Shown here: positions 1 to 64,000 of the stretch, in pieces | Layout: every line of letters starts with the position of its first letter | How positions within the stretch are numbered: position 1 is the first letter of the stretch | Source of the DNA: Candidatus Multivorans sp. | Lineage (GTDB): Bacteria > Acidobacteriota > Thermoanaerobaculia > Multivoradales > Multivoraceae | Assembly (NCBI GenBank): GCA_965224025.1 | Contig: OZ245033.1 | Coordinates: forward strand, 4,096,001 to 4,160,000 | Length of the DNA stretch: 64,000 bases | Direction: 5' to 3' | Translations under genes and position numbers: made by a program | The notes under the pieces: model-generated | The model's database searches: none | What the model was told of the DNA's origin: nothing | Seen by the model: only the letters and a program-made list of their open reading frames with translations

Positions 1-816
1 CTCGTGGTCGACGATCCCTTCCTCGCTTTCGTCACCGTGCTCCGCCATATCGACGACCGGCGCGGGCGCGAAGCCGTGGGAGTTCATCCGACCGCCGTCG
101 TCGCCGACACCGCCGCGATCGGCGCAGAGGTCTCGATCGGCGCCGGCGTCACGGTGCGGGCCGGCGCCTCGATCGGCGATCGCACGGTGCTCCACGCGAA
201 CTCCTACGTCGGCCGCCGCAGCCGGATCGGCCCCGATTGCGTCCTGTTTCCCGGCGTCGTGGTGATGGAGGACGTGACCGTCGGTGCGCGCGTTACCGTC
301 CACGGCGCCACGGTGATCGGCTGCGACGGCTACGGGTATCTGCAGCGCGGCGGCCGTCACCTCAAGATTCCCCAGGTCGGCACCGTCGAGATCGGAGACG
401 ACGTCGAGATCGGCGCCCAGGTCACGATCGACCGCGCCGCGCTCGACGCCACGGTGATCGGCCTCGGCTGCAAGATCGGTGACCTGGTTCACATCGCCCA
501 CAACGTGACGATCGGCGAGCACACCCTGGTCGTGCCAACGGTCAGGATCGCCGGCAGGGCGGCGATCGGCAGCGGCGTGGTGCTCGCGGGCGGCGCCGGC
601 GTCGCGGACGGCGTTGTGGTCGGCGACGGCGCGGTGCTCAGCGGCACCACGGTGGCCTACCGCGACGTGCCGGCCGGCGCCGTGCTCTACGGCGATCCGG
701 CGCGGCCGAAGACGCACCAGTTGCGCATTGAGGCCGTGCTCAACCGCCTGCCCCAGATGGAGCGCGACCTGCGCGCGCTGTTACGGCGAATAGAACGTCG
801 AGGCGAGACCGACTGA
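1..816 (+). CDS. lpxD: UDP-3-O-(3-hydroxyacyl)glucosamine N-acyltransferase (5' partial)
   Basis: Hexapeptide left-handed beta-helix repeats; [30 protein letters not shown] and VHIAHNV motifs. The frame is open from base 1. Confidence 0.88.
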
Positions 817-826
817 GGAGCGCGGC

Positions 827-973
827 GTGAGCTGGAAGCCCGAGATCGACGAACTGAAGCGCCGCCGGGCACTGGCGCGGGAAACGGGCGGCGCCGAGAA
901 GGTCGAGCGCCAGCACCACTTCGGCAAGCTGGCCGACTGGGTGCGCCGGCGTCCCCGCCAGCAACTAGACTAG
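827..973 (+). pseudogene. N-terminal remnant of an acyl-CoA carboxylase beta (carboxyltransferase) subunit
   Basis: GAGGAG RBS then GTG. Reads MSWKPEIDELKRRRALARETGGAEKVERQHHFGKL..., the typical PccB-like GG..K..RQH..GKL start, but stops after 48 aa. Confidence 0.65.
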
Positions 974-999
974 GACACCCAGCCCCGGGGCGACGCACC

Positions 1000-3660
1000 A
1001 TGCGCAGCAACGTCCTCACCAAAGCCCTTCTGATCGCCGCCGCCCTGGCTCTCCTGGCCGCCGGCGCGGCAACCGCCGCCAAGAAGCGCCCCCCCTGCAA
1101 CGACGGCAGGCAGCCCGATCCGAACACCCTGCCGACCCACCACCGCCAGTGGACCGAGGAGGCCGCCCTGCTGCTCACGGACGACGAGATCCAGTCGTTC
1201 CTCTGCCTGTCCCAGGACTACCAGCGGGACGCCTTCATCGCCGAGTTCTGGAAGGCGCGCGACCCCTACCCCGAGACCGCCCGCAACGAGTTCAGGGAGC
1301 ACTGGAGCGAACGGCTCTCCATGGTCCGCCAGTTGTTCGACAGCACGGGAGACGAGCGGGCCCGCTACTACCTCCTCAACGGACCGCCCGACATCCACGT
1401 CGACATCTGTCCCCGGCGCTCCGCCACCAAGATCGAAGCCTGGTTCTACGGTTTCCAGGACATGAGCGACGTGATCGGCGCGCTCTACAGCCGCCGGCTG
1501 CGGCCCGACCAGTACGCGGTCATCTTCTACCGGCGCCTGGGCGTCGGCGCCTGGCGGGCCTGGCTGCCGAGCGAAGAGCTCGGTATCAGCATGCTGCAGC
1601 CGGGCGGCCGGACCGACCTGCCCGGCGGCCGGATCGGCGGGCTCGGCAGAGAGGACCTAGGCGCCGGCTGCAAGGAGGAGGAACTCGGTTACGCGCTCGG
1701 CATCATCAAGATCCTGAACGACTGGGGCGGCGCGCTCGGCTTCTTCTACGAGCGGATGATCGGCGAGAAGCTGGAGCCGATCGAGGCGCCCTCCAACGAG
1801 TGGCTGCGCACCTTCGAGTCCTACTCCACGGATCTCCCCTCCGGCGCGCCGCAGCTCGAGGCCTCGCTCGACGTGACCTTCCCGGGCCGCAAGGAGAGCC
1901 GCACCGTGGTCCAGACCCTGGTCCAGGTCGAAGCGGCAAGCGCAAGTCTCGCCGACCTGGCTGGCGCCCGGTCCTACGGCTTTGAACTGATCGGGGAGAT
2001 CCTGCGCGCGGACGCGGACACCGGCGCCGACCGCCTGTTCGAGAGCTTCCGCTACCGCTTCGAGTTCCCGGTCGAGGAGACCGATGTCGCCGGCGGCGAC
2101 GGCGGGCTGCCGGCCATGCCCCTGGTCGCCCAGCGCTATCTGCGACCCGGAAACTTCAAGCTCATCCTGCGCGTCGACGATCTGAACGGCGACGCGGTCT
2201 GGCGCCACGCCCAACCCCTCGAAGTGCCTCGGGTCGAAGAGGCCGCCGGCTGGACGGAAGCCGACCTCGAGCCGATCTTCGCCGAGGCGAACCGCGCGCT
2301 GGCCGCCGGCGAACCGTCGATCCGGATCATCTCGCCGGGCGGCGACCTCGTCTCCGGCTATCTCCGCTTCGACACCGCCGTCACCGGACCCGTCGAGAAG
2401 GTGCGGTTCACCCTGGACGACAAGGACCTGTTCACCACCAAGCGGGCGCCCTTCAGCGTCGACGTGCGGCTGGGCGAACTGCCCCGCAGCCAGATGCTGC
2501 GCGCCATCGCCTACGACGTGGGGGGCAACCAGATCGCCAGCGATTCCTACCTGATCAACGGCTCCCCCCACCGCTTCGACGTCCGCATCATCGAGCCGAT
2601 CCCCGGCAACCGATACAACGACAGCGTCCGCATGCGAGCCCAGGTCACGGCGCCCGAGGGACGGAGCCTCGAGGAGCTCCAGGTCTTCCGCAACGACGAC
2701 CAGGTGGCGACGCTCTACGAAGAACCCTTCACCGTCCCGATCGAACTGCCCGACGGACCCGCGCTGACCATCGTCCGCATCGTCGGCAAGCTGCTGGACG
2801 CCGAGGGGCCCGCCGCCTTCGTCGAGGACACGGCGATCATCAACGGGCCGGCCACCCTTGAAGAACTCCAGGTCGACTTCGTGGAGCTCTACACGACCGT
2901 CGACGACCGCGATCGCCGTCCCTTGCTCGACCTCGGGGAGGACGCATTCCAGGTGCTCGAGGACGGCGTGGCGCAGGAGATCGTCCGCTTCGAACGGGTC
3001 GACGACACGCCGCTCATCGGCACCATCCTGCTCGACGTGTCGGCGTCGATGGAGGAACGCCTGCGGCAATCCGTCCAGGCCGCCGCCGACTTCTTCCAGC
3101 AGGTGATCACCGAGCGCGACGAACTCTCGATCATCACGTTCAACGACCGTCCCCACCTGGCGGCGCCCTTCACCCGCGACCGGATCGAGTTCGCCAAGGG
3201 CCTGATGGGCCTGCGCGCCGAGCGCGGCACGGCGCTCTACGACAGCCTCATCTTCACCCTCTACCACCTGAACGGGCTGCCCGGACAGCGCGCGGTGCTG
3301 CTGCTCTCCGACGGAGTCGACGAGCACAGCCGCTACGACCTCGACGACGCCCTCGAGTACGCCCGCCGCTCAGAAGCGGCGATCTACGCGATCGGCCTCG
3401 CGCTGCCGCGCAAGGCGAAGGAGAACCCGAGAAAGGTGCTGGAGCAGTTGGCGACCGAAACCGGGGGCCGCGCCTTCTTCGTCGACGATCCGAGTCAGCT
3501 CGGCGCCGTCTACGACCAGATCGCGCTGGAGCTGCGTTCGAAGTATTTCCTCGCCTACCAGTCGTCGAGTACCCAGCCGAGCGACGCCTTCCGCCGGGTC
3601 GAGGTCGTGGTCGACGCCAAGGGCGCCAAGGCGCGGACGATCCGCGGCTACTACCCGTAG
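1000..3660 (+). CDS. Secreted GWxTD-like + Ig-like + VWA domain protein
   Basis: Signal peptide; FIAEFWKARDP..NEFREH..ERARYYLLNGPP (GWxTD-like); C-terminal VWA with DVSAS MIDAS, GTALYD, LLSDG and ETGG, ending in RGYY. Confidence 0.8.
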   Translation: MRSNVLTKALLIAAALALLAAGAATAAKKRPPCNDGRQPDPNTLPTHHRQWTEEAALLLTDDEIQSFLCLSQDYQRDAFIAEFWKARDPYPETARNEFREHWSERLSMVRQLFDSTGDERARYYLLNGPPDIHVDICPRRSATKIEAWFYGFQDMSDVIGALYSRRLRPDQYAVIFYRRLGVGAWRAWLPSEELGISMLQPGGRTDLPGGRIGGLGREDLGAGCKEEELGYALGIIKILNDWGGALGFFYERMIGEKLEPIEAPSNEWLRTFESYSTDLPSGAPQLEASLDVTFPGRKESRTVVQTLVQVEAASASLADLAGARSYGFELIGEILRADADTGADRLFESFRYRFEFPVEETDVAGGDGGLPAMPLVAQRYLRPGNFKLILRVDDLNGDAVWRHAQPLEVPRVEEAAGWTEADLEPIFAEANRALAAGEPSIRIISPGGDLVSGYLRFDTAVTGPVEKVRFTLDDKDLFTTKRAPFSVDVRLGELPRSQMLRAIAYDVGGNQIASDSYLINGSPHRFDVRIIEPIPGNRYNDSVRMRAQVTAPEGRSLEELQVFRNDDQVATLYEEPFTVPIELPDGPALTIVRIVGKLLDAEGPAAFVEDTAIINGPATLEELQVDFVELYTTVDDRDRRPLLDLGEDAFQVLEDGVAQEIVRFERVDDTPLIGTILLDVSASMEERLRQSVQAAADFFQQVITERDELSIITFNDRPHLAAPFTRDRIEFAKGLMGLRAERGTALYDSLIFTLYHLNGLPGQRAVLLLSDGVDEHSRYDLDDALEYARRSEAAIYAIGLALPRKAKENPRKVLEQLATETGGRAFFVDDPSQLGAVYDQIALELRSKYFLAYQSSSTQPSDAFRRVEVVVDAKGAKARTIRGYYP

Positions 3661-3693
3661 CTGCCGGATTCGGCTCGCGGAACGAAGACAGGA

Positions 3694-4290
3694 ATGACCC
3701 GGACACGCTGCGGCTGGGTCAACGACGACCCTCTCTACCTCGCCTACCACGACGAGGAATGGGGCGTTCCGGTCCGCAACGACCGCCGGCTCTTCGAGAT
3801 GCTGGTGCTCGAAGGCGCCCAGGCCGGCCTGAGCTGGTACACCATCCTGAGGAAGCGCGAGGCCTACCGCCGCGCCTTCGACGGTTTCAACCCCGACGTC
3901 GTCGCCCGCTACGACGAACGGAAGATCACGTCCCTGCTGGCCGACCCGGGCATCGTCCGCAACCGCCTCAAGGTCCGCGCCGCGATCGGCAACGCGCAGG
4001 CCTGGCTCCAACTCCGCACCACCGGCCGCGCCCCCTCGGAGTTCCTGTGGCAGTTCACCGACGGCGAACCCATAACCAACGCTCCCGGCAGCCTCGAGGA
4101 CGTCCCCGCCTCGACTCCGGCCTCCGAAGCGATGAGCAAGGCCCTGAAACAACACGGTTTCCGCTTCGTCGGCCCGACGATCTGCTACGCCTTCATGCAG
4201 GCCGTCGGGATGGTCAACGACCACACGACGACGTGCTTTCGGTGGGAGGAGTGCAGGAATGTCGGGGAGGGAACCGAGGGCAGCAAGTGA
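3694..4290 (+). CDS. tag: DNA-3-methyladenine glycosylase I
   Basis: RCGW, YHDEEWG, LEGAQAGLSW, RNRLK and FMQAVGMVNDH motifs. Confidence 0.95.
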   Translation: MTRTRCGWVNDDPLYLAYHDEEWGVPVRNDRRLFEMLVLEGAQAGLSWYTILRKREAYRRAFDGFNPDVVARYDERKITSLLADPGIVRNRLKVRAAIGNAQAWLQLRTTGRAPSEFLWQFTDGEPITNAPGSLEDVPASTPASEAMSKALKQHGFRFVGPTICYAFMQAVGMVNDHTTTCFRWEECRNVGEGTEGSK

Positions 4291-4764
4291 AGTACAAAAG
4301 GGACGTGATCCAATGGCGCGAGCCCAAAGCGTTTAGCGGGCCCGACAACAGCGAGAAGGCGATCAAGTACGTGGACGCGATCAAGCCCACCGAGTCCGTC
4401 CTTACGCGGATGTACCTCCGGGCCGTCGCGATTGGCATGAACGAGGCCCAACCGGGTGACGAGGGTCAGTTCGCGTACGCTCTCTCAACCGCAACGGACT
4501 TCTGGCGAAGCCACGTCATCTGGGTTCGCACTGGTACCGCGCATCCCCTTGTCCGGGCGTTCGTCCGTCGCCAGGAGCGTGAACGGCAAGTGGATCGGCG
4601 ACGCGGTGCCGATGCCGCTCGGCTATGTGGCCGCGCTATCGGCTCTCGGGCCCGACCTGCCCCTCGAAGATCGATCTCACTCATCCGCGGCGGGAGAAGA
4701 CAACATCGGGCCGTGCCAAAGTGACGTCTGGGAAGTCTGCGTATTCCAGCCCTTCAGCGAATGA
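4287..4764 (+). pseudogene. Hypothetical gene, probably frameshifted
   Basis: GTG overlaps the tag stop. Protein-like sequence (MKYKRDVIQWREPK...) appears to continue in another frame (..ARSVNGKWIGDAVPMPLGYVAAL..) near 4560. Confidence 0.3.
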
Positions 4765-4824
4765 GACCGCGTCCCTCGCAGATTCCAGCATGTCCAGCAG
4801 GAGTGCGGCCTCGTCACGCGGCAT
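4681..4824 (-). pseudogene. Truncated HepT/DUF86 (HEPN) toxin
   Basis: ATG overlaps the end of the MNT gene. MPRDEAALLLDMLESARDAVSFAEGLEYADF is a DUF86 N-terminus; it ends after 47 aa with no RxxxxH motif. Confidence 0.7.
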
Positions 4825-5170
4825 AGACGACCCGAAGGGAATCGAGAATCGCCCGCCGACGGATGTAGTTCCTGCTGTTCTCGATCGCGTCACGAGTCAA
4901 GAGGTCGACCGGACGGCCGAACAGCCCGGCGAGTTCGTCCTCCATGCGCACAAGTCCGAACAGGCCCGGTGTTGGCTCTGCAGCGAACCGGATCAACACG
5001 TCAATGTCACTGTCCGTGCGGAAGTCGTCCGTGAGGATGGAGCCAAAGAGTGCCATCTCCTCCACCTCCCAGCGCCGGCAGAACGCGGCGGCATCCTCAG
5101 CGGACGCTTTCAGATGAGGGTGAATCCGCCCTACTCCTTCACCGATCGACACTGTGTTCTCTTCAGTCAT
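4814..5170 (-). CDS. mntA: Minimal nucleotidyltransferase (MNT antitoxin)
   Basis: LFGSILTDDFRTDSDIDVL (GS-x10-DxD) and GRPVDL motifs; 118 aa. Confidence 0.85.
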   Translation of the reverse strand: MTEENTVSIGEGVGRIHPHLKASAEDAAAFCRRWEVEEMALFGSILTDDFRTDSDIDVLIRFAAEPTPGLFGLVRMEDELAGLFGRPVDLLTRDAIENSRNYIRRRAILDSLRVVYAA

Positions 5171-5397
5171 CAGGGGCCCCCCGGGTCTCAGAATCTGAGG
5201 CTCTCCCCCGGTTGTCCATGATCATAGTCTTGGCCGGAGCTCTCGCTACCGCATTGTCCGATGTTGCCACCAGGAGGTCTACCCCGTCGTCCCTTGGCCG
5301 CACTCGATAAACCCTGAGCCGCCGCTACACGGCCGCGCCCCGAGGGCGGCTCGCTCCAGACTGCGGCCTGTTCGATCCGAACCGGCGCGGGAGGCGA

Positions 5398-5480
5398 CCA
5401 ATCTGCCGGCGGATGACAGCCGTTCCTGCCGGTCAATGGCAGCCATTCATGCCGTTGAGAGGCCGCCGAATCTGCCGTTG
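5398..5480 (+). repeat. Degenerate 23-bp tandem repeat, 4 units
   Basis: TGCCG cores at 5404, 5427, 5450 and 5473, an exact 23-bp period, with similar CC(A/G)..C flanks. Confidence 0.6.
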
Positions 5481-5550
5481 AACCTCCCGTAGACCTTCGC
5501 GGCTGCTATCTTTCCGGCCACCGTCGACGGCTCGGACGATGGTGGACTCG

Positions 5551-5785
5551 ATGACCTGCGAGCCCAGAATCCTGGAGCGCGAACTGGCCGCCCAGCTTGA
5601 GGCGATCGGAGCGGTCGTCGTGGAAGGGGCAAGAGCCTGCGGCAAGACGACTACCGCTCGGAGCGAAGGTGGACCGGGAACGGATGGGGGCGCCAGCCGC
5701 GCTGGGCGTGATCACAAGCAGCGGCTACGGATACACACGGGAGGACGGCGTGGCGGTGATCCCGGTCGGGGCGTTGGGCCCGTGA
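5551..5785 (+). pseudogene. Internally deleted AAA+ ATPase (DUF4143 family)
   Basis: N-terminus PRILERELAAQLEAIGAVVVEGARACGKTTTA (Walker A) is joined out of frame to a family C-terminus LGVITSSGYGYTREDGVAVIPVGALGP*. Confidence 0.75.
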
Positions 5786-7029
5786 AGGTGTACCGGTTCA
5801 TCGCGGTGCCGGTGCTCGCGGCGGCCGCGGCCCACGCCGGCGACTGGCCGCAGTTCCGGGGGCCGACCGGGCAGGGACACGCGCCCGGCGAGGCGGTTCC
5901 CCTGACCTGGAGCGAGACGGAGAACGTCACCTGGAAGACGGCGGTTCCCGGCCGGGGCTGGTCGTCGCCGGTGATCGCCGATGGCCTGGTCTGGCTTACG
6001 ACGGCGGTCACCGACCGCGACGCCGGCACGACTTCGCTGCGTCTCCTGGCCTACGATGTGAGCAGCGGCGATGCCGCGAGGGACGTCGAGGCGTTCGCCA
6101 TCTCCGACACCACGCTCCTGAACCAGAAGAACAGCTTCGCGTCGCCGACGCCGGTCATCGATCCGGACGCCGAGCGGGTTTACGCCCACTTCGGCGCCCA
6201 GGGCACCGCGGCCGTCGCCGCGGGCGGCGAGTCGGCCGGCGAGGTTCTCTGGCGAACCCGGTTTGCCTACACCTCGCAGCATGGGAACGGCGGTTCGCCG
6301 ATCCTGCACGAGGGGCTCCTCATCGTGAGCATCGACGGCTACGACACGGCCTTCCTGGTCGCCGTCGACGCGGCAACCGGCGAGGAGCGCTGGCGATCGG
6401 TTCGGCCGACGCCGATCTCGCAGGCCTACTCCACGCCGCTTGCGATCCAGGTCGGCGACGCCGAACAGATCGTCAACGTGAGCGCGTTCCGCACGACGGC
6501 TCACGAACCTGCCACCGGCCGCGAGATCTGGCGGGTCGAATACCCGGGGGGCTTCTCCAACGTTTCCCGTCCGGTCTACGGCCACGGGCTCGTCTATCTC
6601 TCGACCGGCTTCAACGAGCCGGTCCTGCTCGCCGTGCGGCCAACCGGCGAAGGCAACGTCACGGAGTCGGAGATCGCCTGGCGGCTCCGCCGCGGCGCCC
6701 CGCTCACGGTGTCGCCGATCCTCGTCGGCGACGAGTTGTACACGGTCACCGACACGGGCATCGCCACCTGTATCGATGCCCTGACGGGCGCCATCCACTG
6801 GCAGCATCGGCTCGGCGGCAACCACTCCGCCTCGCCGATCTTTGCCGGCGGCCGGATCTACTTTCAGAACGAAGAAGGGCTAACAACGGTCATCGCACCC
6901 GGCCCGGAATTCGAGCAGTTGGCGCGCAACGAACTCGACGGTTCGACTCTCGCCTCGATCGCGGTATCCGACGGCGCCTTCTTCGTTCGCACCGGCACGC
7001 ACCTGTACCGAATCGAGGAGTCGCCTTGA
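5782..7029 (+). CDS. PQQ-binding-like beta-propeller protein (BamB-like)
   Basis: GTG overlaps the upstream TGA. Signal peptide, DWPQFRGP, SSPVI and repeated TG..W blade motifs. Confidence 0.85.
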   Translation: MKVYRFIAVPVLAAAAAHAGDWPQFRGPTGQGHAPGEAVPLTWSETENVTWKTAVPGRGWSSPVIADGLVWLTTAVTDRDAGTTSLRLLAYDVSSGDAARDVEAFAISDTTLLNQKNSFASPTPVIDPDAERVYAHFGAQGTAAVAAGGESAGEVLWRTRFAYTSQHGNGGSPILHEGLLIVSIDGYDTAFLVAVDAATGEERWRSVRPTPISQAYSTPLAIQVGDAEQIVNVSAFRTTAHEPATGREIWRVEYPGGFSNVSRPVYGHGLVYLSTGFNEPVLLAVRPTGEGNVTESEIAWRLRRGAPLTVSPILVGDELYTVTDTGIATCIDALTGAIHWQHRLGGNHSASPIFAGGRIYFQNEEGLTTVIAPGPEFEQLARNELDGSTLASIAVSDGAFFVRTGTHLYRIEESP

Positions 7030-7049
7030 GCGGCACGGAATTAGGCGTT

Positions 7050-7069
7050 GCTGTATACTGCGCTGTATG
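7050..7069 (+). promoter_or_regulatory. Probable -10 box / leaderless start with direct-repeat operator for the vapBC module
   Basis: TATACT at 7054-7059, 7 nt before the ATG at 7067, with no RBS. GCTGTAT direct repeats at 7050 and 7062. Confidence 0.5.
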
Positions 7070-7312
7070 TCGGCAACACGCACCCAGATCTACCTCCAGC
7101 CGCTACAGCGCCAGCGGCTCGACGAGATAGCCGGAGCGCGAGGCCTGAGTCTCGCCTCGGTGATCCGTGAAGCGGTGGACCTCTACCTCGCCAAGGCGCC
7201 CACTGACGCGACCGCCGCCCTCAAGAACACGTTCGGCGCCGCGCCCGACGCGCGGTTCCCTGCGCGCGACGAATGGGACTCTCGCGACGAGAGGCTCAAG
7301 CCCTTCGATTGA
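7067..7312 (+). CDS. CopG/RHH-type antitoxin (VapB-like)
   Basis: RTQIYL...LASVIREAVDLYL ribbon-helix-helix signature; directly upstream of a PIN gene. Confidence 0.8.
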   Translation: MSATRTQIYLQPLQRQRLDEIAGARGLSLASVIREAVDLYLAKAPTDATAALKNTFGAAPDARFPARDEWDSRDERLKPFD

Positions 7313-7315
7313 TCC

Positions 7316-7675
7316 GTGGCCAACTACGTCGTCGATTCCGATGTCTTCATCGATCATCTACGCGGATTCCGGGAGCTGAGGCCCGGACGGAACCGCCTCC
7401 ACTACTCCGTCGTCACGCGATGCGAGCTGTTCTCGGGCACGGTCGAAACCGAGCGGATTCAGAAACTGCTCGGCTCGTTCAGGGAACTGACGGTGGACCG
7501 GGCGGTGGCCGAAAGGGCCGGCCGGATCCGCCGCGAGGTCCGCATCGGAACGCCCGACGCCCTGATCGCCGCCACTGCCATCGAGCACCGGATGACTCTT
7601 GTGACCCGCAACCTGAGGCACTTCGAGGCCGTCAGGCAGTTGCGCATCAGACAACCAAGAGGGGGGGCCCCGTGA
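7316..7675 (+). CDS. vapC: PIN-domain toxin
   Basis: VVDSDVFID, EL, DALIAATA and TRNLRHF PIN motifs. Confidence 0.88.
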   Translation: MANYVVDSDVFIDHLRGFRELRPGRNRLHYSVVTRCELFSGTVETERIQKLLGSFRELTVDRAVAERAGRIRREVRIGTPDALIAATAIEHRMTLVTRNLRHFEAVRQLRIRQPRGGAP

Positions 7676-9132
7676 CCGTGCTCCGGACTCCGAATCTCGT
7701 CAAAGCGACCGCGCTCGTCGTCGCCGTGTCTGTTCTCCCCGCTGTCGCGCCGCTTGCCGCGCAGACGGCCGACGCTGTCGGCCATTGGGAGGGTTCGATC
7801 GAGGTCCCCGGCCAGCCCTTGGTGGTCCAGGTCGACCTGGAGCAGACGGACGGCGCCTGGTCGGGGACGATCGACATTCCCGCCCAGGGCGCCGACGATC
7901 TTCCTCTCTCCGACGTGTCGGTCGACGGCGAGGCGGTTCAGTTCACGATCAGCGGCGTACCCAGAGAACCGACCTTCGAAGGCACTTTGGCCGGCGACGA
8001 AATCACCGGCGAGTTCCGCCAGGGGCCGGCCCGACTCCCGTTCAAGCTCGACCGCGAGGCGGTGGAGGTCGAAGCGCCGCCAAGACCGCAGGAGCCGAAG
8101 CCGCCCTTCCCCTACGACGCCGAGGAAGTCGAGTATGAGAACGGAAGCGTGACGATCGCCGGCACACTGACCCTGCCGCCCGGCGAGGGACAGGTCCCCG
8201 CCGCGCTGTTGATTTCGGGCAGCGGCGCCCTGAACCGCGATCTCGGACTCTTCGGCCACAAGAGTTTCCTGGTGCTCGCCGACCACCTGACGCGACTCGG
8301 CGTCGCGGTGCTCCGCGTCGACGACCGCGGCGTCGGCGGGTCGACCGGCAGCACGATGAACTCGACCTCGAGAAACAAAGCGGACGATGTTCTTGCCGGC
8401 GTGCGCTTCCTGCACGCCCACGATCGGATCGATCCGGCGAGGGTGGGCCTGATCGGCATCTCCGAGGGAGCCCTGGTCGCGCCGCTGGCGCTCAACCGGG
8501 TCGATCCGGGCGCCATCGCGTTCGCCGTTCTGCTGGCCGGCCCGGGCGTTCCCGGCGGCGACCTGTTGCGCCAGCAACTCCGGCGCGTCGCCGCAGCCAA
8601 CGGCGCCACGGCCGAGATGATCGAGGAAGCGGCGGCGCTGCAGAGCCGGGCGCTCGATATCATTGGCTCGGGGATGGCCGCCGCGGAGGCCGAGGCGGCG
8701 CTGCGGGAGGTCGTCGTCGAGCAGTTGGCCGCTTCGCCCGAGACGGCGCAACTCAGCGGCGAGGCTCTGGAATCCGCCGTGTCGGCCGCCGTCGAGTCCA
8801 ACCTTACTCCCTGGTTCCGGTTCTTCATCCGCTACGACCCGCAGCCGGCTCTCGGCGGCCTCGCCGTGCCCACGCTGGCTCTATTCGGCGGCAAGGACAC
8901 GCAGGTGGACGCCGATCAGAACCAGTCCGCCATGGAGGCCGCGTTCGCCGCCTCCGCGAACGGAGACATCACGGTGCGACGCTTCCCCGACATGAATCAC
9001 CTGTTCCAGACTGCCGGAACCGGCTCGCCGGCCGAGTACGGGATGATCGAGGAGACGATGGCGCCCGAAGCGCTCTCGACGATCAGCGGCTGGATTCTGG
9101 AACGCTTCGGCGACCAGGAGCCTGCGCCCTAG
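7672..9132 (+). CDS. Secreted alpha/beta hydrolase
   Basis: GTG overlaps the vapC stop. Signal peptide, DDRGVGGS, GISEG nucleophile elbow, KDTQV and NHLFQ. Confidence 0.82.
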   Translation: MTVLRTPNLVKATALVVAVSVLPAVAPLAAQTADAVGHWEGSIEVPGQPLVVQVDLEQTDGAWSGTIDIPAQGADDLPLSDVSVDGEAVQFTISGVPREPTFEGTLAGDEITGEFRQGPARLPFKLDREAVEVEAPPRPQEPKPPFPYDAEEVEYENGSVTIAGTLTLPPGEGQVPAALLISGSGALNRDLGLFGHKSFLVLADHLTRLGVAVLRVDDRGVGGSTGSTMNSTSRNKADDVLAGVRFLHAHDRIDPARVGLIGISEGALVAPLALNRVDPGAIAFAVLLAGPGVPGGDLLRQQLRRVAAANGATAEMIEEAAALQSRALDIIGSGMAAAEAEAALREVVVEQLAASPETAQLSGEALESAVSAAVESNLTPWFRFFIRYDPQPALGGLAVPTLALFGGKDTQVDADQNQSAMEAAFAASANGDITVRRFPDMNHLFQTAGTGSPAEYGMIEETMAPEALSTISGWILERFGDQEPAP

Positions 9133-9310
9133 AACACAGCGAAGCAAGTTCTGCGACGCAGGGTGCTGGTGAGGTGGGGGCTGGGCCAAACACGGAGTCT
9201 GCGACGGGTTTGGCGGCGCTGATCGGCCCCCGCGCCTCCCTTCGACTAGACTCCCCGACCGTCGGCCAAGCGCTCCGCGGCCCACTTGCGACGAGGAGAG
9301 ACAGCCGCCA

Positions 9311-9634
9311 ATGCCCAAGATCACGTACATAGCCCAGGACGGCAGTTCGCGCGTCGTCGAAGCGCTGGTCGGGGGCACCGTGATGGAGAGTGCGCTCGAC
9401 AATGACGTGGACGGCATCGTCGCCGCGTGCGGCGGTTCCTGCTCCTGCAGCACCTGCCATGTCTACATCGACGAGTCCTGGATCGAGGCCGTTGGTCCTC
9501 GCCATGTTGACGAGGACTTCGTCCTCGAGCAGGGCATCGACGTGCGTGCCAACAGCCGTCTGAGCTGCCAGATCGACGTGACCGAAGCCCTCGACGGCCT
9601 GGTCGTCCACTTGCCCGCCGAACAGGCCGACTAG
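9311..9634 (+). CDS. 2Fe-2S ferredoxin (adrenodoxin/putidaredoxin type)
   Basis: CGGSCSCSTCH and SRLSCQ motifs; GAGGAG RBS. Confidence 0.92.
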   Translation: MPKITYIAQDGSSRVVEALVGGTVMESALDNDVDGIVAACGGSCSCSTCHVYIDESWIEAVGPRHVDEDFVLEQGIDVRANSRLSCQIDVTEALDGLVVHLPAEQAD

Positions 9635-9689
9635 AGGTCGCTTTCGCCGCGGGTCCTCCATTTCCGCCATCCCAAGGAGACAGCACGCC

Positions 9690-10358
9690 ATGACCTTCGA
9701 GCTCACCTTCCTCGGCCATTCCGGTTTCCTGTTCCGCTCCGGCGAGCACGCGCTTGCCGTCGACCCCTTCCTCACCGGCAATCCAGTGGCCACGATGGCA
9801 GCCGGGGATGTCGAGTGCGGCCATATCGCCCTCACCCACGGCCACTCCGACCACTTCGGCGACACGCTGGCCATCGCGCAGGCCAACGGCGCCAACGTGA
9901 TCGCCGCGTTCGAGATGTGCAACTACCTGCAGGAGCTGGGCCACGACAACGTGAATCCGGGCAATCCGGGAGGCCGCATCGACACCAAGTTCGGCTGGGT
10001 CGCGTTCACGCACGCCTTCCACTCGTCCTCGTACGAGGGCCGGTACATGGGCATGCCCTGCGGCCTCGTCGTGAACATGGGCGGCAAGACGGTCTACCAC
10101 TGCGGCGACACCGGCCTGTTCGGCGACATGAAGCTGATCGGCGAGATCTACCGGCCCGACGCCGCCTGCGTCCCGATCGGCGACCGCTTCACGATGGGTC
10201 CGGAGCTCGCTACTCGGGCCGCCGAGATGATCGGAGCGCCGGTCGCGATTCCGATCCACTACGGCACCTGGCCGCCCATCGCCCAGGATCCCACCGACTT
10301 CGCGCCCGCCGGCGTCGAAGTCAAGGTGATGGCGCCGGGCGATACGCTAGCGATCTGA
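9690..10358 (+). CDS. Metal-dependent hydrolase, MBL fold (UPF0173-like)
   Basis: LGHSG, DPFLTGNP, THGHSDH, HSSS, GDTG and PIHY motifs. Confidence 0.88.
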   Translation: MTFELTFLGHSGFLFRSGEHALAVDPFLTGNPVATMAAGDVECGHIALTHGHSDHFGDTLAIAQANGANVIAAFEMCNYLQELGHDNVNPGNPGGRIDTKFGWVAFTHAFHSSSYEGRYMGMPCGLVVNMGGKTVYHCGDTGLFGDMKLIGEIYRPDAACVPIGDRFTMGPELATRAAEMIGAPVAIPIHYGTWPPIAQDPTDFAPAGVEVKVMAPGDTLAI

Positions 10359-10444
10359 CGACGCGCTCCCGCTTCTGCGCCGCGGGCGTGATCCAGCCGC
10401 AACAAGCGCCGCACCGTTCCGTAACAGGAATACAGCAGCCACCC

Positions 10445-11299
10445 ATGCTTCTGTTCGACCATGTCAGCAAGTGCTTCGGCGACCTGCGCGCGGTCAACGA
10501 CCTGTCGTTCGAGCTCGAGGCCGGCGAGGTCTTCGGGCTGCTGGGGCCGAACGGCGCCGGCAAGACGACCGCGATCAACATGGCGGTCGGCCTGCTCGAG
10601 CCGGACGAAGGCGTGGTCCGCTTCCTCGGCTCGACGATCGACCTGGACCCCACCGAGGCGGACAACCGTCGGGCGCTGGGGTTGGCGCCGCAGTCGATCG
10701 CTCTCTACGAAGAGATCAGCGGCGCCGACAACCTGCGCTTCTTCGGCCGGTTGCACGGCCTCAGGGGATCCGACCTGGAAGCGCGCGTCGCCGCCTGTCT
10801 CGACTTCGCCGATCTGACGGACGTCGGGAAGAAAGCAGTCTCCAAGTACTCCGGCGGCATGAAGCGCCGCCTGAACCTGGCGGTCGCCATCATCCACGAT
10901 CCAGACCTGGTGTTGCTCGACGAGCCCACCGTCGGCGTCGACCCCCAATCGAGAAACGCAATCTTCGATCGGGTCGAGCAGCTTCGTGACGACGGCAAGC
11001 AGGTCGTATACACGACTCACTACATGGAAGAGGCGCAGCGCCTATGCGACCGGGTCGCGATCATCGATCGCGGCCGGCTGATGGCGCTCGACGCGGTGCC
11101 GGCCCTGATCGAGGCGCACGGCGGACCGGGCAAACTGGTGGTTCACACCGCCGACGGGGAGACCAGCTTCGAGACGACCGATCCGCTTGGAACGCTCGCC
11201 GAACTCCAGGAGCGGCAAGCGGTCGAGCACTTCCAGTACCGCCCGCCGGACCTCGAGACGGTGTTCTTGAACCTCACTGGCCGCGCCCTGCGGGACTAG
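10445..11299 (+). CDS. ABC-2 type transporter ATP-binding protein
   Basis: GPNGAGKTT, YSGGMKRR, LLDEPT and TTHYMEEA. Confidence 0.92.
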   Translation: MLLFDHVSKCFGDLRAVNDLSFELEAGEVFGLLGPNGAGKTTAINMAVGLLEPDEGVVRFLGSTIDLDPTEADNRRALGLAPQSIALYEEISGADNLRFFGRLHGLRGSDLEARVAACLDFADLTDVGKKAVSKYSGGMKRRLNLAVAIIHDPDLVLLDEPTVGVDPQSRNAIFDRVEQLRDDGKQVVYTTHYMEEAQRLCDRVAIIDRGRLMALDAVPALIEAHGGPGKLVVHTADGETSFETTDPLGTLAELQERQAVEHFQYRPPDLETVFLNLTGRALRD

Positions 11300-11321
11300 G
11301 CCCAAGCGCCGGGAGAACGCC

Positions 11322-12605
11322 GTGAGAACTATCGTCGCCATGGCCGCGAAGGACATCAAGATCCTCTTCCGGGACAAGCTGGGCTTCTTCTTCATGGTCT
11401 TCTTCCCGTTGATGATGGCGATCTTCTTCGGCGCCATGTTTGCCAACCTGAGCCGCGGGCCGGCGAGCATTCCGGTCGCGCTCGTCGACGAGGACCGGAC
11501 CTCCGGTTCGGAACGCTTCGTCACCCGGCTCGAAGGCGCCAGCGGGCTCGATCTGGAGCAGATTCCACGCGAGCAGGCCCTCAACCAGGTTCGTCGCGGC
11601 CAAACCGCCGTCATGGTCACCCTGAGTCCCGGGTTCGGGGCCGCGCTGGACAACCCATTCCAGACGACTCCCCAGGTCGAACTCACCGTCGATCCCACGC
11701 AGTTCGCCGCTGCCGGGATGCTCCGCGGCATCCTGCTCGAGGCCGCAGGAGCGGAGTTGCAGGCGCTGATGAGCGACCCTACGCGCATCCAGACAGCCAA
11801 CGAACAGAACAGCCGCCTTATCCAGCAGTTCTCGCCCCCTTCGCCCGCGCGCGACGACTTCCTGACCTTCATCAACCTCTCGTCCCGCGTGCCGTCGCTG
11901 ATCGAACAACTCGGTCTGGACGGCGCCACGACCGACGCCGTCACCGGTGCGTTCGGCCCCCCTCTCGAGGTCGAACAGACCCAAGTCCAGGCGGAGCAAC
12001 GCGGCCCAACCAACTCCTACGCCACGTCCTTCGCGCAGGCAATGCTCTGGACGCTGATCGGCGGATCCGTGTCCTTCAGCATGTCGATCGCGATCGAACG
12101 CAGTCGCGGCACGCTGATGCGCCTGCTCGTGTCCCCGATCACCAACCGTCACCTGCTGGCGGCGAAGGGCCTGGCCTGCCTGGCCACGATCCTGACGACC
12201 AGCACCGCCATGATCACGCTCGGGATCACCGTGTTCGGGGTGAAACCCACCTCCTATCCCTTGCTGGCTCTGGCGCTTCTGTGCGGTTCGATCTGCTTTT
12301 GCGGCATCATGATGGCCTTGAGCGTGATCGGTCGCACGGAACAGGTGGCGGCCGGAGTCGGTTGGGGTCTTTCGCTCCCGCTGTCCATGCTCGGCGGCGG
12401 CATGGTTCCCCTGTTCCTGATGCCCGAGTGGATGCAGCGCCTCGGCAGCGTCAGCCCGATGAAGTGGGCGTTGGTAGCGTATGAGGGCGCGATCTGGCGC
12501 GGCTTCACCATGAACGAGATGCTGCTGCCCTGCACGGTGCTGGTGGTCATCGGAGTCGTCGCCTTCACCATCGGCGCCAGGTACCTGCGCTGGGAGACCG
12601 GCTGA
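11322..12605 (+). CDS. ABC-2 type transporter permease
   Basis: KDIKILFRDK start, N-terminal TM, periplasmic loop, ERSRGTL and five C-terminal TMs. Confidence 0.88.
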   Translation: MRTIVAMAAKDIKILFRDKLGFFFMVFFPLMMAIFFGAMFANLSRGPASIPVALVDEDRTSGSERFVTRLEGASGLDLEQIPREQALNQVRRGQTAVMVTLSPGFGAALDNPFQTTPQVELTVDPTQFAAAGMLRGILLEAAGAELQALMSDPTRIQTANEQNSRLIQQFSPPSPARDDFLTFINLSSRVPSLIEQLGLDGATTDAVTGAFGPPLEVEQTQVQAEQRGPTNSYATSFAQAMLWTLIGGSVSFSMSIAIERSRGTLMRLLVSPITNRHLLAAKGLACLATILTTSTAMITLGITVFGVKPTSYPLLALALLCGSICFCGIMMALSVIGRTEQVAAGVGWGLSLPLSMLGGGMVPLFLMPEWMQRLGSVSPMKWALVAYEGAIWRGFTMNEMLLPCTVLVVIGVVAFTIGARYLRWETG

Positions 12606-12609
12606 GCCC

Positions 12610-13533
12610 TTGACCGCACCCCTGCTCGTTATCGGCTCGGTCAACTACGACCTGATCTTCCGGCATCCGCGGCTGCCCCGGCAGGGCGAGACGATCGCGG
12701 GCGCGGAGCTCTTCGAATCCTGCGGCGGCAAGGGGGCGAACCAGGCGATCGCCGCCGTCCGCAGCCGCGGAGCACTCGGCGAGGCGGCGAGCCCCGTCTC
12801 GTTCGTTGGCGCCGTCGGCGACGACGCCAACGGCGGCGCCCAACGCTCGGTGTTCGCCGAGGATGACCTCGACACCCAACACCTGCTGGTCCTCGACGAC
12901 ATCCACACCGGCCTGTCCGCGGTCTGGGTCGAGGCCGGCAGCGGCGACAACCGGATCATGAACTCGCCGGGGGCCAACACCCTGTTGACTGCCGAGGCCC
13001 TGGCCGCAGTCCCGATCGAAGAGGCAGGGCTGCTCCTGCTCCAGAACGAGACGCCAGCCGACGGCGTCCGCAGCGCCGTCAAGCGAGCCGCCCGCGCCGG
13101 CGTGCCGGTGATCTGGAACCCGGCGCCCATCGACGAGCGGAACGACCCCGGTCTCGACCTGGGCCAGATCGCCTGGGTGACACCCAACGAGGTCGAATGC
13201 GCGGTGCTTCTCGGCCGGGCGGGCGAGCGGATCGATGCCCGCAGCGCCGCCGATGCCGCCGCGGAGCTGCTGGCGATGGGCTACGGCGGCGCTGCTCTGA
13301 CCCTGGGCGCCGCCGGCGTGATGTTGGCGGAACCGGGAACGGCCCCGACTTTGATTGCTGCGCCGGAAGTCGAGGCCGTCGACACGACCGGCGCCGGCGA
13401 CGCCTTCAACGGCGCGTTTGCCGCGGCCCTGCTGGTGTCTTCCGACAGCCGCAAGGCCGTGGATTTCGGTGTCCGCTACGCGAGCGACTCGGTGACCCGG
13501 CACGGGACCCAAACCTCCTTCGCGCGCTGGTAG
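12610..13533 (+). CDS. rbsK: Ribokinase (PfkB family)
   Basis: GSVNYD, GGKGANQA, QNE, NPAP, PNEVE and DTTGAGDAF. Confidence 0.82.
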   Translation: MTAPLLVIGSVNYDLIFRHPRLPRQGETIAGAELFESCGGKGANQAIAAVRSRGALGEAASPVSFVGAVGDDANGGAQRSVFAEDDLDTQHLLVLDDIHTGLSAVWVEAGSGDNRIMNSPGANTLLTAEALAAVPIEEAGLLLLQNETPADGVRSAVKRAARAGVPVIWNPAPIDERNDPGLDLGQIAWVTPNEVECAVLLGRAGERIDARSAADAAAELLAMGYGGAALTLGAAGVMLAEPGTAPTLIAAPEVEAVDTTGAGDAFNGAFAAALLVSSDSRKAVDFGVRYASDSVTRHGTQTSFARW

Positions 13534-13542
13534 CGTCACGCG

Positions 13543-14838
13543 GTGGTCAGCCGCTCCGCCGCCGAACTCGCCCTGCTGGGGGGCACTCCCGTCCGCAGCA
13601 AGCCGTGGCCCCAGTGGCCAGGACGCGGGCCGGAAGAGGAACGCGCCGTCATCGCCGCAATCCGCGAAGGCGACTGGGGCGGCTTCCCGCTTCCCAACGA
13701 TCGCGCCGAAGCCTTCGGCCGGGCGTTCGCCGATCGCCACGACTGCGCTCATGCCCTGTGCGTCGCGAACGGCACGGTTTCCCTCGAAGTAGCGCTCCAG
13801 GCGATGGGCGTCGAGCCCGGCGCCGAGGTCATCGTGCCCGCCTACACCTTCGAAGCGACCGCCTCGGCGGCCCTGTTCGCCGGCTGCGCGCCCGTGTTCG
13901 CCGACATCGACCCGAACAGCTACTGCATTGACGTCAGCGCGGCGGAGGCCCTGATCACGGAGCGCACGCAGGCGATCGTGCCGGTCCACCTGGCGATGAC
14001 CGTCGCCGATCTGGGCTCGATAGGAGCGCTCGCCGAGAAGCACGGACTCGCCGTTCTCGAAGACTGCGCCCACGCCCATGGCGCCCGCTGGCGGGGCCGC
14101 GGCGTCGGTTCCTGGGGCGACGCGGGGTCGTTCAGCTTCCAGAGTTCGAAGCTGATGACCGCGGGTGAAGGCGGCATCGTGACGACTTCCGATGATGCGG
14201 TCCTGGACCGTCTGCACGCCCTGGTGAACTGCGGCCGGCAGCGACCGGGGGCTGCAGCGACCGCCGCCGTGATCGGGCACAACTACCGGATGACCGACGT
14301 TCAGGCCGCAATCCTCGATGTTCAGCTCCGACGGCTCGACCGCCAGCACGAGATCCGGACGGCCAATGCCGAGCGCCTACGAGCGGCCATCGACGAGATC
14401 CCGGGGCTCACGAACCTGCGGATCGATCAGCGCGTCACCACCCAGGCCATCTACCAGTTCGTCTTCCGGTTCGACGGCGGCGCGTTCGCCGGCATCGATC
14501 GAGACGTCTTCGTCGCCGCGCTCGAGGCCGAGGGCGTACCGGCCGACGGCCGCTTCTATGAGGCGTTGCCCAGGAGCGAGCTCCTCCGGCCCGACGCGGC
14601 CCGCTACCCGGCGTGGAGCGCGGCCCTCGCCCGAACGCCGCCCGCGGATTGCCCGAACGCCGTGCGCGCCGCCTACCGGGAGTCCGTCTGGCTACCCCAC
14701 CAGCTCCTGCTGGGGAATGCCGACGATGTCGACGACATCGTCGAGGCGGTGCTCAAGGTGCAGAACGGCGCCGCCGGTCTGGCCGGTGTCGAGGCGGCCG
14801 AGATCGAGCGGCGCCGGCAGGCAAGATCGGCGCGGTAG
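13543..14838 (+). CDS. DegT/DnrJ/EryC1/StrS PLP aminotransferase (StsC/BtrR/RifK-like)
   Basis: NGTVSL, EDCAHAHG, FSFQSSKLMTAGEGG and NYRMT. Confidence 0.88.
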   Translation: MVSRSAAELALLGGTPVRSKPWPQWPGRGPEEERAVIAAIREGDWGGFPLPNDRAEAFGRAFADRHDCAHALCVANGTVSLEVALQAMGVEPGAEVIVPAYTFEATASAALFAGCAPVFADIDPNSYCIDVSAAEALITERTQAIVPVHLAMTVADLGSIGALAEKHGLAVLEDCAHAHGARWRGRGVGSWGDAGSFSFQSSKLMTAGEGGIVTTSDDAVLDRLHALVNCGRQRPGAAATAAVIGHNYRMTDVQAAILDVQLRRLDRQHEIRTANAERLRAAIDEIPGLTNLRIDQRVTTQAIYQFVFRFDGGAFAGIDRDVFVAALEAEGVPADGRFYEALPRSELLRPDAARYPAWSAALARTPPADCPNAVRAAYRESVWLPHQLLLGNADDVDDIVEAVLKVQNGAAGLAGVEAAEIERRRQARSAR

Positions 14839-14962
14839 GCCGCTTCGCCGCAGCGCTATGCCGGCGAGCCGCCCGCGTCCCCGGGGATCACGGATGCCGG
14901 CCAGGAGGCCGGCGCACGCAGCAGGGCGCGATCCGACCTCAACCCAGGCCGGCGATGGCTCG

Positions 14963-16231
14963 TTACGCCCAGATCAGCGTGCCGGTGCTCTGCCCGAACG
15001 CGTCCGTCTCGACGCCGATGCCCTGCAGCATGGTCACGTACAGGTTGCACAGCGGCGCGTTGTGCTTGCCTTCGTGGACGATGTGCCGGCCGTGGCTGAA
15101 GCCGCCGCCGGCGACGAGGATCGGCAGGTCCTTCGGCTCGTGCGAGTTCGCGTTGCCCAGGTTGCTGCCGAACAGGACCGTTGTCTGGTCGAGGAGCGAA
15201 CCGTTGCCGTCGCTGCGCTCGCCGAGGTCGGTCAACAGGTCGGAGAAGCCCTCGACGATCCCGGTCTCGATCTTCTTGAGCTGTGCGATCTTCGCCGGGT
15301 CCTGGCCGTGATGCGACAGGCTGTGCTGGTCGAAGTTCACGCCCGGAACGTCGATCACGACGCCGTGATCCTGGATCATCAGGCTGATGACCCGGGACGA
15401 GTCGGTCTCGAGGATCAGCGGGATCATCCGGAACATGAGCTTGACGCGGCCGATCAGGTCGGAGCGGGAGGGAATGTCGGTGGGCGCCTGCGCATCCACC
15501 ACCGGCTTCGGCTTCTGCCGCCACGCCTGGACCTCGGCGAGGTCCAGTTCGGCTGTGCGCACCGCGTTGTAGTACGCGTCCAGTTTCGTCTGATCGGCCA
15601 GACTCACCCGCCGGCGCAGCGACGCGGTCTGCGACTTGAGCCGGTCCAGGATGCTGCCGCCATCGTTCAGGCTCTGCTTCTCGCGCTGGACTTCCTCGGG
15701 CGTGCCCTGCAGGAACAACTGGCGGAACAGGTTCTCCGGGCTGGTCTCCGCCGGCACCATGGCGCCGCTGCTGGTGTACGACTGGCTCTGTTGCGCCGCC
15801 GTGCCGAGCACGACCGACGGGAAACGGGTGGTGTAGCCCAGATGACTTGCCGCCACCTGGTCCATCGAGATCGTGTTGCGGAACCCGTCGAGGCCGGGGC
15901 GGCGAGCCGCGGTCAGGAACGTGACCTCCGAGTTGTGCGGCTGCCGTCCCGTCTGGTCCTCGTGCGAGAAGCCCGTAAACAGAGTGAAGTTCGAGCGGTG
16001 CTTCTCGAGCAGCGACAGGTACTCCGTCGTCTCGTAGCCGTCTCCGGCGGTCTTGGGGAACCAGGCCTCGCGGTACAGACCGAGGGTGTTGCAGATGTTG
16101 ACCATCCGCCGCGGCCCGGTGGCCGCGGCATGGGCCAGCCTCGGGGTCATCGACTCGAGCATGGGCAAGGCGAGAGCCACGCCCGAGGCGCGCAGGAAGG
16201 TGCGGCGGTCCAGAGGTCGGGTCAGGTTCAT
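14963..16231 (-). CDS. DUF1552 domain protein (twin-Arg start)
   Basis: LDRRTFLRASGVALALPMLESM start; SMDQVAA, HSLSHH and GSNLGNANSH motifs. Confidence 0.82.
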   Translation of the reverse strand: MNLTRPLDRRTFLRASGVALALPMLESMTPRLAHAAATGPRRMVNICNTLGLYREAWFPKTAGDGYETTEYLSLLEKHRSNFTLFTGFSHEDQTGRQPHNSEVTFLTAARRPGLDGFRNTISMDQVAASHLGYTTRFPSVVLGTAAQQSQSYTSSGAMVPAETSPENLFRQLFLQGTPEEVQREKQSLNDGGSILDRLKSQTASLRRRVSLADQTKLDAYYNAVRTAELDLAEVQAWRQKPKPVVDAQAPTDIPSRSDLIGRVKLMFRMIPLILETDSSRVISLMIQDHGVVIDVPGVNFDQHSLSHHGQDPAKIAQLKKIETGIVEGFSDLLTDLGERSDGNGSLLDQTTVLFGSNLGNANSHEPKDLPILVAGGGFSHGRHIVHEGKHNAPLCNLYVTMLQGIGVETDAFGQSTGTLIWA

Positions 16232-16233
16232 CG

Positions 16234-18672
16234 CTAGCGGCTCCTGAAGAGGTCGCTCTGCGTGACCTCGTGAATCATCGTTCTGAACGGGTACCCGCCG
16301 CCGAGCTTCGCCACGACTTCCTCGACGCCGTCCCGGTCCGCGAACTCGATCTCGGCGCCGGTCGAGTAGACGAGGAGCTGGGACACGAAGTGGCGCGCCA
16401 CCTGCTCCACGTCCCTGCCAAGCAGCCGCTTGTACTCCTCGATCCCGGTGAAGGGCTCGCCGTCGGCCGTGACGCCGGTGGCATCGACCGGGAGTCCCTG
16501 CTTGTACGGCAACGCGTAGCTGTACCCATCCGGGGTCGTGCCTTCGCCGCCAGCCGCCCGGTAGCGGGTGCGGAAGCCGCCGATCGGGTCGAAGGACTCG
16601 AGCGCGAACCCGGGCGGATCGATCACCCGGTGGCAACTGTTGCAGACCGGCTCGTTGCGATGCTTCGCCAACTGCTCCCGGATCGTCGTCGCCCCGCGCG
16701 TGTCCGGTTCGAGCGCGTTGACGCTCTCGGGCGGCGGCGGCGCCGGCTGTCCGAGCAGGTTCGCCAGCACGAAGTTGCCGCGCGGAATCGGCGAAGTGAT
16801 CGTGCCGTTGGCCGTGATCTTGTGGATGCTCGCCTGGGTGATGAGCCCGCCGCGAGCGCTGTCCGGCGGCAGCTTCACCTTGCGCATGTGCTGGCCCTCG
16901 ATCCCGGGCACGCCGTAGTGCTCGGCGAGACGCCGGTTGAGAAAGGTGAAGTCGGCGTCGATCAGGCGCCCCACGCCGTGGTCTTCGGCGACCAGTTCGG
17001 CCAGGAACAGCTCCGTCTCCTGGGCCATCGCCTTCCCCAGGCGGTCGTCGTACTCGGGATAGAGGCTGGCGTCGGGACTCGTCGCATTCAACTCGTAGAG
17101 TCGGAACGCCTGGCCCGCGAAGTCCTGGATGAATCGCTCGGCCTTCGGGTCGTCGAGCAGGCGGTCGACCTGGGACGCGAAGGCGGCCGGGTCGGACAGC
17201 TTGCCGTCGGCTGCTGTGGCCAGCAGTTCGCCGTCCGGCATGCTCCGCCACAGGAAGTAGGAGAGGCGGGACGCCAGCGCGAAGTCGTCCAGCCGTCCCG
17301 GGTCCCCTGCCTGGAAGAGGAAGGGCGGCGCGCTGAGGATGGCCCGGAGCGGAACGCGAACCGCGTCGATGAAGGGGCGGGAATCCCCCAGCATCGGCTG
17401 GGCCAGGCTCGCGTAGGCCTCGAGTTCGCCCTCCACGAGGGGGCGCCGGAACGCGAGAGGCGCAAAGCGCGCGACGATGTCGGCGATGTGCTCGTAGGGC
17501 GCCTTCGTGAGGCGCAACCCGCCCTCGTCATCGAACTCGACGCCGACCAGAAGTTCGCGGGTGCTCGGCGGCGGCCACGACTCGAACAGCGGCCCCTCGA
17601 TCGTCATCGAGCGGAGCGCGATCCCCTCGCCCTTGTAGTTCTCGACCGTGTGTTCCGGGGCGTAGTAGTTGGTGTAGTCGATTCGTTCCGCATCGGCCAG
17701 CGACGGAGCGAGGATGTCGTTGGGCCGCAGGTAGGTCTCGACCTGAACCGTCCGGGGCGTCTCGCCGATCAGATCGTAGGAGAGGAGCATCTCCTCGAGC
17801 GCGGCGGCGGCCGCCTGCTTGGTACCTCGATAGAGCGTGAGCGTCACCGGGGTATCCGCCTGATACGCCCACCCTTCGATCGTGGCGCGATAGCGGCCGG
17901 CATATGGCACGTTGTAGCCCTCGGTCTCACTGTGCATCAGGTATGTCGCGCCGCCATCGAAGAACATGACCGCCGCATCGTCGAGCATCTTGATGATCCC
18001 GCCGCCCAGGATCTCCGCCTTGCTCATGTACGTGAGATAGGTCGAGTCCGCGTAGGCGATCTCGCGCCGGCCGGCGGCAGGCCGCGGCCCGATCTTGATC
18101 GCCTCGTCCAGGGCCCGGTCCGCGGCTTCCAGGTAGCTCCGCACGTGGAGCGGCGACATGCTCTGGTTTGCCGCCACGGTGTCGAAACCACCCGAGTCGG
18201 CCTCGGCCGGCAGGGCCTGGCTCAGTTCCATGGCCGCCGCCTCGTCGATGGCGAGCAGATCCTGAATCGTGTAGGCGTACTCGAGCCGGGTCAGGCGCCG
18301 GAGCGGCGCACGCTGCCCACCGCGGCGCTCGAGATTCGCGTCTACCAGCGCCGTCTTGAGCGACGCAAGCGCGGCCTCGATCAGCTCGGGCTCGGGCTCG
18401 GGCGCCTCGGGAGGCGGCATCTCGCCGTTCGCAATCCGGTCGTGGATGCGCTGCCAGGCACGGAACGTCCTGGCGTCCGAGAGATCCTGACTGAGACGGG
18501 GAATGCTGAGCGGCGTCGCGGTACGGCCCCCGTGACACCGGATGCAGGAACGGTCGACCAGTGGCGCCACGCCCTCGAAGAACGTCGCGGCCTCTCCGGG
18601 GCCCTGGGCGAGGGCGACCGGTACGAAGACCAGGAGCGGCACGACGGCGGCCGCGAAACGTCTGGGGACCAT
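16234..18672 (-). CDS. DUF1592/DUF1588 (PSD/PSCyt) protein with c-type heme motifs
   Basis: Signal peptide, CIRCH, MPP, RRLTRLEY, LASRLSYFLWRSMPD, CNSCH and DPPGFALE. Confidence 0.85.
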   Translation of the reverse strand: MVPRRFAAAVVPLLVFVPVALAQGPGEAATFFEGVAPLVDRSCIRCHGGRTATPLSIPRLSQDLSDARTFRAWQRIHDRIANGEMPPPEAPEPEPELIEAALASLKTALVDANLERRGGQRAPLRRLTRLEYAYTIQDLLAIDEAAAMELSQALPAEADSGGFDTVAANQSMSPLHVRSYLEAADRALDEAIKIGPRPAAGRREIAYADSTYLTYMSKAEILGGGIIKMLDDAAVMFFDGGATYLMHSETEGYNVPYAGRYRATIEGWAYQADTPVTLTLYRGTKQAAAAALEEMLLSYDLIGETPRTVQVETYLRPNDILAPSLADAERIDYTNYYAPEHTVENYKGEGIALRSMTIEGPLFESWPPPSTRELLVGVEFDDEGGLRLTKAPYEHIADIVARFAPLAFRRPLVEGELEAYASLAQPMLGDSRPFIDAVRVPLRAILSAPPFLFQAGDPGRLDDFALASRLSYFLWRSMPDGELLATAADGKLSDPAAFASQVDRLLDDPKAERFIQDFAGQAFRLYELNATSPDASLYPEYDDRLGKAMAQETELFLAELVAEDHGVGRLIDADFTFLNRRLAEHYGVPGIEGQHMRKVKLPPDSARGGLITQASIHKITANGTITSPIPRGNFVLANLLGQPAPPPPESVNALEPDTRGATTIREQLAKHRNEPVCNSCHRVIDPPGFALESFDPIGGFRTRYRAAGGEGTTPDGYSYALPYKQGLPVDATGVTADGEPFTGIEEYKRLLGRDVEQVARHFVSQLLVYSTGAEIEFADRDGVEEVVAKLGGGYPFRTMIHEVTQSDLFRSR

Positions 18673-18786
18673 CGTTCTACTCTCCAGCTTTGGCACACTC
18701 CAACTACGGCCGCCGGACGGCGGAACCACGATCTCTGGTACGCGAACTTGCGGAGGGAGTTTAGCAGCAGCCCGCCGAAGTCCCGG

Positions 18787-20217
18787 TCACCGCCCGAGTG
18801 CCGCGGCGGCGCCTCCCTCGACCGGCAGCACGCCCCCGACATGGTCCCGGATCCACTTCGCATCGAACCACTCCAACGGATTGACGGGCAGGCCGCCGAG
18901 CAGCACCGCGAAGTGCAGATGGTCGCCGCCGGCCATACCCGTCTGGCCGCTCAGGCCTAGCCGTTCGTCCGCCGCGACTTCCTGCCCCACCTCGACGTCG
19001 ATCCGCGACAGGTGTGCGTAGAGGGTCTGCAGGCCGTACCCGTGATCGACCACAACGGTGTTGCCGAAGATGCCGAAGTACTCCGCAAACACGACAACGC
19101 CCGAGTTCGCCGCCGGTACCTCGTCCTGCAGCCGCGATGCGAGATCGAAGCCCAGGTGATCCTGCGTGTCGACCACGCGGTCCTCATAGAGGTATTGCCT
19201 GCGGGTGGCGAACCGGTCCATGACCTGGGTGTTCCGCATCTGCCGGAAGGGTCCGCTCCAAAGCTGCCGCGACGCCGAGTCCGACGCCAACTCGACCAGC
19301 CGTTCGGCGTTCATCGTCCTGAGTTCGCCGTTCAGCATCAGGTAGTTGTCGAGCAGGCTGCCGCGGTCCGCGAGATCCGGTGTCTGGGCCATGATCGCCG
19401 GCACGACCCGGGCCATGAAGTTGTCGCTCAGCCGGATCGTCGACGACTTGAGCGGCGACGGTTCCACCACGCCCGGGAACGGGGCTCTCGCCTCGTTGCC
19501 GAGTTCGTCCCGCGCCACCAGCCGGAAGGCCGATGGATCGGCGCCGTCGTAGGGAACGCCGAACAGAGCGAAGCGGTCCCGGACGCTGCCTCCCGGAAAA
19601 AGGTAGCCGGGGAACCAGTACTCGCCGACCTCGACGCCGCTCTCCACGGCGCCTGCGCCGACGGTGTAGCGCAGCACGCCGCTGCCGGACTGCGTCGGCG
19701 TCGCCGTCACGCCGACTGAGCCGAGTTCCGGCGGGCGAAGCCGAACCGGCAGCGACAGTTCGGCGACACCCGGAGGCGGCCGCCGGAGCAAGGTGCCCGG
19801 CCGTTCGACCGTGACCCGCACCGTGGCCTCGCCCTCCACCAGGCTCGGCATCGACTCGCTGCCGACTTCGACCTCGACGACCGCCTCCCGGACCGGGTCG
19901 CCGCCGAACGACCAGGGCCCCGGCGGCCGGTGCGCTTTCTCTTCGAGCAGCAGCGATTCCCCGCCCTGCATCAGCTCGATCCCGATCGAGCCGAGGCCGC
20001 GGCCGCCCGCACGTGCCGTGGCCGTCAGCATCGTGCGCGGACCGATTCCGGGGAGGTCAGCGGTGATCGTAACGTCCGGTTCCGGAGCGACCCGGAACCA
20101 CAGGACCGACGCGGCTGCGGCGAGCACAACGGCCCCGGCCGCGACCACGGCAATCCAGGACAGCTCGCGGTCGCGACGCGAACCCAGCCGACCGGCTTCT
20201 CCCTCGCTGAACGGCAA
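18787..20217 (-). CDS. M23 family metallopeptidase (start uncertain)
   Basis: HLGFD, YAHLS and GDHLHF zinc motifs; N-terminal TM. Confidence 0.88.
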   Translation of the reverse strand: MPFSEGEAGRLGSRRDRELSWIAVVAAGAVVLAAAASVLWFRVAPEPDVTITADLPGIGPRTMLTATARAGGRGLGSIGIELMQGGESLLLEEKAHRPPGPWSFGGDPVREAVVEVEVGSESMPSLVEGEATVRVTVERPGTLLRRPPPGVAELSLPVRLRPPELGSVGVTATPTQSGSGVLRYTVGAGAVESGVEVGEYWFPGYLFPGGSVRDRFALFGVPYDGADPSAFRLVARDELGNEARAPFPGVVEPSPLKSSTIRLSDNFMARVVPAIMAQTPDLADRGSLLDNYLMLNGELRTMNAERLVELASDSASRQLWSGPFRQMRNTQVMDRFATRRQYLYEDRVVDTQDHLGFDLASRLQDEVPAANSGVVVFAEYFGIFGNTVVVDHGYGLQTLYAHLSRIDVEVGQEVAADERLGLSGQTGMAGGDHLHFAVLLGGLPVNPLEWFDAKWIRDHVGGVLPVEGGAAAALGR

Positions 20218-20231
20218 GGCCCGGCAGTCCG

Positions 20232-20402
20232 TCAGCCGATCAGGCTCGTTCCGCGGAGCAGCCGGTGCATCGTGCCGCCGGGCATCGGAATCTCGCCCTG
20301 ATCCTCGAGCCCCAGGATGTCCCGGTAGAAGGGAAGCGCCGCCTCCGCGTCACCCGCCACGATGCCCAGATCGACCGAGTTCTTCGTCAGTTCTACGCCC
20401 AC
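20232..20402 (-). pseudogene. Truncated VOC/glyoxalase family gene
   Basis: GAGGAGG RBS then GTG. MGVELTKNSVDLGIVAGDAEAALPFYRDILGL...MHRL is about half a VOC protein (56 aa) and lacks the C-terminal DPDGN motif. Confidence 0.65.
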
Positions 20403-20444
20403 AGAAGCCTCCTCTCGTCGTGGCGGCGGATACTAACCCCGATC

Positions 20445-20470
20445 CTGGGAACGCGTGCATCCTGCCCGCA
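20445..20470. repeat. REP-like palindromic element
   Basis: CTGGGAACGCGTGCATCCTGCCCGCA matches the reverse complement of 37636-37661 at 22/26 positions. Confidence 0.55.
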
Positions 20471-20503
20471 TTCGGCCACCGCGCCAAGGCGCGCGAAGGG
20501 CGA

Positions 20504-21121
20504 TCAGGCGTTGAAGCGGCGCGACTCGTTCCTCCTCTGCCGCGAAAGCACACCGCGGAACAGCAGGAACAGGCCAACCGCCATGACTGCGACGGGCCAG
20601 TAGTCAAGAACCTGATCCGCCCAGGCCCAGTTCGGGAAGCCCGCGATTACCAGGACGCCGCCGGGAACCAGCGGCCACCAACGGTTCGTGCGCTCGTAGA
20701 GCAGGGAGACCACGTAGATCAGGAGGAAGCCGACGCCGAGGCCGAAAGCGGCGCTCTCGTCGTCCGCGAACGGGCCTGAGTAGAGATCGTCGAACGCCAG
20801 ACCCGAGCCGAGCCCGATCAGGATCCCGCCCGGGATCAGGAATCCGTACGCCCTCTTGAAGAAGTAGCCCGCCGCGAAGACTCCGCCGACCAGGATCAGG
20901 AACAGGTGCTCGGCGTCGCCGTCGAGTCGCTCGAGCGCCAGCAACGCGCCGCCCAGGACGATGAGGGCCAGACCGGCGGCAACCTGACCGGCCAGGCCGG
21001 GCCCGGCGTCTTCGACCGGCGGGGCCGGCGGGTCGGCGACCGGCGGCGCCGATCCGGACTCGGCCTGTGCGGATGCTTCCGTTGTTTCGTGGTTCGTCTC
21101 GTCGTGTTCGTTCACGTTCAT
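20504..21121 (-). CDS. Integral membrane protein (LiaF/DUF5668-like)
   Basis: About 6 TMs; LIPGGILIGLG, WWPLVPG and YWPV motifs; GGAGG RBS. Confidence 0.7.
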   Translation of the reverse strand: MNVNEHDETNHETTEASAQAESGSAPPVADPPAPPVEDAGPGLAGQVAAGLALIVLGGALLALERLDGDAEHLFLILVGGVFAAGYFFKRAYGFLIPGGILIGLGSGLAFDDLYSGPFADDESAAFGLGVGFLLIYVVSLLYERTNRWWPLVPGGVLVIAGFPNWAWADQVLDYWPVAVMAVGLFLLFRGVLSRQRRNESRRFNA

Positions 21122-21216
21122 CTCCTCCCTCTTGCACTCTACGCAGGACAGAGCTGCGAGGTTCCAGTCACCTCGTTTCGAAGGTCTCAGACCGACCTGG
21201 CTGCTACGCTAGCCCC

Positions 21217-21945
21217 ATGCCTGTCTTCGAGCGGGACGAGGTCCGAATTCACTGGTCCGAGGTCGGCGCCGGTTACCCGGTGCTGCTGTTTGCGTCTGGC
21301 GGCATGCGCTCCGCCGCCGATATCTGGGGGACCAGCCCGTTCGATCCGCGCCGCGCGCTGGCGCAGTCCTTCCGGGTCATCTCGATGGACCAACGCAATG
21401 CCGGCAAGTCGACGGCGCCGGTGACGGCCGCCGACGGCTGGCATACCTACGCCGCCGACCATCTGGCGCTGCTCGATCACCTGGGCATCGAGACGTGCCA
21501 CCTGATGGGCGGCTGCATCGGCTCCTCGTACTGCCTGGGCGTCCTTGAGGCCGATGCCTCGCGGGTCAGCGCCGCGGTGCTCCAGAACCCGATCGGGCGC
21601 CACCAGAACCAGGATCTGTTCTACGCCATGTTCGACACCTGGGCCGACGCGCTCATCGGCGAGCGCGACGACGTGGCCGCCGAATCCCTGCCCCCGTTCC
21701 GCGAACGCATGTACGGCGGCGACTTCACCTTCAACGTCGATCGCGACTTCGTCACCGGCATCGAGACGCCGCTCCTGATCCTGGCCGGAAACGACGATTA
21801 CCACCCTCGCCCGGTGGCCGAGGAGATCGCCTCGCTGGCGCCGAACAACGAGCTGATCCTCGAGTGGAAGAGTGACGACGCGGCGCCGGCTGCCGCGGCG
21901 AAGGTCAGAACTTTCCTCGAACGTCACACGCCCTCCAGCAGCTAG
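21217..21945 (+). CDS. Alpha/beta hydrolase with a Cys nucleophile elbow
   Basis: MDQRNAGKS, GGCIG in place of GxSxG, and GNDDYH. Confidence 0.8.
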   Translation: MPVFERDEVRIHWSEVGAGYPVLLFASGGMRSAADIWGTSPFDPRRALAQSFRVISMDQRNAGKSTAPVTAADGWHTYAADHLALLDHLGIETCHLMGGCIGSSYCLGVLEADASRVSAAVLQNPIGRHQNQDLFYAMFDTWADALIGERDDVAAESLPPFRERMYGGDFTFNVDRDFVTGIETPLLILAGNDDYHPRPVAEEIASLAPNNELILEWKSDDAAPAAAAKVRTFLERHTPSSS

Positions 21946-21958
21946 CGCTAAGTTGAAC

Positions 21959-23758
21959 ATGATCGGAGCGACTCTTCTCGGCCTGCTGCTGGTCCTCGGC
22001 GCTCCACCCCAACCGTCCGTCGTGCCCGAAGCCGGCCAGGACGCTCCGGTCGGCCGCGGGGTCGGCGACCTGACGGACGTGGTCGAGGTCACCGTGGTCA
22101 ACGTGGACGTCGTCGCCACCGACCGCAACGGGCGACCGGCCCGCGGTCTGACGCGGCAGAACTTCCGCGTCTTCGACAACGACAAGCCGGTCGAGATCGA
22201 CTACTTCGGCCGCGGAGGCGCCGGCGGCGAACCTGCCGCCGTGGAGCTGCTGCAGGAACCCCTGTCGATCGCCTTCTTCTTCGACAACACCCACCTCTCG
22301 GTCGCCAGCCGTGCGGCGGTCCTCGACCAGATCAAGGCCTTCGCCCGCGGTCAGCTCGAGGCGGACGGCGACGGCGCGCCGGTCTATGCCATGGTCGTCG
22401 CCTTCGACGGCGAACTGCGGCTGCTCCAGGACCTGACGACCGACTACTTCGCCCTGGCCCAGGGTTTGAACCGGGCCGAAGCCGCGCACCAGGTCTTCAC
22501 CGAAGCTCAGAACCTGAAGCGGCGATCCCAGGAGAGCTTCCTGCAGTTGATGGAACAACTGAACTCCGACCCCCGGCGCTCGGCCGGCAGCATCGGCGCG
22601 CTGCGCGCAACGCTCTCCGAGATGATTGCGTACGCCAGAGTCCTCCAGGAGGACAGCGCCCGCACCGCAGGCGCGATCGAGGACATCGTGGATTCCCTGG
22701 CGCTGGTCCCCGGGCGCAAGGCCTTCTTCCTGATCAGCGACGGCTTCGCGGCGCGCCCCTTCGACCGCCTCCTGCAGAACGTCCAGAAGCGCGTTGCCGG
22801 CCGACGCGAACAGACCGGCATCGAGTTGATGGAAAGCCGGTCCGTCGACGCCCCGGAGGGCTTCGACGCCCCGAACAACCTCTACACCCGGAACTCGAAC
22901 ATCCAGGGCACCGCGGCCCTCACGACCACTTCCTTCCAGCAGCGTCTTTCCGACTTCGACCTCAGCTCCCGCTTCAGCGAGATCGCCGCCCGCGCGAACT
23001 CGCACCGGGTCTCCTTCTACGCCTTCAAGCCTCCCGAGACCGACGTGGGCGCGGCATCGCTCTCCGAAAGAGTGGCCGACCAGCAGAAACTCACGTACTT
23101 GTCCGATCTGCGCGGCGTGCTTCACCAGCTCGCCGGCGACACCGGCGGCCGCGCTTGGGTCTCGGGACGCAATGTTGACGCGTTCTTCGACCAGGCGGCG
23201 GAGGATCTGCGCTCCTACTATTCGCTCGGCTATGTGCTCGACGATTTCATCGAGGGCTCCTTGCACCAGGTCCGCGTCAAGCCGCGGCCGCGGCACCTGC
23301 GCCTTAGGCACCGCACCAGCTACATAGCGCGCTCGTTGCGCGAACGGATCGCCGAGCGGACGGTCGGCGCCCTTCTGCTGGGCTGGACCGAGAACCCGCA
23401 CGCGCTGCACATCGACAGCATCGAATGGGACACCGGCGGCGGCGGTTTCTACGACGTCGACTTCACCGTCTCGGTACCCCTCGACAAGTTGGCGATGATC
23501 GAACAGGGCGGCAATCGCACCGACCAGGTCCGAGTCGTCGCCACGGTGCTGACCGAGGACGGGGAACAGTTGGCCCCCAGCCACATCGTCCTGCCTCTGA
23601 CCATTCCCAGCGGGGACTGGGCGCAGGCACAAGACCAGTTCTTCGCCGTGAACTTCGAGTACGCGATTCCGCGCGGCAACCACCGGGTGGCCATCGGGCT
23701 CTGGGACGAGAATGGCGGCAGCGGTTCGTACATCCGCCGAGAGTTCAACGTCCGCTAA
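21959..23758 (+). CDS. VWA domain protein (acidobacterial VWFA-related type)
   Basis: Signal peptide; VVNVDVVATDRNG..GLTRQNFRVFD, PGRKAFFLISDG, DTGG and SYYSLGY. Confidence 0.8.
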   Translation: MIGATLLGLLLVLGAPPQPSVVPEAGQDAPVGRGVGDLTDVVEVTVVNVDVVATDRNGRPARGLTRQNFRVFDNDKPVEIDYFGRGGAGGEPAAVELLQEPLSIAFFFDNTHLSVASRAAVLDQIKAFARGQLEADGDGAPVYAMVVAFDGELRLLQDLTTDYFALAQGLNRAEAAHQVFTEAQNLKRRSQESFLQLMEQLNSDPRRSAGSIGALRATLSEMIAYARVLQEDSARTAGAIEDIVDSLALVPGRKAFFLISDGFAARPFDRLLQNVQKRVAGRREQTGIELMESRSVDAPEGFDAPNNLYTRNSNIQGTAALTTTSFQQRLSDFDLSSRFSEIAARANSHRVSFYAFKPPETDVGAASLSERVADQQKLTYLSDLRGVLHQLAGDTGGRAWVSGRNVDAFFDQAAEDLRSYYSLGYVLDDFIEGSLHQVRVKPRPRHLRLRHRTSYIARSLRERIAERTVGALLLGWTENPHALHIDSIEWDTGGGGFYDVDFTVSVPLDKLAMIEQGGNRTDQVRVVATVLTEDGEQLAPSHIVLPLTIPSGDWAQAQDQFFAVNFEYAIPRGNHRVAIGLWDENGGSGSYIRREFNVR

Positions 23759-23773
23759 AGCCAGGAGAAGAGC

Positions 23774-24370
23774 GTGAAGGGAACCACAAGCGCGGCCGGC
23801 GGTCCGACCGCCGACGCCGCAGACCACCGCACCACTGCCGAGTTGGAGGCCGGCTTCGGCCACGTCCTCGACTCGCCCGCCGACGGCGGCAAGCTCGAGA
23901 TGATCGTCCGGCGACCGGGAGTGAACCACCGCGAGGCGGTCGAGGAAGGGCGGCTCACCTTCGAGGCCGGCCTCGAGGGCGACTCCTGGGACCGTCGCAA
24001 GGGTTACGTCACCGAAGACGGCTCCCCCGATCCGGACGCCCAACTGACGCTGACGAACTCTCGCTTCGCCGGCCTCATCGCCGGTAGCCGGGATCGCTGG
24101 CCCCTGGCCGGCGACCAGCTCTACGTCGACCTCGACCTCGGCGCGGAGAATCTGCCGACCGGCACCAAACTCCGCCTCGGCGAAGCGGTGGTCGAGATCA
24201 CCGCGCTCCCCCATACCGGCTGCAAGAAGTACGCTCAGCGCTTCGGTGCGGAAGCACTCAAGTTCACCGCCCAACCGGAAGGCCGCCGACGCAATCTCCG
24301 GGGCATCTACGCGCGGGTCGTCGTGCCGGGAACCGTGCGGGTCGGCGACACCGCGCGCAAGGTCCGCTGA
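23774..24370 (+). CDS. MOSC domain protein
   Basis: GLEGD, AGDQLYVDLDL, PHTGCKK and LRGIYARVV. Confidence 0.85.
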   Translation: MKGTTSAAGGPTADAADHRTTAELEAGFGHVLDSPADGGKLEMIVRRPGVNHREAVEEGRLTFEAGLEGDSWDRRKGYVTEDGSPDPDAQLTLTNSRFAGLIAGSRDRWPLAGDQLYVDLDLGAENLPTGTKLRLGEAVVEITALPHTGCKKYAQRFGAEALKFTAQPEGRRRNLRGIYARVVVPGTVRVGDTARKVR

Positions 24371-24375
24371 TTTCG

Positions 24376-24783
24376 ATGGCGATCACCAAGGGCATACGAC
24401 AGCTCGTCGCGGAGGCCGACGCCGCGATCGAGACCGTGACGGTTGACGAAGCCCGGGAGCGTCAGGCTCAGGGAGCCGTCATCGTCGACCTGCGCGACAT
24501 CCGTGAGCGGGCCCGCGAGGGTTTCATCTCCGGTTCCTTCCACGCCCCGCGGGGCATGATCGAGTTCTGGGTCGATCCCGACAGCCCGTACTTCAAGGAC
24601 ATCTTCGGCAGCGGCAGCGAGTTCATCTTCCACTGCGCCAGCGGCTGGCGCTCCGCGCTGGCAACGAAGGCCGTCCAGGACATGGGACTGAAACCGGTAT
24701 GCCACATCGGCGGCGGCTTCTCGGCCTGGAAGAAGGCGGACGCGCCAGTCGACAAGACCGCGGACGGCCGCGAACCGAGGTGA
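24376..24783 (+). CDS. Rhodanese-like sulfurtransferase
   Basis: DLRDIRE, HAPRGMIEF, CASGWRS and GGFSAW. Confidence 0.88.
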   Translation: MAITKGIRQLVAEADAAIETVTVDEARERQAQGAVIVDLRDIRERAREGFISGSFHAPRGMIEFWVDPDSPYFKDIFGSGSEFIFHCASGWRSALATKAVQDMGLKPVCHIGGGFSAWKKADAPVDKTADGREPR

Positions 24784-24810
24784 AGCTCCGGAGGGCGGAG
24801 GCCCGCCGGC

Positions 24811-24839
24811 TTGACAGCAGCGCGACTGTTCCTTAGCCT
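24811..24839 (+). promoter_or_regulatory. sigma70-type promoter of the lysW operon
   Basis: TTGACA (24811-24816), 17-nt spacer, TAGCCT (24834-24839). Confidence 0.7.
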
Positions 24840-24874
24840 CTTCGACCGTTTCTCTGGACCGGGTCCGCACCGAA

Positions 24875-24970
24875 ATGCTCAGCCACTCTGCCCCCCACCC
24901 CGCTACCACCGTTCCCTGCCGCAAGGTCCGGGTGAAGGGCGCGAAGCGCCCGACGGACACTCCTGAGTGA
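24875..24970 (+). CDS. Candidate Lys/Arg-rich leader peptide (31 aa)
   Basis: MLSHSAPHPATTVPCRKVRVKGAKRPTDTPE*, with 3 Lys and 3 Arg within 10 codons, between the promoter and the terminator. No obvious RBS. Confidence 0.45.
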   Translation: MLSHSAPHPATTVPCRKVRVKGAKRPTDTPE

Positions 24971-25000
24971 CCTAGATCGAGAACGAGACCTTCTCTGAGC

Positions 25001-25039
25001 GGCCGGCCATCCAGGAGGATGAGCCGGCCCTTTGTTTTT
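25001..25039 (+). terminator. Intrinsic terminator upstream of lysW (attenuator-like)
   Basis: GGCCGGC-CATCC-agga-GGATG-a-GCCGGCC stem followed by C-TTTGTTTTT. Confidence 0.75.
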
Positions 25040-25085
25040 GGATCAGTCGCTTGCTGAGCCTTCCCGCCAACCGAGGAGAACCGTA

Positions 25086-25271
25086 ATGGAACTGCAGACC
25101 GTAAGCACCCAGTCCGAGTGCCCCGAGTGCTTCGACGAGATCCGGCTCGAGGCCGTGATGCAAAACGAGATCGTCCAGTGCGCCGGCTGCGGCGTCGACC
25201 TGGAGGTGATCGAACTCGAACCCGTGGCCCTGGAACTGGCGCCTGAAGAAGAAGAGGACTGGGGCGAGTAG
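25086..25271 (+). CDS. lysW: Amino-group carrier protein LysW
   Basis: CPEC...CAGC zinc ribbon, acidic, C-terminal EDWGE; GAGGAG RBS. Confidence 0.95.
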
Positions 25272-25282
25272 CCGGGCAGGCG

Positions 25283-26176
25283 ATGCGCATCGGAGTCCTG
25301 TACAGCCGGGTCCGGCCCGAAGAGAAGCTCCTGTTCCGGGAGCTCGAGCGGCGGCGCGCGGACGTCGAACTGATCGACGACCGCAAGATCGTCCTCTCGT
25401 TTGGCGGCGCGAGCGCGCTGGAACCGGCCTTCGACTTCGATGTCGTCTTCGACCGTTCGCTCAGCCACAGCCGCGCCCTGGTCCACCTGCGGGTGCTGGC
25501 CGACCGCCGCGTACGGACGGTGAACCGGATCGACGTGGTCGAGAACTGCGGCGACAAGCTCCGCACATCCAGCCTGCTGCAGGCCGCCGGCGTGCCGACT
25601 CCCGACACCCGGGTCGCCTCGACGCCGGAGGCGGCGCTCCAGGCAATCGAGGAGCTCGGCTACCCGGTCGTGCTCAAGCCGACCGTCGGCTCCTGGGGCC
25701 GGTTGATCGCCCGCGTCAACGATCGCGACGCGGCCGAAGCGCTGATCGAGCACAAGACCACCCTCGGCGCCTATCAACACTCGATCTTCTACCTGCAGCG
25801 TTACGTGGACAAGCCGGAACGCGACATCCGCGCGTTCGTTGCGGGCGGCGAAACGATCTGCGCCATCTACCGCGAGGCGCCTCACTGGGTCACCAACACG
25901 GCGCGCGGCGCCTCGACCACGAACTGTCCGGTGACGCCCGAGCTGGCGACCCTGTGCCGGCGGGCGGCGGAGGCGGTCGGCGGCGGGCTGGTTGCGGTCG
26001 ACCTGGTCGAGGACGGAGACCGCGGGCCGCTGGTGCTGGAGGTCAACCACACGATGGAGTTCCGCAACTCCATCGAACCGACCGGTGTCGACATCCCGGC
26101 ACGCATGGTCGACTTCGTCGAGCGGGTGGCGAGCGTCGGCTGGGCCGCCGCCCAGCACGCCGAGGAGGGGACATGA
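25283..26176 (+). CDS. lysX: [LysW]-aminoadipate/glutamate ligase (RimK ATP-grasp)
   Basis: [24 protein letters not shown] and EVNHTMEF. Confidence 0.93.
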
Positions 26177-27255
26177 CCGCGCGCGCCAGCATCGTCGGCG
26201 GTTCCGGGTACGCCGGCGGCGAGTTGCTGCGTCTGCTGCTCGGGCACCCCGAATTCGAGGTCGCCCAAGTCACCTCGCGGCGGCTGGCGGGCGACTTCGT
26301 CCACTTCACGCACCCGAACCTTCGCGGCCACACCGATCTCCGATACTGCAGTCTCGACGAACTCGAGCGCTGCGACTTTCTCTTCCTCTGCGTGCCGCAT
26401 GGCAGCGCGGCCGGCGACATCGACTTCTACTCCGAACTCGCCCCACGGATCGTCGACCTGTCGGCCGACTTCCGGCTCCGCTCACCGTCGGCCTACGCCG
26501 ACTGGTACGGCGCTCCGCACCCCGCGCCCGAGTGGCTCGACCGCTTCGTCTACGGCCTGCCGGAGCTCGACCGCGACGGGGTCGCCGGCGCGTCCCACGC
26601 GAGCGGCGTCGGCTGCAACGCGACCGCCATCATGCTCGGCCTGCTGCCGCTGCTCGAACCCGAGCCCCTGGAACGAAACCTCGTCGACTGGCGCCGGGGC
26701 GTCGTCACCGAACTGAAAGTCGGCAGCAGCGAGGGCGGCGCGTCGTCGTCGGACGCCTCCCACCACCCCGAACGGTCCGGCGTCGTGCGTAGCTTCCGGC
26801 CCACCGGTCACCGCCACACCGCGGAGGTCGAACAGGCGCTGGCGGTGCGCGGCGTCGAGGCCGCCGGCCGCGTCCACCTGTCGGTCACGTCGGTCGAGAT
26901 GGTGCGCGGCGTCCTCGCCACCAGCCACCTGTTCCTGAATCAGCCCGACATCGGCAAGCCGACCGAACGGGACCTCTTCCGCACTTTCCGGCCGTTCTGC
27001 CGGCGGCAGCCGTTCGTTCGCCTGGTCAAGGATCGGCGCGGCATCCACCGCTACCCCGAACCGAAGATCCTCGCCGGCAGCAACCACGCCGAGGTCGGCT
27101 TCGACCTGGATCCCCGCACCGGACGCCTGGTCGTCATCTGCGCCATCGACAACCTGATGAAGGGCGCCGCCGGCAACGCGGTCCAGTGCGCGAACCTGAT
27201 GTGCGGATTCTCCGAGACCGAGGGCCTGGCCTTTCCTGGCCTGCATCCGGTGTAG
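26173..27255 (+). CDS. lysY: [LysW]-aminoadipyl-phosphate reductase (ArgC-like)
   Basis: GGSGYAG, DLSADFR, YGLPE, GCNAT and DNLMKGAAG. Confidence 0.9.
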
Positions 27256-27265
27256 GCGGCAGCTC

Positions 27266-28192
27266 GTGCCCGAATCCCGCCCGACCGACGCTCCTCCCGG
27301 CCTTTGCCAGACCGGCCCCGCCCCGCTGGTCATCAAGGCCGGCGGCGGCAAGTCGCTGGACCTCGACGCGATCGCCGCCGACGTCTGCGAACTGTCGAAC
27401 TCCGGCCACGCGGTGGTTCTCGTGCACGGCGGCGCCGAGACGACCAACGAGGTCGCCGAGCAGTTGGGGCATCCGCCGCGGTTCGTGACCAGCGAGAGCG
27501 GCTACAGCAGCCGCCGCACCGACCGGCGCACGCTCGAGATCTTCGAGATGGTCTACTGCGGGCTGCTGAACAAGCGCTGGGTGGAGCTGCTGCAGCGTCA
27601 GGGCATCCGCGCGGTCGGGCTGAGCGGCCTCGACGGCCGCCTGTTCGAGGGCCGGCGCAAGGACAAGCTCCGCATCCGGCTCGGCGCCCGCCGTCTCGTG
27701 CTGCGCGACGACTGGACGGGCACGGTCGACCGGGTCAACGCGGACCTGCTGCGTCTGCTGCTCGGCGGCGGCTACCTGCCCGTACTGACCCCGCCGGGGG
27801 CGTCCTACGACGGAGAGGCGGTCAACGTCGACGGCGACCGCGCGGCCGCCGCCGTGGCCGCGGCCCTGGGTGCAAAGGCGTTGGTCTACCTGTCCGGCGC
27901 CCCGGGCCTGCTCGCCGACTTTCCCGACGAGGCCTCGCTGATCTCGCGCCTCGACGTCGCTCGCGACGACCTGACCGGCCCTGAAGCCCATGCCGGGCTC
28001 GAACCGCTGATGGAGGCGGCCCAGGACCGGATGAAGAAGAAGGTGCTGGGCGCCGCGGAAGCGCTGCGCGGGGGCCTGGAGCGAGTGATCTTCGCCGACG
28101 GACGCACCGGGCGTCCCGTCCAGGCCGCCCTCGACGGCGCCGGCACCCACGTCGTCGTCAGGCCGGCGAATCGGGAGGAGTACACGTCATGA
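27266..28192 (+). CDS. lysZ: [LysW]-aminoadipate kinase (ArgB-like)
   Basis: IKAGG, VHGG, SGYSSRRTD, NVDGDRAA and MKKKV. Confidence 0.9.
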   Translation: MPESRPTDAPPGLCQTGPAPLVIKAGGGKSLDLDAIAADVCELSNSGHAVVLVHGGAETTNEVAEQLGHPPRFVTSESGYSSRRTDRRTLEIFEMVYCGLLNKRWVELLQRQGIRAVGLSGLDGRLFEGRRKDKLRIRLGARRLVLRDDWTGTVDRVNADLLRLLLGGGYLPVLTPPGASYDGEAVNVDGDRAAAAVAAALGAKALVYLSGAPGLLADFPDEASLISRLDVARDDLTGPEAHAGLEPLMEAAQDRMKKKVLGAAEALRGGLERVIFADGRTGRPVQAALDGAGTHVVVRPANREEYTS

Positions 28193-29382
28193 GTACCGAG
28201 GCCATGCAGAACATCGCAGGCGCCGAGGATCGACGCCTCGGCACCTGGGCGCCGCGCAAGTCGACACAGTCGATCGTCCGCGGCGAGGGCTGCGAACTGA
28301 TCGCGGAGAACGGCCACCGCTACCTCGACCTGACCGCCGGCTACGGCGTCTGCTGCCTCGGCTACAACCATCCGGCGATGGTCCAGGCATTGACGGCGCA
28401 GGCGGAGCGGCTCACCTACTGTCCGATGAACATGCCCAGCCGGGACCGGGCCGGGTACGTCGAGGCGCTGGCGAACGTACTCCCCGATTCCCTGGACCGG
28501 GTCTTCCTGTGCAACAGCGGCACGGAGGCGGTCGAGGGCGCGCTCAAGTTCGCCGCCCTGGTCACCGGGCGCAGCCGCACCGTCGCGCTTCGGAACAGCT
28601 TCCACGGCCGCACCCTGGGTGCGCAGGCGACGATGTGGAACCCCACCGCCCGCAAGCCCTACACCGGTCTGCTCCACGACAACGTCTTCGTCCAGCCTGA
28701 AGTCGAGGCGATCTACGAGGCGGTCGACGGGGAAACCGCGGCGCTGATCCTCGAACCGGTCCAGGGCGAGGGCGGGGTCAACGTGTTGAGCGACGACGTG
28801 CTCCACGCGGCGCGTCATGCCTGCGACCGGCACGGGGCGCTCCTCATCCTCGACGAGGTGCAGACCGGCTTCGGGCGTTGCGGAAGCTGGTTCGCCCACC
28901 AACAGACGCCCGGACTGGAACCGGACCTGATGCCGCTCGCCAAGGGCATCGGCGGCGGCTTCCCGCTCGGGGCGATCGCCTACGGCGAGCGCGTCGCGGC
29001 CACGCTCCGACCCGGTTGCCACGGCTCGACGTACGGCGGCAATCCGCTCGCCTGCGCCGCCGGTCTGGCCGTGATCCAAACCATGAAGGCACTGGACCTG
29101 CCGGCGAGAGCGGCGACGGTCGGCGCCCGCTTCCTCGACTCGCTGCACGACCGGCTGGCTGCGAACCCGCGGGTGCGGGAGGTGCGCGGCCGCGGCCTGA
29201 TGCTGGGCGTCGTCCTGCGCCAGCGCGCCGGCCGCCACCTCGCCCGCCTGACGTCGGAACACCGGATCCTGGCCCTGCCCGCCGGACGTAACGTGATCCG
29301 GATGCTGCCGCCGCTGATCGTCCGCGACGACGAACTGGAGCGCGCCGCCGACGCCCTGGACGCCGTCCTGCGGGAAGAATGA
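28189..29382 (+). CDS. lysJ: [LysW]-aminoadipate semialdehyde aminotransferase (ArgD-like)
   Basis: NSGTEA, FHGRT, EPVQGEGG, DEVQTG, AKG and GSTYGGNP. Confidence 0.88.
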   Translation: MSTEAMQNIAGAEDRRLGTWAPRKSTQSIVRGEGCELIAENGHRYLDLTAGYGVCCLGYNHPAMVQALTAQAERLTYCPMNMPSRDRAGYVEALANVLPDSLDRVFLCNSGTEAVEGALKFAALVTGRSRTVALRNSFHGRTLGAQATMWNPTARKPYTGLLHDNVFVQPEVEAIYEAVDGETAALILEPVQGEGGVNVLSDDVLHAARHACDRHGALLILDEVQTGFGRCGSWFAHQQTPGLEPDLMPLAKGIGGGFPLGAIAYGERVAATLRPGCHGSTYGGNPLACAAGLAVIQTMKALDLPARAATVGARFLDSLHDRLAANPRVREVRGRGLMLGVVLRQRAGRHLARLTSEHRILALPAGRNVIRMLPPLIVRDDELERAADALDAVLREE

Positions 29383-30632
29383 CGATGGACACTGGCAGCA
29401 CCGGCCGGCGCAACGCCCCCCGCGACCGGGCCGAGATCGAACTCGTGCGCGGCCTCGTCGAGGTGCCGTCGCTCTCCCGCCATGAGGCAGCCGCCAGCGG
29501 CTGGCTGGCGTCCGAGATGGACGCTCGCGGCCTTGAGCGCTGTCAGGTCGACGGCGCGCTCAACGCGGTCGGCGAACTCGGCGAACCGGACGCCTCCCGC
29601 CTGGTCGTTCTGCTCGGACACATCGACACCGTACCGGGGAACATTCCGGTGCGGATCGAGGACGACGGATCGACCCACGGCATCCTTCACGGCCGTGGTT
29701 CGGTCGACGCCAAGGGACCGCTCGCGTCCTTCGTCGCGGCGGCCGCCCGACTCGGCAGCGACTGGGCGCGCGCGCACGACCTGCGGTTGATCGTCGCCGG
29801 GGCGACGGAGGAAGAGGCGGCCAGCTCCCGGGGTGCACACCATCTGCTCAAGAGGCTGAACGGCCGCGACGAACCGATGCCCGACTTCTGCATCATCGGC
29901 GAGCCCAGCCACTGGCACCGGGTCACGCTCGGCTACAAGGGGCGCCTCCTGATCGACCTGCTGGCCCGGCGGCCCAGCAGCCACACCGCCGGTCCGGAGG
30001 CCGGCGTCGCCATCACCGCCTTCGACCTCTGGCGGCGCATGGAAGCTGTGGCCGAACGAAGCGGCGGCAGAACCTCCTTCGAGCGCGTGCTGCCCAGCCT
30101 GCGCTCGATCAACACGACAAGCGACGGCCTCTACGACACGGTCCGCGCCGACTACGGCCTGCGGCTGCCGGTCGACTTCGATGTCGGCGCCCTCATAGGC
30201 GAGCTCGGGAACTGGTTCGGCGACGCCGCGGCGGACATCCACGGGCCGCTGTTCTCGGACCTGGACCCGGTCCGCGCCACCGGCACCATCCGCCGCGAGC
30301 AGGGAGACGCCAGCCTGGAGCTGAGCCTGCGCGGCTATGAAGTGGGCGTCCGCGCCGACCGTCACTCCGCCCTGGTGCGAGCCTTCCTGGGCGCCATCCG
30401 CACCGTCGGCGGTCCAGGGACCGCGCCCAAGTTCGTCGCCAAGACCGGGACCTGCGACATGAACATCGTCTGGCCGGTGTGGCGATGCCCCATCGTGGCC
30501 TACGGCCCGGGAGACAGTACACTCGACCACACTCCGAACGAGCACCTGGAACTGGACGAGTACCTGTTGGCCGTCGATACCGTGGAACTTGCGCTGAGGA
30601 ACCTGGCCGCCTCTCCGGCAGTCACGAGCTGA
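29379..30632 (+). CDS. lysK: [LysW]-lysine hydrolase (M20)
   Basis: GHIDTVPG, GRGSVDAKG, EEE, GEPS, KTGTCDMN and YGPGDSTLDHTPNEH. Confidence 0.9.
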   Translation: MTMDTGSTGRRNAPRDRAEIELVRGLVEVPSLSRHEAAASGWLASEMDARGLERCQVDGALNAVGELGEPDASRLVVLLGHIDTVPGNIPVRIEDDGSTHGILHGRGSVDAKGPLASFVAAAARLGSDWARAHDLRLIVAGATEEEAASSRGAHHLLKRLNGRDEPMPDFCIIGEPSHWHRVTLGYKGRLLIDLLARRPSSHTAGPEAGVAITAFDLWRRMEAVAERSGGRTSFERVLPSLRSINTTSDGLYDTVRADYGLRLPVDFDVGALIGELGNWFGDAAADIHGPLFSDLDPVRATGTIRREQGDASLELSLRGYEVGVRADRHSALVRAFLGAIRTVGGPGTAPKFVAKTGTCDMNIVWPVWRCPIVAYGPGDSTLDHTPNEHLELDEYLLAVDTVELALRNLAASPAVTS

Positions 30633-30636
30633 CTGC

Positions 30637-32196
30637 GTGGTTCCCCGTGCACCACGCGTCGATCTGATCGCTTTCGGCGTCAGCGCCGGGCTGATCGCCC
30701 TCGTCTGCATTCCGCTCGCGCTGTCGCCCCAGACGGGCGGCGCCCTGGTCGTCCGCGCCTACGAGGCGCTGACGGAGCGCTTCGGACTGCTCTACCAGTG
30801 GGCGACGCTTCTGGTCACGGTGTTCCTGCTCTGGCTGGCCTTCAGCCGTCACGGAGCGAGACGGCTCGGGGACGAGGACAGCCGGCCGGACTTCAACATC
30901 TTCAGTTGGATGGCCATGCTGTTCTGCGCCGGCATCGGCGCCGGGCTGCTCTACTGGTCGACCATCGAGTGGGTCACCTACCTCGATGCGCCACCCTTCG
31001 GCCTGGCGCCCAACTCCACTGAGGCCATCGAGTGGGCGGCGACCTACGGCATCTTCCACTGGGGCATCTCGGCCTGGGCGCTGTACTGCTTCCCGGCAGT
31101 GGCGATCGCCATCCCCTACTACCGCCAGCACGCCCCGGCCCTGCGCCTGAGCACCGGCCTGCACGCCCTGATCGGCCGCGAGGGGTACGACCGCGCCCCC
31201 GCCCGCGTCGTCGACGTCCTGTTCATCCTCGCGCTCGTCGGCGGCACGGGGACGTCGCTCGGGCTCGGCACCCCGATGGTCGCCGCCTGCGTGAGCGAGG
31301 TCTTCGGCATCGAACAGAGCTTCGGACTCCAGGTCGGGATCCTCGTCGTCTGCGTCACTCTGTTCGCGGTCAGCGTCTACCTGGGACTCGAACGCGGCAT
31401 CAAACCCCTCTCCGACGGCTCCGTCATCGCGGCGATCGTCCTGCTGGCCTTCGTGCTGATGGTCGGCCCGACCAACTTCCTGCTGCGCACGGGCACGAAC
31501 TCGATCGGCCTGATGATCGAGAACTTCATCCGGCTCAACACATGGACCGACCCGGTGGCCAGGACGGGGTTCATCGAGGACATGACCGTCTTCTACTGGG
31601 CGTGGTGGATCGCCTACGGACCCTTCATGGGCCTCTTCGTGACCCGCATCTCGCGCGGCCGGACGGTGCGGCAGTTGATCTTCGGGATGCTGATCCTGGG
31701 TACCCTGGGCTGCGCCGTCTTCTACGGCGTCCTTGGCAACTACAGCCTGCACCTGGACCTGTCGGGGGCTCTACCGGTGCGCGAGATCGCCCAGGCTGCA
31801 GGAAACGAGAACGCGATCGCACAGACGATCGGCTTCCTGCCGCTCGGTACCGCGGCGCTCGCGATCTTCGCGCTCGTGGCCATCGTCTTCATCGCCACGA
31901 CCTACGACTCCGCTTCCTACTGCTTGGCCGCGTCGGCGACCCGCAACCTGACGGAAGGCACCCATCCCGCCCGCTGGCACCGCCTGTTCTGGGCCGTTGC
32001 CGTCGGCGTACTGCCGATCACGCTGATGTTCATCGGCCAGGAGGGCGGCAACGATCAACTGCGCGTGATCCAGTCCGCCACCCTGGTCGTCTCCCTGCCG
32101 CTGCTGATCGTGGGAGTGCTGATGGCGATCTCCCTGCTGCGGTCGCTCAGATCGGAAGAGGAACCCGTGGACGACGAGCCGGAAGACGGCGCCTGA
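30637..32196 (+). CDS. BCCT family (betaine/carnitine/choline) transporter
   Basis: WMAMLFCAGIG, FHWGISAW, FYWAWW and RISRGRT; about 12 TMs. Confidence 0.9.
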   Translation: MVPRAPRVDLIAFGVSAGLIALVCIPLALSPQTGGALVVRAYEALTERFGLLYQWATLLVTVFLLWLAFSRHGARRLGDEDSRPDFNIFSWMAMLFCAGIGAGLLYWSTIEWVTYLDAPPFGLAPNSTEAIEWAATYGIFHWGISAWALYCFPAVAIAIPYYRQHAPALRLSTGLHALIGREGYDRAPARVVDVLFILALVGGTGTSLGLGTPMVAACVSEVFGIEQSFGLQVGILVVCVTLFAVSVYLGLERGIKPLSDGSVIAAIVLLAFVLMVGPTNFLLRTGTNSIGLMIENFIRLNTWTDPVARTGFIEDMTVFYWAWWIAYGPFMGLFVTRISRGRTVRQLIFGMLILGTLGCAVFYGVLGNYSLHLDLSGALPVREIAQAAGNENAIAQTIGFLPLGTAALAIFALVAIVFIATTYDSASYCLAASATRNLTEGTHPARWHRLFWAVAVGVLPITLMFIGQEGGNDQLRVIQSATLVVSLPLLIVGVLMAISLLRSLRSEEEPVDDEPEDGA

Positions 32197-32218
32197 GCGC
32201 GGCGCCGCGCAGACCGGG

Positions 32219-32986
32219 TCAGCGGCCGTCGCCCGTGGCGAGGGCCCCTTCGAGTTCTCCGAGCAGCCCCTCCAGCTCGCCCAGCGCAGCCTCCCAGTCG
32301 CTCCAGTGGAAGGCGTGACCGGACTCGATCGCCTCCTCCCAGACCCGGTTCGCCTCGAACAAGGCATCGGCGGCCTCATGCTGATCCGACGGATCCTGTA
32401 CTCGCGGAATGTCTCGCGACACCCTGGCGCGGGCGCTCCGCAGAGCCCGCATCCGCGCCAGCAGTTGGCCGCCCTTCAAGAGCGCCTCCTGGCCTGACGT
32501 TCCGGCCTCCCGGTGGTCGGCTTCGGGACCGTGGCAGCGGTTGCAGCGCGCCTGCAACCCGCCCTCGCCGAGCGACTGCCCGGCCACGCTGCCATGGCAG
32601 GTCCGGCAGGTGGGAGCAGCGCGGACCTTTCGTTCGAAGAGCGCGAAGTGCGTACTCTGCCGCAGGGCCAGGTACTGGGCGTCGTGGCAGCGGCCGCAGG
32701 TCCGGGGCAGGTTCCACTGGTGGGTCGGACTCTTCGGGTGGCCGCTGTTCAGCACCCCCTTGTGCGCGCGGAGCTGAACGAAGGTCGTGCTGTTGCCGCC
32801 GTGACAGTCCGCACAGGAGACCCCGGCCCCAGCGTGCGCCGAGTTCCGCCATTGGCGCAGATGGAACTCCTCCGTCTCCTCGAGTTCCTGCGCCGCATGG
32901 CAGTCGGCGCACGGATCCTGCGCCCAGGCGCCGGCCGCGAACGCGGTCATCGCCAGCAGGAGAAGCGTGGAGCGAGCCGGACCCAT
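32219..32986 (-). CDS. Periplasmic multiheme c-type cytochrome (5 CxxCH)
   Basis: Signal peptide; CADCH, CADCH, CGRCH, CRTCH and CNRCH. Confidence 0.82.
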   Translation of the reverse strand: MGPARSTLLLLAMTAFAAGAWAQDPCADCHAAQELEETEEFHLRQWRNSAHAGAGVSCADCHGGNSTTFVQLRAHKGVLNSGHPKSPTHQWNLPRTCGRCHDAQYLALRQSTHFALFERKVRAAPTCRTCHGSVAGQSLGEGGLQARCNRCHGPEADHREAGTSGQEALLKGGQLLARMRALRSARARVSRDIPRVQDPSDQHEAADALFEANRVWEEAIESGHAFHWSDWEAALGELEGLLGELEGALATGDGR

Positions 32987-33028
32987 GCCCGTCAGACTAC
33001 CAATGCCGGGCCCGGTGCGGCACCGGGT

Positions 33029-34723
33029 TCATCTCCACCGGAACTCGGGTTCGAGGAACACGTCGCGGTCACCGCCCTCCGGGATCTCGGGCAACTCCAG
33101 CCGGTAGTAGTTCAGCGGAATCGCGCCGTACCAGTACCGGTGGAGGGCGACCCTGCGCGGCCGCTCCACGACGAAGCTCACCGCCTCGCCGACGCCCATC
33201 GCGACCGGCACGAGTTCCACCGTCAGGCCGGCCAGGGGCACCGGCGACCCGATCAGCAGCTCGCCGTCCGCCCCCGGCCGGTAGCGGATGCCGTCGTCTC
33301 CGTGAGGCCGGACGCCGCTGCCGATCAGCCGTACGCGGAGGTCGCCGTGCTGGACATCCCGCGGCGCCGAAGTCAGGTGGATCTGCGACGTTTCCAGCGG
33401 CAGGAGCCGCTTCGCTGCCGGCGAGACGTAGCGCAAACGGCGGGCGCCGGTATCCGCGTCGATCTCCACCGGAAAGGAGGCCGCCGACCACCACAGTGGC
33501 GCCACGAAGAGAGCGGCCATCACGGACGAGGCAACGAGCCAGCGTCGGGGCGGCGGCCGCTCGACGAGGAACCAGCACACGGGATAGAAGGGCAGGAACC
33601 AGCGGTTCGCGATCGCCCCCGCGCCGCCGTAGAAGTTGTACGGACTCTTGATCAGAAAGGCGAGGAGTCCCAGGGCAACGCCTGCGAGCAGCCACCGGCG
33701 CCGCGAACCGGGTCGGAGACAGGCGCAGGCGAGTACCAGGGGCAGGAAGTAGGGCACGATGCCGATGCTCCTCCCGAGCAAGGCATAGACGACGTTGTGT
33801 CCGAGCAGCGCGGCGTCGAAAGAGGGCAGCAAGAAGCCCTCCCGGACCCAGGAGGCGTCGCCTCGCACGGCCAGCAACTCCTGCCACTCTTCCCGCTCGA
33901 AGTCGATGTCGGGATAGCCGGTCGCGCTGCTGAATCCCTGCCGTGCGCCGACGTACGGGCTCCACGCGCCACCGCTCGCGGCGTGAAACCACGCCGAGCC
34001 GGCCAGAAGCACCAGGGCGCCGCCGAGGACGATCGCCGAGGCCCTTCGCCCCCACGCCTGCCGCAGGCTCGGAGCCGCCGCCAGCAGCACCGCGGCCAAG
34101 ACGGCCAGGTAGAACGGTCGTCCGGCGCCGGCCGTTGCCAGCAGAGCACCGCCCGCCACCAGGCGTCCGGGCGGCGGCCGCCTGCCCTCGAACCAGGGGT
34201 CGAGGCAGCAGAGCCCGAGCGCCGTCGCGACCAGATAGAACAGGTCGGCATGAACCCAGAACACGTGACCGAAAGTGACCGAGAAGAAGAGCAGAAACGC
34301 GGCCACCAGCGGTCCATCGGCGCCCACGCGCTGCAGCAGAAGGCACTCGAGCAGGAGGGCGGCCAGGATAAGCAGAAAGAGGTTCGCGACGATCGGCCCC
34401 CGCTCCGGCGCGAGGCGTACGAAGGGCGAAAGAAAGAGCGAGTAGAAGACCGGTTTGGCGTACACCAGCGTGCCGCCGCCGTCCGTGCTCTGCAGGATCA
34501 GCGGATCCGGGACCTTGCCGGTGGTCTCCAGATAGCGCCGGTAGTCCGACGCCTCGTACCGGCGATCGAAGTCGAAGGCAAGGCTCTGGGCCTGCATCGA
34601 GTACACGCCTTCGTCGCCCACGGTGTAGGGCCAGTCCCCCGGGTCGAATACCGCGGCCGCCAGCACGAGGGCGAGAACCAGGGTCCACAGCAGCGCTCTT
34701 TGCCAAGTCAGCCGGATGGGCAC
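33029..34723 (-). CDS. Polytopic membrane protein, GT-C/ArnT-like (start uncertain)
   Basis: N-terminal TM followed by GDEGVY (DE motif), about 10 TMs and a soluble C-terminal domain. Confidence 0.6.
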   Translation of the reverse strand: MPIRLTWQRALLWTLVLALVLAAAVFDPGDWPYTVGDEGVYSMQAQSLAFDFDRRYEASDYRRYLETTGKVPDPLILQSTDGGGTLVYAKPVFYSLFLSPFVRLAPERGPIVANLFLLILAALLLECLLLQRVGADGPLVAAFLLFFSVTFGHVFWVHADLFYLVATALGLCCLDPWFEGRRPPPGRLVAGGALLATAGAGRPFYLAVLAAVLLAAAPSLRQAWGRRASAIVLGGALVLLAGSAWFHAASGGAWSPYVGARQGFSSATGYPDIDFEREEWQELLAVRGDASWVREGFLLPSFDAALLGHNVVYALLGRSIGIVPYFLPLVLACACLRPGSRRRWLLAGVALGLLAFLIKSPYNFYGGAGAIANRWFLPFYPVCWFLVERPPPRRWLVASSVMAALFVAPLWWSAASFPVEIDADTGARRLRYVSPAAKRLLPLETSQIHLTSAPRDVQHGDLRVRLIGSGVRPHGDDGIRYRPGADGELLIGSPVPLAGLTVELVPVAMGVGEAVSFVVERPRRVALHRYWYGAIPLNYYRLELPEIPEGGDRDVFLEPEFRWR

Positions 34724-34776
34724 CGGCCATCGTCGTCCTCCCCGGCTTGCGGCACTGCCCATCCCGTCCTCGGACG

Positions 34777-34855
34777 GTAGCAGCCGGACCGCGACTCAGG
34801 ACGCCGACGCCCCCGCGCAAGGGGCAGGACGGCGTCCTCGCCGCGTCCGGCGCTA
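34777..34855. repeat. Long imperfect hairpin bounded by GTAG...CTAC (REP-like or terminator)
   Basis: GTAGCAGCCGGACCGCG..AGGACGCCG..GCCCC pairs with GGGGC..CGGCGTCCT..CGCGTCCGGCGCTAC. Confidence 0.45.
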
Positions 34856-34869
34856 CGGCACGGCTCTTC

Positions 34870-37434
34870 CTAGAAGGAACCTCCGAAGCCGTAGGTCAGC
34901 CGCGAGTACCAGAACGCGCCGTTGAAGCCCCACGGCGTCCGTTCGCTGTACAGTTCGCCGACGCTCAACGCGAACGAGTTCTCCTCGGGGTACGCGTCGA
35001 GCACGTTCGTGCCGCCGAACACCCAACGCAGACCGTCGCGCAGCCTGAAGCCAATCTCCAGGTCGAGCGTGTTCTCGCCGGGGTAGCTCTCGTTGTTGTC
35101 CCGGTCGAACCAGCGATCGAAGTAGTTCAGGCGAGCCAGATAACGCACCCGGTCGCTGGCCGAGCGGTGCTTCGCGGTGACGCTGTACCGGCTCTCCGGC
35201 AGCGCCTGCTCGAGATCCCGGATCCGGCGCGGGCCGAACGTGACCGCGTTGGAGCGGACGACCTCCGTTTGGGTCAGATTGGCCAGCGCCGCGAAGCTGG
35301 TGCGGCCGCCCATCGACTCCGGCGTCACCGTGAGCACCAGGTCGGCGCCCACCGACTCCGTGTCGAAGTCGTTGGCGAAGAACCGGAAGTTCCTCAGGTT
35401 CGCGGCGCTTGTCACCCCCTCGGCGACCAGGGTGGCCGCCTCGTCCGGCGTCAACTGGAAGTTCTGAGTAACGGCGATCCGATCCTCCACGTCGATGCGG
35501 AAGACATCGAAGGTCATTGCGAACGGTCCGTTCTCGACCACCGCGCCGACCGCGAAGTTGAGCGAGGTCTCCGGTTCCAGAGGCTCGCCGCCCCTCAGCC
35601 TGGCCACCGCGGAAGTGGACGGAATGGTGCCGTTGTTGACCAGGTCCTGAACGCTCGTGTCGAACTGCGTCTGGACGTTGAACGCGTTCTGCTGCCCCGG
35701 CGTCGGCGCCCGAAAGCCACTGCTCAGACTGCTGCGCAACGCCATCCGCTCCGTCACCTGATAGCGGCCCGCGATCTTGCTGTTCATCGTGGTGCCGAAG
35801 TCGTCGAAGTTCTCGAACCGGACCGCGGCGCCCATCGCCCAGCGGCCGTCCGGGCCGTTGATCTCCACGTCGCCGTAGGCCGCGTAGTTCGAGCGGCCCC
35901 ACTTGCCGGCCGCGATATTGCTGAAGCCGGGAAAGCCGTTCGACCCGGAGCTGAAACCCTGGCTGGCCAGCGGACCGATCCGGTACGACTCGGGCTGGCC
36001 CGTGCCGATCTCGAACTCCTCATCCCTCCACTCCAACCCGCCGGCCACGTCGACGCGCTCCGACACCGAGTAGGTCAGGTCGTAGTTGAGGTTCGTCTCC
36101 CTCTGGGTGTAGGTCCCGAGCGCGAAACTGGTCGGCGTGTCCGGACCGAGCGACGCGTTCACCGTGTTGCTGATAAAGTGGTCGACGGAGTTCTCTCCCG
36201 TGCTGACGCTCAGATCCCAACCGATGCCGCCGGATGTGGCCCCGCGGAGACCGGCCACGATGCCCATGTCCTCGTTGTCGCCGCCGAAGTTCGGCGTGAA
36301 GCCGCCGGGGAAGAGCTCCTGGTAGGAGAAGCAGTTCGGATCGTCGATCACGCGGCGAAGCCCGATCGGATCCGGCACATGGTTGGTCACGGCGACGGTC
36401 GGGCAGCCGGCGGAGCCGTCGAGCACGCCGTCCCGGGCGTCGAGCAGATCGCCGACCAGCAGCGTGCTGCCGCCGTCGTTGCTGAACACGCCGCCGCGGG
36501 TGTTCGGATTGCGGAAGAAGAAGCCGCCGTTCACCGTCTTGCTGGCGTAGTTCGCGTGGCCGTAGAACTGGCGACCGCTGGTCTCGAACAGGTGACCGAA
36601 GTTCAGGAACAGCTTCATGTCGTCCGAGACCTCCGGCGAACCCCAGATCTGCGCCTTCGGCTGACGGACGTGCGTGTTGCCGGCGGCGATCAGGTTCGCC
36701 GCGTCCCGGCGCTGGATCGACCGGTCCGTCGGATCCGTGCTTCCATACTCCACGCTGAGGTTGAAGAAGCCGTTCCCGCCCAGCGGCAGACCGAGGTTCG
36801 CGGCGGCCGTGAACAGGTCGCCGTCGCCCTCGCCGTACGAACCGCTGCGAATCTCGACGGAACCGCCCGAACTCGCGTCCTTGAGCAGGAAGTTCATCAC
36901 GCCGGCGATCGCGTCGGATCCGTACTGCGCCGATGCGCCGTCGCGGAGCACCTCGACCTGGCGCAGCGCGATGGCCGGGATGACAGCCAGGTCCGGTCCC
37001 TGGGCGCCGATCGAAACCGCGTCTCCGTGCCAGTGAATCACCGCGGCGCGGTGCCTGCGCTTGCCGTTGACCAGCACCAGGGTGTGGTCGGGCGCCAGGT
37101 TGCGGAGGTAGGCCGGCCGCACGATCGACGACGCGTCGCTTATCGGCTGCATGCTCACGTTGAAGGAGGGCGCGAGGTTCCGCACCAGATTCGCCACGTC
37201 CGTGTCGCCCTGGGTCAGGAATTCCTCACCGCTAAGCACGTCCACGGGCACCATGGACTCGGCGACCGAACGGCCCTCGGTCCGGCTACCGACGACGACA
37301 ATTTCCTCGCCGAAGGAAGCCCCAGCCACGGTCTGATCCTCTTCGGACGCCGAATCCTCTTGGGCCGCGCCTGGGGCGACCGCAAAGAGCAGGACCAATA
37401 CGTAGATCGAGCGCACGAACTTGTCCCATTGCAT
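34870..37434 (-). CDS. TonB-dependent receptor (paralog 1)
   Basis: Signal peptide, EEIVVVGSR TonB box, LVNGKRRH, VEVLRDGASAQYGSDAIAGV and C-terminal F. Confidence 0.92.
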   Translation of the reverse strand: MQWDKFVRSIYVLVLLFAVAPGAAQEDSASEEDQTVAGASFGEEIVVVGSRTEGRSVAESMVPVDVLSGEEFLTQGDTDVANLVRNLAPSFNVSMQPISDASSIVRPAYLRNLAPDHTLVLVNGKRRHRAAVIHWHGDAVSIGAQGPDLAVIPAIALRQVEVLRDGASAQYGSDAIAGVMNFLLKDASSGGSVEIRSGSYGEGDGDLFTAAANLGLPLGGNGFFNLSVEYGSTDPTDRSIQRRDAANLIAAGNTHVRQPKAQIWGSPEVSDDMKLFLNFGHLFETSGRQFYGHANYASKTVNGGFFFRNPNTRGGVFSNDGGSTLLVGDLLDARDGVLDGSAGCPTVAVTNHVPDPIGLRRVIDDPNCFSYQELFPGGFTPNFGGDNEDMGIVAGLRGATSGGIGWDLSVSTGENSVDHFISNTVNASLGPDTPTSFALGTYTQRETNLNYDLTYSVSERVDVAGGLEWRDEEFEIGTGQPESYRIGPLASQGFSSGSNGFPGFSNIAAGKWGRSNYAAYGDVEINGPDGRWAMGAAVRFENFDDFGTTMNSKIAGRYQVTERMALRSSLSSGFRAPTPGQQNAFNVQTQFDTSVQDLVNNGTIPSTSAVARLRGGEPLEPETSLNFAVGAVVENGPFAMTFDVFRIDVEDRIAVTQNFQLTPDEAATLVAEGVTSAANLRNFRFFANDFDTESVGADLVLTVTPESMGGRTSFAALANLTQTEVVRSNAVTFGPRRIRDLEQALPESRYSVTAKHRSASDRVRYLARLNYFDRWFDRDNNESYPGENTLDLEIGFRLRDGLRWVFGGTNVLDAYPEENSFALSVGELYSERTPWGFNGAFWYSRLTYGFGGSF

Positions 37435-37553
37435 CAGGCAGTTTCCTCGTATCTGTTGACGGTGATGATCAGGGGCCTGCGATCCTCCTGTCTGTTGCCG
37501 GCCAGACGGCAGCAGCAGGAGGGCGCGCATCTCGCCACCCGTAGAGTCCGCGT

Positions 37554-37582
37554 AGCCTACACGAGCCGGATACACTCGGCAA
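37554..37582 (-). promoter_or_regulatory. Putative sigma70 promoter of TonB receptor 1
   Basis: Minus strand TTGCCG, 17-nt spacer, TAGGCT; followed by a ~110-nt UTR containing a CCTCCTG/CAGGAGG stem. Confidence 0.45.
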
Positions 37583-37600
37583 CAACTTTAGCGGTCAAGC

Positions 37601-37749
37601 CAGAACCATTCCAAAGTCCGGCGCTTCGCGCCGGATGCGGGCGAGACGCCCGCGTTCCCAGACTCGGAGCTATCGCGGCTCCGGTCCAACGATCCGGGAG
37701 TCGTTTCCGCACCTCCGGCCTCGGAACGGCGGACTTTGGAATGGTCCTG
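37601..37749. mobile_element. 149-bp non-autonomous MITE
   Basis: 20-bp TIRs CAGAACCATTCCAAAGTCCG (37601-37620) and CGGACTTTGGAATGGTCCTG (37730-37749), one mismatch. Flanking direct repeat AGCGGTCAAG at 37590-37599 and 37750-37759. Confidence 0.78.
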
Positions 37750-37956
37750 AGCGGTCAAGACGACCTTGGACGCGCGCCAGATGCCCTGCCTCGATGTGCT
37801 CTTTCGCGAACGGTCGACCCGAACCTGAACCCATGGGAGTATCCACAGCGGTGGGCCGCTGCGCTGTCGCGCAGGGAACATGTGCGTTCGGGTGTCGGGC
37901 CGCAGCGATTTCACCCACTTGCGGCAGGACATTTCATCCCTGCTGCTCCACTCTCG

Positions 37957-38127
37957 CTGGGTGCGCGGGCCTTCTGGCCCGCTGCCGCCGCGGGCGGCCA
38001 GGAGAACGCGCCGGCCGGAGGCCGGCGCCGCTCTGGTGGGAGCGCCCGCTATCGAAGAACAGCTCGTGCGCGCCGCTTCGCGGCGGCGCGCTTGATGCGG
38101 GCCAGAAGGCCCGCGCCGCGCACCCAG
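37957..38127. repeat. REP doublet (REPIN-like inverted pair)
   Basis: CTGGGTGCGCGGGCCTTCTGGCCCGC (37957-37982) and its inverted copy with a 5-nt insertion (38097-38127). Confidence 0.65.
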
Positions 38128-38359
38128 AGATACGTCGACGATGCACCGTGTCACTCTACGCAGTTGCGGGGCAGCGGCAAGCCCAAGGTGCGGCCCTGAC
38201 CGACCCGGTGAACCTCTTGTTCCATGCAAGTATGGCCCGGACCGTGATCGGCGTTCTGACGCTGGCGGCGCGGCTCTTGCCGCGACCCCGTATGCAAGAG
38301 TAACGTTTCCGCTGCGGTCTCTGTCCAGCGCGACCGTTTGAATCGTACAGGAGTGCCTC

Positions 38360-41077
38360 ATGAAAAGACTTGAACCCGGCCTTTCCATCCTGCTGCCCCT
38401 CGTTTTCGTCCTGCTACCGCTCTGCTTGGGCGCGCCGCTTCTGGCGCAGGAAGCTGAGAGTCAGGACGAAGGCGAACAGGCTGAAGAAACGCCCGAGTTC
38501 GGCGAAACGATCGTCGTCGTCGGCACCCGCACCGAGGGCCGCACCGTTACCCAGTCACCGGTCGCGGTCGACGTGATTCCCGCGACCGAGTTGATGAGTC
38601 AGGGCGACAACGACCTGATCAACCGGCTACGGACCGTCGTCCCCTCCTACAACGTCGGGACCCAGCCCATCAGCGACGCGGCGACGCTCGTCCGGCCCGT
38701 CAATCTCCGCGGTCTGGCTCCGGACCACACCCTGATCCTCGTCAATGGCAAGCGCCGCCATCGCGCCGCGGTCATCGCCTGGCTCGGCAACGGCATCTCG
38801 GACGGCGCCCAGGGTCCCGACGTCTCCGTCATCCCATCCATCGCGCTGAGGCAAGTCGAGGTGCTGCGTGACGGCGCTTCGGCGCAGTACGGCTCCGACG
38901 CGATCGCCGGCGTGATCAACTTCCAGCTCAAGGACGCGAGTTCCGGCGGCAGCATCGAGATCCGCTCGGGTCAGTTCCAGGACAGCAACCCCGGTTCCGA
39001 CGGCGGCTTCGGCGGCCAGTACACGTTCGCCGGCGACAAGGGCATCTCGTACGCCGTCTCGGCCAACCTCGGCATGCCGATGGGCGAGAACGGCTTCTTC
39101 AACCTGAGCATGGAGTACGGCGCCGCCGATCCGACCAGCCGCAGCGTGCAGTTCACAAACGCACAGAGAGCCTTCGACGCCGGCAGCTCACGAATTCGAA
39201 CCCCCGCGCAGGTCTGGGGTTCGCCCCTGGTCGAGGACGACATCAAGCTGTTCGCCAACTTCGGCAGCCTGTTCTCGAACGGCACTCAGTTCTACGGCCA
39301 CGCCAACTACGCCACGCGCACGACGACCGGCGGCTTCTACTTCCGTAACCCGTTCGGGAGTAACGCGAGAACCGGCGTCTTCAGCCCCGGGGGGGCGGAC
39401 CAGGGCAACTTCCTCCTCGTCGGAGACCGGGAATGGGCGCGAACCGGCGTGTCGCGGGCCGGCGGCTGCCCTGCAATTCCGGTCATCGACTACGCCCCCG
39501 ACCCTGCGGCGCTGGCGGCGGTCGAAGCGGACCCGAACTGCTTTACGCTCTACAACCGCTTCCCCGGAGGCTTCACGCCCCAGTTCGGCGGCGACCTGAC
39601 GGACTCGTCGATCGTCGCCGGCCTCCGCGGCTATCTCGACAGCGGCATGACGTGGGACATCAGCGTCAACGTCGGCAACAGCGAGGTCGACCAGTTCATC
39701 TACAACACGGTGAACGCCTCGCTCGGCTACGACACGCCAACCTCGTTCAGGCCGGGCATCTACGAACAGACCGACACGAACGTCAACTTCGACATCACCT
39801 ACCCGGTGCGTGACAACGTGAGCCTCGCCGCCGGCGTGGAGTGGCGGAACGAGGAGTTCCGGATCGGCGCCGGCGACCCGGCTTCGTGGGAGATCGGTCC
39901 CTACGCCGCCCAAGGTTTCAGCTCCGGTTCCAACGGCTTCAACGGCTACCGCGCCGATGTCACGGCCGGCACATGGGACCGCGCCAACGTCGCGGTCTAC
40001 GGCGATGTCGAGTTCGAAGATCCGGACGAGATGTGGACTTTGACCACGGCGCTCCGCGTGGAGGACTTCGACGGCTTCGGGAACACGATCAACGCCAAGG
40101 TCTCCGGCCGCCGGGTCGTGTCCGATGCTGTCTCGCTGCGCGCCTCCGTCAGCACGGGTTTCCGCGCGCCGACGCCCGGCCAGCAGAACGCATTCAACGT
40201 GACCACGGCATTCGACCCCGAGACGGGCGGGCTGTCGAATAGCGGCACCGTTCCCTCGATCTCGCAGCCGGCGGCTCTGAGGGGCGGCGAGGCTCTGCAG
40301 CCCGAGGAGGCGGTGAACTTCGCCGCCGGCCTGGTGGTCGGCAAGGGCGCGTTCACGTTCACCGCCGACATCTTCCACATCGACATGGACGACCGGATCG
40401 CATTGTCCGAGACCTTCCGGCAGTGCGCCATCCTCAGGGAGCCGGAACCGGGCTGCGTGACCGACGCCGAAATTGAGACCCTGCTCGCGGGCGGCTTCGT
40501 CGAAGCGAGGAACCTGAAGAACTTCCGGTTCTTCGTCAACGACTTCGCCACCTCAACCCAGGGTCTCGACCTGGTCGGCACCTGGGCGCCGCCGGCGCTC
40601 GGCGGCGACACGGCGTTCAGCCTCGTGTTCAACTACACCGACACGGAGGTCACGGAGTTCAATCCCGCTACAGTCGGCCCCTTCCGCATCGCCACCATCG
40701 AACGCGGACTGCCGGAGACCCGCTGGAACATCGCGATGAACCACAGCGCCGATCGCTGGAGCCTGCTCACGCGCCTGAACTGGTACGACGGCTGGTGGGA
40801 CAGCGAGGATGCGCAGAACCTCCTCGGCAGAAGCAACGCAAGGATGTTCCCCGACTACAGCGGTGAGTTCCTGCTCGACGTCGAACTCGGCATCCCGCTG
40901 CCGAACGACACGGCGATCACCATCGGCGTGCAGAACCTGCTGAACACCTATCCGGACGACAATCCCGGCGCCTATTCCGGCGGTGTCGGCAACCAGTACG
41001 GGCAGTTCTCGCCGTCCGGCTTCAACGGCGCCTACTACTACGTCCGATTCAACTACGCCTGGGGTTCTAGCTTCTAG
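38360..41077 (+). CDS. TonB-dependent receptor (paralog 2)
   Basis: Signal peptide, ETIVVVGTR, the same plug motifs as paralog 1 and C-terminal F; AGGAG RBS. Confidence 0.92.
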   Translation: MKRLEPGLSILLPLVFVLLPLCLGAPLLAQEAESQDEGEQAEETPEFGETIVVVGTRTEGRTVTQSPVAVDVIPATELMSQGDNDLINRLRTVVPSYNVGTQPISDAATLVRPVNLRGLAPDHTLILVNGKRRHRAAVIAWLGNGISDGAQGPDVSVIPSIALRQVEVLRDGASAQYGSDAIAGVINFQLKDASSGGSIEIRSGQFQDSNPGSDGGFGGQYTFAGDKGISYAVSANLGMPMGENGFFNLSMEYGAADPTSRSVQFTNAQRAFDAGSSRIRTPAQVWGSPLVEDDIKLFANFGSLFSNGTQFYGHANYATRTTTGGFYFRNPFGSNARTGVFSPGGADQGNFLLVGDREWARTGVSRAGGCPAIPVIDYAPDPAALAAVEADPNCFTLYNRFPGGFTPQFGGDLTDSSIVAGLRGYLDSGMTWDISVNVGNSEVDQFIYNTVNASLGYDTPTSFRPGIYEQTDTNVNFDITYPVRDNVSLAAGVEWRNEEFRIGAGDPASWEIGPYAAQGFSSGSNGFNGYRADVTAGTWDRANVAVYGDVEFEDPDEMWTLTTALRVEDFDGFGNTINAKVSGRRVVSDAVSLRASVSTGFRAPTPGQQNAFNVTTAFDPETGGLSNSGTVPSISQPAALRGGEALQPEEAVNFAAGLVVGKGAFTFTADIFHIDMDDRIALSETFRQCAILREPEPGCVTDAEIETLLAGGFVEARNLKNFRFFVNDFATSTQGLDLVGTWAPPALGGDTAFSLVFNYTDTEVTEFNPATVGPFRIATIERGLPETRWNIAMNHSADRWSLLTRLNWYDGWWDSEDAQNLLGRSNARMFPDYSGEFLLDVELGIPLPNDTAITIGVQNLLNTYPDDNPGAYSGGVGNQYGQFSPSGFNGAYYYVRFNYAWGSSF

Positions 41078-41192
41078 CGAGCAGCAGGCTTCACGTCCGA
41101 CCCGGTTCACCCGGCGGCGGCGCACCTGCCCCGCCGGGTGAACTGTTTCTGGACCACCGGCAGCGGCGCCGAAGTGCTCCGCGGAGGGCGGT

Positions 41193-42998
41193 TCAGCCCG
41201 CCGCCGGCTGGAACGCATCCACCGGCCGCTCCCGCTCGAGACTCTGGAGCAACCAGTAGCGGCGGTACAGCTCGTTGCTCTCGTACAGTTCCTCGTGGCT
41301 GCCCGCGGCGACGAGCCGGCCTTGATCGAGCACGTGAATCCGCCGGGCGCGGCGCGCGGTGGCGAGGCGATGCGCGATGACGATCGTCGTCCTGCCCTCC
41401 AGCAGGTGCTGGATCGCGCGCTGGACGGTCGCCTCGGAATCGGGATCGAGGGCGCTGGTCGCCTCGTCCAGCAACAGGATCCGAGGGTCGCGCAGGAACG
41501 CGCGGGCGATCGCGATCCGCTGACGCTGCCCCGCCGACAACCGCACGCCGCGCTCGCCGACCTCGGTGGCGAAGCCGTCGTCGAGGCGTTCGATGAACGA
41601 GGCGGCGCCGGCCGCCTCGGCGGCGGTTTGCACCTCGGCATCGCCGGCGTCCGGACGCGCCAGGCGGATGTTGTCGGCCACGGAACCCGAGAACAGGAAG
41701 ATCTCCTGTGGCACCAGCGCGATCCGGCGCCGCAGATCGCCCAGCGCGACATCAGCGAGCGGCCGGCCGTCGATCAACAGTTCGCCCGACTGGGCCTCGT
41801 AGAACCGGAGCAACAGCGCGAACAGCGTGCTCTTGCCGGATCCGCTCGGGCCGACCAGAGCCGCCAGCTCCCCCGGCTCGACCTCCAGCGACACGTCCGT
41901 CAGCGCGGGCTGTTCCGCTCCCTGGTAGCGGAAGCCGACCGAACGGATACTCAACGCGGCGGCGTCCTCGGCCAGCCGGACGGGAGAGGGCGAATCGACG
42001 ATCGCCGAACCCTCGTCGAGCAGTTGGAAGACACGCTCACTCGATCCCCGCAGTCGCCGGTAGCCGGCATAGAGCGATCCCAACTGGCCCACCGACGTCG
42101 CGATGGCGAACGTGTAGAGCAGGAACGAAGTCAACTCGCCTGCCGACAGCGCCCCGTCGAGCATGAGGCTTCCGCCATATCCGAGCACCAGGGCGAAGGC
42201 GGCGAAACCGAAGAAGGTCATCAGACCGCCGAAGGCCCCGTAGAGGCGGACGTTGCGGAGCTGGACACCGAGCAGATCGACCAACCGTTCCCGGTAGCGG
42301 CGCCGCGCCTGTTTCTCCGCGGAGAACGCCTGCAGGGTGCGAACGCCGGCCAGAGCTTCCTCGGCCCAGGCAGAGGTCTCGGCGACTGCGTCACGCTCTT
42401 CAACCGCCACCCTCTCCAGCCGCCGGCCGAAAATCATCGCGAGCACCACGACCGGCGGCACGATCAGCAAAGCCACCACGGTCAAACGGGTCTGGAGCAC
42501 CAGGAGGATGGCCAGCACGCCGACGAACCGCGCGGCTGCCTGGAGCCCGGACGGAATCTGTTCGGTCAGGGCGGTCTGCACCACCGTCAGGTCCGAACTC
42601 ATGCGCGACAGGAGCTCGCCAACGCGACGCCGATCGAAGAAGTCGATTGACAGGCCGACCAGGTGCCCGAACAAGCGCCGCCGCAGATCGCGCAGCAGCC
42701 GCGCGCCAGCGGCGCCGAGAAGCCAGGTCTGGAAGTAGCCGAGCACGCCGAGGACCGCGAACAGGCCCATCAGCCACACGACGAGCTCACGAAGCTCCAG
42801 TTCGGACCCGGACTCGAGCGCGGTGTCGACGAACTCACCGACCCGCATCGGCACCAGCAGAAAGACGCCGCTGCCCGCGAGAAGCAGAACGGTCCCGACG
42901 ACCAGGGGCAGCAGGTACGGCCGAGCCAGACCGAAGAGCCGACTGAACGGAACCGGCGCGGAGGAGTGCTCTCCCTCCGCGCTCCTCTCTCTTCTCAC
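41193..42998 (-). CDS. ABC exporter, fused permease/ATPase (MsbA-like)
   Basis: 6 TMs, GPSGSGKST, LSAGQRQR, LLDEATSALD and IAHRL. Confidence 0.9.
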   Translation of the reverse strand: MRRERSAEGEHSSAPVPFSRLFGLARPYLLPLVVGTVLLLAGSGVFLLVPMRVGEFVDTALESGSELELRELVVWLMGLFAVLGVLGYFQTWLLGAAGARLLRDLRRRLFGHLVGLSIDFFDRRRVGELLSRMSSDLTVVQTALTEQIPSGLQAAARFVGVLAILLVLQTRLTVVALLIVPPVVVLAMIFGRRLERVAVEERDAVAETSAWAEEALAGVRTLQAFSAEKQARRRYRERLVDLLGVQLRNVRLYGAFGGLMTFFGFAAFALVLGYGGSLMLDGALSAGELTSFLLYTFAIATSVGQLGSLYAGYRRLRGSSERVFQLLDEGSAIVDSPSPVRLAEDAAALSIRSVGFRYQGAEQPALTDVSLEVEPGELAALVGPSGSGKSTLFALLLRFYEAQSGELLIDGRPLADVALGDLRRRIALVPQEIFLFSGSVADNIRLARPDAGDAEVQTAAEAAGAASFIERLDDGFATEVGERGVRLSAGQRQRIAIARAFLRDPRILLLDEATSALDPDSEATVQRAIQHLLEGRTTIVIAHRLATARRARRIHVLDQGRLVAAGSHEELYESNELYRRYWLLQSLERERPVDAFQPAAG

Positions 42999-44212
42999 TT
43001 CGCTACGGCGAGGGTGATCAGGAGTTCAGGCCGCTCAGCATCCGCCACGGCTGCATCGAAGGCCTCGACCGTCATCGGCAGGCTGACCGTCAATGCCACC
43101 GCACCGTACTGTATCTGTGCGGGGATGCCGCGTCCGACACGACCCGAGGCGCTGCCGGACGCCACGGCGGCGTCCTGATCGCCCTGCCCCGCGCGAAGGA
43201 GATCGATCTCGACATCGACCCGCTTGCTGATCTGCGCGGAATGGAGCGCCAACTCCACCTGGAGTTCCACCCGGCCGCGCCGCTGTCGCCGCGCAACCTC
43301 GAGACGCTCGATCGTCACGCCCTCGCAGAGATAGGGCTCGGTGTCTCGGGTAGTCCAGGCATACCCCGTGGGAAGCGCCTCGACCGTCCCCAGCGGCAAC
43401 CGCAGCACCATCGGCGACGCCATGGCGATGCGCTCGATGTTGGCGGCATCGGCGGCCCGCGCGGAGTCGGGCGTCACCTCGCCTGTGACCGGCGCCGCCC
43501 CCGGCTCGGACGGCGTCGGAGAGGCCGGCTGCTCGCGCTCAACGGGCGCTGGCTGGGGTTCAACCGGTGCGGGCGCCGGCTCGGCTTCAACCGTCGTGGG
43601 CCGGGGCGCCGTGTCGGCGGGAGCGGTCGGCGGCGAGGACGGCTCGGCCGGGCTGGAGGGCTGCTCCACAGGCTCACCGACAGGAAGGTAGTAGCCCTCG
43701 AACGCGGCGCTCCCGGCACGATCGCTCCGACCGCCCGCCGTCGAGTGACCCGCCACTCGACTGATCCGGCCGCCCGCTTCCGGCGCCAACCGCTCACGCC
43801 AGTTCGACGTCTCTCCATCGGCCGTGGTGCGCTCGCCGCGGACCAGCAGAGCGCTCCCCTCCACCGCGCCGGACGACCGGATCACGACGCCGCGGTTCGA
43901 GACGCTGAACCGCCGCCACACGTTGGCAGCCCGGTCGAGGAAACTGTAGGTCCGCCCCGATCGACCGTCGGCGAACGACCATGTCTCAGCGATCAGGCAA
44001 CCGTCTTCGAGCTTCTCGATCAGGCTCCGGCCAACCGCCTCGCCGTCCGAAACAAGCTGCCATTCGCCGAGTAGAAAATCGAGGGCGCGGTGGCTATCGT
44101 CCTCCTCGCACGCACCGTCGCTTTGCGCCGCCGACGGCAACGCGGCCAGGAATCCGAGAGCGCCCATCAGCAGAATGAACCAAGCGCAGCTTCGGTTTGT
44201 CAACTGTCCCAT
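42995..44212 (-). CDS. Secreted hypothetical protein (DUF1579-like N-domain, Pro-rich linker)
   Basis: Signal peptide, C..HRALDFLLGEW motif, P/A/E-rich linker and second globular domain; stop overlaps the next start. Confidence 0.6.
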   Translation of the reverse strand: MGQLTNRSCAWFILLMGALGFLAALPSAAQSDGACEEDDSHRALDFLLGEWQLVSDGEAVGRSLIEKLEDGCLIAETWSFADGRSGRTYSFLDRAANVWRRFSVSNRGVVIRSSGAVEGSALLVRGERTTADGETSNWRERLAPEAGGRISRVAGHSTAGGRSDRAGSAAFEGYYLPVGEPVEQPSSPAEPSSPPTAPADTAPRPTTVEAEPAPAPVEPQPAPVEREQPASPTPSEPGAAPVTGEVTPDSARAADAANIERIAMASPMVLRLPLGTVEALPTGYAWTTRDTEPYLCEGVTIERLEVARRQRRGRVELQVELALHSAQISKRVDVEIDLLRAGQGDQDAAVASGSASGRVGRGIPAQIQYGAVALTVSLPMTVEAFDAAVADAERPELLITLAVAK

Positions 44213-44224
44213 CGATTCGCTCCC

Positions 44225-45522
44225 TCAGGTGCCCAGAAAGACGATCTTGACCACGAACAACACGGCCAGAACCGCAGCGGCTGGGCGAAGCTGGCTGAAC
44301 CGGCCGGAGAGCAGCTTGATCGCAGTGTAGGTGATGAAGCCGGCCGCGATCCCGTGGGCGATCGAGAAGCTGAACGGAATCGTGATCGCCAGCACGACGG
44401 CCGGCACATACTCCGTCGCGTCGGTCCAGTCGATCTCCGTCATGTTCCGGATCATGACGCACGCTACGAAGAGCAACGCTGCCGCGGTCGCGAACGGCGG
44501 AATCGTCGCCGCCAGGGGCGACAGGAAGAGCGTTAGCAGGAACAACACCGAGACGGTGACCGCGGTCAGACCGGTGCGGCCGCCGACCTTCACTCCCGCG
44601 GCGCTCTCGATGTAGCTCGTGACCGACGACGTGCCCAGGACCGCACCGAGCACCGAAGCGCCGGAATCGACGATGACCGCCTGCTTGAGGCGTGGCAGAT
44701 CGCCGTCCCGATCGAGCAGGTTCCCCTGCTTCGCCACCGCGATCAGGGTGCCCGAGGTATCGAAGAGGTCGGTGAACAGGAAGGCGAAGATGATCCCGAA
44801 GAAGGCGGCGTCGAAGGCCGCTCCGATGTCCAGTTGTCCAAACGTCGGCGCCAGCGAGGGAACCGCGGAGACCGCGCCCTGCCAACTCGCTTCGCCGACC
44901 AGCAGACCGATCGCGGTGACCGCGAGGATGCCGATCAGCACCGCGCCGGCCTTCCTCAGCGCATCGAGGGCCGCGATCAGCACCAAGCCGACGAGCGCGA
45001 GCACGACGCTCCAGGACGTCACGTCGCCGAGCCCGACGAGGGTGGCGTCGTTGGTGACGACGAGTCCGGCGTTCCTCATCGCGATGAGGGCCAGAAAGAA
45101 GCCGATGCCGGCCGCCGTTGCCATCTTGAGCGAGCGGGGAAAAGCGCCCATGATCCAGGTCCGGATCGGCAGCACCGAGATGAGCACGAAGCAGACGCCG
45201 GAGATGAACAGCGCGCCCAGCGCCACTTGCCAGGGATGCCCCATTCCCAGCACGACACCGTAGGTGAAGAAAAGGCGTTGATCCCCATCCCCGGCGCCAG
45301 AGCGATCGGGTAGTTCGCGTACAGGCCCATCGCGGCACAGGCGATCGCCGCCGCCAGACAGGTGGCCACGAACACCGCCCCCCGATCCATCCCGGCCTCG
45401 CCCAGGATCTGCGGGTTGACGACAGCCACATAGGCCATCGTCATGTAGGTCGTGACGCCGGCCGCGATCTCTCTTCTGGCGGTTGTCCGGTACTGGTCCA
45501 GGCGAAACGGGCGGTTCAGCAT
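44225..45522 (-). pseudogene. NCS2/AzgA-type purine permease, frameshifted near 45270
   Basis: N-part (EIAAGVTTYMTMAYV..PGMGINA) and C-part (FFTYGVV..FDTSGTL..YIESAAGV) lie in different frames across a T4 run. Could be a sequencing error. Confidence 0.8.
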
Positions 45523-45552
45523 GTCCCCACCCCTGCGCCGCTCCCGCCGCGC

Positions 45553-48500
45553 CTACCCGACGTCGACCGGCCTGACCACGAACAGCAGATCGCCCTGGTT
45601 CACGACCTGGCCGTTCGCCGCGTTGACCCGCATCACTTCGAACCGGCTGTCCCGAGCGAACAAGTCGCCGCCAGCGTCGATCGACGACAGGGACACCGGG
45701 CGGAACAACTTCATCGCCTCGATCAGGCACAGGGTCTTTCCCGTGTCCAGAAGGTCCCCGACTCGCACGAAAGGCGGATCGCTGGGCGAGGCGGAGGCAT
45801 AGAACAGGCCGCCGGAGGGCGCCCCGACCCTTAGTTCGTCACTGCCCTCGATCTCGATCTCGGCGCGATCCATCGTCGCGGAGACGCCGGCGGAACGCTC
45901 GACTTCGCGAACCAGCTCGTCGGCGGAGGTACGGGCCAGGAAGCCCGGTAAGTACCGCGTGTCGTAGTCGCCGGTACGGAACTGCTCGTCGTCCAGCACG
46001 CGGCGAAGGAGGGGGAGATTGGTGCAAACGCCATCGATCGTGACCTGGTCGAGGTAGGAGCGCATGCGGGCGATGGTGTCGACGCGATCCTTGCCGTGGC
46101 AGACGATCTGCGCCACCAGACTGTCGTAGTACGGCGAAACCACCGTTCCCGTATCGATCGCCGCCAACACGTCGATGTCCGGCCGCTGCGGGAACTCGCA
46201 GCGGTTCACCGTCCCCGGCGACGGCAGCAGGTCGATCCCGTCCTCGGTTGCGACCACCCGTTCGGCGTTGATCCGGACCTCCATCGCGTAGCCGTCTTCG
46301 GCAACCGGCGGGCCTTTGATTCGCGACCCTCCGGCGATCTCGAACTGGGCCTTGACGATGTCCGTGCCGCTCGTGGCCTCGGTTACCGGGTGCTCCACCT
46401 GGAGACGGGTGTTCATCTCCATGAAGTAGAGCTTCTGCGCCTCCAAGTCGAAGATGAACTCAACCGTGCCCGCGCCCACGTAGCCGATCTTCCGCGCAAT
46501 CTCCCTTGCGGAGCGGAAGCTCTCCTCGCGCAGAGCCTCCGGCAGCGCGGTCGATCCCGATTCCTCGATCAGCTTCTGGTTGTTGCGCTGGACGCTGCAG
46601 TCGCGCAGGCCCAGAATGCTCACGGTCCCGTGCTGGTCGCACAGCACCTGCACCTCGACGTGGCGGAGCGAGACGACGCATTTCTCCAGGTAGCAGTCCG
46701 CGTTGCCGAAGCTGCTCTCGGCCTCGATCCGGATCTGGGCAAACGCCTCCCGGAAGTCCTCCGCCCGGTCGACCCGGCGAATGCCCTTGCCGCCGCCCCC
46801 GTGGACGGCCTTGAGCATGACCGGGAAACCGATCGATTCCGCCACCTCGAGCGCCGTGTCGGCATCGGTGAGGATGCCCTCGCTGCCTGGCACGACCGGC
46901 ACGCCGACCTGCACCGCCGTCTGGATCGCGTTCGACTTGTTGCCCATGCGCCGCATCGCTTCGCCGGTCGGTCCGACGAAGTTCAGGCCGTGGCCCCGGC
47001 ACAGGTCCGCGAACGAAGCGCTCTCGGACAGGAAACCGATTCCCGGATGGAGCGCGTCGACCTCTTCCCGCTCGGCGACACGGATCACCGAGTGGGCGTT
47101 CAGATAGCTCTCGTCGGGTGTGCTGCCGCCGATGCAGACCAGGGTGTCGCGCTCACGGAGCATCGCCGCCGCCGGCGACTCGACGTCTGGATCCGACTGC
47201 ACCAGGACCACCTCGATACCGGCGCGCTGGGCCACCCGCACCAGCTTGACCGCCGTGCAGCCCCGGGCATGGATGAGAGCCCGCCGCACCGGCCGCGGAG
47301 CGACCGCCGGCGCCGGCTCGACGGTTTCGGGCGCCCGCCGGCGCCGCCGTGCCGACAGGAACTCGACCCGCCGCTCCTCCTGCTGGAGCCGCAGGAGAAC
47401 ACCCTCGACCGTCTCCTCCGGTACCGGGATCTGCGAATCGACCTGGCGTAGCTGGTCGTCGAGGTCCTCGCCGAAGGGATGCTGCACGAGACCCTGCATC
47501 GCCCCTTCGACCTCGAACAGATAGTTCGACAGCGTCGAGGCCATGGGGAGGTGGGAAGGAACGACGATCTGCCCGGCGAACGGCATGTTCGTACCCGAGA
47601 AGTAGTAGGTCTGGACCAGCGGGTGGGTGACCAGGCTCGCCTGGGCGCCGCCCGTGCAGTCGCCGTAGCCGAAACAGATCACGGGCAGGTCGTTGTCGCG
47701 CACGAACCGGGTCAGCCGGTCGTTCACGATCGACATCGAAAACAGTGCGCCGGCGCCCTCCTTCGTCAGCATGCCGCCCGACGAGATGAAGCACACCACC
47801 GGCAGCCGTTCCTCGGCGCAGCGCAGCAGAAGTTTGCAGAACTTCTCGGCACTCGCCATGTCGAACGAGCCGGCCTGGAATGCCAGGTTGGAGACCATAA
47901 CGCCGACCCTGCTGCCGCCCGAACCGCCTTCGGCGTCACCCGCTCCGCCGGCCCTGATCCGGGCGAGGGCCGCCACCGTCCCGCACGGCGTCACTCCCTG
48001 TTCCAGCGCACGCTCGATCGACACGCGAAGCCCCGGGAAGCCCACCGGATCGGCGGTCATCCGGTCCGGTTCGATCTCCTGTACGTCGACGAAGAACCGG
48101 TCCAGGATGGCCCGTGGACGCCGCGGCGTCCTCCGCTTCTGTTCGGCGAGCACGTCCTCGAGCAGCATGTCGCGATAGGCTGCGTCAAGGCGGTTCCAAA
48201 AATCCTTGATGCCGATGTTGCGTGGGGAGATGCGGCCGTCGTAGGTGCGAATGCCCTGCTCGTCCTCGTAGAAGTTCGGCAGCAGACGCTCGAAGAGGAA
48301 CGTGACCAACCCGAACAGCGGCTCGGAGATGCGGGGCATCTGAAGCCGCTTCCACTCCGCCACGGACTTGAGCAGCCGGCCGCGGCGGGGGTGCCGCGAG
48401 AAGTGCCGCAGCCAGGAGCGGAACTGCCGCCGCAGCCTCGCCTCCGCCTCGTCGGCCGCCTCCGCCTCGAGTCCAGCCGTCAACTCGCGCAGCGCCGCGT

Positions 48501-50211
48501 TCAACGAGTGGCGCAGCAACAGGTGAACGGACTCGCGGGCGATCACGTTCTCCTGGCGGGCCTCGGCGGCAATCTCTCGCAGGTGCACGAAGATGTGATC
48601 GTAGAGCCGGTCGAAAGAGATGAAGTTCTCGCATTCGCGCCGGAACAGCCGCAGGAGTTGTGGTTGGAGGATCACGTCGAGAACGGTGAGATCCGGCGGA
48701 TCCGGAGCGGCGCCCTGCCGAGCTTCCGGATCCGTCTCGGCGACCCCCGCAGCGGAGGCGGCGCGCATCACGTCCAGCAGCCGACCGAAGTTGTCCTCGG
48801 CCGCGTCCTTCCACTGGTTGTAGAGGTGGAAACCGAACTCGAGCAGCAGTTCGGCTCGGGCGCGATTGAAGTGGTACTCGCGGCTGCCGAGCAGGAAGGA
48901 GGCGAGCCGACCCCGCCCCTCATGAAGCGAGTCGCGGGCCGCGGCGTACCGCTTGTACGTGCGGCTGAGGACATCGTCGTACCGCACGGCAAGCGGGTTC
49001 TCGAACCAGCGCTCGAAGGACAACCGGCGCTGCCGTTCCCGGCGCGCCCTGGCCGCCCCGGCCGGAACCTCGGCCGCCGCCAGACGACCGTAGCTGGGCA
49101 GGGTCGTCGAGGTAAGGCGGCGCCGGAGACCGAGATATCGCAGGTACCGAAAGGCGACGCCGAAGACGTTGACCTGCTCCGCCGGACTCCGCAGCCGCGA
49201 CAGGGGGGCGACTTCCTCGAGAGCCAACAGACTGCGGGAGGGGTCGACGTACCGCCGCGCGTTCAGGCGATAGTGCTCGAACACGGTCGGCTCGTCGCGC
49301 ACGAAGATCTTCGCCCGCTGTTCCACCACCGCGATCGACGAGGCCACCGCGGCCTCGAAACAGGCCAGCCGGTCGCCACCCTCACCCGGAACGAAGTCGA
49401 TCACTCCGTCGAGGTATCTCTGATCGAAAAGCTCGTACGCCGAGACGCCGACCGCCTTGGCGCACTCCTCCCAGGACAGGTCGTAGCGGCGCACGATGTT
49501 GGCCAGCCCGCGGGGCTGAATCGTGTTGAAGACGCCGTCACGCACCGCCAGCAGCACGTTCGTCGTGGCCAGAGGAATGGCGCCGCCCGAGTAGCCGTTG
49601 CCGAGCACGACGCCGATGGTCGGCGCGTGAAGCTGCGCCATCTCGGCGATCAACCGGGAAATAGCGTGAGCCTGGTTGCCGCGGTTCGCCATCTCGCCCG
49701 CGTCCGCTCCCGGCGTGTCCATCAGGGCGACGATGGGCAGGTTGCGGCCGGCGTACGACCGGATCACGTCCACCGCCAGACGGTGGTGCTCCGGCATCCA
49801 GACGCCGTTCTGCACCGAGCGCTCCTGCGCGAGAACGCCGAACCGGCGGCGCCAGCCCTCGATCTCGGTTTCGAACACGGCCGCGTAGAGGGGGCCGTGG
49901 CCGCGCTCCTCGACCAGTTCCCAACTGGTGGCGGCCAGGACCTCTCCGGCGCCAACCCGGACCGGGTCCTCGGCCGGCGCGACCGTGCGGCGGATGTACT
50001 CGTCGACCTCGAGGGCGGCAAGACTCTTGAGGGTCCGACGGATACGTCGGTCGGAGACCAGACCGGCGATGCGCCCGCCGGCGCCGGCGATTTGCGGATC
50101 ACGGGGCGCCGGAAATAGCGAGAACGCGCGCGCCCGCTGCTCCGCGTCGCGGAACAGGGGGTCTACCGCTCCTCGCGAAGGCTCCGCCTGACTCTGGAGC
50201 AGGATCGTCAT
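45553..50211 (-). CDS. Single-chain biotin-dependent acyl-CoA carboxylase (CTalpha-CTbeta-BC-BCCP)
   Basis: DTPGA/GYSGGA (AccA-like); FQAGS/SSGG/TGGAQAS/FAG (AccD-like); HPGIGFLSE/GGGGKG/EMNTRLQVEH (BC); IEAMK (biotinyl Lys). Confidence 0.85.
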   Translation of the reverse strand: MTILLQSQAEPSRGAVDPLFRDAEQRARAFSLFPAPRDPQIAGAGGRIAGLVSDRRIRRTLKSLAALEVDEYIRRTVAPAEDPVRVGAGEVLAATSWELVEERGHGPLYAAVFETEIEGWRRRFGVLAQERSVQNGVWMPEHHRLAVDVIRSYAGRNLPIVALMDTPGADAGEMANRGNQAHAISRLIAEMAQLHAPTIGVVLGNGYSGGAIPLATTNVLLAVRDGVFNTIQPRGLANIVRRYDLSWEECAKAVGVSAYELFDQRYLDGVIDFVPGEGGDRLACFEAAVASSIAVVEQRAKIFVRDEPTVFEHYRLNARRYVDPSRSLLALEEVAPLSRLRSPAEQVNVFGVAFRYLRYLGLRRRLTSTTLPSYGRLAAAEVPAGAARARRERQRRLSFERWFENPLAVRYDDVLSRTYKRYAAARDSLHEGRGRLASFLLGSREYHFNRARAELLLEFGFHLYNQWKDAAEDNFGRLLDVMRAASAAGVAETDPEARQGAAPDPPDLTVLDVILQPQLLRLFRRECENFISFDRLYDHIFVHLREIAAEARQENVIARESVHLLLRHSLNAALRELTAGLEAEAADEAEARLRRQFRSWLRHFSRHPRRGRLLKSVAEWKRLQMPRISEPLFGLVTFLFERLLPNFYEDEQGIRTYDGRISPRNIGIKDFWNRLDAAYRDMLLEDVLAEQKRRTPRRPRAILDRFFVDVQEIEPDRMTADPVGFPGLRVSIERALEQGVTPCGTVAALARIRAGGAGDAEGGSGGSRVGVMVSNLAFQAGSFDMASAEKFCKLLLRCAEERLPVVCFISSGGMLTKEGAGALFSMSIVNDRLTRFVRDNDLPVICFGYGDCTGGAQASLVTHPLVQTYYFSGTNMPFAGQIVVPSHLPMASTLSNYLFEVEGAMQGLVQHPFGEDLDDQLRQVDSQIPVPEETVEGVLLRLQQEERRVEFLSARRRRRAPETVEPAPAVAPRPVRRALIHARGCTAVKLVRVAQRAGIEVVLVQSDPDVESPAAAMLRERDTLVCIGGSTPDESYLNAHSVIRVAEREEVDALHPGIGFLSESASFADLCRGHGLNFVGPTGEAMRRMGNKSNAIQTAVQVGVPVVPGSEGILTDADTALEVAESIGFPVMLKAVHGGGGKGIRRVDRAEDFREAFAQIRIEAESSFGNADCYLEKCVVSLRHVEVQVLCDQHGTVSILGLRDCSVQRNNQKLIEESGSTALPEALREESFRSAREIARKIGYVGAGTVEFIFDLEAQKLYFMEMNTRLQVEHPVTEATSGTDIVKAQFEIAGGSRIKGPPVAEDGYAMEVRINAERVVATEDGIDLLPSPGTVNRCEFPQRPDIDVLAAIDTGTVVSPYYDSLVAQIVCHGKDRVDTIARMRSYLDQVTIDGVCTNLPLLRRVLDDEQFRTGDYDTRYLPGFLARTSADELVREVERSAGVSATMDRAEIEIEGSDELRVGAPSGGLFYASASPSDPPFVRVGDLLDTGKTLCLIEAMKLFRPVSLSSIDAGGDLFARDSRFEVMRVNAANGQVVNQGDLLFVVRPVDVG

Positions 50212-50308
50212 ACAAGCCGCCTAGTCTACCCGCTCTCGGTGTGGTAAAGGACCGGCAACGTGTAACTTAGCCGGCTCCGCAGGTATTCCCGCGCGCCGGT
50301 TCCCTTCC

Positions 50309-51259
50309 TCAGTTGGCCCGTTCTTCCGCCCGCATCGGGCCGATCTCGGCAAGCGTCTGCATGCTGGGAGCGACCATCGCCCGTGCCGCTGTTTCCTCGT
50401 AGGCCGCGTACATCTCCGGCAGCTTCTCTCTCAGCTCGGCCTGATCCCGGATCACCCACTCTTCTTCCCACACAGGTCCGTAGGGCGCCTGGAGATTCCA
50501 GGCCGTGGAGATGAACCAGTAGGCGAACTCCTGCATCTGAACGCGGAAACGCACCTCCTCGTCCTCGATGTCTTCGTACTGGCTTGCCTGGTAGTAGCCC
50601 TCGTCTTCCGCCGTCCTCATCGCCCGTGCCAGTGCCGAGTCCTCGGAGATTCCCCACACCTCCGGGAAGGCGTAATGCAGGCCGATGTCGCTGACGTAGT
50701 GGAGGATGTGCTCTACGACCTCCATCACCTGCCCCTCCGGTCCCACCGGTCCGTCCTGCATGATGATGTCGCAGACCGAGTTGTTGTTCTCGATCTGCCT
50801 CCACTGCTCCTCGTTCTCCTCCATGAAGCTGGTGTCGTCGCCGAGGGGAACCGGGATCAGTGCGTTGTAGCGATAGTGGTTCTCGAGCACCTTGCGCTGC
50901 AGATCGGGATCGAGTCCGGCGTCCCGCGGAAACACCTCGGCGATCGTCTTCGCGACCAGTCGCATGAAGTCGTCCGATATGTCGTCACGGGCCCCGAGCT
51001 TGAGCCCATAGACCTGGAGCTCCTTGGTGAACGGCGGCATCGCCTCGGTGGCGACGACATCGCCGTGCTGGTACACGTCGTCGGGCACGTCGCCGACCGG
51101 AGCCAGCAGGATGCAGCCGCCGAGGTGGATCGGAGCGGCATCGGCCGCCTCCTCGCCGGCCTCCTCCGCCACGGCGTCAGCGGCGGACTCGGCGGCCGGT
51201 TCGTCGCCACAGGCGGCTACCGCCAAAATCAGAAGAGCGAATGCGAAGCGTCTTTCCAT
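50309..51259 (-). CDS. Acidic hypothetical lipoprotein
   Basis: Lipobox VAAC; EVVEHILH followed by QEFAYW; AGGGGAG RBS. Confidence 0.65.
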   Translation of the reverse strand: MERRFAFALLILAVAACGDEPAAESAADAVAEEAGEEAADAAPIHLGGCILLAPVGDVPDDVYQHGDVVATEAMPPFTKELQVYGLKLGARDDISDDFMRLVAKTIAEVFPRDAGLDPDLQRKVLENHYRYNALIPVPLGDDTSFMEENEEQWRQIENNNSVCDIIMQDGPVGPEGQVMEVVEHILHYVSDIGLHYAFPEVWGISEDSALARAMRTAEDEGYYQASQYEDIEDEEVRFRVQMQEFAYWFISTAWNLQAPYGPVWEEEWVIRDQAELREKLPEMYAAYEETAARAMVAPSMQTLAEIGPMRAEERAN

Positions 51260-51437
51260 CCCGGTTCTCCCCTTTGTTGATATGACCCGCGACTCCCTAC
51301 ACTATGCCCTGCATCAGCGCCGGACATGAATTTGCTGCCCAGAATCGCCGGGTCCTTCGCCGACACGGCGGCCGGGAAGTGAGTGCTGATCTTCGGCGCC
51401 GAGTGGCTTCTGGAGAGCCCGGATAGAATCCACGGCG

Positions 51438-53333
<1,896 letters not shown>

Positions 53334-53346
53334 CGCCGCCCGTGCC

Positions 53347-54732
53347 ATGACCAGCGCTGCTTCAGGCAACCGGTTTCCGGAGGCCCTGGTGCTGATCTTC
53401 GCCATGATCGTGGCGGCGCAGGTCCTCACCTACGTCCTGCCTGCCGGCGAGTACGAACGCGATGGCCGGCAGGTGCTGGCCGGCACCTACCACGCCGTCG
53501 AGGCGGCTCCCCTGCCCTGGCACGCCGCCCTGACCAAGGTGCCCAGGGGCCTCGAGGCGGCGGCGGAGATCATCTTCTTCGTCTTCCTGGTCGGCGGCGC
53601 GATCGGGGTCATCCGCGCCACCGGCGCCATCGACGCCGCGATCGGCCGCGCGATACGGACCCTGGGAGCGAGGCCGATCCTGCTGGTCGGCGGGATGACG
53701 GCCCTGTTCGCCGTCGGTTCGTCGACGATCGGCATGGCCGAGGAGTACATGCCCTTCGTGCCCATCCTGGTCGCCATGTGCATCGCTCTGAAGATGGACG
53801 CGGTGGTCGCCCTGGGGATGGTCTACCTCGGCGCCGGCATCGGCTACGGAGCGGCGGCGATCAACCCGTTCACGGTGATGATCGCCAAGGACATCGCCGG
53901 CCAGGATCCGGGTACCGGTTTCGGACTCCGGTGGGCGCTGCTGGCGGTCATGCTCCTCGTCGCGGTCCACCACCTGCTCCGGTACGCGCGGCGAATCGCC
54001 GCCGATCCCAAACGGAGCCTGGTCCGGGACATCGACTACGGCGGCGGCCACGAACTGACGGCCGCCGAGCTGACGCCGGCGCGCCTCGGCATCCTCGCCG
54101 CGTTCGCCGCGATGATCGGCATCTTCATCTGGGGCGTGAACGTCCACGGCTGGTACCTGGTCGAACTCGCGGCCCTGTTCCTCGGCGTGACGATCATCGC
54201 CGCCGCCCTCGGCCGCGTGTCGCCGAACCGCACCGCGCGGGCGTTCACGACCGGCGCCGCCGAACTGACCGGCACCGCGCTCCTGATCGGTTTCGCGCGC
54301 ACGATCGAGGTCGTGCTCTCGGACGCGCGCGTCATCGACACCGTGATCCACGGCATCGCCTCGTTGCTGCAGAAAGCCGAGGGTCTGGGCGCGGGCGCCG
54401 CGGTCGTCTCGGCCTGGGGCATGCTCCTGGTCCAGAGCGTGTGCAACTTCCTGATCCCCTCGGGCAGCGGGCAGGCGTACGTGACGATGCCGATCATGGC
54501 GCCGCTCGCGGACCTCACCGGCGTCGGCCGCGAGACCTCGGTGCTCGCCTACCAGCTCGGTGACGGACTGATGAACCTGATCGTGCCGACGAACGCCCTG
54601 CTCATGGGCATGCTGCTCCTCGCCCGCATTCCCTACCAGCGCTGGCTGCGCTTCATCCTGCCTGCGGTCATCAAGCTCTACGTGGTGGCGTTCGCGGTGC
54701 TCGCGGTCACCGCCCTGATGCGCTTCGAGTAG
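53347..54732 (+). CDS. YfcC/ArcD-like basic amino acid or C4-dicarboxylate antiporter
   Basis: LPAGEYER, GMAEE, NPFTV, IPSGSGQA and AYQLGDG. Confidence 0.82.
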   Translation: MTSAASGNRFPEALVLIFAMIVAAQVLTYVLPAGEYERDGRQVLAGTYHAVEAAPLPWHAALTKVPRGLEAAAEIIFFVFLVGGAIGVIRATGAIDAAIGRAIRTLGARPILLVGGMTALFAVGSSTIGMAEEYMPFVPILVAMCIALKMDAVVALGMVYLGAGIGYGAAAINPFTVMIAKDIAGQDPGTGFGLRWALLAVMLLVAVHHLLRYARRIAADPKRSLVRDIDYGGGHELTAAELTPARLGILAAFAAMIGIFIWGVNVHGWYLVELAALFLGVTIIAAALGRVSPNRTARAFTTGAAELTGTALLIGFARTIEVVLSDARVIDTVIHGIASLLQKAEGLGAGAAVVSAWGMLLVQSVCNFLIPSGSGQAYVTMPIMAPLADLTGVGRETSVLAYQLGDGLMNLIVPTNALLMGMLLLARIPYQRWLRFILPAVIKLYVVAFAVLAVTALMRFE

Positions 54733-54769
54733 TCGCGCTCCCGGCCCGCGGCCTTCCCCCGCGCGGCGG

Positions 54770-55642
54770 CTACAGGTTCAGTTTCGCCGGCAGGTAGCGG
54801 TCGATCAGGCCTTGGTAGTAGGGACGCAGTTCCGGCGCCCGCGGGGGCCCGCCGCTCTTGGAGTACAGGTCGTAGTTGTTGAACAACCGCACCCAGGCGA
54901 ACATCTCGCGATCGCGCGCGGTCATCAACTCGCGGTACGCGCCTTCGCGGTGGCAGGCGTAGAACGAGTGGTAGCGAATCACGTACAGCGCCGGCTCGGG
55001 CAGGCAGTCGCGGAGCACCTGGTACAGGTACTCGTCGTGCCCCCAGGACAGGTCGACGCGGTCCAGGCCGCAGCCCGCTTCGTAGACGCCGAGGGGCGTG
55101 GAGTAGGTCGGATTCATGCTGTCCGGGTTGGCGGCAAACAACTCCGGATACACGACCCGGTCGGAGAACGCGCAGCCGACTGGAAACGTGTCGCCGACCA
55201 CGGCCCATTGCGGCTCGCCCCACAGGCAAAGCACCTTGCCCAGATCGTGAAGCAGCCCGGTCAAGACGAACCAATCCGGGTGTCCGTCGGCGCGGATCGC
55301 CTCGGCGGTCTGCAGCAGGTGGTCGAGTTGCGACAGGTCGAGGTCCGGATCGGAGTCGTCGACCAGGGTGTTGAGGAACTCGAGCGCCTCCCACGCAGAC
55401 AGTTCCGCCCGGTCGAGAGTGAGGTACTCCGCCTTCTTCCGCTGAACGAAGTTCCAGGTCTGACCACGGTGATTCAGGCGATAGAACTCCCGCACCGTGT
55501 CGCGGGGCGGCTCGTCGAAGTCCCGGTAGTCCTCGCGGCGTTTTCCGCCGGCCTCCGCCGGTTCCGGGTAGAGTTCCGCCACGAAGTCGTCCCAGTCGTC
55601 GAGTCGATCGAACGGCGCCACGGGCGGTACGCTAGCAGTCAC
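54770..55642 (-). CDS. myo-inositol oxygenase (MIOX) family protein (start uncertain)
   Basis: [51 protein letters not shown] and DLYSK. Confidence 0.88.
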
Positions 55643-55691
55643 ACGCTGTTGGCAGCGTCGACACACACCAGTCCAGGAACCGGGAAGAACG

Positions 55692-56060
55692 ATGTCCTAT
55701 CTCGCCTACAAGCTGCTGCACGTGCTCGGAGTGCTGCTCGTCCTGGCAGCGGCCGGCGGCGTCGCCGTCCACGCCGCGACGGGGGGTCGGCGTGAGGACA
55801 ACGATCTACGCGGCGTCCTCGCTTCGATGCACGGCGTCGGCCTGATCCTGAGTGTCGTCACCGGCTTCGGGCTGTTAGCCAGGCTCGGAGCAGGTATGCC
55901 GCCCACATGGGCGTGGGCAAAGCTCGTCATCTGGCTGTTCTTCGGGGCCGCGCTCACCCTGCCCTACCGCAATACCTCGTTGGCCAGGGCGTTGGTCGTC
56001 GCGCTGCCGCTACTCGCCGCGATCGCGTCCTACCTCGCGATGTACAAGCCCTTCCAGTAG
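55692..56060 (+). CDS. Small 4-TM membrane protein (SirB2-like)
   Basis: YKLLHV, HGVGL, WAWAKL and C-terminal KPF. Confidence 0.7.
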
Positions 56061-56304
56061 CCTGCGCGACCGAAACGAATCGGCCGGTTCCGTAGCGCCC
56101 GACGACGCTCGTTTCGAGGGGCGAATCGGGGCATTCCGCGCCGGTCACGTCGTGGTCAGAAACTGGTCAGGCCGATATCCGCTAGCGATTGCAAGAATGT
56201 CCTCCAAATCGAACCAGCCGGGGAATCCGACCAAAACCCCGGTTGTTTCCTTTCGTACACAAGGTCGGGTTCGTGCCCTAAAGGGGCAAGGTACGGATCC
56301 GATC

Positions 56305-56343
56305 GGCGCCGGGCGGAGCGAGCGTGTCGCACCGCCCGGCGCC
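56305..56343. terminator. Strong GC hairpin between convergent genes
   Basis: GGCGCCGGGCGG...CCGCCCGGCGCC 12-bp stem. Confidence 0.45.
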
Positions 56344-56430
56344 ACCTTTCCTATCCTCGACCGTGATGTCCGAGGAGTGCAGCGTGATCTCGGTGCGGCG
56401 CGGAGCCGGCGCCGGATCAAGCGCCGCGGC

Positions 56431-57327
56431 TCAGAGGAAGACGCATGTGGGGCACTCCCCCGCATCCTGAGCAAGCCTGCGGTCCGCTTCGCACTGGTAG
56501 ACGGGCTGCGCCGAACGTTCCGCCCGCTCATCGCCGCCCAGCATCACCTCCCGCTTCCACTCGTCGTCATCCGACCAGCGGAAGGGCAGCATCTTCACCG
56601 CCCCTGGCGTATCCAACTCCTGGAAGGCGGCGAGCGATGCGCCAACGATCTTCCTCTGCAGGCCGGCATCCAGCGGCTTGCCCGTCGTGTGACCCAACGG
56701 ATAGTCGAGAAACGCGGCGCGGGGCGGATTGACGGATCGCGTGATCGAGAGCGCCGAACTCATCGACAGGGTCGGAATGCCGTCCGCCTCGACGCGGCGC
56801 GCTGTCAGTCCCACGGACTGATGGCAGACCGGTCAGGTGGGGACCAGCAACGCCAGGTCGACCTGGTCCGCTACCAACCGGCGGCTGATCTCCGGCGCCA
56901 GAGTGTCCCGCACCCTGCGCGCCGAGTAGATGCCGCCCATGAACGCGTACGCGAGCGGCGACACGTCCCCGATCACGCCGTCCGCTGCCAGAGCGCGCAG
57001 GGTGTCGACGGGAAAGACGACGTTCGGGTCGATCCGGGCGTCCATCTGGTCGTAGGCAAAGTGGCTCGTCCGCAGTTCCGCGGCCGGCACACTGGCGTCG
57101 ATGACCCGCAGCGAGATGTCGTCGCGATGGTGGAAGGCGATCTGTCCCGTCCGGTACACGCCGCCCGACGCCACCAATCCGACCCGGCACTCCTCAAGCG
57201 GCTTCGCCAGCCGGGTCCAAGGCGGCGGGGCCTCGCTGCGAACCCATCGGTAGGGTCCGTGTCCCAGACTCGAGTAAAGGTCGCGTGTGCGGACGATGTG
57301 GTCGACCGGCGGTCTTCGTGTTCTCAT
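56431..57327 (-). CDS. GrdB/PrdB-like reductase selenoprotein (UGA=Sec at 56835-56833)
   Basis: Two same-frame ORFs joined across TGA read LLVPT-U-PVCHQSVGL..EADGIPT; family motifs KPLEECRVGLVASGG, DPNVVFP and PPRAAFLDYPLG. Confidence 0.82.
56805..56821 (-). promoter_or_regulatory. Candidate bacterial SECIS hairpin
   Basis: Minus strand UCAGUCC-GUG-GGACUGA; the apical loop starts with G, 18 nt after the UGA. Confidence 0.6.
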
Positions 57328-57401
57328 GCTCCCGATTCTGCCCTCTAGCAGCCCATGGCAGAAGTCGCGCTGCATTCGAGCGACGATAGGATGCCAGCCG
57401 C

Positions 57402-57887
57402 ATGAGCACCGAGAGCCGGCGACCGAGGGAGCGCGGTCCAAACCCTGAGGGCGGTCCCGAACCCGAACGGATCGACCGGACCGAGTCCGAGTGGCGCACC
57501 CGCCTCGCCGACGCCGAGTACCGCGTCCTGCGCAAGGAAGCGACCGAACCGGCCTTCACTTCGCCACTCAACGGCGAGCACCGGGAAGGCGTCTTCGTGT
57601 GCGCCGGGTGCGGCGCCGAACTGTTCGGGGCCGACTCGAAGTACGACAGCGGCACCGGCTGGCCGAGCTTCTCCGACTCGATGCCCGGCGCGGTCGAAAC
57701 GAAACGGGACTTCAAGCTGTTCGTGCCGCGCACCGAGTACCACTGCGCCCGCTGCGGCGGACACCAGGGGCACGTCTTCCGCGACGGTCCGGCGCCAACG
57801 GGCCTGCGCTACTGCAACAACGGCGTCGCCCTGCGCTTCCGCCCAACCGCGGAAGACGGCCGCCCGGCCAAGGATCCCGCCCCATGA
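57402..57887 (+). CDS. msrB: Peptide-methionine (R)-S-oxide reductase
   Basis: ATEPAF, CAGC, SGTGWPSF, RTEYHCARCGGHQGHVF and RYCNN. Confidence 0.95.
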   Translation: MSTESRRPRERGPNPEGGPEPERIDRTESEWRTRLADAEYRVLRKEATEPAFTSPLNGEHREGVFVCAGCGAELFGADSKYDSGTGWPSFSDSMPGAVETKRDFKLFVPRTEYHCARCGGHQGHVFRDGPAPTGLRYCNNGVALRFRPTAEDGRPAKDPAP

Positions 57888-57957
57888 GCGTGCGCCGAAG
57901 AACATGGCGTGCGCCGATCTTCCTGCCGCGCACGCTGCTAGCCAAGGAGGACTGAAC

Positions 57958-59571
57958 ATGTCGACCACCCTGAACACCCGCCTGGCCGCCGCCGGGGTCT
58001 CAACCGCCCTCGCACTGATGCTGGCCTGCAGCGGCGGCGAGTCGGTCGAGCCACTGACCTCGACGGTGGCGACGGAACTCGGCATCGTCGAGGGCACCGA
58101 GCTCGACTCCCGAATCCTCAAGTTCAGCGGCATCCCCTACGCCGCACCCCCGGTCGGCGACCTTCGCTGGCAGGCGCCCCAACCAGCCGCTTCCTGGGAG
58201 GGCGCCCGCGACGCGACCCGGTTCTCCCCAACCTGCTGGCAGCCACTGTCTCCCCCAGGCTCGTTCTATGATGCCGGCGAGATCGAACGCAGCGAAGACT
58301 GCCTCTACCTGAACGTCTGGACCGGCGCCGAACACGCCAGCGCCGCGCTCCCCGTCATGGTCTGGATCCACGGCGGCGGACTCCAGACAGGCTCAGGCAG
58401 CACTTCGCTCTACGACGGCGAGAGTCTGGCCGGCCGGGGCGTGGTCCTGGTCACGATCAACTACCGCCTCGGGCCGATGGGTTTCATGGCCCACCCGGAA
58501 CTGTCGGTGGAGGCCGAGTCCGGCGTTTCCGGCAACTACGGCATCCTCGATCAGGTCGCCGCGCTCCAGTGGGTGCAGGCGAACATCGCCCACTTCGGCG
58601 GCGATCCGGGCCGGGTGACGATCTTCGGTGAGTCCGCCGGCTCCTGGAGCGTGAACTACCTGACCGCGACACCTCTAGCGGCAGGCCTGTTCCACCGCGC
58701 GATCGGCCACAGCGGCGGCATCTTCTGGCCCATGCCGCAGCTTGCGGACGCGGAGTCGGAGGGCGCTCGCGTCGCTGAGCGGCTCGGCGCAAGCGACCTC
58801 ATGGCACTGCGCGCCGCTTCCGTCGAGGAGGTCTATCAAGCGGCCAGTGAGTCTGACGCGCTCCGGTTCGTCGGCGTGAACGACGGCCGGGTGTTCCCGC
58901 GCGACATCTACGACATCTTCGCGGCCGGCGAGCAGAACGACGTCGACACGATCGTGGGCTTCAACAGCGACGAGGGCACGGCCCTGTTCGCCGGCGCCGG
59001 CGACCTCACGGTCGCCGACTATCGCCAGTCGCTCGAGGACGCCTACGGCGAGCACGTCGACGCGATGTCCGCGGTCTACCCCGCCGAGACCGACGAGCAG
59101 GCGCGGGTGGCCGCCTACGAGAACACGGCCGACAACTATTTCGCCTGGCAGATGCGGACCTGGGCCCAGTTGCAGAGCAGCACCGGCGCAAGACCCGTGC
59201 GGATGTACTACTTCTCCCGCGTCCCGCCATGGGACGAAGCCGAGACCTACGGCTCGTACCACGCGGCGGAGATCATCTACGCATTCGACAATCTCCACAC
59301 GAGCGCGGCCGTCCGCGACGAGATCGGACCGTTCAACCACGCGTGGGACGACACCGACCGGGCGCTCGCCAGCACCATGGCCGACTACTGGGTGAACTTC
59401 GCCGCCACTGGCGACCCGAACGGCGACGGGCGCCCCGACTGGCCGGTTTACGACCCTGAGGCCGACGGAGTGCTCGAACTGGGCGACACGATCGGCGTCA
59501 TTCAGGGCCTGCTCAAGGATCGTCTCGACGCCTTCGACGCCTACTACGAAGACCTGCGCAGCGGCGGCTGA
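57958..59571 (+). CDS. Type B carboxylesterase (lipoprotein)
   Basis: AAGGAGG RBS, lipobox LAC, SEDCLYLN, HGGG, GESAG and YHAAE. Confidence 0.9.
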   Translation: MSTTLNTRLAAAGVSTALALMLACSGGESVEPLTSTVATELGIVEGTELDSRILKFSGIPYAAPPVGDLRWQAPQPAASWEGARDATRFSPTCWQPLSPPGSFYDAGEIERSEDCLYLNVWTGAEHASAALPVMVWIHGGGLQTGSGSTSLYDGESLAGRGVVLVTINYRLGPMGFMAHPELSVEAESGVSGNYGILDQVAALQWVQANIAHFGGDPGRVTIFGESAGSWSVNYLTATPLAAGLFHRAIGHSGGIFWPMPQLADAESEGARVAERLGASDLMALRAASVEEVYQAASESDALRFVGVNDGRVFPRDIYDIFAAGEQNDVDTIVGFNSDEGTALFAGAGDLTVADYRQSLEDAYGEHVDAMSAVYPAETDEQARVAAYENTADNYFAWQMRTWAQLQSSTGARPVRMYYFSRVPPWDEAETYGSYHAAEIIYAFDNLHTSAAVRDEIGPFNHAWDDTDRALASTMADYWVNFAATGDPNGDGRPDWPVYDPEADGVLELGDTIGVIQGLLKDRLDAFDAYYEDLRSGG

Positions 59572-59858
59572 AGACCGGGCGCAGCCCAGAACGTCGCAAT
59601 CGCGTTGAGCGGGGAACCGATGCCGCCCGGCACCCGGACCGGCGCCGCCGTGAGCAGGAAGTCCCACGGCCCGAGTCGGGCTGCCACCTCCCGGAAGGGA
59701 AAAAAACTCTAGCATCGCGCCGCGCCGGACGTGCTCTTTATGCTAGCCTGCCGCTCTTTAGGCAGTGGGTGCAGAGCTCACGCAGCGAACCAGGATGCGC
59801 CTGTCGTTCTCGAGCGTTGATTGATGTGGAACCCCGGAGCCGAGAACAGGAGCAGCAG

Positions 59859-60122
59859 ATGGCAACGAGAATCTATGTGGGCAACCTGCCCTTCGACACG
59901 ACGGAAGAGGCGGTGACCAACCTCTTCTCCTCACACGGCGAGGTTTCCGAAGTCTCGCTGATCAACGACCGCGAGACCGGTCGCCCGCGGGGTTTCGGTT
60001 TCGTCGAGATGGCGAGCGGCGGCCAGGAGGCGATTGCAGCGCTCGACCAGCAGCAGTTCGGCGGCCGGACCCTCCGCGTCAACGAGGCCAGACCCCGTGA
60101 GGAGCGCCGGCCCCGCTGGTAG
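59859..60122 (+). CDS. RRM RNA-binding protein
   Basis: IYVGNL (RNP2), RGFGFVEM (RNP1) and VNEARPR. Confidence 0.92.
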   Translation: MATRIYVGNLPFDTTEEAVTNLFSSHGEVSEVSLINDRETGRPRGFGFVEMASGGQEAIAALDQQQFGGRTLRVNEARPREERRPRW

Positions 60123-60130
60123 CGCGGCGC

Positions 60131-60859
60131 CTACATCACCGGGTTGTAGTACTGGGCCACGGCGAGATCGGGCTGAGGGGAGGCCTTCAGCTCGAGGATC
60201 TCGTCGCGCGCGCCGCCCTTGGTCATCTTGAAGGAGGCGTTCACGCGCTCCGGCGCGTCCCAGAGCACGACCGCGAACTCGCCGTTCTTCTCGATCGAGC
60301 CGGTCGCCGAGAAGTCGCCGTCCCCTGACGTGATGGTGACTTCGCCGCCGCCCTTGGCCGGCTTGCCCCGCTTGTCCTCGACCCGGCCTACAAGCACGGT
60401 ACGAACGCCTTCGGCCTCCATCGACTCACCCTCCCGGAAGAGGATCGGGTAGATCTGTTGGACTCCGTCGCGCCGCACCGCGACGCGCACGACCACGGAA
60501 CGGTAGCCGTTGCGCTCGAAAGTGATGCGCAGCACGATCCCTTCGTAGTCCTCGCGGCTGTAGATACGAGCCATGTTGCGCAGCACGTACAACCCGGTCT
60601 TGCGCCCCTTGGCGCGCAGCCTGTGCGCTGGCGCATTGTCGTTCTGCAACCAGATATCCACATCGGGCAGCGGATTGCCGCTCGAGTCGAGGATCCTGCC
60701 GAACACGCGCGTGTTGTCCCGGCCGCCAACCGCGCCGGTGACGTCGCCGCCACGCAGGTCGCCGCCCACGTTGACCGGGCCCGGGTCCTGGGCCGGCACC
60801 GGGCCGGCGACGAACAGCGTTGGAACGAGCAGCAGCGGAAACAGAAGTCTCTTCGTCAT
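60131..60859 (-). CDS. Secreted protein with carboxypeptidase-regulatory-like domains
   Basis: Signal peptide; GRILDSSGNPLPDV and GRVEDKRGKP repeats. Confidence 0.6.
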   Translation of the reverse strand: MTKRLLFPLLLVPTLFVAGPVPAQDPGPVNVGGDLRGGDVTGAVGGRDNTRVFGRILDSSGNPLPDVDIWLQNDNAPAHRLRAKGRKTGLYVLRNMARIYSREDYEGIVLRITFERNGYRSVVVRVAVRRDGVQQIYPILFREGESMEAEGVRTVLVGRVEDKRGKPAKGGGEVTITSGDGDFSATGSIEKNGEFAVVLWDAPERVNASFKMTKGGARDEILELKASPQPDLAVAQYYNPVM

Positions 60860-61012
60860 CTCGTGGCGCCTCCGAGGCGAGTGTCAGTGAGGGACGATAG
60901 CCGGCAATAGCAGGCAAGGGAGTCTATCAACGCGTCTGCCGAACATCACGACCAGGAAACGCGCCCCCACAAGGGCGGCCGGAGGCGTACCCGGCGACGT
61001 TAGGATGACCCC

Positions 61013-62395
61013 ATGCCGCCACCCGAACAGGATCCGGCTGCGCGGCCGCGGCTGCGGCAGATGCTGGCAGCGGCTGCGATCGGCGTCGCGGCGGCACTGC
61101 TCGTCCTCAGGTGGACGGCGCCCGACGAGCCCACGGCGATCGCAGATGATCCGGCCGGCGTCACCCCACCGCCCTTGCCGCCAAGGCCGGAACCGACGCC
61201 CATCGCGCCACTGCCGGCTCAGCTTAGCGAGGCGCTCGATCTGATGGCGGAAGGCAGACTGCGCGAGGCTCAGCGCCTGATGCTGGATTTCAGCCGCGGA
61301 CCGGGCGCCAAGGCGCTGCCGTCCGAGCATCGCGAAACAATGACGGCGATGCTCGCGAGGCTCGCGAACGACCGGGTCCTGGCCGCCGCCGTGGAACTGG
61401 AGAGGGGCTTCGAAGACGCGGACCTGTTCCGTCTGCGCCTCACGCTGGGCGCTCTGACGCGACGGCAGATGATCGGCCTGCGGCGTGATCCGCAAGCGGC
61501 TCGCCGCGTCAACGACGCGCGTCGGCTGGCAGCCGAAGTGGACGCGATCGAAGCCCGTCTGGGCAGCGACCGCCTGGCGGCCCTGCGTCTGGCTCTGGAC
61601 TTCCGGCGCCGCCACCCGCGGTTCGCAGCAGGCCTCGACTTCGAACGCCGCGCCGCCGCGACCATCGACGAAACGGCCGGTCGGTTGATCGCGGCGGACC
61701 GCCTCGACGAGGCGAGGGCACTGCTGGTGGAACTCAAGGCGCTGCGCGGCGCCCAGGCGGGCGAGAGCCCCGGCGTCGAGGCCAAGCTGGCAACCATCGA
61801 AGAGGCATTCCAGCGGCGCAACGATCTGGACGCCACGGTCCGCGAGATCGAGGCCCTGGGCTGGGAACGGCCGCACGAGGCGCTGGAGCTCCTGGCCGGG
61901 ATGGAGCGGACGCCGAAGAACCGTGACCGTTTCGCGCAGTTGGAATCGACCCTGACCATGCTGATGGAGGACCTCGACGAGAGTGAACCGGAAGTGGAGA
62001 TTCTGCTCCCGGGACGCCCGGCGGAGGCTCAGGTCGTGTACGAGAGGGACAAGGATGTCGTTGTACGGGTAAGCGCCAGGGACGACTACGAGGTGGTCTC
62101 GGTGCGGTTCTTCTGGCGCTGGTTCGACAACCACCGCACGGGTGACGTCGTCGAGGCGACCCTCCGGCCGGCGACCGGAACTCCGTCGGCGGAGTCGACG
62201 GCCGCGGCCGGCGCGAAGACAGCCGAGGTGGAGTTCGAAGCCACGATCACCGCCGCCGAACACCAGGGCAGGAACCTGCAGTTGTGGGCCGAGGCGGCGG
62301 ACCGCGGCGGGCGCGCCACAAGAAGCGCCGAAAGCGAACTGGCGCCGAAGAGGCGCGGCTTCCTTCGGCGCCTCGGCCTGCGCCGTGACGGATGA
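61013..62395 (+). CDS. Hypothetical membrane-anchored helical protein
   Basis: N-terminal TM, Pro linker, helical TPR-like region and C-terminal Ig-like beta region. Confidence 0.55.
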   Translation: MPPPEQDPAARPRLRQMLAAAAIGVAAALLVLRWTAPDEPTAIADDPAGVTPPPLPPRPEPTPIAPLPAQLSEALDLMAEGRLREAQRLMLDFSRGPGAKALPSEHRETMTAMLARLANDRVLAAAVELERGFEDADLFRLRLTLGALTRRQMIGLRRDPQAARRVNDARRLAAEVDAIEARLGSDRLAALRLALDFRRRHPRFAAGLDFERRAAATIDETAGRLIAADRLDEARALLVELKALRGAQAGESPGVEAKLATIEEAFQRRNDLDATVREIEALGWERPHEALELLAGMERTPKNRDRFAQLESTLTMLMEDLDESEPEVEILLPGRPAEAQVVYERDKDVVVRVSARDDYEVVSVRFFWRWFDNHRTGDVVEATLRPATGTPSAESTAAAGAKTAEVEFEATITAAEHQGRNLQLWAEAADRGGRATRSAESELAPKRRGFLRRLGLRRDG

Positions 62396-62517
62396 GCCGG
62401 GCCATAAGGCGCGGCTTCCTTCGGTGCCTCGGCCTGCGCCGTGACGGATGAGCCGCGCCACAAGGCGCGGCTTGCCGAGGCGGCTCGGGCTGCGCCGCGA
62501 CCGATGAGCCGCGCCAC
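62351..62517 (+). repeat. 56-bp tandem repeat, 3 units
   Basis: AGGCGCGGCTT... units start at 62351, 62407 and 62463; each contains GGCGCGGCT/AGCCG(C/G)GCC inverted arms. Confidence 0.85.
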
Positions 62518-62535
62518 TGGGAAGCCGTTGAGTTC

Positions 62536-63834
62536 ATGTCACTTAGCGGCGCCGTGGGCGCTGGTATGATGCCCCGCGTGTCGGACGGTTCCAGTACGGG
62601 CAACGGGGACTTTGAGGCGCCGGGCGCCCTGGCTGCGATCCCTCAACATCCGGTCGAGACGACGGACCGGGACTTTCTCGGTCTGGGCCTGGAACCGGCG
62701 GTTCTGGAGGTAGTAGCCCGTATCGGCTTCGAGCACCCGACTCCAATCCAGGCCGCGGTGATCCCGGACGCGATCGACGGCAAGGACCTGATCGGCCTCG
62801 CCGAAACCGGCTCGGGCAAGACGGCCGCCTTCGTGCTGCCGATCGTGCAGCGCCTGCGCCGCGGCAGCGGCGTGCGCGCCCTGATCGTCTCTCCAACCCG
62901 GGAGATCGCCCTGCAGACGAAGGCCTTCCTGGACCTGTTCCGCAAGAGCCGGCTGAGCGTGAACTCCGCCTGCCTGATCGGCGGCGTGAAGATCGGCCCG
63001 CAGTTCGACCAGTTGCGCACCGACCCCGACGTGCTCGTGGTCACGCCCGGACGGCTGCTGGACCACGTAGAGCGGCGCACGGCGAGCCTGAGTGGGGTCG
63101 AGGAACTGGTCCTGGACGAGGCCGACCACATGCTCGACCTCGGGTTCATGCCCCAGATTCAACGCATCGTGAGCCAACTGCCGAAGCAGCGGCACACGAT
63201 GCTCTTCTCGGCCACGATGCCGCCGCCCATCGAACGTCTGGCGCAGCGCTACATGAAGGATCCGCTGCGCATCGACCTGTCGCCGAAGGGGGCCGCGTCG
63301 GGGATCGAGCACCGGCTCTACCTGGTCGACGAGAGGGACAAGAAGCGCTGCGCCCTGGCCCTGCTCGACAAGGTGCCCGGTTCGACCCTGGCGTTCACCA
63401 AGCGCAGGTCGGACGCCGAGTGGCTCTGCCGGGTCCTGGAGCGCGGCGACCACAGCGTCGCGCGCATCCACTCCGACCGCTCGCAGAGCCACCGGGTCGC
63501 GGCTCTGGAGAGCTTCCGCGCCGGCCGCCACCGTATCCTCGTGGCGACGAACATCGCGGCCCGCGGCATCGACGTCCAAGGCATCGAGCACATCCTGAAC
63601 TACGACCTCCCCGACACGGCCGAGGACTACATCCACCGCGCCGGCCGCACTGCCCGCGGTGCCGCGGAAGGCGTCGTGTCGTCGATCGGAACCTGGCTCG
63701 ACAAGTCCCTGATCAGGCAGATCGAGACCGCGCTCGGACACCCTCTGCCCCGCTGCGAGGCGGAGGGCGTGGACCCCTACCGCGAGCTGCGTTCCCTCAA
63801 GGAGCGCCGCCGGCGTTCCATTCTGCGCCGGTAG
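62536..63834 (+). CDS. DEAD-box RNA helicase (RhlE-like; start uncertain)
   Basis: PTPIQ, AETGSGKT, PTRE, TPGR, DEAD, SAT, ARGID and HRAGRTAR. Confidence 0.92.
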   Translation: MSLSGAVGAGMMPRVSDGSSTGNGDFEAPGALAAIPQHPVETTDRDFLGLGLEPAVLEVVARIGFEHPTPIQAAVIPDAIDGKDLIGLAETGSGKTAAFVLPIVQRLRRGSGVRALIVSPTREIALQTKAFLDLFRKSRLSVNSACLIGGVKIGPQFDQLRTDPDVLVVTPGRLLDHVERRTASLSGVEELVLDEADHMLDLGFMPQIQRIVSQLPKQRHTMLFSATMPPPIERLAQRYMKDPLRIDLSPKGAASGIEHRLYLVDERDKKRCALALLDKVPGSTLAFTKRRSDAEWLCRVLERGDHSVARIHSDRSQSHRVAALESFRAGRHRILVATNIAARGIDVQGIEHILNYDLPDTAEDYIHRAGRTARGAAEGVVSSIGTWLDKSLIRQIETALGHPLPRCEAEGVDPYRELRSLKERRRRSILRR

Positions 63835-63855
63835 TCCCAGCGGCAGCAGCCGACC

Positions 63856-64000
63856 ATGATTCCCATCCCGGACCTTCTCAACCGGGCGCCCTTCCTCGGC
63901 ATCGACGAGAAGGCTCTGTCGGACCTGCTGGGTCTCGCCGTTCTCGGCCGCGAGGTCGGCACCGAGTTCCATGACCTGATGGCGGAAGCCGAGACGCCGG
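63856..64000 (+). CDS. Hypothetical protein (3' partial)
   Basis: ATG 21 nt after the helicase stop; MIPIPDLLNRAPFLGIDEKALSDLLGL... stays open to the window end. Confidence 0.5.
   Translation, partial: MIPIPDLLNRAPFLGIDEKALSDLLGLAVLGREVGTEFHDLMAEAETP

Follow-up and report, generated by a model that had tools for sequence, protein, structure and literature searches.

The minus strand of the DNA analysed here (a stretch of 64 kb, referred to as the window) carries a gene that almost certainly encodes a genuine selenoprotein, in which an in-frame UGA at codon 165 would be read through as selenocysteine (Sec). The predicted protein is a member of the GrdB/PrdB superfamily that falls short of the PrdB model, is encoded away from any detected PrdA-type partner and ends in a second pair of conserved cysteines. 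We favor its reading as a stand-alone U-x-x-C selenol/thiol oxidoreductase, which is the best of those considered and probably correct. The features discussed below are the following:

56431..57327, minus strand: whole predicted selenoprotein gene, with ATG at 57327, Sec codon 165, stop TGA at 56433-56431 and 298 residues
56833..56835, minus strand: in-frame UGA, predicted selenocysteine U165 (TGA kept in relatives, Cys or Thr in homologues, aligned with PrdB residue 151)
56824..56835, minus strand: predicted redox motif U165-P-V-C168 (supported by the invariance of C168, H169 and Q170 and by the AlphaFold2 secondary structure)
56800..56826, minus strand: putative SECIS element, with lower stem UGC/GCG, 7-bp upper stem and GUG loop 18 nt past the UGA
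56443..56454, minus strand: C-terminal motif C292-P-T-C295, within a 47-residue extension absent from true PrdB
57402..57887, plus strand: msrB (methionine-R-sulfoxide reductase), divergent, 74 bp from the selenoprotein start (PF01641, E = 1e-43)
56152..57348, plus strand: antisense shadow ORF of 398 aa, not a gene (GC3 0.67, no Pfam family)

Two minus-strand ORFs, 56431..56814 (127 aa) and 56833..57441 (202 aa), lie in a common frame and, as a preliminary description of this DNA had noted, are parted only by the TGA at 56835-56833. Translation of 56431-57327 with TGA read as U gave a single internal U, residue 165, in the context VPT-U-PVCHQSVGL (more widely, ...DLALLVPT-U-PVCHQSVGLTARR...), and a terminus ...GECPTCVFL followed by the stop TGA. 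The 298-aa read-through product with VPT-U-PVCH and the CPTC ending that had been described beforehand were both recovered, the latter as C292-P-T-C295 followed by VFL. The start was placed at the ATG at 57327, 164 codons ahead of the TGA, where relatives begin with MRTRRPPVDH or MGTRRPPVDH. The two halves have GC3 values of 0.85 and 0.82, and those of real genes in the window are mostly 0.83-0.93. The antisense ORF 56152-57348 exceeds either half in length and was preferred by a greedy ORF picker over the split gene; it was rejected as a gene on its GC3 of 0.67 and the lack of a Pfam match. Eleven other places in the window have ORFs of one frame parted by a TGA, with gene-like GC3 before and after it, none of them convincing: the only other long one, at TGA 33031, joins two genes, since the downstream ORF opens with a signal peptide of its own, and the remaining candidates are shadow frames or gene ends.

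Scanning one genome per species, we found relatives encoded in 488 stretches and retained the 80 best for comparison; being the loci most like the query, they sample the Sec clade and not the whole family. TGA occupied the aligned codon in all of these best 80 of 488 loci, which span at least eight phyla, within the motif ..VP(V/A)-U-PVCH. In 50 distant loci (L030-L080 except L062, truncated at a contig end), identity to the window protein was 59% before the UGA and 60% after it. Among the best 120 database relatives, 78 sequences end right before the U position, mostly at 164 residues, and the others carry Cys (32), Thr (6), Trp (1) or a variant motif (3) there. The six Thr-type relatives imply that a nucleophile at this position is not universal in the wider family. 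In the best 150 matches of a profile search, N-terminal pieces end at profile position 163-164 and C-terminal pieces start at 167-172; these pieces are the two halves as emitted by gene callers. The expectation that automatic annotation would split the selenoprotein was thus borne out by the 78 of 120 listed relatives and by the separately predicted C-terminal pieces. The refuting conditions set beforehand also came out in favor of the selenoprotein: homologues have Cys (32) or Thr (6) at the position and, as to whether relatives encode the halves as separate genes, all 80 loci have the same TGA, followed by the same hairpin.

That hairpin comprises UCAGUCC (56821-56815), the loop GUG (56814-56812) and GGACUGA (56811-56805). 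It begins 11 nt past the UGA, has its loop 18 nt past it, and is extended to 56826-56800 by a short lower stem UGC...GCG; its upper stem of 7 bp, lengthened to 8 bp in most relatives, is the one reported in the preliminary description, at the same place. The bSECIS model in the accessible part of PMC13188914 (Fig. 2 legend) has a loop of 3-9 nt with G and then G/U first, an upper stem of 4-16 bp, a UGA-to-loop distance of 16-37 nt and a minimum free energy of at most -7.5 kcal/mol; the hairpin lies within all of these ranges, with a 3-nt loop starting GU, 7-8 bp, 18 nt and -16.4 kcal/mol. By itself, the hairpin is within chance for G+C-rich DNA: the 40-nt fold of -16.4 kcal/mol has z = -1.78, with 11 of 200 shuffles folding equally well, and the 81-nt fold has z = -2.23, with 4 of 200 shuffles as good. 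No Rfam SECIS family matched the window at gathering scores, and the 141-nt region gave chance matches only at E ≤ 10.

The comparison between loci was more informative than the fold. We aligned the hairpin of the window with those of the 80 loci (81 rows, 74 distinct) and scored a structure with three pairs in the lower stem and eight in the upper one, parted by a mismatch of one base per side and capped by a 3-nt loop. Of 814 stem cells, 97.1% were paired, compared to 24.6-40.2% after sliding the 3′ partner by one to three columns. Compensatory changes were found at two pairs: 7 rows have C-G in place of U-A, and 2 rows have A-U in place of G-C. The covariation score was reached by none of 500 shuffles. 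Since the pairing partly reflects the conserved peptide HQSVGL(I/V), we examined synonymous sites in the window and the 50 distant loci, excluding the 29 Acidobacteriota loci lest one clade dominate. Third-position entropy was 0.14, 0.40 and 0.00 bits at the stem codons S171, G173 and L174, respectively, against a mean of 1.49 and a minimum of 0.83 bits at 64 other conserved 4- or 6-fold codons. V172, whose third base is the last loop base, is free (1.47 bits). The position of the hairpin inside the coding sequence would account for the freezing of both the HQSVGL(I/V) peptide and the wobble bases. Conservation across loci, covariation and frozen synonymous sites together indicate that the hairpin is under selection as RNA, which strengthens its earlier description as SECIS-like.

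The UGA would then be decoded by SelB and Sec-tRNA via this hairpin. Neither selA, selB, selD nor a tRNA-Sec was found in the 64-kb window, and no tRNA-Sec was found in loci L001-L060; we infer that the source organism decodes Sec. That the TGA is instead a true stop, in a pseudogene, between two small genes or through a sequencing error, would fit the Sec machinery not found in the window, the hairpin that alone is not significant against shuffles and the gene's own terminator, likewise TGA, but is practically excluded by the comparison, given the same TGA in 80 of 80 independently assembled loci, a downstream half as conserved as the upstream one and with gene-like GC3, the covariation and frozen synonymous sites, the Cys in the same column of relatives and a predicted structure in which the two-part protein folds as one domain (AlphaFold2, pLDDT 95.5).

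Profile searches place the predicted protein in the GrdB/PrdB superfamily. PF07355 (Pfam GRDB) scored 43.8 bits, above its gathering cut-off of 22 (E = 2.6e-11), with residues 42-164 matched to profile positions 221-347 of 347; the match ends at residue 164 together with the profile, so that the model itself stops at the Sec. The best NCBIfam match was TIGR04483 (PrdB), at E = 1.9e-46 over residues 33-252, a stretch that spans the UGA. Its score was 158.4 bits against an equivalog cut-off of 300, and by NCBI's rule the window protein is not PrdB. TIGR01918 reached 62.2 bits against a cut-off of 65.45, and matched residues 82-236 to the last third of its 431-position model only. P0160, a protein of 241 aa from the profile search, scored 453.2 bits on TIGR04483 and is a bona fide PrdB; BLASTP aligned it to the window protein without gaps over 217 residues (32% identity), with U165 facing residue 151 and C168 facing residue 154. 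According to the accessible text of PMC11229817, the Sec of Clostridioides difficile PrdB is residue 151 and its U151C variant is inactive. The gapless alignment with residue 151 of P0160 therefore shows U165 to be the homologue of PrdB's catalytic Sec151, and the U-x-x-C motif sits where the preliminary description had placed it by analogy with GrdB and PrdB.

The window protein resembles PrdB of C. difficile and C. sticklandii (TIGR04483) in fold family, U-x-x-C motif and homologous Sec position, and in having its SECIS within the coding sequence right past the UGA. Unlike PrdB, it has about 14-30 extra N-terminal residues and, where PrdB ends opposite residue 251, adds 47 residues with a QYQ..EDR motif and a second CxxC; its gene also lacks adjacent prdA, prdC and prdH. 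The window protein has the C-terminal catalytic region, as far as the Sec and past it, in common with GrdB, GrdF and GrdH (PF07355, TIGR01918) and with the GrdB-like FarB of fluoroacetate reductase. However, GrdB, GrdF and GrdH are longer (about 430 residues), having an extensive N-terminal part that the window protein lacks, and they operate with GrdE-derived pyruvoyl subunits and GrdA. In the accessible parts of PMC13188914 and PMC10838667, the chemistry of GrdB-type proteins and FarB is reductive C-X cleavage adjoining a carboxyl group, and the pairings described in this superfamily are prdA-prdB (PMC11229817), grdB-grdE and farB-farE (PMC10838667).

No such pairing was apparent here. The neighbors in the window are the divergent msrB, a carboxylesterase, a small membrane ORF, a myo-inositol oxygenase, a DcuC-type carrier and an ABC ATPase, and no sel gene or glycine- or proline-reductase component was detected among the 43 window ORFs. 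The earlier statements that the window holds no grdA, grdE or prdA partner and that the gene is divergent from msrB (74 bp apart, on opposite strands) thus both stand. In search of a conserved partner, we called ORFs heuristically in the window and the 80 loci and grouped the resulting 1417 into clusters. The gene order of the window recurs in the 29 loci from Acidobacteriota (L001-L029), which are 71-92% identical. All 29 have the divergent msrB, and none of the 51 other loci (L030-L080) does; as only one family-level clade shows this linkage, it may reflect inheritance of the gene order. In the 51 non-Acidobacteriota loci, no cluster widely accompanies the gene, the most widespread annotated neighbor family being enoyl-CoA hydratase (11 loci). 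Acyl-CoA dehydrogenase, CoA-transferase III, SDR and MaoC also recur nearby; all of them are common in genomes of this kind, and we draw no conclusion from them.

The neighbor scan covered 42 cluster representatives at E ≤ 1e-5. The nearest ORFs of at least 100 aa, two per side in L030-L080, numbered 192, and the 131 of these outside annotated clusters were scanned at E ≤ 1e-12. No family named glycine reductase, proline reductase or GrdA was found among the 42 representatives or the 131 neighbors, and a location in a prd cluster, beside PrdA, PrdC and PrdH, was not encountered among the heuristic ORFs of the window or the 51 other loci. The suggestion that the protein is a stand-alone enzyme rather than a Stickland reductase subunit is accordingly supported at the level of gene neighborhoods, in the window and in the 51 most distant loci.

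The gene could nonetheless encode an ordinary D-proline reductase subunit PrdB whose PrdA, PrdC and PrdH partners lie elsewhere in the genome. The best NCBIfam match agrees with this, as do the gapless 32% identity to a bona fide PrdB, whose U151 faces the Sec, and the label 'D-proline reductase (dithiol) PrdB' given to relatives by JGI. So far as their accessible text goes, catalogues file such genes under proline reductase (PMC1088965, PMC2398784, PMC1794560) and the characterized family members pair with a GrdE/PrdA-type subunit (PMC11229817, PMC10838667). We nevertheless regard this explanation as improbable, given the shortfall from the equivalog cut-off (158.4 against 300 bits), the lack of a PrdA-type gene in the window and among the two nearest called ORFs per side in 51 phylogenetically spread loci, and the 47-residue CxxC tail beyond the point, opposite residue 251, at which true PrdB stops. 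Moreover, the Acidobacteriota, Binatota, Gammaproteobacteria, Tectimicrobiota and other carriers are, to our knowledge, not known as Stickland fermenters, and we take the lineages that carry the Sec clade to be non-clostridial and largely aerobic or facultative.

Structure prediction and residue conservation were based on an alignment of 121 rows, comprising 80 Sec-type rows and 41 full-length Cys-, Thr- or other-type relatives. C168, H169 and Q170 do not vary in any of the 121 rows, and the invariant polar residues include Y58, Q62, D70, R86, H89, S135, R177, E180, R203, D208 and R271. AlphaFold2, run on this alignment, predicted a compact single alpha/beta domain (mean pLDDT 95.5, pTM 0.94) with the U165-P-V-C168 motif where strand 158-162 ends and helix 166-181 begins, U165 lying between the two. 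Searches of the PDB gave no match by sequence at E ≤ 1 and none by fold at E ≤ 0.001 (Foldseek, best TM about 0.3).

The tail of 47 residues bears a conserved ..P(Q/V)YQ.E.DR.. motif, followed by C292-P-T-C295. A CxxC past the QYQ..EDR motif is present in 76 of the 80 Sec-type loci against 0 of the 41 Cys-, Thr- or other-type relatives, an association that carries no statistical weight, since a quick maximum-likelihood tree (IQ-TREE) sets the 80 Sec rows apart by a single branch (SH-aLRT 86) and Sec and tail thus go back to one historical event. Column by column, a (seleno)cysteine is found at U165 in 80/80 Sec-clade rows (Cys in 35/41 others), and Cys at C168 in 80/80 (41/41 others), at C292 in 77/80 (2/41 others) and at C295 in 76/80 (0/41 others). 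Any further cysteine occurs in at most 56 of the 80 Sec-clade rows, leaving four conserved (seleno)cysteines only.

Two pairs of cysteines with x-x spacing are the usual make-up of a four-ligand metal site, and U165, C168, C292 and C295 might jointly bind a metal, as a structural Zn site or as a redox-active center of Fe or another kind with a selenolate ligand. Exactly these four positions are the conserved (seleno)cysteines of the Sec clade, and the tail is modeled as ordered (pLDDT 93 for 291-299, with a short strand at 295-296). On the other hand, the Cys- and Thr-type relatives keep the core without the tail cysteines (0/41), and the homologous Sec of PrdB is a nucleophile according to the accessible text of PMC11229817. 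A metal site is an unlikely explanation of the four conserved residues.

Under the preferred reading, a stand-alone oxidoreductase, we lean towards a redox enzyme that is independent of PrdA, which the gene neighborhoods favor and which we would put somewhat above even. The enzyme would work without a PrdA-type pyruvoyl subunit, and the U165 selenolate would attack the substrate, either an oxidized sulfur or selenium species or, as in relatives, a C-X bond beside a carboxyl group. C168 could then resolve the adduct to give a selenenylsulfide. A further step, which we propose only tentatively, is that the C292-x-x-C295 dithiol, putatively docked near this site, relays electrons from a thioredoxin- or glutaredoxin-type donor and so restores the selenol. 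In the lineage of the window, the gene and msrB would share the 74-bp divergent region as a common control region and might be co-regulated; a shared control region with msrB fits, and hints at, a role in the repair of oxidative damage in this lineage. A more speculative extension, which we consider doubtful, is that the Sec clade represents a PrdA-independent selenoenzyme, widespread in bacteria with aerobic or facultative lifestyles, with a four-(seleno)cysteine active center (U165, C168, C292 and C295) and a chemistry new to the GrdB/PrdB fold. Such chemistry could be a thioredoxin-driven C-X cleavage or repair without pyruvoyl cofactor, or could involve a selenolate-ligated metal site.

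The preliminary description had called the gene a hidden orphan selenoprotein. The split gene was confirmed and its reading as a selenoprotein supported, but the name overstates the novelty: a UxxC 'proline reductase PrdB' has been surveyed in metagenomes of the oxic ocean since 2005 (accessible text of PMC1088965 and PMC2398784). The Sargasso Sea survey counted 42 Sec and 1 Cys genes under that name (PMC1088965), and 38 samples of the GOS survey yielded 235 Sec and 110 Cys homologues (PMC2398784). In the accessible parts of both, such 'PrdB' selenoprotein genes are abundant in the oxic surface ocean, and the corresponding part of PMC1794560 lists 'proline reductase' in Anaeromyxobacter and Geobacter uraniireducens. 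Two reviews, of 2022 and 2026, have a single 'D-proline reductase' entry under TIGR04483 in the text available (PMC9312934, PMC13188914). The surveyed family shares with the window protein pfam07355, the UxxC motif and an excess of Sec over Cys forms, and its genes, which probably include the present clade, are most likely of the same kind. Unlike here, a D-proline reductase function is taken at face value in the accessible text of PMC1088965 and PMC2398784, which contains no discussion that we found of a missing PrdA or of a C-terminal CxxC; the string 'prda' occurs nowhere in the text of the GOS paper (PMC2398784). A literature search on PrdB-like and GrdB-like homologues returned nothing about this Sec clade. 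The selenoprotein family is therefore already catalogued and its partner-less version widespread; any novelty may lie in recognizing that the clade has no nearby PrdA, falls short of the PrdB model and has a second CxxC, likewise conserved.

These observations bear first on annotation. This gene breaks at the UGA in annotation, as do 80 or more relatives at species level, and with a longer antisense ORF callable in place of the halves, the protein is lost from proteomes. Beyond this, a common selenoprotein of non-fermenting bacteria goes under a borrowed name, and its only characterized relatives need a pyruvoyl partner. If the clade does perform a new chemistry, the long-standing label 'proline reductase' would be wrong for a selenoprotein family that ranks among the commonest in the oxic ocean. 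The confident model resembles no PDB structure, and the conserved C-terminal CxxC offers a concrete, testable hypothesis.

Searched against 1.84 billion proteins, the 121-sequence profile matched 3330 cluster representatives at E ≤ 0.001, 1392 at ≤ 1e-10 and 198 at ≤ 1e-30. A word index returned no longer or fused relatives, which is weak evidence, and the exhaustive profile search returned a few fusions, to AMP-binding, kinase and HTH domains. Those to AMP-binding and kinase domains bear the Cys-type motif VPNCPVCHQ, which was not seen in the HTH fusion; all three are leads rather than evidence on the Sec clade. Carriers of the Sec clade belong to Acidobacteriota, Binatota, Gammaproteobacteria, Myxococcota, Chloroflexota, Tectimicrobiota and other phyla, which the gene tree mixes (Gammaproteobacteria, for instance, group with Spirochaetota- and Myxococcota-labeled records), suggesting lateral spread of the gene within the clade. 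Some taxon labels among the loci, such as 'uncultured Enterobacteriaceae', look unreliable. The closest loci, at 91-92% identity, are on Candidatus Multivorans chromosomes (Acidobacteriota, Thermoanaerobaculia, Candidatus Multivoraceae).

The selenoprotein gene at 56431-57327 (-), PrdB-like and with its UGA (Sec) at codon 165, is wholly covered by an antisense ORF that exceeds in length each half of the UGA-split gene, and a naive ORF picker took this antisense ORF over the real gene. A further long same-frame TGA junction is also present in the window.

56152-57348 (+): antisense ORF, 398 aa, GC3 0.67, without a Pfam family
32219-34762 (-): two long same-frame ORFs with one TGA (33031-33029) between them

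Of the ORFs flanking the TGA at 33031-33029 (-), one encodes a membrane protein of 577 aa and the other a cytochrome c7-like protein of 255 aa. We rejected this TGA as a Sec codon, since the ORF on its 3′ side begins 14 codons further on with a signal peptide of its own; the junction is thus not that of a selenoprotein.

Among the database relatives of the selenoprotein, P0003, P0004, P0008, P0009, P0019 and P0031 form a small clade with Thr at the Sec position (VP(V/I)-T-PVCHQ) and are about 46-52% identical to it. Conversion of TGA to a Thr codon takes two base changes. The peptide HQ(S/T)(V/A)GL, whose codons in the Sec forms make up the stem of the SECIS, is retained in these Thr-type proteins. 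A family profile search also retrieved relatives that occur in fusions, namely P0139 (805 aa), P0136, P0253 and P0164. In the fusions of a Cys-type sister subfamily, which carries the motif VPNCPVCHQ, the partner is an AMP-binding enzyme resembling acyl-CoA synthetases or, in one instance, a protein kinase. A fusion to an HTH domain occurs in another relative, and a search of that protein for a VPNCPVCHQ-type motif found none. Acyl-CoA genes recur near the loci of the Sec clade (the L-numbered loci, all with TGA); at one of these, L039, an AMP-binding gene lies two ORFs upstream. Together, the AMP-binding fusions and the acyl-CoA neighbours provide a possible lead to carboxylic-acid substrates.

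Other neighbours recur in subsets of the Sec-clade loci. At the Binatota-type loci L044, L045, L046, L053, L055, L058 and L063, the selenoprotein gene is closely preceded on its own strand by a gene for a Nuo51-like FMN subunit and by a NuoG/molybdopterin-type ORF of 538 aa. The latter is short compared with the alpha subunit of a formate dehydrogenase, and it too may be interrupted by a Sec codon. Loci L036, L044, L055, L071, L076 and L077 all contain a conserved ORF (MALYLDEVWLKDP...) of about 102 aa, for which no Pfam family was found. In four of the six it lies immediately downstream of the selenoprotein gene and on the other strand (directly in L055, L076 and L077, at 2.4 kb in L071); in L036 and L044 it is about 5 kb from that gene. 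At L076 this conserved ORF has a glutaredoxin gene as its neighbour.

The window holds several further genes.

45553-50211 (-): single ORF of 1552 residues, multidomain carboxylase-like by domain matches
25954-32196 (+): genes for a semialdehyde dehydrogenase, an amino-acid kinase, a class-III aminotransferase and an M20 peptidase, then a BCCT betaine/carnitine/choline transporter
34870-37575 (-) and 38360-41077 (+): divergent pair of genes for TonB-dependent receptors
16234-18729 (-): 831-aa protein with DUF1592, DUF1588, DUF1587, DUF1585 and DUF1595 (PSD/PSCyt set)

The 1552-residue ORF combines carboxyltransferase domains (ACCA, Carboxyl_trans) with the N, ATP-grasp and C domains of biotin carboxylase, and its C-terminal stretch contains an AMK motif and presumably corresponds to a biotinyl carrier; as a whole, the ORF resembles an acyl-CoA carboxylase with all its parts fused. 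The four enzyme genes preceding the transporter we take to be an ArgC/B/D/E- or LysY/Z/J/K-like set. Between the divergent receptor genes lies a 266-aa ORF for which no Pfam family was found. The domain set of the 831-aa protein is of planctomycete type and sits here in an acidobacterial genome.
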